From NCBI GenBank assembly GCA_034439715.1, contig JAWXAY010000032.1, positions 1 through 15,600 of the forward strand: a stretch of DNA of 15,600 nt, given 5' to 3'. Below are positions 1-15,600 of the stretch, piece after piece. Below the pieces are notes generated by a model, which did not search any database, was not told where the DNA came from, and saw nothing but the letters and a program-made list of their open reading frames with translations. How positions within the stretch are numbered: position 1 is the stretch's first letter; every line of letters begins with the position of its first letter. The DNA is from Pseudomonadota bacterium (GTDB taxonomy: Bacteria; Bdellovibrionota; Bdellovibrionia; Bdellovibrionales; SG-bin7). A program made the translations under genes and the position numbers.

Positions 1-94
1 AAGACTTGCAAGTCGTGGTGAACAAGTGCCAACACCACTCGAACACGCCCGCAAAACTCGAGCCGCATAGTCAATAACCGCCCTTATGACTTGG

Positions 95-805
95 TTACAA
101 TAGGTCGATGACATGACGAAGTTGTTTCAAGCCATCCTTAAGAGGAGCGAGACGTTTGGAAGGAATGTTTTGAAAGTGTTCTTTGTTGTATGTAGGAAGG
201 CACTCCAACAAGTGGGCGACTCGTGCTTCAATTCCACTCATCTCCATTTCAATCTGACTCACCTCTCCAGTTAAAAGCAAAGTCTCTTCATCAAACTCAA
301 AATTTTCTGTCTCAGCCATATCGGCTTCTGTCAGGGCTTCCACTTCGGCGATGGCTCGTAAATTTTGATCTGACTCTAGTGAATTCAATTCTTTTGAAAG
401 TTCATTTCGCGTGAGCTTGCCAGTTAAAACTTCGACCGTGAGTTCAGCATATTTAGGTTCCGAGATATTCTGTTTCGCCAAGAGAAGTCGGTAAGCCGTA
501 TCCCAAGGAATCTTGTTGGGCTTTAGATTTTCTATGTGCTTGCGGTATTCATTCAGAACCGACAAGTGTTTAGAAATGGTTGAATAATCAAAAGAGAACT
601 CTGTACTACAATAAGCCTCGAAGGATTTGTGACCTTGTGCTTTGAATGATTTGTGTTCTCTGATTGTTTCCAAAGTTACCCAGAAAATCAAAAGACCTTT
701 CTGACAGTCGGCAAATCTTTCTTTTGCCTTCAATAGCAAGGTTTCATCTTGGTCATTCCTTCTCGTTAATTTTGTGTCTGTTTTAGGATTGTTGGTTGTT
801 GTCAT
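95..805 (-). CDS. Hypothetical mobile-element protein, putative DNA-binding (DUF3102-like segment)
   Basis: 236-aa ORF; GHKSFEAYCSTEFSFDYSTISKHL resembles the 'G-x-x-SFEEYC...HTH' segment common in phage/plasmid proteins; overlaps upstream gene. Confidence 0.6.
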   Translation of the reverse strand: MTTTNNPKTDTKLTRRNDQDETLLLKAKERFADCQKGLLIFWVTLETIREHKSFKAQGHKSFEAYCSTEFSFDYSTISKHLSVLNEYRKHIENLKPNKIPWDTAYRLLLAKQNISEPKYAELTVEVLTGKLTRNELSKELNSLESDQNLRAIAEVEALTEADMAETENFEFDEETLLLTGEVSQIEMEMSGIEARVAHLLECLPTYNKEHFQNIPSKRLAPLKDGLKQLRHVIDLL

Positions 806-1151
806 TTAATCTCCCTTGGCCTCTTGAAAAGTTGCGCGGCGCAACTTTTTTCTCGCCACTTACTGATTCTGAGTTAATCAGCTTTCTATGCTTCCGCTTT
901 TCAGTTTGAGTCATTTGATAGGGACGGTATGGATGGAGTGGACAAATCACTATCGAACAGTCGCGGATGCGCGAAACGGCGTTCTCAAATGCCATGCACT
1001 CGTGGCACTTCATTTTGAGGACTGCCGCTCGACCAGCTTTACCAATGAGCACTTTTTCAAGTCTTTTTTGAATTGGTGCCGGAGCCCTCTGTATGTACTC
1101 CCTTATTTTCTTGTCGTTATCATCAACCGTGATTTTCTCGGCTATTTTCAC
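783..1151 (-). CDS. Small phage-type zinc-finger protein
   Basis: KMKCHECM...IRDCSIVICPLHPYRPY (CxxC...CxxxxCPLxPYR); 4-nt overlap with rep-like gene. Confidence 0.7.
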   Translation of the reverse strand: MKIAEKITVDDNDKKIREYIQRAPAPIQKRLEKVLIGKAGRAAVLKMKCHECMAFENAVSRIRDCSIVICPLHPYRPYQMTQTEKRKHRKLINSESVSGEKKVAPRNFSRGQGRLNDNNQQS

Positions 1152-2083
1152 TTCAAACCTCGCTTTCTTATGAGTCCTGGGACTCTGTTAAACATCTTGG
1201 ACTCCCCAACGGAGAGCGGAGCTGACAGAAACTTGTCGAGGCGTTTCTGGAACTTGCCGCCAAGATCGTAGTTAGTGGAAATACGATATTTTTCTATTAC
1301 CTTTTTCATGCGATAAAAGTTTGAGCCGTCAATCCTTCGGAGTTGAGCCTCGGCTTCTTTTTGTCCACACACGTTAGAGAGAATCTGAAATAGGAGAATA
1401 TCTTTCCGTTGACTTGGCTTCGCCGCACTCACGTCGAATCCATAAAACTTGATTCTTCTGAATGGGTCCCTGATTTTCCAATACTGCGAAGCCTCACTAA
1501 ACCGAACTCCAATTTTAGATTCGTTGAGTCTTAATTCGATTCTTGTAGTAGGATTTTCGGGGCATTTACTCTGATGCCAGTGATGAGCATCATAAACGAC
1601 AACCTCGGTGCGAGTGGGTGAACCTAGATATAGACTCTCAGTCACGGAACCAAACTCAAGTGAGGTTGTTAGACGATAACGCCCATCCGTTCTCGAAAAA
1701 CCTCTTACGCGCATACCTCGCCGAGTGCGAGGAGTGTATATTTCAGCTTTGACCGTGTTGTATTCGGTGCCAACAAGATCAATGTTTAAGTGTTCACGCA
1801 ATATTTTAGGCTCGTCGAAGTCATCTACTACTGCATTTGTGAGAAGCTCACTAGCACGGAATGACGAGAACCCATTCGGATTAAAATCAATAACGGTGTA
1901 AGGAGCTTTAACCTTATTGTTCGTATGAAAGTAAACTCTTTGTCCTGTCACGAGAGTGGCAACAAACTCGTTTGTATAGGGGAACTTTGGTCTATACTTG
2001 TGTTTGATGTCTGCTATTAGAAGCAGATTCTTCATAAGAATTTTTTGTTCAGTCTTTAGAACTATCATATCAATCACCGCCAT
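1148..2083 (-). CDS. Divergent Rep_trans-superfamily replication initiator/relaxase-like protein
   Basis: IDFNPN, ILREHLNID (cf. isRxDxAxD), ESLYLGS...VVVYDA (cf. TxYxGS...xYdK), TRIELRL, in the order typical of Rep_trans. Confidence 0.6.
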   Translation of the reverse strand: MAVIDMIVLKTEQKILMKNLLLIADIKHKYRPKFPYTNEFVATLVTGQRVYFHTNNKVKAPYTVIDFNPNGFSSFRASELLTNAVVDDFDEPKILREHLNIDLVGTEYNTVKAEIYTPRTRRGMRVRGFSRTDGRYRLTTSLEFGSVTESLYLGSPTRTEVVVYDAHHWHQSKCPENPTTRIELRLNESKIGVRFSEASQYWKIRDPFRRIKFYGFDVSAAKPSQRKDILLFQILSNVCGQKEAEAQLRRIDGSNFYRMKKVIEKYRISTNYDLGGKFQKRLDKFLSAPLSVGESKMFNRVPGLIRKRGLK

Positions 2084-2267
2084 AGATTGTTCTCATGCTC
2101 ATCATATTGATGTAGTTGGAGTTGCCTGTAGAAAGACTGAATCGGTGAAACACGCTACTACTTTGCCTCGAATGCCGAGGAAGCAAGCCGACACAGGTGA
2201 AGTGAAAATGTCCGGTTAATTTTTTTGGAGAAGCCGTCTTTGGCTTACCGTGATTCGTCTCTTCCAT
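2070..2267 (-). CDS. Small hypothetical protein
   Basis: Fills operon gap, overlaps neighbours; ATG 2267 preceded by GGAAGGACGGCAGG. Confidence 0.3.
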   Translation of the reverse strand: MEETNHGKPKTASPKKLTGHFHFTCVGLLPRHSRQSSSVFHRFSLSTGNSNYINMMSMRTIYGGD

Positions 2268-2469
2268 CCTGCCGTCCTTCCGATTTATCAATTAGCTCTA
2301 AAATTGCGCCTTCCAGGCCATCTCGCCCGAACACTGACATTATTTTGCTGCGAAGGAGCATCCAATGAGGCGATGCACCCGCAACAACTTCAGCGGTATC
2401 GAGAAGAAATTTTCGGTGGCTTTTTAGTTCTTGGATGATTTGTTCGAGATCGTGTTTTCTAATTGCCAA
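2245..2469 (-). CDS. Small helical hypothetical protein
   Basis: 74-aa ORF, TTG start preceded by AAGGACGGACGG; protein-like amphipathic composition. Confidence 0.6.
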   Translation of the reverse strand: MAIRKHDLEQIIQELKSHRKFLLDTAEVVAGASPHWMLLRSKIMSVFGRDGLEGAILELIDKSEGRQDGRDESR

Positions 2470-2595
2470 GCCGTCCGTCCTTTCAAGCTCAATGAAGTAA
2501 CGGGCTTATAATAATCGAATTTGAATTTTCCTGTTTGATGTGGTCTGAGCGATAACTTTGTAAGCTGGAGTAAGACAGATTTGCAACATGGCTAA

Positions 2596-3213
2596 CTAAG
2601 TCAGATTCTTAATCCATGTCCTAACGGTTTCTTGAGGAAGAATAGCATCGTGAGCACAAGCAATGCCGTTCAAATCGAGTTTTATTCTCCAGGTAATAAT
2701 CTCGGTCAAATATCTTGCTCGTGCTCTGGTGAGCTTGAGAACGTCACCCCAAAATTTGTTACTATCGACCCGTTGCAGTTCTTCATTGAAGTTGCGTACA
2801 AGTGAGCGAACCGTCCCATGGTCAATGTAACAGTTCTTTCTTTTAACTGGCTTCATTCTACTCCTCTTTTCAATTAGAACTTTTTCTTCTCGCCGTGTCC
2901 TTCCATCCTTTTTCGTTTGGTCGTTTTCGTCTGTTTGCATGATTTTGCCGAAACGCTTCCGAAACGGAATAGCACGTTCGTTGAAAGGAGCACTACAGGG
3001 CCTTTTCTTTGGAGCAGGAATTGCCAAAGCAAAAACATTTGAGTTTGGATTTTGAACCAATTCGCTCAGGCAAAGGCAACTTACTACAACGCCGCTGAGG
3101 TTCGATCTACACTTGAGATCAAAAGCCTCGATCTCTTTAATATTAGGTATCTCGTCCCGAAGGAAATTAAAATTGTAGCGTTTGGAATGTCGAGCTTCAT
3201 TTTTTATTTTCAT
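2596..3213 (-). CDS. Hypothetical basic protein
   Basis: Long ORF co-oriented with operon; ATG 3213 preceded by GGATGGACGGACGGACGG. Confidence 0.5.
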   Translation of the reverse strand: MKIKNEARHSKRYNFNFLRDEIPNIKEIEAFDLKCRSNLSGVVVSCLCLSELVQNPNSNVFALAIPAPKKRPCSAPFNERAIPFRKRFGKIMQTDENDQTKKDGRTRREEKVLIEKRSRMKPVKRKNCYIDHGTVRSLVRNFNEELQRVDSNKFWGDVLKLTRARARYLTEIITWRIKLDLNGIACAHDAILPQETVRTWIKNLT

Positions 3214-3245
3214 CCGTCCGTCCGTCCATCCATTCAACCCGCGAT

Positions 3246-3428
3246 CTATACTTCGATAGTCAAATTCTTATCTGCCAATGCCGACTCCAAGATGGCAGCA
3301 ATTAGACTCTGCCTTGTGACTTTTTCTTTTTTTGAAAGCCGATCAAGTTTTTGCATGATGGGCTTGGGGATTCTTACGGTGACCGTGCTTAGTTCATCAC
3401 CGCTGTACGAGCGTTTCACTATTTTCAT
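3246..3428 (-). CDS. Ribbon-helix-helix (CopG/Arc-like) DNA-binding protein
   Basis: TVTVRIPKPIMQKLDRLSKKEKVTRQSLIAAILESAL; GAGGTG SD upstream of ATG 3428. Confidence 0.8.
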   Translation of the reverse strand: MKIVKRSYSGDELSTVTVRIPKPIMQKLDRLSKKEKVTRQSLIAAILESALADKNLTIEV

Positions 3429-3473
3429 TTGTTTCACCTCTCATTGCCTCAGTATGACGGATGGTGAACCAAA

Positions 3474-3493
3474 TGCAATCTAAACAGATTGCA
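3474..3493. promoter_or_regulatory. Perfect 8-bp inverted repeat, putative operator
   Basis: TGCAATCT-aaac-AGATTGCA, plus a further AGATTGC copy at 3497-3503; overlaps the -35 box. Confidence 0.6.
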
Positions 3494-3517
3494 AATAGAT
3501 TGCGCAGCGCGTATAAT
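3489..3517 (+). promoter_or_regulatory. Sigma70-type promoter of recombinase gene
   Basis: TTGCAA-17 bp-TATAAT, 6 nt upstream of ATG 3524. Confidence 0.75.
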
Positions 3518-3523
3518 AAAGGA

Positions 3524-4147
3524 ATGAAGCCAAAACGCTATATTCTATATTTGAGAATCTCGACCGCTGAACAGAACAGCGATCTTCAGCGTCGGGAACT
3601 AGTTGAATACGCAAACCGACGTGGATGGACGTATGAAATTCTTGAAGACAAGGCGAGTGGCACCCATGCAAATCGTCCCGCACTTCAGAAGCTCTTACAG
3701 TTGGCTCGAAGCCGTAAGATTGATGGGATTGCCGTGTGGAAGTGTGACCGACTGTTTCGCAGCTTGAAACACGCGGTTGTCACATTGGCAGAACTTACCG
3801 AGCTTGGTGTTGAGTTTTATAGTCACAAAGATCAGATTGACCTTTCCACTTCCACGGGTCGGTTAATGGCAAATATGCTCATGGCATTCGCGGAGTTTGA
3901 AGCCGACCTTATTAAATCTCGCGTCGTTTCAGGACTCCAGGCCGCCAAAGCGAGAGGCGTCCAGCTAGGCCGTCCTAAGATTGTAAATGACGAAGTTATT
4001 CGGCAAGTGTTGGATTTGCGATTCAACCGTAAGTTGTCCATTCGTCAGATAAGTGAAGCACTAGCGCACAAAGTTTCAAAAACAAGTATCGAAAGAATCT
4101 TAAGAGATAACGACCCGTCAAAACCCACTTTAAAAAAGTCGGTTTAA
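3524..4147 (+). CDS. Small serine recombinase (resolvase/invertase family) with C-terminal HTH
   Basis: YLRIST catalytic Ser motif, SG...RPALQKLL, DRLFRS, GRLMANMLMAFAEFE, GRP + HTH (LSIRQIS). Confidence 0.95.
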   Translation: MKPKRYILYLRISTAEQNSDLQRRELVEYANRRGWTYEILEDKASGTHANRPALQKLLQLARSRKIDGIAVWKCDRLFRSLKHAVVTLAELTELGVEFYSHKDQIDLSTSTGRLMANMLMAFAEFEADLIKSRVVSGLQAAKARGVQLGRPKIVNDEVIRQVLDLRFNRKLSIRQISEALAHKVSKTSIERILRDNDPSKPTLKKSV

Positions 4148-4239
4148 GGGACGGATAGATTTCATCCTGAGTCCATCTTGCCACTCAACTTTGACCACTC
4201 AGAAAACTGTAGTTTTTGGCGGAAGCCGTAAGGAGATGT

Positions 4240-5094
4240 ATGCGCGTATTTTACGACAAGAGACAATCAGTCAAGGACAACCAGAGTTTCTCACCAAGCT
4301 CTCAGAAGTCTGCGTTGCTTGCAGCGGAGTGGAAGAGACTGGGACTTCCCGTGGACATTCAAACTTTCAAGCCCGCGACTCGAAGCGAACTCTATCAAGT
4401 ACACGACCGTGAGTATGTGGATGGCGTTCTCGATCTTAACCGTGACAATGGTTACGGCAATAGAAATCCAAAAGTCGCTCAGTCACTTCCGTGGGTCGTC
4501 GGTTCATTCCTCAATGCTGTGAAGTATTCGATGAAGACTCGACAGGATTCATGGAGTCTCACATCGGGTGCCCACCATGCCCATAAATCGTACGGTTCGG
4601 GTTTTTGCAGTTTTAACTTTCTCATGCTTGGAGCACTCGCTGCTAAGAATCTGGGAGCAAAGAAAATAATTTTGATCGACCTAGATCGTCACGCGCCAGA
4701 CGGATGCCGACAGATTCAAAAAGAAATCGGCCTAAGCGAGTTAAGTATCTATGCCTTCGGCGATCAAATGCTCCAGACGGTCGAAGATACCGAAGGTTGG
4801 CTCAAGAAATTGCCGCCAATTTTACTTTCGCTTTGTGACGGAGCCGATCTTGTTTTTTTCAATGCTGGAGTAGACCCAGCAACGACGGATTTTTTGGGCG
4901 GGTTGATGACTGCCGAACAAATGTCTCGCCGAGATCGCCTCGTCTTTGAAACAGCAAAGATGTTTAATGTGCCCGTCGTTGTCTCTCTCGCGGGCGGTTA
5001 CTCTCGTGACAGTAAAGGAACCCCTCGGCCCACAGTTGAATTGCATACAGAGACGATGCGGCAGCACCTTTTAGTTCACGGAGTTCAATCATGA
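4240..5094 (+). CDS. Histone deacetylase (HDAC/AcuC/APAH) superfamily Zn-dependent amidohydrolase
   Basis: VHDREYV, GAHHA, GSGFCSFN, DLDRHAPDG, NAGVDP, LAGGY; AGGAG SD before ATG 4240. Confidence 0.92.
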   Translation: MRVFYDKRQSVKDNQSFSPSSQKSALLAAEWKRLGLPVDIQTFKPATRSELYQVHDREYVDGVLDLNRDNGYGNRNPKVAQSLPWVVGSFLNAVKYSMKTRQDSWSLTSGAHHAHKSYGSGFCSFNFLMLGALAAKNLGAKKIILIDLDRHAPDGCRQIQKEIGLSELSIYAFGDQMLQTVEDTEGWLKKLPPILLSLCDGADLVFFNAGVDPATTDFLGGLMTAEQMSRRDRLVFETAKMFNVPVVVSLAGGYSRDSKGTPRPTVELHTETMRQHLLVHGVQS

Positions 5095-5519
5095 CATCGC
5101 ATGAAACTATTATCGAATGCGCCAAGCGGCTTATTGAGCGAAATGAACTGGCTCGCGCTATTAGGTTGTTAAACAAAGCAGCGAAATGGTTTCCGCGTGA
5201 AGTAAACATCTGGAGGCTACTCGGTGTGGCTCAAGGAAGTAGCGGCAATCATCTAGGTGCTCGTGCTGCATTCTTAGAGGCCGTCGATCTTAATTTAGCC
5301 GACATTGATGTTGCCAATTTAATCACGACCTTCTGGCCGACCGACGAAGCAAAACAGGGCATTGAAATTTTGGAATCGCAGTTTGAAAGTCTTAGCCCCG
5401 CAGCAAAAGAAATTGCGATCAATAGTGTTTGCGAAGCAATGCGAGTGGGCGTCCTACAGTTCGACTGGCTTCCATCCGTCGTCCAGCAACATTACGTCAC
5501 GGTGTACGGCAAGCCGTAA
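5091..5519 (+). CDS. TPR-repeat protein
   Basis: AIRLLNKAAKWFPREVNIWRLLGVAQGSSGNHLGARAAFLEAVDL TPR pattern; ATGA overlap with HDAC gene. Confidence 0.75.
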   Translation: MTSHETIIECAKRLIERNELARAIRLLNKAAKWFPREVNIWRLLGVAQGSSGNHLGARAAFLEAVDLNLADIDVANLITTFWPTDEAKQGIEILESQFESLSPAAKEIAINSVCEAMRVGVLQFDWLPSVVQQHYVTVYGKP

Positions 5520-5535
5520 TACTGTACGGCTTGTC
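5508..5535. terminator. Stem-loop at end of HDAC-TPR operon (no U-tract)
   Basis: CAAGCCGTA (5510-5518) / TACGGCTTG (5525-5533) inverted repeat. Confidence 0.35.
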
Positions 5536-5602
5536 GGATATTCAGACGACTAGTCGTTGCTGCGTGGACTGCAATTAAAAAAGGGAGAACGATATTAGGT
5601 TC

Positions 5603-5899
5603 ATGGAAATTAAGATTGCCAAAAGTTTGACCGCACTTATGAAGCAACGAGGACTCTCATTGAGAGAGTTGTCGAAGCTCAGTGGTGTTCCTCCCACGAC
5701 GCTGAATGAGTGGCTATCGAATCGTCCACCTCGTAACCCAGTGCAAATAAAGAAAGTCGCTGAAGCGTTGGATGTGTCACTCAACTTTCTATTGTTCAAC
5801 GAAGAAGACAAACACGACCCACTCCAACGAATTTTGGTTGAGGATATATTCTCTGGAAATTTTCAGATCACTGTAAAGCGGCTGAAGTTCGATAAGTAA
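5603..5899 (+). CDS. XRE-family HTH transcriptional regulator
   Basis: LMKQRGLSLRELSKLSGVPPTTLNEWL...KVAEALDVSLNFLL. Confidence 0.92.
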   Translation: MEIKIAKSLTALMKQRGLSLRELSKLSGVPPTTLNEWLSNRPPRNPVQIKKVAEALDVSLNFLLFNEEDKHDPLQRILVEDIFSGNFQITVKRLKFDK

Positions 5900-5914
5900 A
5901 GGAGTGGGCAAATT

Positions 5915-6964
5915 ATGAATAAATTGATTTTACTTTCTATTATTTTGTCGTTGACGGGATGTGCCTCAGTCACTCCACAACAGGAGTCCGCTCGCAATGC
6001 ACTTCAGGAAAAACATTTTTATAAGTACGACTCTCATGAGGATTTTTTTCAGGCGATTGAGAAAAATAATTTGGCGGCGATCAAATTATATTTGGCATCC
6101 AGGGACAGCTATCCTTATAGCTCAAATACAGATCGTGAAGACCTAGAAACCATAGGGTGGTACGCGATGGAGCGAGCGTTAAATAAGCCGCCGATTCTAA
6201 CTGAGTTTCTCAAATTCAAGGTCACCCAGCAAGGTGCGAAGGATATGGTCTGGTCAGAGTGGAAAGTGAAGTGCCCTGAAAGTCGAGACGAGATATTTGA
6301 AGCATTGCTGAAATACGGCGGGAGTCCCAAAAACCCAAGTCGGGCCGCCCACAAGCTCGTCAACAATGGCTGTGTTGACGAATTAAAGAGATATTTGGCA
6401 CTTTATCCAGCGGGCGCACGGGGATTTTATACCGATTCCTACACCCGATTTGGAATTAGGTACGATGCTAATGATGGAAGCTCTACCATCGACAAAAAGA
6501 AGTACGATAACTACCTACAAATCGGGGCAATACTAAGAGAAGGAAATGAAAGGGAGTGCCAAGCTAAGGTCTTAGAGGCTTGCAAAGCCAATAGTGAACT
6601 GAATGAATATATGATCGCACTTAAGTCCAAATATGACTTATGGGTGACAGAAGAAGCCAAAAGAAAAGTAGGCGAAGCAGAGTTCGAAGCCGAAGCAAAA
6701 AAACAGGAGAAAGATGAAGCCAGCGGTAAATATGATTTTGACCGCGCCTGTGGAGCCTTAAATCAAATCGAGTTCGATAAACGCATAATTGCCGATGAGA
6801 AAAAAATCACCGCTCAATCAGGCGTGGTGAACAAAGCTGTTCTTTATGAAACGACCCGTCGCTTACAGGCAGACTATGGATTCCTGGACCACTTAAAGAA
6901 AGAATACAAAAAGAAGTCCGGCAAGGCATTCAATCCAAAGGACTGTGGTAAGGACAAGCAATAG
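5915..6964 (+). CDS. Lipoprotein of unknown function
   Basis: Signal peptide with lipobox LTGC; GGAG SD; weak ankyrin-like segment (IFEALLKYGG). Confidence 0.8.
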   Translation: MNKLILLSIILSLTGCASVTPQQESARNALQEKHFYKYDSHEDFFQAIEKNNLAAIKLYLASRDSYPYSSNTDREDLETIGWYAMERALNKPPILTEFLKFKVTQQGAKDMVWSEWKVKCPESRDEIFEALLKYGGSPKNPSRAAHKLVNNGCVDELKRYLALYPAGARGFYTDSYTRFGIRYDANDGSSTIDKKKYDNYLQIGAILREGNERECQAKVLEACKANSELNEYMIALKSKYDLWVTEEAKRKVGEAEFEAEAKKQEKDEASGKYDFDRACGALNQIEFDKRIIADEKKITAQSGVVNKAVLYETTRRLQADYGFLDHLKKEYKKKSGKAFNPKDCGKDKQ

Positions 6965-7071
6965 TTTTAAGGGCAGGCGTAGTGAACAAGGTTGTCGCCG
7001 AACTCACCAAACAACACGACGAATCTGAAGATCAAGACTGACTCTACTTTTCTACGTAGAAACTTTTGCCG

Positions 7072-7653
7072 CTATGCACCCTCATTCATTGCCGTTCGCT
7101 GTTTCCATTCGCGTTTGATTTCAATCAACGTGATGACATCGTCGTAGGTGAATTGATCGACAAGGGGGTCCGACTTCAAGTCCCGTGGTGGTTCGCAAGA
7201 GTGTATTGGCGAACAAGGCTCAGAGGTCTGCGCTGTACGCCGTTCAATCTCAGGTGCAATTCCCAATGCTTTCATGGCGACGGTCTGAGTGGTTTCAAGG
7301 CTTCTCATGTAGTCTACGAGTTCCTTGGACGAGAGCCTTCCTTTTTCACCCTTCACGGATAAGTCTCGCATGGTAAGTGCCGCTCCTAACTTTGCCGTCT
7401 TGAAGATTTGGTTATTGGTTTCGAGTGCGTCTTGCAGGAGAGCATCTTGCTTCGCCGAAAGTACGTTATTCTGAAGTTCTTGTCGTCGGGTATTCCATTG
7501 CAGGGCGGGTGCTTGCTGCATGACGTATCTATATCGCCGAGGCGTGAAGCCCTTCACATTGATAAGGAAGTCTCGAACAGATTTGTTCGCGTGGTTGGAG
7601 GCCCATTCAAACTGTAGGTCGTGAATCGAATTTACAACCTCACCCCTCGCCAT
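7072..7653 (-). CDS. Hypothetical phage-like helical protein (possibly terminase small subunit-like)
   Basis: AAGGGAG SD before ATG 7653; N-terminal HTH-like region followed by coiled coil; family assignment weak. Confidence 0.5.
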   Translation of the reverse strand: MARGEVVNSIHDLQFEWASNHANKSVRDFLINVKGFTPRRYRYVMQQAPALQWNTRRQELQNNVLSAKQDALLQDALETNNQIFKTAKLGAALTMRDLSVKGEKGRLSSKELVDYMRSLETTQTVAMKALGIAPEIERRTAQTSEPCSPIHSCEPPRDLKSDPLVDQFTYDDVITLIEIKREWKQRTAMNEGA

Positions 7654-7964
7654 TTTATCTCCCTTGTATGCCACGTCTGTACCATGCAGTGGCATCTCTT
7701 CTTCGGAAGACCGCGATCAATTCAGGTAACTTTCAGTAACCTCTTGTCTTGGACTCCGCAGGTCACTGGGACCGTTGGGTGTCCATAGGGCCTGATTGGC
7801 GAGCGAGTCGCACAGCGAGATGAAGAAGTCGAACTCAACATTGCTGTGACCTGATCATGCCCACGCTATTACTTCTTTGACCAGTTGGATTAACGCATCC
7901 TATGCTGAAATCCTGCGTCACAACATGAGAGACTGGAAAAACGGATGGAACCCTAGAGAACGGA

Positions 7965-8588
7965 GTGGGCGTCATTAAATCATTGCGTCCTAACTTCATT
8001 GTCGGCATTGGCGGCTCGGCGGGTGGTCTTAGCGCATACAAGGCGTTCTTGGACTCTTTGCCGTCTGATACTGGTATGGCCTTTGTCATTGTTGCTCATC
8101 TCATGCCCACCGCCAACAGTCAGTTGGCGCAAATTCTGTCACGTCACACGAAGATGAAAGTATCCCTGGCTTCTGCGGCGATGCCGATCTTCGCGAATCA
8201 CGTCTACGTAAATCAACCGAACGCCAAGATTCTAATTGAGAATTATACCTTCAAAGTTATTTCCCCGCTAACTCGTGAGGTGAATAAGCAAATAGATTTG
8301 TTTTTGACTTCATTAGCTGAGGCTATGGAGAAAAATGCGATTGGCATTATCCTCTCTGGTTCTGGCAGCGACGGCTCTGAAGGATGTAAACAAATCAAGG
8401 CAAAGGGCGGAGCAACCTTTGCTCAGGACAAGTCTGCCGAATTTACCGGAATGCCCGTCAATGCTCAAGCTACAGGCTGTGTTGACTTCGTTCTGCCTCC
8501 CAACAAAATTTCAGAAAAACTACAACGCTTGGTAAGCCCTTCACTAAATAAATGGCGCAGATTAGCGGCCAAGCAGGCTAAAAAATAA
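7965..8588 (+). CDS. cheB: Stand-alone CheB-type methylesterase domain
   Basis: GIGGSAGG, VAHL, ILSGSGSDG, MP..A, VDFVLPP; no receiver or CheR domain. Confidence 0.9.
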   Translation: MGVIKSLRPNFIVGIGGSAGGLSAYKAFLDSLPSDTGMAFVIVAHLMPTANSQLAQILSRHTKMKVSLASAAMPIFANHVYVNQPNAKILIENYTFKVISPLTREVNKQIDLFLTSLAEAMEKNAIGIILSGSGSDGSEGCKQIKAKGGATFAQDKSAEFTGMPVNAQATGCVDFVLPPNKISEKLQRLVSPSLNKWRRLAAKQAKK

Positions 8589-8646
8589 GTTTCTTTGGGC
8601 TATTATTGAAAACATGAAAAAAGAGTTCGTTGTGAGCAGCTTGGTT

Positions 8647-9273
8647 CTAAACTGCTTTTTTAAGCCAAATGATTTTTAACGGATTCTTAGCAATGTGTGA
8701 TTCACACCACTTCCTTGAACCCAACTTAAGGGCGATTTCTTTAGGTGAAAGAACGAAATCTACATGGTCAATTTCTATCGCCGCAATCGGCATTGATTCC
8801 GAAGCCGCAGTTGCAGGAGTTTGGGCCATGGTCATGCCACCTTTTTCCTTCAATACTTTAAGTCCTTCTGCGCCATCAGAACCTTCTCCAGAGAGAATTA
8901 TTCCAATGGACCCGCGAGCCTGATCGGCAGCTAAGGACAATATGAAATGGTCAACCGCGCTGTTCACTCCTTTGTCTGGGCGACGAATGAGAAGAAGCGA
9001 GTCGTCTTTGATTTCCATAAACTTATCAGGCGGCAGAATATAGATGTGATTAGCGACGAGTTGCTCCCGATGAGTGACTTCAACGACTGGCATTTTTGTC
9101 GAGCGAGAAAGAATCTCAGGAAGTAGGCTCTTTGACCCTCGCAGAACGTGAGAAAGTAAGACAAACGCCATTCCGGTATCGGTCGGCAGGTTTTCAATAA
9201 GCTCCTGAAAAGCGGCCAAGCCGCCAGCGGACGCACCGATTGCAACCACACATGGATAGTCTAATTCTTTCAT
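8647..9273 (-). CDS. cheB: Stand-alone CheB-type methylesterase domain (second copy)
   Basis: AIGASAGG, LSHV, ILSGEGSDG, SMP, VDFVLSP. Confidence 0.9.
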   Translation of the reverse strand: MKELDYPCVVAIGASAGGLAAFQELIENLPTDTGMAFVLLSHVLRGSKSLLPEILSRSTKMPVVEVTHREQLVANHIYILPPDKFMEIKDDSLLLIRRPDKGVNSAVDHFILSLAADQARGSIGIILSGEGSDGAEGLKVLKEKGGMTMAQTPATAASESMPIAAIEIDHVDFVLSPKEIALKLGSRKWCESHIAKNPLKIIWLKKAV

Positions 9274-9379
9274 ATCTTTGTTTACTCCGCCTTGCATCAA
9301 CCTGACCACACTTATTCAAAGCCAGGTGGAGAGGAATCAAAACAAGGCCATTCCGATGCGGTCAATCTCTGATAAGCAA

Positions 9380-9922
9380 CTAGAGAATGCGTCCCAAAAT
9401 CTGTGGGTGAAGTTTAGAAGCCTCGTCCTTACCTGACTTGTGGGTGACGGCAGTTTGGCCGTCAGGGTCCGTTCGGCCAAGGACTCGCCTGACCATTTCA
9501 GGATGCCATTGTTGACCTCGACGCTTGGTAGGAACTCCGGTGCTGCTCATGTATTGAGCGACTTGCCTGAGACTCATTCCCTTTTCACGTAGTTCTCTTA
9601 TGGCTTTGACTACTCTTTGTTCCCCCAAATGAGGACCGAGACGACCATTTACGATGCGGTGTCCATAAGCAGGTTGAGCGGGTTGCCCGTGAGGCTTATG
9701 CGAAGGTCTTCGCTCAATGTTGTGCCGCTTCAGGTTGGCCCGAACGGCTTCTTTTGAGGAACTTGTTTGTGACGCGATCTGGGCGATTGATAGCTTTTGA
9801 ACGGTGTATTTTTCGGTGAGGAAGCCCTTGTCTTTGTATTCGGGCGAATGTAGTTTCTGAGATGTATCAACAACATAGGCGGTTGAGGAACTTTCGTGTT
9901 TTCTGGCTTCGTCTTCCCGCCA
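9380..9922 (-). CDS. Start-less 180-aa ORF: HTH + serine-recombinase-type DNA-binding module
   Basis: Frame is open from TGG at 9922 (WREDEARK...LSIAQIASQTSSSKEAVRANLKR...PAYG...EQRVVKAIRELREKGMSLRQVA...VPTKRRGQQWHPEMVRRVL); in-frame TAA at 9926-9928; first ATG/GTG/TTG is only at 9628. Confidence 0.75.
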   Translation of the reverse strand, partial: WREDEARKHESSSTAYVVDTSQKLHSPEYKDKGFLTEKYTVQKLSIAQIASQTSSSKEAVRANLKRHNIERRPSHKPHGQPAQPAYGHRIVNGRLGPHLGEQRVVKAIRELREKGMSLRQVAQYMSSTGVPTKRRGQQWHPEMVRRVLGRTDPDGQTAVTHKSGKDEASKLHPQILGRIL

Positions 9923-9927
9923 AATTT
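9914..9927 (+). repeat. att-like site 1
   Basis: TTCCCGCCAAATTT; CCCGCCAAATTT shared with site 2. Confidence 0.65.
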
Positions 9928-10038
9928 ATTTTAATTTTTCCTTTCTCTGAATTTTTCATTTTTTATTTAGAATCTATTAACAATTTTAACATTTTGAGAA
10001 TGATTTAGGGACTTTGATTCTCCAGCCACTATTCCACG

Positions 10039-10093
10039 CAAAATCATACAAAATCATGGCAGTTGTAGTTCTTTTGTAGTCCGCGAACTACAA
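10039..10093. repeat. Cluster of short direct and inverted repeats, possible recombinase arm/binding sites
   Basis: CAAAATCAT x2 (10039, 10049); TTGTAGT x2 (10063, 10074); TTGTAGTTC/GAACTACAA inverted pair (10063-10071/10085-10093). Confidence 0.55.
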
Positions 10094-10109
10094 GTTGGCA
10101 TGGCTCTAG

Positions 10110-10319
10110 GCCGACTCCACGAACCTGAAGCATCAGGGCTTCAGTTGTGGGCATGATACCTGCCATTTCAATTAAAGTTGTGTCGTGAAATATCAAATAG
10201 GGCGGAACTCTATTTTCCTTAGCAAGTCTCTTTCGTACATTTTTAAGTTCAATAAATAATTTCTGAGAAGAATTATTTTTTCGAGCTGGAAACTTCCCGG
10301 CCCGATCTTTACGGCAAGA
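10110..10319 (-). pseudogene. HRDC domain fragment (RecQ C-terminal type), no start codon, truncated after GVG
   Basis: Manual translation: QKLFIELKNVRKRLAKENRVPPYLIFHDTTLIEMAGIMPTTEALMLQVRGVG; lacks the following K..KYG helix; not in ORF track. Confidence 0.85.
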
Positions 10320-10345
10320 TTACCTTATGGGGCCCGTGATTAATT

Positions 10346-11797
10346 TTATCCGTTTACATCCCTGTGAGCTTCACTATTTCGGCGCTTACTTTTTATTGGC
10401 AATTCAAACCAGAATATCGAGCCTGAACTTTCAGAAGATTTAACTCCAATCCTCCCGCCATGAGCTTCGACAAGTCGTTTAGCGGTGGCCAAGCCCAAGC
10501 CTGTGCCCTCGATATGAGAATTTTCGCCCCTCACAAATGGTTCAAAAATTCGCGCACGGATTTCAAAAGGAATTCCTGGGCCCGTGTCTTCGATTTCGAA
10601 GCGAAGCATTTCCCCTCGGATTTTATTTCGCACATGAATCTTTTTAACGGGAGACTCCACAATAAATTTAATTGCATTTCGCAAAAGGTTTTCTAACACA
10701 CTCGTCAGCACACCAGCGCTTGTCGCAACAAACACGGGCTGACCGTTAACAATCAATAACTCAATCCCCGCCTGCTTTGTCGACAATATATAGCTTGATT
10801 CTAAATCGTGAAGCAGAAAACGAACATCCGCAGAATCTGTTCTGTTAGTTACACCAGCGGCCTTTGCGTAAGCAAGAAGGTCGTCTGATAATGTGGTGGC
10901 GCGAGTTAAACTTCGTCTCACTATATCAAAATAGGGCCTTATAGAATTATCTTTATTCGACTCTTCAATTAATTGAGCCGCCATACCAATTGAACTCAGA
11001 GGATTTTTAATGTCATGTGCAATTCTGCCCGCAAATAAGTCTAATTCATTCACTTTTTCAGTCAGAAGCCTATTGTAATTTTCGACAAGTTTTTGATTCC
11101 CATTTAAAATTCGCAATAAAATGAATGCCACAATAACCGAAATTAATACGCTAAACAGTCCGAGGATAATACTCAGCGCACCAGTTTCTTTACGAATTGT
11201 TTCGATCTCAAGAGCTAAAATTGCGGAAACTTTAGCATCATGCTCGATAGTATTAGTAATGGCCTCACCCGCTTTATCAATTTCTGGTATCAATTCTTCT
11301 TTTAATATATTTTTCGCATTAATCAGATTACCAGCCTCTACGGCAGCCAAAACTATCTCGGCAATTTTTATTACATTATTAACTTCCTGTTGTACCTTTG
11401 TCCATAAACCTAACTCATCTCGCAACAATTCTAATGCCAAGTAAGATTCGCTCTCCTGCTTAAGCTCATTGATCTGCTTTTTTATATCTACTTCTATACT
11501 TTTTGCCTGTGGATGCAAAACAAAAGCCGTCATTTCGCTTCTGAGAGTCGAAACGGTCGTTCTTGCTTGGGCCAAAAAAATTATACTTGGTGCAGCTACC
11601 TCACTAATGGCTACAGCTGTCTCGTCCAAACGCTGAAGACGATTTTGTGTGTAAAAAATTGTAAAAACGAAACTCATAATATTAATCGCAAAGGCTAAGG
11701 GTAATGCGATTTTATATGATGATTTGATTTTAAAGTTTTTTAGCATCGCGTCCATTCCTTCTGCTAAATTAGAGGCCGATCCTACAGCAAACTTCAT
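10346..11797 (-). CDS. Membrane sensor histidine kinase (two TM, periplasmic four-helix-bundle-like sensor, HisKA, HATPase_c)
   Basis: IAHDIKNPL H-box, NLLRNAIKF N-box, DTGPGI, IFEPF, GTGLGL; true start may be 11755 or 11746. Confidence 0.93.
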   Translation of the reverse strand: MKFAVGSASNLAEGMDAMLKNFKIKSSYKIALPLAFAINIMSFVFTIFYTQNRLQRLDETAVAISEVAAPSIIFLAQARTTVSTLRSEMTAFVLHPQAKSIEVDIKKQINELKQESESYLALELLRDELGLWTKVQQEVNNVIKIAEIVLAAVEAGNLINAKNILKEELIPEIDKAGEAITNTIEHDAKVSAILALEIETIRKETGALSIILGLFSVLISVIVAFILLRILNGNQKLVENYNRLLTEKVNELDLFAGRIAHDIKNPLSSIGMAAQLIEESNKDNSIRPYFDIVRRSLTRATTLSDDLLAYAKAAGVTNRTDSADVRFLLHDLESSYILSTKQAGIELLIVNGQPVFVATSAGVLTSVLENLLRNAIKFIVESPVKKIHVRNKIRGEMLRFEIEDTGPGIPFEIRARIFEPFVRGENSHIEGTGLGLATAKRLVEAHGGRIGVKSSESSGSIFWFELPIKSKRRNSEAHRDVNG

Positions 11798-11852
11798 CTT
11801 ATTTCGAAGTTTTTTTGAATTTTATCTTGCATGATAAGTGAGCAGATGGCCG

Positions 11853-12047
11853 CTATTTCACATTAGTTTTAGTTAATGCCCAATTAAGAACTTTGATAAG
11901 CCGAGGTACTAATAGTTTTTCAGCTTTTAACTTGTCGACCCATCGAAATTCTACGTGCTCAGGTGAAATCACGACATCTTTTGAAAAAACTTGGGCTAAA
12001 TAATAGCGGGCAATTTTTTTATTAGAATATGGCTGGGATGACGTGGG
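11853..12047 (-). pseudogene. 3' half of a NUDIX hydrolase (Ap4A hydrolase-like); NUDIX box missing
   Basis: Manual translation: QPYSNKKIARYYLAQVFSKDVVISPEHVEFRWVDKLKAEKLLVPRLIKVLNWA; in-frame TAA at 12048-12050 upstream. Confidence 0.75.
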
Positions 12048-12080
12048 TTAAGGAGCTAGAATTATAGTAGTTTTCCACCA

Positions 12081-12093
12081 CCCCGCCAAATTT
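12081..12093 (+). repeat. att-like site 2
   Basis: CCCCGCCAAATTT; IHF-like TTTCACatagTTA at 12105-12117. Confidence 0.65.
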
Positions 12094-12176
12094 CTCTTAA
12101 ATAATTTCACATAGTTAGATACAATTTTTCCCAAGAGGCTCAACGGGTCTCGAACTTTCATCTCAAAGGATAGTTT

Positions 12177-12737
12177 ATGAAATTACTTATAGTTATTTCG
12201 TTTTTGTTAGCATTAGTCTCATGTAAATCTGTTGGGGTATTAGAATCTAATGATCCAAAAATAAAAATTCGCGATGGCTATTCATTGCTACAAGCTGGCC
12301 GATCTCTACCGGCGCTACGCTTATTCAATGAAGCTAATGATGCTTTGAAAAATCAAAACGATGAGTCTTTAAGAGCTCATGCACTTGTTGCCCTTGGCGA
12401 TGTTTATAAGTTTAAGGATGGCAAAGCACAAACTGAGAAAACTTATAGCTTAAATAATTCTGTCACTAACTATAAGGATGCTGCAAAAATACTATCGAAA
12501 ATGAAGTACAACCAACGTTTATCCATGGCATATTGGGGAATTGCCCAAGCTTATGCGCAAGAAAATAATACGAATAAAAGCTGTGAGTATATCAATAAAG
12601 CAGCCAAAGCTTATTATGAGCTCTCTGGTGGAGCTGATGATGAGTTAAATAAAAACGATATGGCTTCAGCAATTACTTACTTCGAGCATTCTAAAAAACA
12701 AAAATTTAAAGCTTCATGTGGGTCTAGTGTCAGATAG
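12177..12737 (+). CDS. TPR-like lipoprotein
   Basis: Lipobox LVSC; ALVALGDVY and AYWGIAQAYAQ TPR-like helices; AAGGA SD. Confidence 0.8.
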   Translation: MKLLIVISFLLALVSCKSVGVLESNDPKIKIRDGYSLLQAGRSLPALRLFNEANDALKNQNDESLRAHALVALGDVYKFKDGKAQTEKTYSLNNSVTNYKDAAKILSKMKYNQRLSMAYWGIAQAYAQENNTNKSCEYINKAAKAYYELSGGADDELNKNDMASAITYFEHSKKQKFKASCGSSVR

Positions 12738-12767
12738 GTTCTAAACTCGTTTACTTTGCCCCGCCAA
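12738..12767 (+). repeat. att-like site 3
   Basis: GTTCTAAACTCGTTTACTTTGCCCCGCCAA, 24/30 identical to site 4; starts immediately after the lipoprotein stop codon; IHF-like motif at 12776-12788 (minus strand). Confidence 0.75.
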
Positions 12768-12835
12768 AACTGCTGTAACCCATTGAAATCAAATTAGATT
12801 TTAATCTAGATGGATCTTTTATTCAAAGTATGTTA

Positions 12836-12868
12836 AGTTATAACTAGGTTATGCCGATATTATAACTA
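12836..12868. promoter_or_regulatory. Putative TA autoregulatory operator
   Basis: Palindrome AGTTATAACT (12836-12845); TTATAACTA repeated at 12838 and 12860. Confidence 0.5.
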
Positions 12869-12894
12869 AGTAAATTAGCTAATTGGAGATTAGA

Positions 12895-13128
12895 ATGAAA
12901 ACTTTAGCATTAAGACAAATTGGTAATTCTCAAGGGATCATTTTAGAAAAAACGATTTTAGAGCTGATTGGTGCCGATCAAAAAAATACCGTATTTGCTA
13001 TTCGGGTAGAAGACGGAGAGCTAATTCTTCGCCCTCTAAATGCCAAGGAACAAAAAGAAATGATAAAGAGAGCTGCAAAGGAGATTACGCAGGAACAGGC
13101 TCCCATTTTGAAAAAACTGGCAAAATAA
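12895..13128 (+). CDS. AbrB/MazE-family antitoxin
   Basis: LRQIGNSQGIILEK...VEDGELILRP; GGAG SD; C-terminal LKKLAK typical of Doc-associated antitoxins. Confidence 0.9.
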   Translation: MKTLALRQIGNSQGIILEKTILELIGADQKNTVFAIRVEDGELILRPLNAKEQKEMIKRAAKEITQEQAPILKKLAK

Positions 13129-13548
13129 ATGAACATAAAAATTGTCGGTTACATCTATCTAGATGAAGACGATGTTAAAGAAATCCATGATGATCAGATA
13201 TCTAAATTTGGTGGCTCTCTAGGAATACGAGACCATGCTGGCCTGGCAAGTGCAGTGGCTTAGCCACAAATGACCTATGGGAAAGAAGATTTGTATGGGG
13301 ATGTCTACGCTAAAGCTGCGGTTCTAGCGCACGGAATTTCAGAGGGACAACCATTTGTAGATGGAAATAAAAGGACAGCACTGGTATCTGCTTTGGCCTT
13401 TCTAAAAGTAAATGGTCATGGTGTTCTCCCGGCTGAGGAGCGCTTGTATGAGGCTATGATAGGAATTGCAAACAGAAAGACTTCTAAAGAAGACTTAGCG
13501 CAACTTTTTCGTGAGCTGGATTGCGAATTTAATACTCGAAGGGATTAA
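13129..13548 (+). pseudogene. doc: Doc (Fic-family) toxin interrupted by in-frame TAG at 13261-13263
   Basis: MNIKIVGYIYLDEDDVKEIHDDQISKFGGSLGIRDHAGLASAVA*PQMTY...QPFVDGNKRTA; ATG directly follows antitoxin TAA. Confidence 0.88.
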
Positions 13549-13549
13549 G

Positions 13550-13947
13550 ATGGCTATTTTTAGAAATTCGCTCATTTCAATTTTAGTGATTTTATCCAAT
13601 GCCTATGCAGACAAGAGCCAAATGTGATTGTCGAAGGTAGTTTGGAGTATACTATGTTTGTTAAATACATGTTAAAGGGACGCATAACGAACTTGGACAA
13701 AATTAAGTTTACCGCAAAACAAAAAAAAGAACTAAAAGAAGAGATAGGAATTGGATTCTTGGTAAGTCATGAAGATGGAAGTAAAAAAAGCTGCTCAAAA
13801 GGTAAATTTGAAATTCATCCCGATTCCATTCGAAAGTTTATATATCCGACAAATGAAGAAGCTGTTTTACTTGGTGGCGAATTAATCCCCTTGGTGAGTG
13901 CAATGTGTGCTGCTTCTGGATCTAGCGGGGCCTCGTCCGCAAAATAA
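13550..13947 (+). pseudogene. Secreted hypothetical protein with frameshift near 13610
   Basis: Signal peptide MAIFRNSLISILVILSNAYA from ATG 13550 is out of frame with the 13624-13947 ORF. Confidence 0.6.
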
Positions 13948-13983
13948 TCGCTCCAAAATCAGGCGGCGCTTGACCAACACCAA

Positions 13984-14013
13984 GTTCGATACTCGTCCCA
14001 TTTGCCCCGCCAA
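13984..14013 (+). repeat. att-like site 4
   Basis: GTTCGATACTCGTCCCATTTGCCCCGCCAA, lying between convergent gene ends. Confidence 0.75.
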
Positions 14014-14018
14014 TAAAC

Positions 14019-14909
14019 TTAAAGCATCCCGCGTTCTCGAAGCCACTTAAGAGACTACGTGATCACCGAGCTAAAAACTTCTTTTTTTCCAGGTCCGAGA
14101 TGCCCGCCTTCTGCTTTTTGACTCGTCACCTGCGCAGGTGATTCACTAAGTGCCGTCTGCAGGCTTTGAATGGATTGAATAGGTAGTTGTTCATCCTCCG
14201 TCGCATAAAGATTTAAGACCTGTTGATGGCTATGTAATTTTCGAACTTCGGTTTCGGGATCTTTGTATGCCAAATAATCCCATGTGATATGACCCAGTAA
14301 AAATGCAATCGGATAGCTCCACCATTCCCATTTATTTACTAGTTGTTGGGTGATTGCGGATTCGACTTTTCCAAAGGCATGAATGAGTAGAATCCCATCA
14401 ATTTCTGAGTTTCGAACTGCGGCCGTAATTGCAAAGGGAGCTCCAAAACTTGCCCCGGCAAAAATCATTCTATTTTTATTTACCCGCGGATCGATCCGTA
14501 GTTTTTCTATTAGCGCATCGACACATAAGTCGACTCGATGAATGGCCTTCTTTATCTCAGGAATTTCCTTTAGGTCCGCTAAGAAACTGCGTTGATTTGG
14601 TGCTTTGTAGGGGTAATCGACAGTCGCGTAAATCGCATTTAAATCGACGGGCAGCTGTTCAAGTGATTTTTCTCCAGTATCAAAACCTCCAAGAACAATC
14701 AATACGGGTAGTGGCAAATCAGTTTTTTTGGGGAGCGTTAGAAGGGCGGTATATCTGGTTCCATCACTCATCGAAAGTTCCAAGCGTTCACCAAAGCGTG
14801 GGGATTTCGACTCAGCTGGAGGTTCTGCAAAGATCAAAGAAGAGCTGAAAATGAAAGCTGTGAGACCACAAACCCACTTCATTTCTGGCAACATGTATTT
14901 AATTCGCAA
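14019..14909 (-). CDS. Secreted alpha/beta-fold hydrolase; TAG at 14055-14057 probably premature (true end 14019)
   Basis: GASFG nucleophile elbow, EDEQLP, GGH; read-through adds SLKWLRERGML then TAA. Confidence 0.85.
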
Positions 14910-15600
14910 TTCTTAACGTTGTCAGATTATCCAGCCGCATCACCTTTAAGATATCCAACTTTTTTTCAATGTCATCGCCGCTCCAGCCTTCAGAATGAAA
15001 AACTGCATTGGCGTCGCGGATAAGTTCAGGGTCATGGGTAAAGTTTCTCAGCCATTCGTGGAAGAGAAGAAAAGACAATTGCAAAGGCAAAAGTTTTGAA
15101 ATTATTTGTGTGGAATACGTGTAATCCGCACCAAAGACATAATAGGAGCCCTGTCTTCCCGGAATTTCCATTTGCCAATTTTTTGGAGTGCGCAAAACAG
15201 TTTGAATTAATTGGTTTTTTGCGTCCAAACAATTTGGCGGGATACGGTGGCGAAGTCCTTCATCCTCGACATCAACAACACCGTATGGTGCCTTCTTCCA
15301 TACATAGCGTTGACCGAGGACATTGGCCCAAATACCTTCGTAAAATCCTTTGAGATCATAATAGAGAACTTTATATTTTTTATCACTTTGGAAAGCCTTT
15401 AAGATACGCCGAAAGTTTACATCGGAGGGATCATTGGGCCCTACGACCTTTTCAAAATCTTTACTCATCTCGACATCAGAAATTTTATTGATGAGGTAGT
15501 CGAGATTATAAAATCCCTTAAAAGTACTCACTCGAGCTTGATCTTCGCAAAAAACAGTATCGCCGCCATTACCGACTGCGCCGCCCGCATAGGTTAAAGA
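14899..15600 (-). CDS. Secreted hypothetical protein with GGxxGNGGD motif, 5'-partial
   Basis: Frame is open to the window edge: SLTYAGGAVGNGGDTVFC...; LxFHEWLR motif. Confidence 0.75.
   Translation of the reverse strand, partial: SLTYAGGAVGNGGDTVFCEDQARVSTFKGFYNLDYLINKISDVEMSKDFEKVVGPNDPSDVNFRRILKAFQSDKKYKVLYYDLKGFYEGIWANVLGQRYVWKKAPYGVVDVEDEGLRHRIPPNCLDAKNQLIQTVLRTPKNWQMEIPGRQGSYYVFGADYTYSTQIISKLLPLQLSFLLFHEWLRNFTHDPELIRDANAVFHSEGWSGDDIEKKLDILKVMRLDNLTTLRIAN

What the first reader, a model, noticed from the sequence alone, without database searches (positions are those of the whole stretch)
9914..14013. Cassette-like array punctuated by four direct CCCGCCAA sites resembling a tRNA 3' end
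Seen: CCGCCA cores at 9917-9922, 12083-12088, 12761-12766 and 14007-14012, all in the same orientation and all at gene boundaries. Sites 3 and 4 match over 24/30 nt, and sites 1 and 2 share CCCGCCAAATTT. They delimit modules of about 2.2, 0.7 and 1.2 kb with unrelated cargo and no recombinase of their own. Known: GTTCRA...CCGCCA resembles tRNA 3' ends, which are common integration targets, but the GTTC-to-CCA span here is 29 nt rather than 24. Inference: an integron-like accretion array of mini-islands or remnants, serviced in trans at a tRNA hotspot left of the window.
Basis: partly seen in the sequence, partly recalled or inferred. Interest (0 to 1): 0.85.

Follow-up and report, generated by a model that had tools for sequence, protein, structure and literature searches.

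The report
Serine-integrase gene cassettes at tRNA-Asp
The four repeats are joints left where small gene packages without an integrase of their own were stacked behind an aspartate tRNA gene, most likely by a visiting serine integrase; the same standard package ends recur across Bdellovibrio-like bacteria, carrying unrelated genes much as integron cassettes do.

Summary
All four CCCGCCAA sites are real, but they are three kinds of junction that share the last 7 nt of tRNA-Asp(GTC). Site 1 is the far end of a serine-integrase island and starts a small Recombinase-domain frame. Site 2 is an 11-nt tRNA fragment. Sites 3 and 4 are a conserved 29-nt arm, found in 61 of 384 genomes of the order (control 7), often repeated every 0.9-2 kb behind tRNA-Asp. 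A candidate integrase family (tRNA-Asp-targeting, 47-75% alike) sits in islands that end in this arm in 4 of 5 assessable cases; no close homolog was found in this genome. Module 2 is a complete cassette: a 69-nt left arm (28 distinct copies in held DNA), one gene, and the 29-nt right arm; in other genomes the same ends hold unrelated genes. It is not an integron: no attC hairpin, no resident integrase. Mobility and the physical link to tRNA-Asp are not shown here. The process resembles CIME/SCC accretion; the standard single-gene cassette format was not found in print.

The parts
9380..9925 (-). Small Recombinase-domain (PF07508) frame that begins at site 1; marks the far end of an island lying to the left; no ATG/GTG/TTG start in frame at the site
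   Evidence: homologs in 62 of 151 genomes of the order
9892..9922 (+). Site 1, class I junction: left arm of a small-Rec/large-serine-integrase island plus core CCCGCCA (inferred crossover CC 9917-9918)
   Evidence: same geometry behind tRNA-Asp in G013, G008, G090, G123, G071
9923..12088 (.). Module 1 (2166 nt): HRDC fragment and sensor kinase; left end matches no known arm; probably a decayed island remnant
10044..10319 (-). HRDC-domain fragment
   Evidence: PF00570 E 4e-15
10346..11797 (-). Sensor histidine kinase (4HB_MCP, HisKA, HATPase_c)
12078..12088 (+). Site 2, class II junction: 11 nt identical to the 3' end of tRNA-Asp(GTC); also overlaps a -35-like box of a promoter-like match facing the kinase gene
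12089..12157 (+). 'R1' left arm of module 2: 69 nt, IHF-like box and an inverted copy of the tRNA T-loop motif at its inner end
12177..12737 (+). Cargo of module 2: 186-aa TPR-like putative lipoprotein; starts 20 nt after R1, stop codon abuts site 3
12738..12766 (+). Site 3, class III junction: conserved 23-nt arm plus CCGCCA (inferred crossover CC 12761-12762)
12767..14012 (.). Module 3 (1246 nt): antitoxin, broken Doc toxin and an unknown ORF; right end class III, left end matches no known arm
12895..13128 (+). AbrB/MazE-type antitoxin
   Evidence: PF04014, TIGR02609, both below their cut-offs
13129..13548 (+). Fic/Doc toxin gene, interrupted by an in-frame stop at 13261-13263
13564..13947 (+). 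Open frame of unknown family
   Evidence: no Pfam or NCBIfam hit
13984..14012 (+). Site 4, class III junction (inferred crossover CC 14007-14008)

Best explanation
The sites are attR-type junctions made by site-specific integration at the 3' end of tRNA-Asp(GTC); each newcomer pushes older modules away from the tRNA. SHOWN: sites 3 and 4 belong to a conserved arm family that closes short modules behind tRNA-Asp in many Bdellovibrionales; module 2 has a second conserved end (R1); one large serine recombinase (LSR) family converges on tRNA-Asp and its islands end in this arm. INFERRED: the arm is the P' half of that LSR's attP, with a 9-bp zinc-ribbon-domain box at positions 24-16 from a CC crossover, against 19-11 in the tRNA (attB). 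Also inferred: the integrase-less cassettes are moved by a visiting island's LSR, either carried along when the island excises at a farther site and left behind when it later excises at the nearest one, or excised singly in trans. Site 1 was left by another LSR island type; site 2 probably by a tyrosine-integrase island or a decayed arm. As assembled, this genome has no close homolog of that LSR, so the array is probably dormant. About 0.8 that the arm is an LSR att half; about 0.6 for the whole statement.
For: Arm pattern in 61 of 384 genomes of the order against 7 for the reversed control (G000 and 4 genomes used to write the pattern are among the 61). 53 exact stretches in genome contigs, also Eisenbacteria and one Jorgensenbacteria. 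45 of 121 distinct arms have tRNA-Asp upstream on the same strand within the DNA held. Conservation falls from 1.8 to 0.7 bits just outside the G at position 24, the outer edge of the ZD motif in PMC3783163 (passages). This genome's tRNA-converging LSRs show 17-18 nt (element arm) against 13 nt (tRNA arm). G058-type LSR (Resolvase + Recombinase + Zn ribbon; 47-75% alike): the first site downstream is class III in G058, G247, G274 and G277. 0 of 4 islands of other Asp-targeting LSRs carry the arm. C-terminal relics of this LSR lie in 4 further modules. G247 and G274 show island-arm-R1 cassette-arm; G203, G207 and G250 show tRNA-R1 cassette-arm. R1: 28 distinct copies, 67-72 nt; 15 end in class III after 0.41-1.25 kb; no BLASTP pair among 15 cargo ORFs. 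L159 has tRNA-Asp, then class I, III, III, close to this window's order.
Against: No excision joint at any site in 4 of 4 runs (contigs drop rare variants). The link to tRNA-Asp is not closed in this assembly. The LSR's own P arm has no clear inverted box at 16-24 (read by eye), and R1 has it at 64-72, which no LSR model I read predicts. G375 has a broken LSR of the family and no class III arm in 38 kb; G009, G146 and G219 could not be judged. Only 9 of 384 genomes have a close LSR homolog (at most 4 candidates scored per genome). Array-rich G203, G026 and G011 (97-98% complete) have no full-length LSR. Only 1 of 9 searched Eisenbacteria-type genomes had a match above 31% identity, and that was a partial one. 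3 of 28 R1 copies have at least 4.9 kb of room and no class III arm. The left ends of modules 1 and 3 match nothing above shuffles. The genomes are related, so counts overstate independence.
Confidence: 0.6

Rival explanations
1. Inert scars only: each module is a one-off decay product of a larger island (a CIME), made by the same LSR but never moved as a unit afterwards.
For: LSR relics of 37-275 aa in 4 modules; trailer duplications of 63-159 nt in 6 of 9 tRNA/site pairs; broken Doc and HRDC fragment here; modules 1 and 3 lack a conserved left end; no joints. Best fit for modules 1 and 3.
Against: R1 is non-coding, of fixed length, shared across at least four families of the order and encloses unrelated genes closely. 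Independent decay would not give the same 69-nt left end.
Confidence: 0.2
2. A host-factor-dependent tyrosine recombinase (a tRNA-targeting integrase, or XerC/D) moves the R1-class III cassettes, using the 7-nt CCCGCCA as overlap and the IHF-like box for bending.
For: IHF-like box in 11 of 28 R1 copies against a shuffled mean of 1.9, maximum 6; three IHF/HU-family genes in the genome; arrays in genomes without an LSR; tyrosine integrases lie beside class II sites.
Against: 0 of 68 class III modules hit a 13-protein tyrosine panel (the panel missed an integrase-like ORF in G137, so it is not sensitive). The 5-bp shift is an LSR signature. R1 reaches only 7-9 of 11 against a recalled XerD-arm motif, with no control and no dif layout.
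Confidence: 0.12
3. A true integron: attC sites and an IntI integrase.
For: Cassette-sized modules with integron-type cargo (GNAT, LysE, APH, DJ-1/PfpI, MerR, toxin-antitoxin); a stop triplet abuts the arm in 45 of 117 sites.
Against: No hairpin at the junctions (z 0.10, -0.74, 1.16, 0.20); the boxes read GTT...AAC across the junction, the reverse of attC (recalled layout); the arrays anchor at a tRNA end; an in-frame ORF ends at the arm in only 8 of 117.
Confidence: 0.03
4. Chance repeats, or plain tRNA fragments.
For: 130 copies of the 8-mer in the genome; site 2 is only 11 nt and overlaps a promoter-like match.
Against: site 2 is followed at once by R1.
Confidence: 0.02

Closest known systems
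Large serine integrase attP/attB sites (LI/A118 integrase; Rutherford et al. 2013, PMC3783163, passages read)
   Same: 9-bp box at positions 16-24 of the element arm and 11-19 of the target arm, a 5-bp shift; candidate enzyme with Resolvase, Recombinase and Zn-ribbon domains.
   Different: The target is a tRNA 3' end; only the left arms carry the box at the standard place; R1 carries it about 48 bp farther out, beyond an IHF-like box; activity untested.
CIMEs and tandem accretion (review PMC5704250, passages read)
   Same: Elements that lost their integrase but kept att ends stack at one target as new elements arrive.
   Different: The CIME passage describes decayed ICEs/IMEs; here one pair of standard ends encloses unrelated one- or two-gene cargo across families, and no conjugation gene was seen in the modules.
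SCC tandem cassettes moved by Ccr serine recombinases (bioRxiv 10.1101/2023.03.17.533233, passages read)
   Same: One island's LSR excises neighbouring cassettes singly or together; the best NCBIfam hit of the candidate LSR is CcrB (E 5e-29, far below cut-off).
   Different: SCC sits at rlmH with 18-nt sites and 17-48-kb cassettes; here a tRNA end, 29-nt arms, modules of median 1.8 kb.
Tycheposons and Prochlorococcus tRNA islands (bioRxiv 10.1101/2020.12.28.424599, passages read)
   Same: Successive integration at a tRNA pushes older elements outward and leaves partial tRNAs, like site 2.
   Different: 910 of 937 elements use tyrosine integrases and encode their own; sites 3 and 4 are not partial tRNAs.
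Integron gene cassettes (recalled)
   Same: Short modules, one or two genes close to the ends, similar cargo families.
   Different: No attC hairpin, no resident IntI/attI; each cassette has two different conserved ends.

Membership tests
Large serine integrase att system | Integrase with Resolvase, Recombinase and Zn-ribbon domains linked to the site | tested here: met
   In relatives only; first downstream site is class III in 4 of 5 assessable islands. No close homolog in G000.
Large serine integrase att system | ZD motif shifted 5 bp between attP and attB half-sites | tested here: met
   Box at 24-16 in sites 3 and 4, 19-11 in tRNA-Asp; the centre is inferred from own-genome LSR junctions.
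Large serine integrase att system | Two symmetric attP arms | tested here: inconclusive
   No clear inverted box at 16-24 in the LSR-end arm (by eye); R1 has it at 64-72.
Large serine integrase att system | Recombination at a 2-bp core shown by activity | not testable with these tools
   No joints in 4 of 4 runs of contigs.
CIME / accretion array | att-bounded modules without integrase, in tandem at one target | tested here: met
   58 of 68 class III modules have no hit to the recombinase panel; none in the window's three.
CIME / accretion array | Array adjoins the target gene | tested here: inconclusive
   Met in relatives; in G000 an IS breaks the contig.
Integron | attC single-strand hairpin | tested here: not met
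Integron | Resident IntI next to attI | tested here: not met
   No phage-integrase-family match on this contig (14 on other contigs); relatives anchor at tRNA-Asp.
SCC (Ccr) | Ccr recombinase and rlmH target | tested here: not met
   CcrB score 101 against cut-off 900; the target is a tRNA.
Xer/dif modules | dif-like sites at module ends | tested here: inconclusive
   7-9 of 11 against a recalled XerD arm, no control, no dif layout.

The most novel reading that the evidence does not exclude
R1 and the class III arm are the two ends of a standing gene-cassette format, a 'serine integron' without a resident integrase. New genes are captured one or two at a time between fixed ends. The circular cassette forms an asymmetric attP of about 100 bp in which an IHF-type bend brings a far box back to the integrase. 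Visiting tRNA-Asp LSR islands shuffle the cassettes across Bdellovibrionota and perhaps Eisenbacteria and CPR bacteria.
Probability: 0.3. Interest if true: 0.85.

Novelty: new variant of a known kind. Interest (0 to 1): 0.62.

Why it matters
It names a route of gene gain in predatory bacteria: toxin-antitoxin pairs, defence-like genes, acetyltransferases and a phosphotransferase arrive in short standard packages at one tRNA. If the cassettes are moved as units, integron-like cassette systems have arisen on serine chemistry too, and how genes enter cassettes could be studied in a second system. It also supplies a testable integrase-site pair whose target, the tRNA-Asp 3' end, is nearly invariant across the order, and a possible host-factor-assisted serine attP. 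If the modules are only scars, it is an orderly example of known accretion.

Tried and rejected
No tRNA in the window; Rfam gave 2 matches, both below gathering score. No close relative holds the right flank (own genome only, 1 of 41), so breakpoints could not be compared strain by strain. The search for related loci with the small-Rec frame found nothing; the arm pattern found 0 in viral contigs. Idea that the arm is the 3' end of an LSR gene (it reads GSKLVPFAPP): rejected, no LSR ends in it in 52 of 52 loci. Idea that all four sites are one family: rejected. Idea that tRNA-Ser is the target of site 1: dropped, Ser ends CTCCGCCA and the six closest small-Rec homologs have the Asp-type core. 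Bridging the IS by a target duplication found no partner end. Reads: 4 of 11 listed runs laid, one possibly the source; the joints seen have short sides and none lies at a site. L257 is 99.96% identical to the window, so not independent; it could not be extended. The module-2 gene has 2 homologs in 384 genomes: one inside a 6.1-kb array module in the opposite orientation, one on a short piece without a site, so it is not the same cassette elsewhere. MazE/Doc homologs near tRNA-Asp in G009 and G148 come from loci chosen for such sites and are not counted. A first count of bare cores behind tRNA-Asp was weak (36 against 18 in 1.0 Mb, 63 loci). Paper searches with no paper holding all terms; one search gave 1 unrelated listing; PMC10083194 has no 'tRNA' in its main text. 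No supplement was read; tables of LSR targets could list tRNA-Asp sites.
Full report
Observation. The window is one whole contig (C32) of a 3.26-Mb, 95.7% complete genome; genomes of its order carry the same sites as records named Bdellovibrionales. The four CCCGCCAA sites, the 24/30 match and the module sizes are as stated. The 8-mer is common in the genome (130 copies), so the case rests on longer features.

Target. Of 42 tRNAs, only tRNA-Asp(GTC) ends in CCCGCCA. It lies at the end of contig C58, which joins C47. The window's left end is a 98-nt repeat shared by six contig ends and belongs to a 2373-nt piece at nine times the depth, an IS by inference. No target duplication closed the gap. 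The link to tRNA-Asp is therefore inferred from relatives.

Site 1. A frame with a Recombinase domain starts at site 1 on the minus strand. Homologs occur in 62 of 151 genomes of the order. By eye, 28 of the 29 homolog loci returned begin at a TGG motif that mirrors a tRNA 3' end, in varying frames, so the motif is a DNA site. In G013, G008 and G090 an LSR converges on tRNA-Asp and this frame closes the island 17-40 kb away; in G123 and G071 it closes a 2.1-2.3-kb module without LSR. Site 1 is thus the far end of the island that fills the left of the window.

Sites 3 and 4. I read 63 regions behind tRNA-Asp (60 chosen for long contigs among 122 genomes with a match, plus 3 fetched earlier). 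Four held near-copies of these sites. A pattern written from them matched 61 of 384 genomes of the order (reversed control 7; five of the 61 are in by construction) and 53 stretches of the species collection, including Eisenbacteria and one Jorgensenbacteria. Arrays of three or four occur in G203, G026, G237, G011 and G258. Among 117 arms, conservation drops outside the first G (the inside is selected by the pattern), with weaker subfamily signal for about 10 nt more. This G is position 24 from the CC; the same box in the tRNA starts at 19. Rutherford et al. place the ZD motif at 16-24 in attP and 11-19 in attB (PMC3783163, passages). LSR junctions in this genome show the same offset.

Candidate integrase. 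G058 and G247 hold a 500-aa LSR that runs into tRNA-Asp antisense, with a MerR-like HTH gene before it. Seven close homologs (47-75%) all sit at tRNA-Asp or a fragment of it. The first site downstream is class III in G058, G247, G274 and G277 (partial gene). G375 (broken) has none in 38 kb; G009, G146 and G219 are cut short. Four islands of other Asp-targeting LSRs have none. Of 68 modules closed by a class III arm (median 1.78 kb), 3 hold the full LSR, 4 a relic of it, 3 a nested small-Rec frame and 58 nothing from my panel (the panel is weak for tyrosine integrases). Against this pairing: the LSR is rare (9 of 384), it has no close homolog in G000, and G203, G026 and G011 have arrays but no full LSR. 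The partner, if it is one, visits.

Module 2 and R1. The 70 nt right of site 2 align to flanks of other genomes at scores 74-86, against a shuffled maximum of 32; the flanks of sites 1, 3 and 4 do not exceed shuffles. This arm has 28 distinct copies of 67-72 nt in the DNA held: 16 follow a class III arm, 4 tRNA-Asp itself, 8 other junctions. A strict pattern that does not ask for the core found 11 copies in 10 of 384 genomes (control 0); all 11 follow a core. Fifteen of 28 are closed by class III after 0.41-1.25 kb, 3 are not despite room, 10 run out of sequence. The 15 ORFs called share no BLASTP hit (a few are spurious short calls) and include LysE, MerR, GNAT, APH, DJ-1/PfpI and ORF6N. R1 ends in an inverted copy of the tRNA T-loop box (11 of 12 nt) and holds an IHF-like box in 11 of 28 copies. 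Its function is not known: integrase arm, promoter, or both.

Mechanism. Shown: the anatomy above. Inferred: an LSR island integrates at tRNA-Asp; it can leave at the nearest arm or at a farther one, taking cassettes along; a later exit at the nearest arm strands them. G247 and G274 look like the intermediate, G203, G207 and G250 like the product. Ccr recombinases do this to neighbouring cassettes in staphylococci (bioRxiv 2023.03.17.533233, passages). Here, oldest outermost, the order is module 3, module 2, module 1, then the left island. Modules 1 and 3 look decayed; module 2 looks intact. No excision was seen.

Comparison and novelty. It works like CIME accretion (PMC5704250, passages) and SCC tandems, and resembles tycheposon islands (passages). 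It fails the integron tests. Searches for this system in Bdellovibrio, or as serine-recombinase cassette arrays, found no paper; the library lacks most subscription journals and I read no supplements. Other papers were seen as listings only. Three unchecked notes of this scan describe similar arrays in CPR genomes; I saw them after stating my reading and do not count them as support. Verdict: a real feature, a new variant of a known kind, interest 0.62.

Noticed in passing
G000:C83 (L043) about 3230-3300: The 3' end of an LSR gene is joined directly to the start of a small-Rec frame, an attP-like junction with 18-nt symmetric arms; G099 (L024/L057) shows the same. The small-Rec gene's 5' end is made or broken by recombination, so it may be a directionality or control factor.
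   Followed up: partly
L043:2439-2467: A class III-like arm with another tRNA-type ending (GCACCA): the arm family may serve other tRNAs.
   Followed up: no
L160 and L218: Class III arms 1.2 and 3.4 kb behind tRNA-Ser(GGA) rather than tRNA-Asp.
   Followed up: no
L078 (G030) and L165: Gene-free modules of 230 and 138 nt; in G030 a long hairpin trailer is duplicated after the tRNA and after the far site.
   Followed up: partly
window 13129-13548: Doc toxin gene interrupted by an in-frame stop while its antitoxin is intact.
   Followed up: partly
window 1-9379: Island-like region: resolvase (3461-4147), histone-deacetylase-family gene, TPR and HTH genes, two convergent CheB methylesterases, several ORFs without family.
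   Followed up: no
G000:C15 (L240) 5589-6620: A broken LSR converges on tRNA-Ser(GGA); it is the nearest relative of the candidate family in this genome (34-38% over the C-terminus).
   Followed up: partly
window 14899-15600: ORF family with a 62% paralog on C41 and distant homologs beside class III sites in L234 and L132; the array may go on to the right of site 4.
   Followed up: no

Follow-up and report, generated by a model that had tools for sequence, protein, structure and literature searches.

Canonical large serine recombinases (LSRs), such as those of phiC31, Bxb1, and SPbeta (SprA), combine a Resolvase with a Recombinase domain and act on an inverted-repeat attP around a two-base crossover, attributes in which the family described here resembles them. 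In the canonical systems, attP lies outside the integrase gene, and a separate small protein sets the direction of the reaction. A different layout, with attP inside the gene, has published precedents in Mx8, DsiB, and the rumA ICEs. In the Mx8 and Mx9 systems (IntP/IntX), attP is found inside the integrase gene, and integration of Mx8 swaps the C-terminal 112 residues of the enzyme for 13 and alters its activity (PMC4701971, PMC6070905). The family described here resembles Mx8 Int in having attP within the integrase gene and a C terminus that would change on integration. As portrayed in those papers, however, Mx8 Int is a tyrosine recombinase, whereas here the enzyme is an LSR and the part that would be lost is a helix–turn–helix (HTH) domain plus a second, half Recombinase (RD) domain.

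The Dehalococcoides ssrA islands encode a CcrB-like LSR, DsiB, that overlaps attL at its 3' terminus and enters ssrA in antisense, and its authors suggest that full function may be limited to the circle or to copies flanked by an island that supplies the 3' fragment (McMurdie et al. 2011, PMC3146451). DsiB is described there as acting in a six-gene module with DsiA, and that account of it names no appended domain and gives no frame test, though the paper's supplements could bear on the tail. In contrast, the family here has a defined two-domain module of ~150 residues, and its targets include many tRNAs. Serine integrases of streptococcal ICEs and IMEs at rumA and snf2 also have attP inside the integrase gene (PMC4701971, PMC5357655); these elements use protein-coding targets with a reciprocal 3' exchange, and the accounts of them in those sources mention no extra DNA-binding domain. 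In the archaeal suicidal integrases (SSV1, pTN3, pT26-2), integration at a tRNA gene splits the integrase gene and leaves its parts at opposite ends of the element (PMC8371274). According to the account given there, these are tyrosine recombinases, and it is the separated part that bears their catalytic domain, whereas the serine-type enzymes here keep their catalytic and main DNA-binding domains in one piece and part with an accessory module. Engineered integrase–RDF fusions are reported to show that a C-terminal fusion can set direction (PMC5737554). Searches of largely open-access full-text literature yielded no account of a ~150-residue tail that combines an HTH with a half RD, of frame tracking, of internal boxes, or of this Bdellovibrionota family, and the relevant passages of PMC12884075 contain nothing on att sites within integrase genes.

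The window analyzed here is a stretch of 15,600 nt, contig JAWXAY010000032.1, and all positions given below are positions within it. On the minus strand it contains a 180-codon frame that has no start codon (9380..9922), established from the reading of its ORFs, Pfam, AlphaFold, and a frame match with the LSRs of relatives. In the order of the minus strand, a TAA stop (9928-9926) and an ATT codon (9925-9923) precede TGG CGG, which begins at 9922, and the frame closes with TAG at 9382-9380. The first ATG, GTG, or TTG in frame is a TTG at 9628, and 98 codons without a start precede it. A sequence-only reading of this DNA had claimed just such a frame, opening at TGG CGG with TAA two codons upstream, and had also claimed that it encodes an HTH plus a recombinase-type DNA-binding module; both claims hold. 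The Pfam profile PF07508 (Recombinase) aligns with residues 102-154 at E 6.3e-7, scoring 30 bits where the cut-off is 21.1, and the HTH matches are weak (HTH_38 at E 0.0034, GcrA at E 0.016). An AlphaFold model from a 33-row alignment, with a mean pLDDT of 83.3, shows a three-helix unit at residues 33-67 and a hairpin with three helices at 89-150.

The three-helix unit is an HTH-like domain (9725..9829, minus strand; pLDDT 94-98 by block) that lies entirely upstream of the first common start codon. The second unit (residues 86-150; 9476..9670, minus strand) is the N-terminal half of an RD, the DNA-binding domain of LSRs, and is recognized by PF07508, by a profile match to SprA/YokA 172-246 (E 0.035), and by Foldseek, where the best matches are LSR–DNA complexes (E 0.03-0.07). 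When the PDB was searched by sequence and by fold, no match reached E ≤ 0.001; those obtained were to the integrase RD or, weakly, to HTH proteins. The catalytic Resolvase domain (PF00239) was not found in the frame with Pfam, and no RDF family in Pfam or NCBIfam matched the tail. The PF07508 match is confined to profile positions 3-54 of 102, and the frame is a fragment and not a whole LSR.

The frame is most readily explained as the detached, attR-side 3' part of an LSR gene that contains its own attP, a reading that is given a probability of about 0.78 from sequence comparisons; the design is supported for the family, and it is probable for the window copy. In an LSR gene of this kind, attP would lie some 150-180 codons short of the 3' end. 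Sequences of relatives show insertion at the final bases of tRNA or tmRNA genes, with the tail stranded at the opposite end behind the att core and in most cases lacking a start codon. When the two ends are rejoined at the core, an LSR, a linker, an HTH, and a half RD are restored in one frame. A free circle, or a tandem neighbor in the same frame, would encode a long enzyme and an integrated copy a short one.

The att core TGGCGG (9917..9922, minus strand) is the antisense of a tRNA 3' end, the reverse complement of its CCA end. Comparison of tRNA ends indicates that the target is probably tRNA-Asp, where a 7-base match beats the 6-base match to tRNA-Ser, and tRNA-Asp is targeted in four relatives (L044, L101, L209, L210). 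The crossover is likely at the last two bases of the core, 9918-9917, since the arm symmetry in paired relatives centers on core positions 5-6. The element-side half-site (P' arm) would run over the linker codons of the tail at 9878..9916 of the minus strand, an extent taken from relatives. Just beyond the core in the outer flank, the ATT codon and TAA stop (9923..9928, minus strand) are not conserved: ATT stands before TGG in 4/21 same-frame relatives and a stop codon in 2/21. Initiation at ATT 9925, the outcome that the sequence-only reading had set against itself, is therefore rejected as a nonconserved feature with only a weak AAGGA ~13 nt upstream. A break near 10110 was also considered as the att site and rejected, because the junction in the family is the TGG core in 90 junctions and the break has no second copy. 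At this break lies a lone HRDC fragment (10110-10319, minus strand; PF00570, E 4e-15) that is broken after GVG. The fragment, which is followed by a short inverted repeat (10074-10093), has no further copy in the assembly.

The family is common in the Bdellovibrionota. A single-protein query matched 23/61 relatives and a profile matched 154/301 genomes of the phylum at E ≤ 0.001, although some of the weak matches could be to ordinary LSR domains. Most of the named loci belong to Bdellovibrionales, Bacteriovoracaceae, and Oligoflexia, and a viral collection gave one weakly matched locus. There are 90 distinct junctions where the frame starts at an antisense tRNA or tmRNA end; ten further domain matches, with no core called or at a locus edge, were left out. 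The distance from core to domain is mostly 53-56 or about 43 nt in the 90 junctions, and the frame of the domain relative to TGG takes three values, designated W (21), G (50), and L/M (19). A stop codon occurs between the TGG core and the domain in 2/90 junctions, compared with 112/180 alternative-frame readings of the same stretch, and upstream of TGG the frame closes within an equal length in 60/90. The linker thus stays open as far as the core but not beyond it.

The junctions bear on a rival explanation, in which the tail is a separate small DNA-binding protein, RDF-like or regulatory, made from its own or a junction start, by coupling or by frameshift, with the fusion an inherited by-product. 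Among L/M-frame junctions, the nucleotide that precedes the core completes an ATG in 10/19 and a TTG in 7/19, as a separate protein would need. However, 26/71 of the W- and G-frame junctions lack ATG, GTG, and TTG over the whole stretch between the upstream stop and the tenth codon of the domain, and in the window even the near-cognate codons ATT, ATC, CTG, and ATA are absent from codons 2-46 of the 181-residue frame, a region that includes the first HTH helix.

The partner genes bear on this rival as well. The LSR genes of relatives read antisense into tRNA or tmRNA genes, and all three frames are represented. The window's own genome has three intact LSRs that run into an att core (C49, C52, C102), and the frame of an integrated LSR stops within a few to about 45 codons of antisense tRNA. 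Each LSR was paired with the innermost family frame of the same orientation on the same contig and joined to it at core position 5. The attP rebuilt in this way gives one open frame in every one of the 20 pairs within a contig (W in 6, G in 11, L in 3), with joined frames longer than the LSR part by 105-181 residues. This agreement over three frames is not predicted by the rival, which overall is judged improbable. The claim that the partner would be an LSR whose gene enters the other att core is supported in relatives.

The exact permutation p for the 20 pairs is 7e-8, a value that is overstated because related elements share frames. With five cross-contig or interrupted pairs added, four of which match, the frame match is 24/25, compared with a shuffle mean of 9.6 and maximum of 21. 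The one mismatch (G015, tRNA-Arg) sets a G-frame LSR against an L-frame tail on a different contig with an arm symmetry of 8. Non-cognate joins among the first 12 pairs are in frame in 60/132 cases, and for 6/20 pairs the regions were taken before the LSR frame was known. Left out of the count were G002:C48, with its LSR cut by the contig end and no core; G021, with opposite orientation; G046, with the two parts 1.4 Mb apart; and regions without an LSR in range. Gains in individual pairs include 151 residues (G163) and 105 (L058, in frame with a partner that is itself truncated). The end of the LSR and the start of the tail form an inverted repeat centered on core positions 5-6, as expected of what should be the two halves of an attP. 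Arm symmetry in 12 pairs has a cognate mean of 14.75 of 27, compared with 9.0 for non-cognate joins, and two of these pairs are at background.

The partner LSRs have Resolvase and Recombinase domains in all five scanned, as well as in P0053 and P0117, and some carry a zinc ribbon. LSRs that target tRNA genes without a tail found by these queries also exist (e.g., G003 and G058). The nearest complete analogue of the window is an 11-kb element at tRNA-Asp (L210, from G286), which has a W-frame LSR and a W-frame tail in the window's layout; this tail is 39% identical to that of the window. The window tail is also in frame behind two non-cognate W-frame tRNA-Asp LSRs. A complex prediction with one cognate LSR fragment and its tail gave a weak score of 0.41 against a best control of 0.00. 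This lends weak support to the preferred reading and to the separate-protein rival alike, and it may reflect likeness to solved LSR structures. Runs agreed on at least 65% of contacts, and partner pLDDT was at least 64. The mark used for such predictions is reached by 116/157 solved and 2/215 mismatched pairs, and at scores of 0.60 or under it is reached by only 18 solved pairs and both mismatches.

Six natural fusions of an LSR with a tail are known, which together represent all three frames: P0049 (691 aa), P0053 (671 aa), P0117 (737 aa), and open frames in G223 (753 aa), G215 (793 aa), and G235 (657 aa). P0053 is in the W frame, and its tail is 47% identical to the window's. The G223 fusion is a hybrid at a tandem junction. 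It comes from a stack of three LSR elements at tRNA-Pro (G223:C2, 5.5-50.4 kb; L180-L182), one of them bearing conjugation-like genes, that yields this one in-frame hybrid enzyme and one out-of-frame junction. At two loci, G235:C4 (L183/L184) and L067:8236, an upstream frame continues into a family tail and no TGG core can be recognized, and the full LSR fusion in G235 is possibly a permanently long form. All of these fusions are known as sequences and not as excised circles.

Five direct abutments of an LSR and a tail are out of frame (C83, L048 J1, L048 J2, L087, and G223 J2). Because P0049 joins a B-type LSR to a B-like tail (51% to the B type vs 46%/43%), the out-of-frame abutments are read as junctions between different elements, which is not proof. 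On the L048 and G223 contigs, every LSR has a further tail, away from the abutment, that is in frame and matches its arm, and this fits tandem stacking. Arm symmetry at L048 J2 and L087 is 20 and 17, compared with a background 99th percentile of 16, so that these two could be own-element junctions that need a frameshift. These high-symmetry junctions, which include a T6 run, speak for a separately made tail, and so does C83 of the window's own genome (G000 C83:2791-4537, minus strand), where the stop codon of a 5'-truncated LSR overlaps an ATG-started family tail out of frame. The core of C83 is of the tmRNA/Ala type. At the L048 locus (1-7710), a 6-kb primase-bearing element occupies precisely the core that separates another LSR from its in-frame, arm-matched tail; the arrangement is either a composite circle or an insertion nested in attP.

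Tail frames also occur apart from any LSR. In G321, four or five tandem cassettes by tRNA-Pro carry tail frames without an LSR directly in front, and the genome (93% complete) has no LSR by PF07508. The frames of these copies are open, with pS 0.15-0.27 and pN 0.07-0.08. Three copies without an LSR in G163 are likewise open (pS 0.41-0.50, pN 0.06-0.08), and in most LSR-less copies there is a stop shortly upstream. A pN well below pS in copies that have no LSR is what a separate protein would show. The claim that the full protein could be made only as a fusion is too strong for the family as a whole, because LSR-less copies stay open and L/M junctions supply starts. The G321 cassettes (G321:C1, about 149-170 kb; L197-L199) lack an integrase and are integron-like. 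Each consists of a conserved non-coding left arm, an att core, an intact tail frame, and cargo, which in several is made up of paralogous secreted-looking proteins.

Selection on the tail differs between its parts. Over 13 disjoint pairs, dN/dS is 0.21 for the HTH (residues 21-75), 0.04 for the RD half (100-150), and 0.78 for the linker, where pS is depressed. The conserved residues of both domains mostly have free synonymous codon choice, which along with the dN/dS of 0.21 indicates that the start-less HTH is selected as a protein. Two exceptions with fixed codons, F35-L36 and S56-S57, coincide with copies of a hexamer, TTCCTC. In the window, all on the minus strand, box 1 lies in the linker 33 nt from the core (9885..9890; hexamer count), box 2 at codons F35-L36, 100 nt from the core (9818..9823), and box 3 at codons S56-S57, 162 nt from the core (9756..9761), the latter two identified from codon usage and hexamer count. 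In the family, box 2 uses TTC for 39/40 Phe and CTC for 49/58 Leu, and box 3 uses TCC for 40/47 and 35/55 Ser. The first 200 nt of 63 sequences contain 91 copies of TTCCTC, compared with 12.9 +/- 3.6 in synonymous shuffles with codon weights drawn from the same family. Box 1 is mirrored in some LSR ends, with GAGGAA at -27 to -29 in 3/41. From their distribution, the boxes are candidates for a protein-binding array in the right arm of attP.

A role for this array can be proposed at somewhat less than even odds: The tail would bind the TTCCTC boxes 33-162 bp into the right arm of attP, an attP-specific grip that would favor integration, and integration would in turn take this extra grip away from the long enzyme. 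A less favored view keeps the fusion and makes the tail an autoregulator or circle-maintenance factor, with the boxes bound to block attP transcription or to aid partition; granted the fusion architecture, it is considered unlikely. The HTH does resemble regulator and repeat-binding HTH families, integrated LSRs retain their catalytic and Recombinase domains without the tail, and the boxes extend up to 162 bp from the crossover, whereas characterized serine-integrase sites are reported to need 40-50 bp. However, the attP arm contains box 1, which has a mirrored counterpart in some LSR ends, and a recombinase-type DNA-binding domain makes up the second half of the tail. The architecture would be the same as in the preferred reading and the function alone would differ.

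A broader proposal, more speculative than the attP-grip role itself, extends the idea of an LSR gene with an internal attP to the whole phylum. LSRs of this family would set their own direction without an RDF by means of a circle-only tail, composed of an HTH and a duplicated half RD, that binds three boxes in its own coding sequence within the attP arm, and cassettes with the same tail would stack at tRNA genes, moved by integrases in trans or in tandem or lending tails to them. If the split-gene design is correct, the domains that a serine integrase contains would change with its recombination state, which would offer RDF-free direction control. LSRs mined from integrated elements would be the short form, ending in antisense-tRNA residues, and integrase screens for genome engineering may therefore be assaying the wrong protein. 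In the Bdellovibrionota, many short proteins annotated as "recombinase family" would be detached tails that mark element ends.

For the window's own copy, the proposed reconstruction of attP succeeded in relatives and not in the window itself, because its LSR was not found in the assembly (95.7% complete, in 111 contigs). None of the assembly's 2031 TGGCGG sites has an LSR end that mirrors the window arm, and none of its LSR pieces fits the window tail. Two specific partners were rejected: an LSR remnant at tRNA-Ser in C15, which has the same frame but an arm that is not mirrored, and the genome's own tRNA-Asp (C58/C47) as the far end, where the following sequence is not an LSR end. In contigs from the sequencing runs (4 of 9 runs), starts at 9924 and 9921 occur in two runs, but no loose end or joint at these positions is among those listed, and the run contigs are not counted as evidence. 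Among the public sequencing runs listed for this DNA, none is of RNA. A second element in the same genome does pair, with its tail in C10 and its LSR in C49 at tRNA-Asn, 12 shared bases, and both parts in the W frame.

The contig starts in a 98-bp repeat (1-98) that is common to the ends of C80 (both), C10, C3, and C76 and is probably an IS end; the far end of the element is consequently unlinked. Both the far end and the LSR are absent from the window, and since the LSR was not found in the assembly, the window copy may be an orphan. It could also be a dead relic of a decayed element that is never translated and has merely inherited its openness, which fits with the missing partner, the repeat at the contig end, and the broken LSRs and broken tail copy elsewhere in the genome (C15, C83, C48). 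For this copy, however, decay is judged unlikely: The frame is intact, with 13/13 invariant family residues and all three TTCCTC boxes present, and with the assembly in so many contigs, the partner may simply be unassembled.

The probable interior of the element (1..9379, no strand) was delimited by annotation, with membership in one element taken from the orientation in relatives. It contains two CheB genes, an XRE HTH gene, a deacetylase-like gene, a small resolvase, an RHH gene, and uncharacterized ORFs. The CheB methylesterase genes are stand-alone and convergent and lie directly behind the tail (7965-8588, plus strand, and 8647-9309, minus strand). Toward the start of the contig (95-4147), the small resolvase (3461-4147, plus strand) diverges from a minus-strand run of RHH and uncharacterized ORFs, of which the ORF at 1148-2083 and others have no match in Pfam or NCBIfam; this region may be a nested element. 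In the outer flank on the other side of the core, a MazE-like antitoxin gene is paired with a Fic/Doc gene (12883-13548).

Follow-up and report, generated by a model that had tools for sequence, protein, structure and literature searches.

Repeated sites with antisense peptide tails in a Bdellovibrionales contig resemble attR arms of large serine recombinases that target tRNA-Asp

Introduction

Why should short repeated sites in a bacterial contig encode nearly the same peptide on their antisense strand, when no gene appears to begin there? The DNA analyzed here (hereafter, the window; 15,600 nucleotides) is the entire contig C32 of a 3.26 Mb assembly (completeness: 95.7%), whose host belongs to the order Bdellovibrionales as judged by the names of relatives' records. 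It carries four sites that all end in CCCGCCA on the plus strand, the same end as the genome's own tRNA-Asp(GTC). A first-pass annotation, made from the letters alone, had proposed that each module between these sites stores the C-terminal tail of an integrase whose gene spans the crossover. Based on comparisons with relatives, we consider it highly likely that the sites with tails are attR arms of a clade of large serine recombinases (LSRs) that targets tRNA-Asp, arranged as an array of integrase-less cassettes (Table 1).

Table 1 Features of the window, with coordinates counted from its first letter
Feature	Position	Strand	Description	Score
HTH-like and Recombinase (PF07508) frame	9380..9922	-	180 codons; starts exactly at the site 1 TGG; no start codon there	
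Site 1	9916..9922	+	CCCGCCA core of a putative attR, second LSR class	
Sensor histidine kinase	10346..11797	-	module cargo, located between sites 1 and 2	
Site 2	12078..12088	+	exact 11-nt copy of the 3' end of this genome's tRNA-Asp; left arm unlike the family	
Cassette leader	12089..12158	+	70 bp, conserved, apparently non-coding; ends with an inverted tRNA T-arm-like motif	
Cargo of cassette 12089-12766	12177..12737	+	186 aa; signal-peptide-like start; weak TPR match below cut-off	E 0.001
Predicted LSR tail stored at site 3	12677..12766	-	WRGKVNEFRTYL..., 29 codons to stop	
Site 3	12737..12766	+	putative P arm and CCA core of an attR junction; same family as site 4	38.7 bits
Cargo of cassette 12767-14012	12883..13128	+	AbrB/MazE-like antitoxin; 75% identical homolog in G007 (L045)	
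Doc/Fic toxin gene	13129..13548	+	broken by an in-frame TAG (13261-13263)	
ORF of cassette 12767-14012	13624..13947	+	107 aa; no Pfam match	
Predicted LSR tail stored at site 4	13959..14012	-	WRGKWDEYRTWCWSSAA, then stop; read from 14012	
Site 4	13983..14012	+	putative P arm and CCA core of an attR junction, tRNA-Asp LSR clade	56.0 bits, best in genome

Results

Sites 3 and 4 belong to a family found across the order

Sites 3 and 4 form a direct repeat of 30 nt with 80% identity. Their DNA similarity is modest (24/31 positions, with two 22/31 matches elsewhere in the genome), and the resemblance extends to the peptides that they encode. Translation of the minus strand from 12766 gives WRGKVNEFRTYLT... 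up to a stop at 12677, and the first 11 residues of this tail (WRGKVNEFRTY) match exactly the tail of the LSR P0033; the natural counterpart of the site 4 tail is that of the LSR P0044, which ends in WRGKWDEFRT. In a six-frame scan of the 3.26-Mb genome, the pattern W[RLWSGY]x3[DN]x[FYLV]R[TN] had only four matches: sites 3 and 4, one directly behind an LSR gene of contig C83, and one unrelated. Upstream of the tryptophan, nine codons are open at site 3 and two at site 4 before a stop is reached, and the site 4 tail has no start codon upstream. Across 46 family sites, these upstream frames never exceed 56 open codons, and therefore the tails are stored at the sites, not expressed in place.

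To describe the family, we searched 251 genomes of the order with the pattern GTTC-N7-GT-N8-CCCCGCCA (14 specified bases), which gave 26 matches in 18 genomes (the window's own two included), as opposed to two matches for the reversed pattern used as a control. This external comparison is the decisive control for the site family. The unspecified positions also agree in 23 of the 26 matches (judged by eye). With a matrix built from relatives' copies (26 seeds, among them the window's own two), sites 3 and 4 are the two best matches of the genome. A degenerate family site on another contig of this genome (C38:10823 of G000; 17.9 bits) perhaps belongs to the same array. One-base-deletion variants occur at L050 and L051, which were recovered with a pattern one base shorter, and a further scan with a shortened pattern yielded 14 loci that belong to other kinds of site, including two that follow tRNA-Ser. 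A related site family with the antisense peptide WRAL.TI.EP was seen at L052, L054, L061, and L064, with two copies downstream of tRNA-Ser (metagenome contigs). A pattern scan of viral sequences for the family site gave no matches.

The family is tied to tRNA-Asp by position. The gene lies upstream on the same strand in 6 of the 15 regions fetched around pattern matches (any other tRNA: 0/15), and these regions contain arrays of up to four sites spaced ~0.9–1.5 kb apart. Conversely, among 60 stretches downstream of tRNA-Asp that were picked without regard to the site (54 of them longer than 5 kb), nine carry a site, always on the same strand as the tRNA. Side observations were made on the DNA directly behind the tRNA: at L134, L157, and L037, its first 90–147 bp are duplicated behind a downstream site (93–99% identical). 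In the P' arms of other Asp-targeting LSRs (L109, L120, L147, G089, C47 of our own assembly, and others), ~30–40 nt behind tRNA-Asp, there is a recurrent GTGAC, which corresponds to the anticodon loop of tRNA-Asp in reverse complement.

In our assembly, the tRNA-Asp gene closes C58 and runs on into C47, and C32 is not joined to it. The genes to the right of site 4 gave no synteny match in five genomes. Contigs from run X5, possibly of the same sampling campaign, span sites 2, 3, and 4. The left end of the window (1–98) is a 98-bp repeat, identical at both ends of C80 and at the starts of C3, C10, and C76; it is probably an insertion-sequence end at which the assembly broke. The region 95–9922 resembles a single integrated element that ends at site 1 and contains a resolvase (3461–4147), HDAC-like, TPR, and HTH genes, two CheB-like genes, and several orphan ORFs. 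An orphan protein of 210 aa at 14899–15531 has a paralog on C41 (62% identical).

The tails match a clade of LSRs whose genes cross into tRNA-Asp

The LSRs with matching tails form a clade of ~500-aa proteins with Resolvase, Recombinase, and zinc ribbon domains. P0033 and P0044 match PF00239, PF07508, and PF13408, all above cut-off, and the best fold matches of the clade LSR are serine integrase-att complexes. The statement in the first-pass annotation that some LSRs end in W-x4-D-x2-R-T proved correct: the tail W-x4-[DN]-xx-RT is known from protein sequences in 7 of 120 P0033 homologs, including P0033 and P0044. It is absent from most genomic copies of the LSR. The other homologs read through into the tRNA (55), stop no more than four residues after the tryptophan (24), have other tails (10), or lack the anchor (24), and the motif occurs in 5 of 149 more distant representatives.

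In this order, LSR genes frequently point toward a tRNA 3' end and enter the antisense tRNA in any of the three frames (other clades of the same LSR subfamily face tmRNA). Six of the seven loci closest to P0033 (50–58% identical; 384 genomes) adjoin tRNA-Asp, and their LSR genes cross the junction in the frame of sites 3 and 4, ending in ...W-R-x-x-R-D-S-N; at the seventh, the gene is interrupted by a stop and no tRNA lies nearby. These in-frame crossings support the proposal that modules store the tail of a junction-spanning integrase gene, as far as sites 3 and 4 are concerned, and the minus-strand translations together with the sites of relatives bear out the antisense peptides themselves.

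An island in G058 fixes the identity of the site. Its order is tRNA-Asp, LSR, ~7 kb of further DNA, and a family site, and the 1500 bp after this site match, at 91% identity, the sequence that immediately follows tRNA-Asp in G066. The island thus ends in the site, followed by DNA of the empty target, and therefore the site is attR. Both ends, attL and attR, share CCCGCCATTTTT, and no second serine recombinase was found in the island. By comparison with these relatives, sites 3 and 4 are with little doubt LSR attR arms that bear tails. The enzyme that made them was not found at home: a search of the assembly for the clade LSR gave no matches at E<=1e-40 (best: 1.4e-6). The integrases nearest the locus are not cognate. 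Both the local resolvase (3461–4147) and the genome's other LSRs were considered as the cognate enzyme and rejected, since they fall outside the clade.

The modules are integrase-less cassettes with a shared leader

Judged from their gene content, the modules of the window are integrase-less cassettes. A profile of the 70-bp leader, built from 11 seeds (window copy included), had 27 matches in the fetched loci, nearly all directly behind a CCA-like end, and a family site follows within 0.5–5 kb in 14 of the 27. The leader had no match to an LSR in tblastn. In the cassette 12767–14012, the antitoxin and Doc genes form a pair that is 67.5% identical over 650 bp to a stretch of G007 (L045) that also contains a family site. 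In the Doc/Fic gene, a Q stands in the place of what we take to be the catalytic H of the Fic motif.

An alternative of some weight, although we give it clearly less than even chances, is that these cassettes are dead scars, i.e., full islands that lost their LSR by deletion, so that they are immobile and their tails record past selection only. Relatives carry stumps of LSR 3' ends, varied in length, either following tRNA-Asp or next to sites (L121, L140, L037, L043), and therefore decay by deletion also occurs. The broken Doc gene and the missing cognate LSR fit the same picture, as does the lack of a circle, an empty, or a cassette-less form in four low-depth, contig-only runs, which are uninformative on rare circles. 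However, the fixed leader opens cassettes in many genomes, which is easier to reconcile with a dedicated non-autonomous family than with deletion at random. Arrays of different families also share related toxin-antitoxin cargo, and the first 30 nt of site 4 are identical in G199 and G227; both observations speak against dead scars. Weighing the two sides, we put the chances that the cassettes can still be mobilized just short of even.

DNA binding and coding probably act on the same letters

Because the tail would lie within an attachment site, its conservation may reflect the DNA. The GTTC motif lies 29 nt from the CCA end in site 4 and 24 nt from it in tRNA-Asp, and GTCC lies at 18 nt in both (GTTT in site 3). 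In the part of PMC3783163 that deals with attP and attB of LSRs, the distal motif of the zinc domain (ZD) lies 5 bp further out in P. A 5-bp shift of this kind explains the D and the R-T of the tail at the DNA level, and the spacing suggests that the P arm is a binding half-site of the LSR. A mirror-image GTTC is present 14 nt before the TGG beside many other LSRs; none is evident in the P' arm of this clade. Right arms showed no enrichment of an IHF-like motif (11/53 vs 7.4 expected).

From these facts comes the reading that the constraint is on DNA only. Under it, the sites would still be attR arms of an LSR, but their peptide would be a by-product: the CCA end happens to spell W-R, the proximal motif D, and the distal GTTC motif R-T, and the enzyme can dispense with its tail. 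The 79 of 120 homologs with a read-through tail or a stop at W agree with this, as does the same GTTC geometry in other LSR clades, where it falls in other frames, and the frozen third positions that are neutral to the protein (C in codon 6, T in codon 8, and A in codon 9, each in 44 of 46 sites). We regard it as improbable, nonetheless, given how variation is distributed among the frames. In 46 distinct in-register sites (5 of 51 were dropped for indels or truncation), pN/pS for codons 3–10 is 0.43 in the tail frame and 0.68–1.05 in the other five frames. Column permutation gave p = 0.0075, and 0.0105 after thinning to 38 sites, values that overstate significance because the sites are related and most were chosen by a pattern-seeded matrix. 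Frequent variants are silent or put a similar residue in place (GAG/GAA 26/9, AGA/CGA 31/10, ACT/ACC 25/16, F/Y 34/8), stops make up 7 of 552 tail codons, and TGA replaces AGA/CGA in one case only. Moreover, codons 11–12 preserve an aromatic residue and then C/L beyond the 25-bp half-site.

Structure models also argue against a by-product. AlphaFold placed the DxxRT tail of P0033 in a confident helix (487–505; pLDDT 92 for residues 481–490 and 87 for 491–500) and the read-through tail of P0030 in coil (pLDDT 63 and 47 for the same intervals), with both models based on the same 90 sequences, seven of which carry the DxxRT tail. What displaced the DNA-only reading from its leading place was the relatives' LSR genes that cross the junction, together with the natural tails. 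Protein-level constraint thus probably acts besides DNA binding. The coding constraint suggested in the first-pass annotation is retained in part: the tail frame has the lowest pN/pS, but the frozen synonymous positions and the spacing of an attP arm show that coding is only part of it.

That the repeats are attC sites of the integron kind, repeats that fold, or tRNA-like fragments arising by chance is very improbable: tandem cassettes of one or two genes with many toxin-antitoxin pairs would suit integrons, but the sites give no folding signal on either strand (mean z of +0.38 and +0.32, with 2 of 51 below -2 per strand, by a crude shuffle), C32 has no tyrosine recombinase (none of the genome's 14 PF00589 matches lies on this short contig), the sites are strictly linked to tRNA-Asp and the LSR clade, and the G058 island contradicts such an origin.

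Sites 1 and 2 probably have other origins

Site 1 appears to be the attR of a second LSR class, in which the stored frame is far longer (~150–180 codons), with further examples at L160, L162, L164, L098, L173, and C83 of G000. The frame at 9380–9922 may be the C-terminal extension that an LSR acquires on the excised circle. In all four tRNA-Asp islands with both ends on a single contig (G006, G011, G089, and G090), the stored frame is the one in which the LSR runs into the tRNA, and the same agreement holds for one cross-contig pair at tRNA-Asn of this genome (C49, C10); all three reading frames occur among the five agreeing pairs (5/5). In G149, a natural fusion of 782 aa with two Recombinase matches crosses such a junction, and three further long proteins have the same extension (natural fusions P0270–P0273). 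These fusions were found via L173; a direct search with the window's 180-codon frame, a weak test, gave no match among 1127 candidate fusions. The LSR and the small frame on C83 of this genome (G000) are out of frame with each other, which would fit a junction between two different elements.

Site 2 had been read as WR followed, after a frameshift, by VVENYYN. The letters are present, but site 2 is not a member of the family: it scores <12 bits on the family matrix, has no match with <=3 mismatches in 250 other genomes, and VVENYYN belongs to another open frame (GGVVENYYNSSS...), so that a frameshifted tail is not supported. The site 2 stretch (12064–12088) also lies outside the interval 12677–14012 to which the claim had been assigned. 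It is probably the attR of another or a decayed element.

Discussion

How the array may have formed and what the tails may do

In the mechanism that best accounts for these results, an LSR of the clade would insert a circular element at the CCA end of tRNA-Asp, with its gene facing the attachment site and crossing it, and with the crossover predicted within the CCCGCCATTTT core. While the element is circular or lies behind a more recent insertion, its gene would end in W-R-G-x-x-[DN]-E-[FY]-R-T-[YFW]-[CL], predicted to form a helix; after integration at the tRNA, the gene would read into the antisense tRNA (WRGGRDSNP...) or stop. The original tail would be left at the far end, in attR, and comparison with relatives shows sites 3 and 4 as arms of this kind. 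The same 30–40 bp, whose spacing is as expected, would serve as the enzyme's binding half-site. Repeated insertion at the restored tRNA, with loss or absence of the LSR, would yield the cassette array that is seen today, in an order of events that we infer.

We lean slightly toward the view that cassettes keep an intact tail because excision, in which the attL of an upstream LSR would recombine with any downstream attR, yields a circle where that attR completes the LSR gene, in which case the tails may be functionally interchangeable. In G314 and G335, an LSR lies at the tRNA with three and two family sites downstream, respectively, and given this arrangement, any downstream tail could complete the LSR gene upon excision. 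More tentatively, the tail swap may tune integration versus excision and act as a direction switch. Less likely still is the broad view that tRNA-targeting LSRs of predatory bacteria set their direction by rewriting their C-terminus and run an integron-like gene-capture array with a serine recombinase. Under it, the helix supplied by the circle (sites 3 and 4), or the HTH and second Recombinase domain (class of site 1), would license integration, the LSR form running into the tRNA would be excisive or silent, and integrase-less cassettes excised with an upstream LSR would complete its gene.

LSRs rank among the main tools of genome engineering, and their direction is commonly attributed to the geometry of the att sites plus a separate RDF. 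A clade whose own reaction exchanges the C-terminus, and of which two natural forms exist, offers a direct test of a third direction control. It also follows that LSRs mined from integrated genomes may carry the wrong tail when cloned. Through such arrays, Bdellovibrionales would accumulate small genes, toxin-antitoxin pairs among them, at tRNA-Asp. A layout of this basic kind had been put forward in 2011 for Dehalococcoides; new here are a defined tail with evidence of selection and a domain-sized variant.

Comparison with known systems

In the literature searched (main texts, mostly open-access, with the large LSR surveys outside this scope), no description was found of the tail, of tRNA-Asp arrays in Bdellovibrionales, or of the domain fusion, and the sections seen of PMC12884075 hold no mention of integrase genes that overlap att. 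The closest parallel is found in the ssrA islands of Dehalococcoides with the LSR DsiB (McMurdie et al. 2011, PMC3146451). In the parts of that article that describe them, these islands stand in tandem behind a stable-RNA gene, the dsiB gene overlaps attL with its 3' end and lacks a stop of its own, and 15 islands are without the integration module, which in ssrA-GI comprises six genes (DsiA, RecF-like, ParB, Mom, and others). Its authors propose that the LSR gene attains full function only in the circular form, or when it lies behind a neighboring island from which it receives the 3' fragment (PMC3146451). The system described here shares the tandem insertions, some of them module-less, and the LSR gene that crosses the junction, whereas its target is tRNA-Asp instead of ssrA (tmRNA) and its cassettes are mostly 0.5–2 kb. 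DsiB tails are divergent in the alignments shown in PMC3146451, in contrast to the conserved circle-type tail with codon-level constraint found here, and for the 70-bp leader and the stored domain of 180 codons we met no counterpart in the portions of PMC3146451 on the Dehalococcoides islands.

For Myxococcus phage Mx8, a review (PMC6070905) states, in the part on this phage, that attP lies within int and that, upon integration, the integrase gene acquires a different 3' end, with altered activity. Similarly, attP lies inside the integrase gene in our clade, and both tail forms occur among natural homologs. The Mx8 Int is a tyrosine integrase of a single phage without a cassette array, unlike the LSR and the array of tail-bearing cassettes described here. 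With the phage LSRs of LI/A118, phiC31, and Bxb1, our clade has in common the Resolvase-Recombinase-zinc ribbon order, the ~25-bp half-site, and the 5-bp distal shift, features that the relevant part of PMC3783163 reports together with a separate RDF that sets direction. It differs from canonical phage LSRs in that its gene runs across attP and variable DNA behind the tRNA makes up half of attB. To our knowledge, canonical phage LSR genes do not span attP. Integrons likewise hold ordered arrays of small, promoter-poor cassettes, many with toxin-antitoxin pairs and the newest beside the anchor; the array described here resembles them in its ordered small cassettes and toxin-antitoxin pairs, and differs in its serine recombinase, its non-folding sites, and its anchor at a tRNA 3' end. 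The tRNA-Asp cassette system works like the Dehalococcoides islands and Mx8, and is a member of neither.
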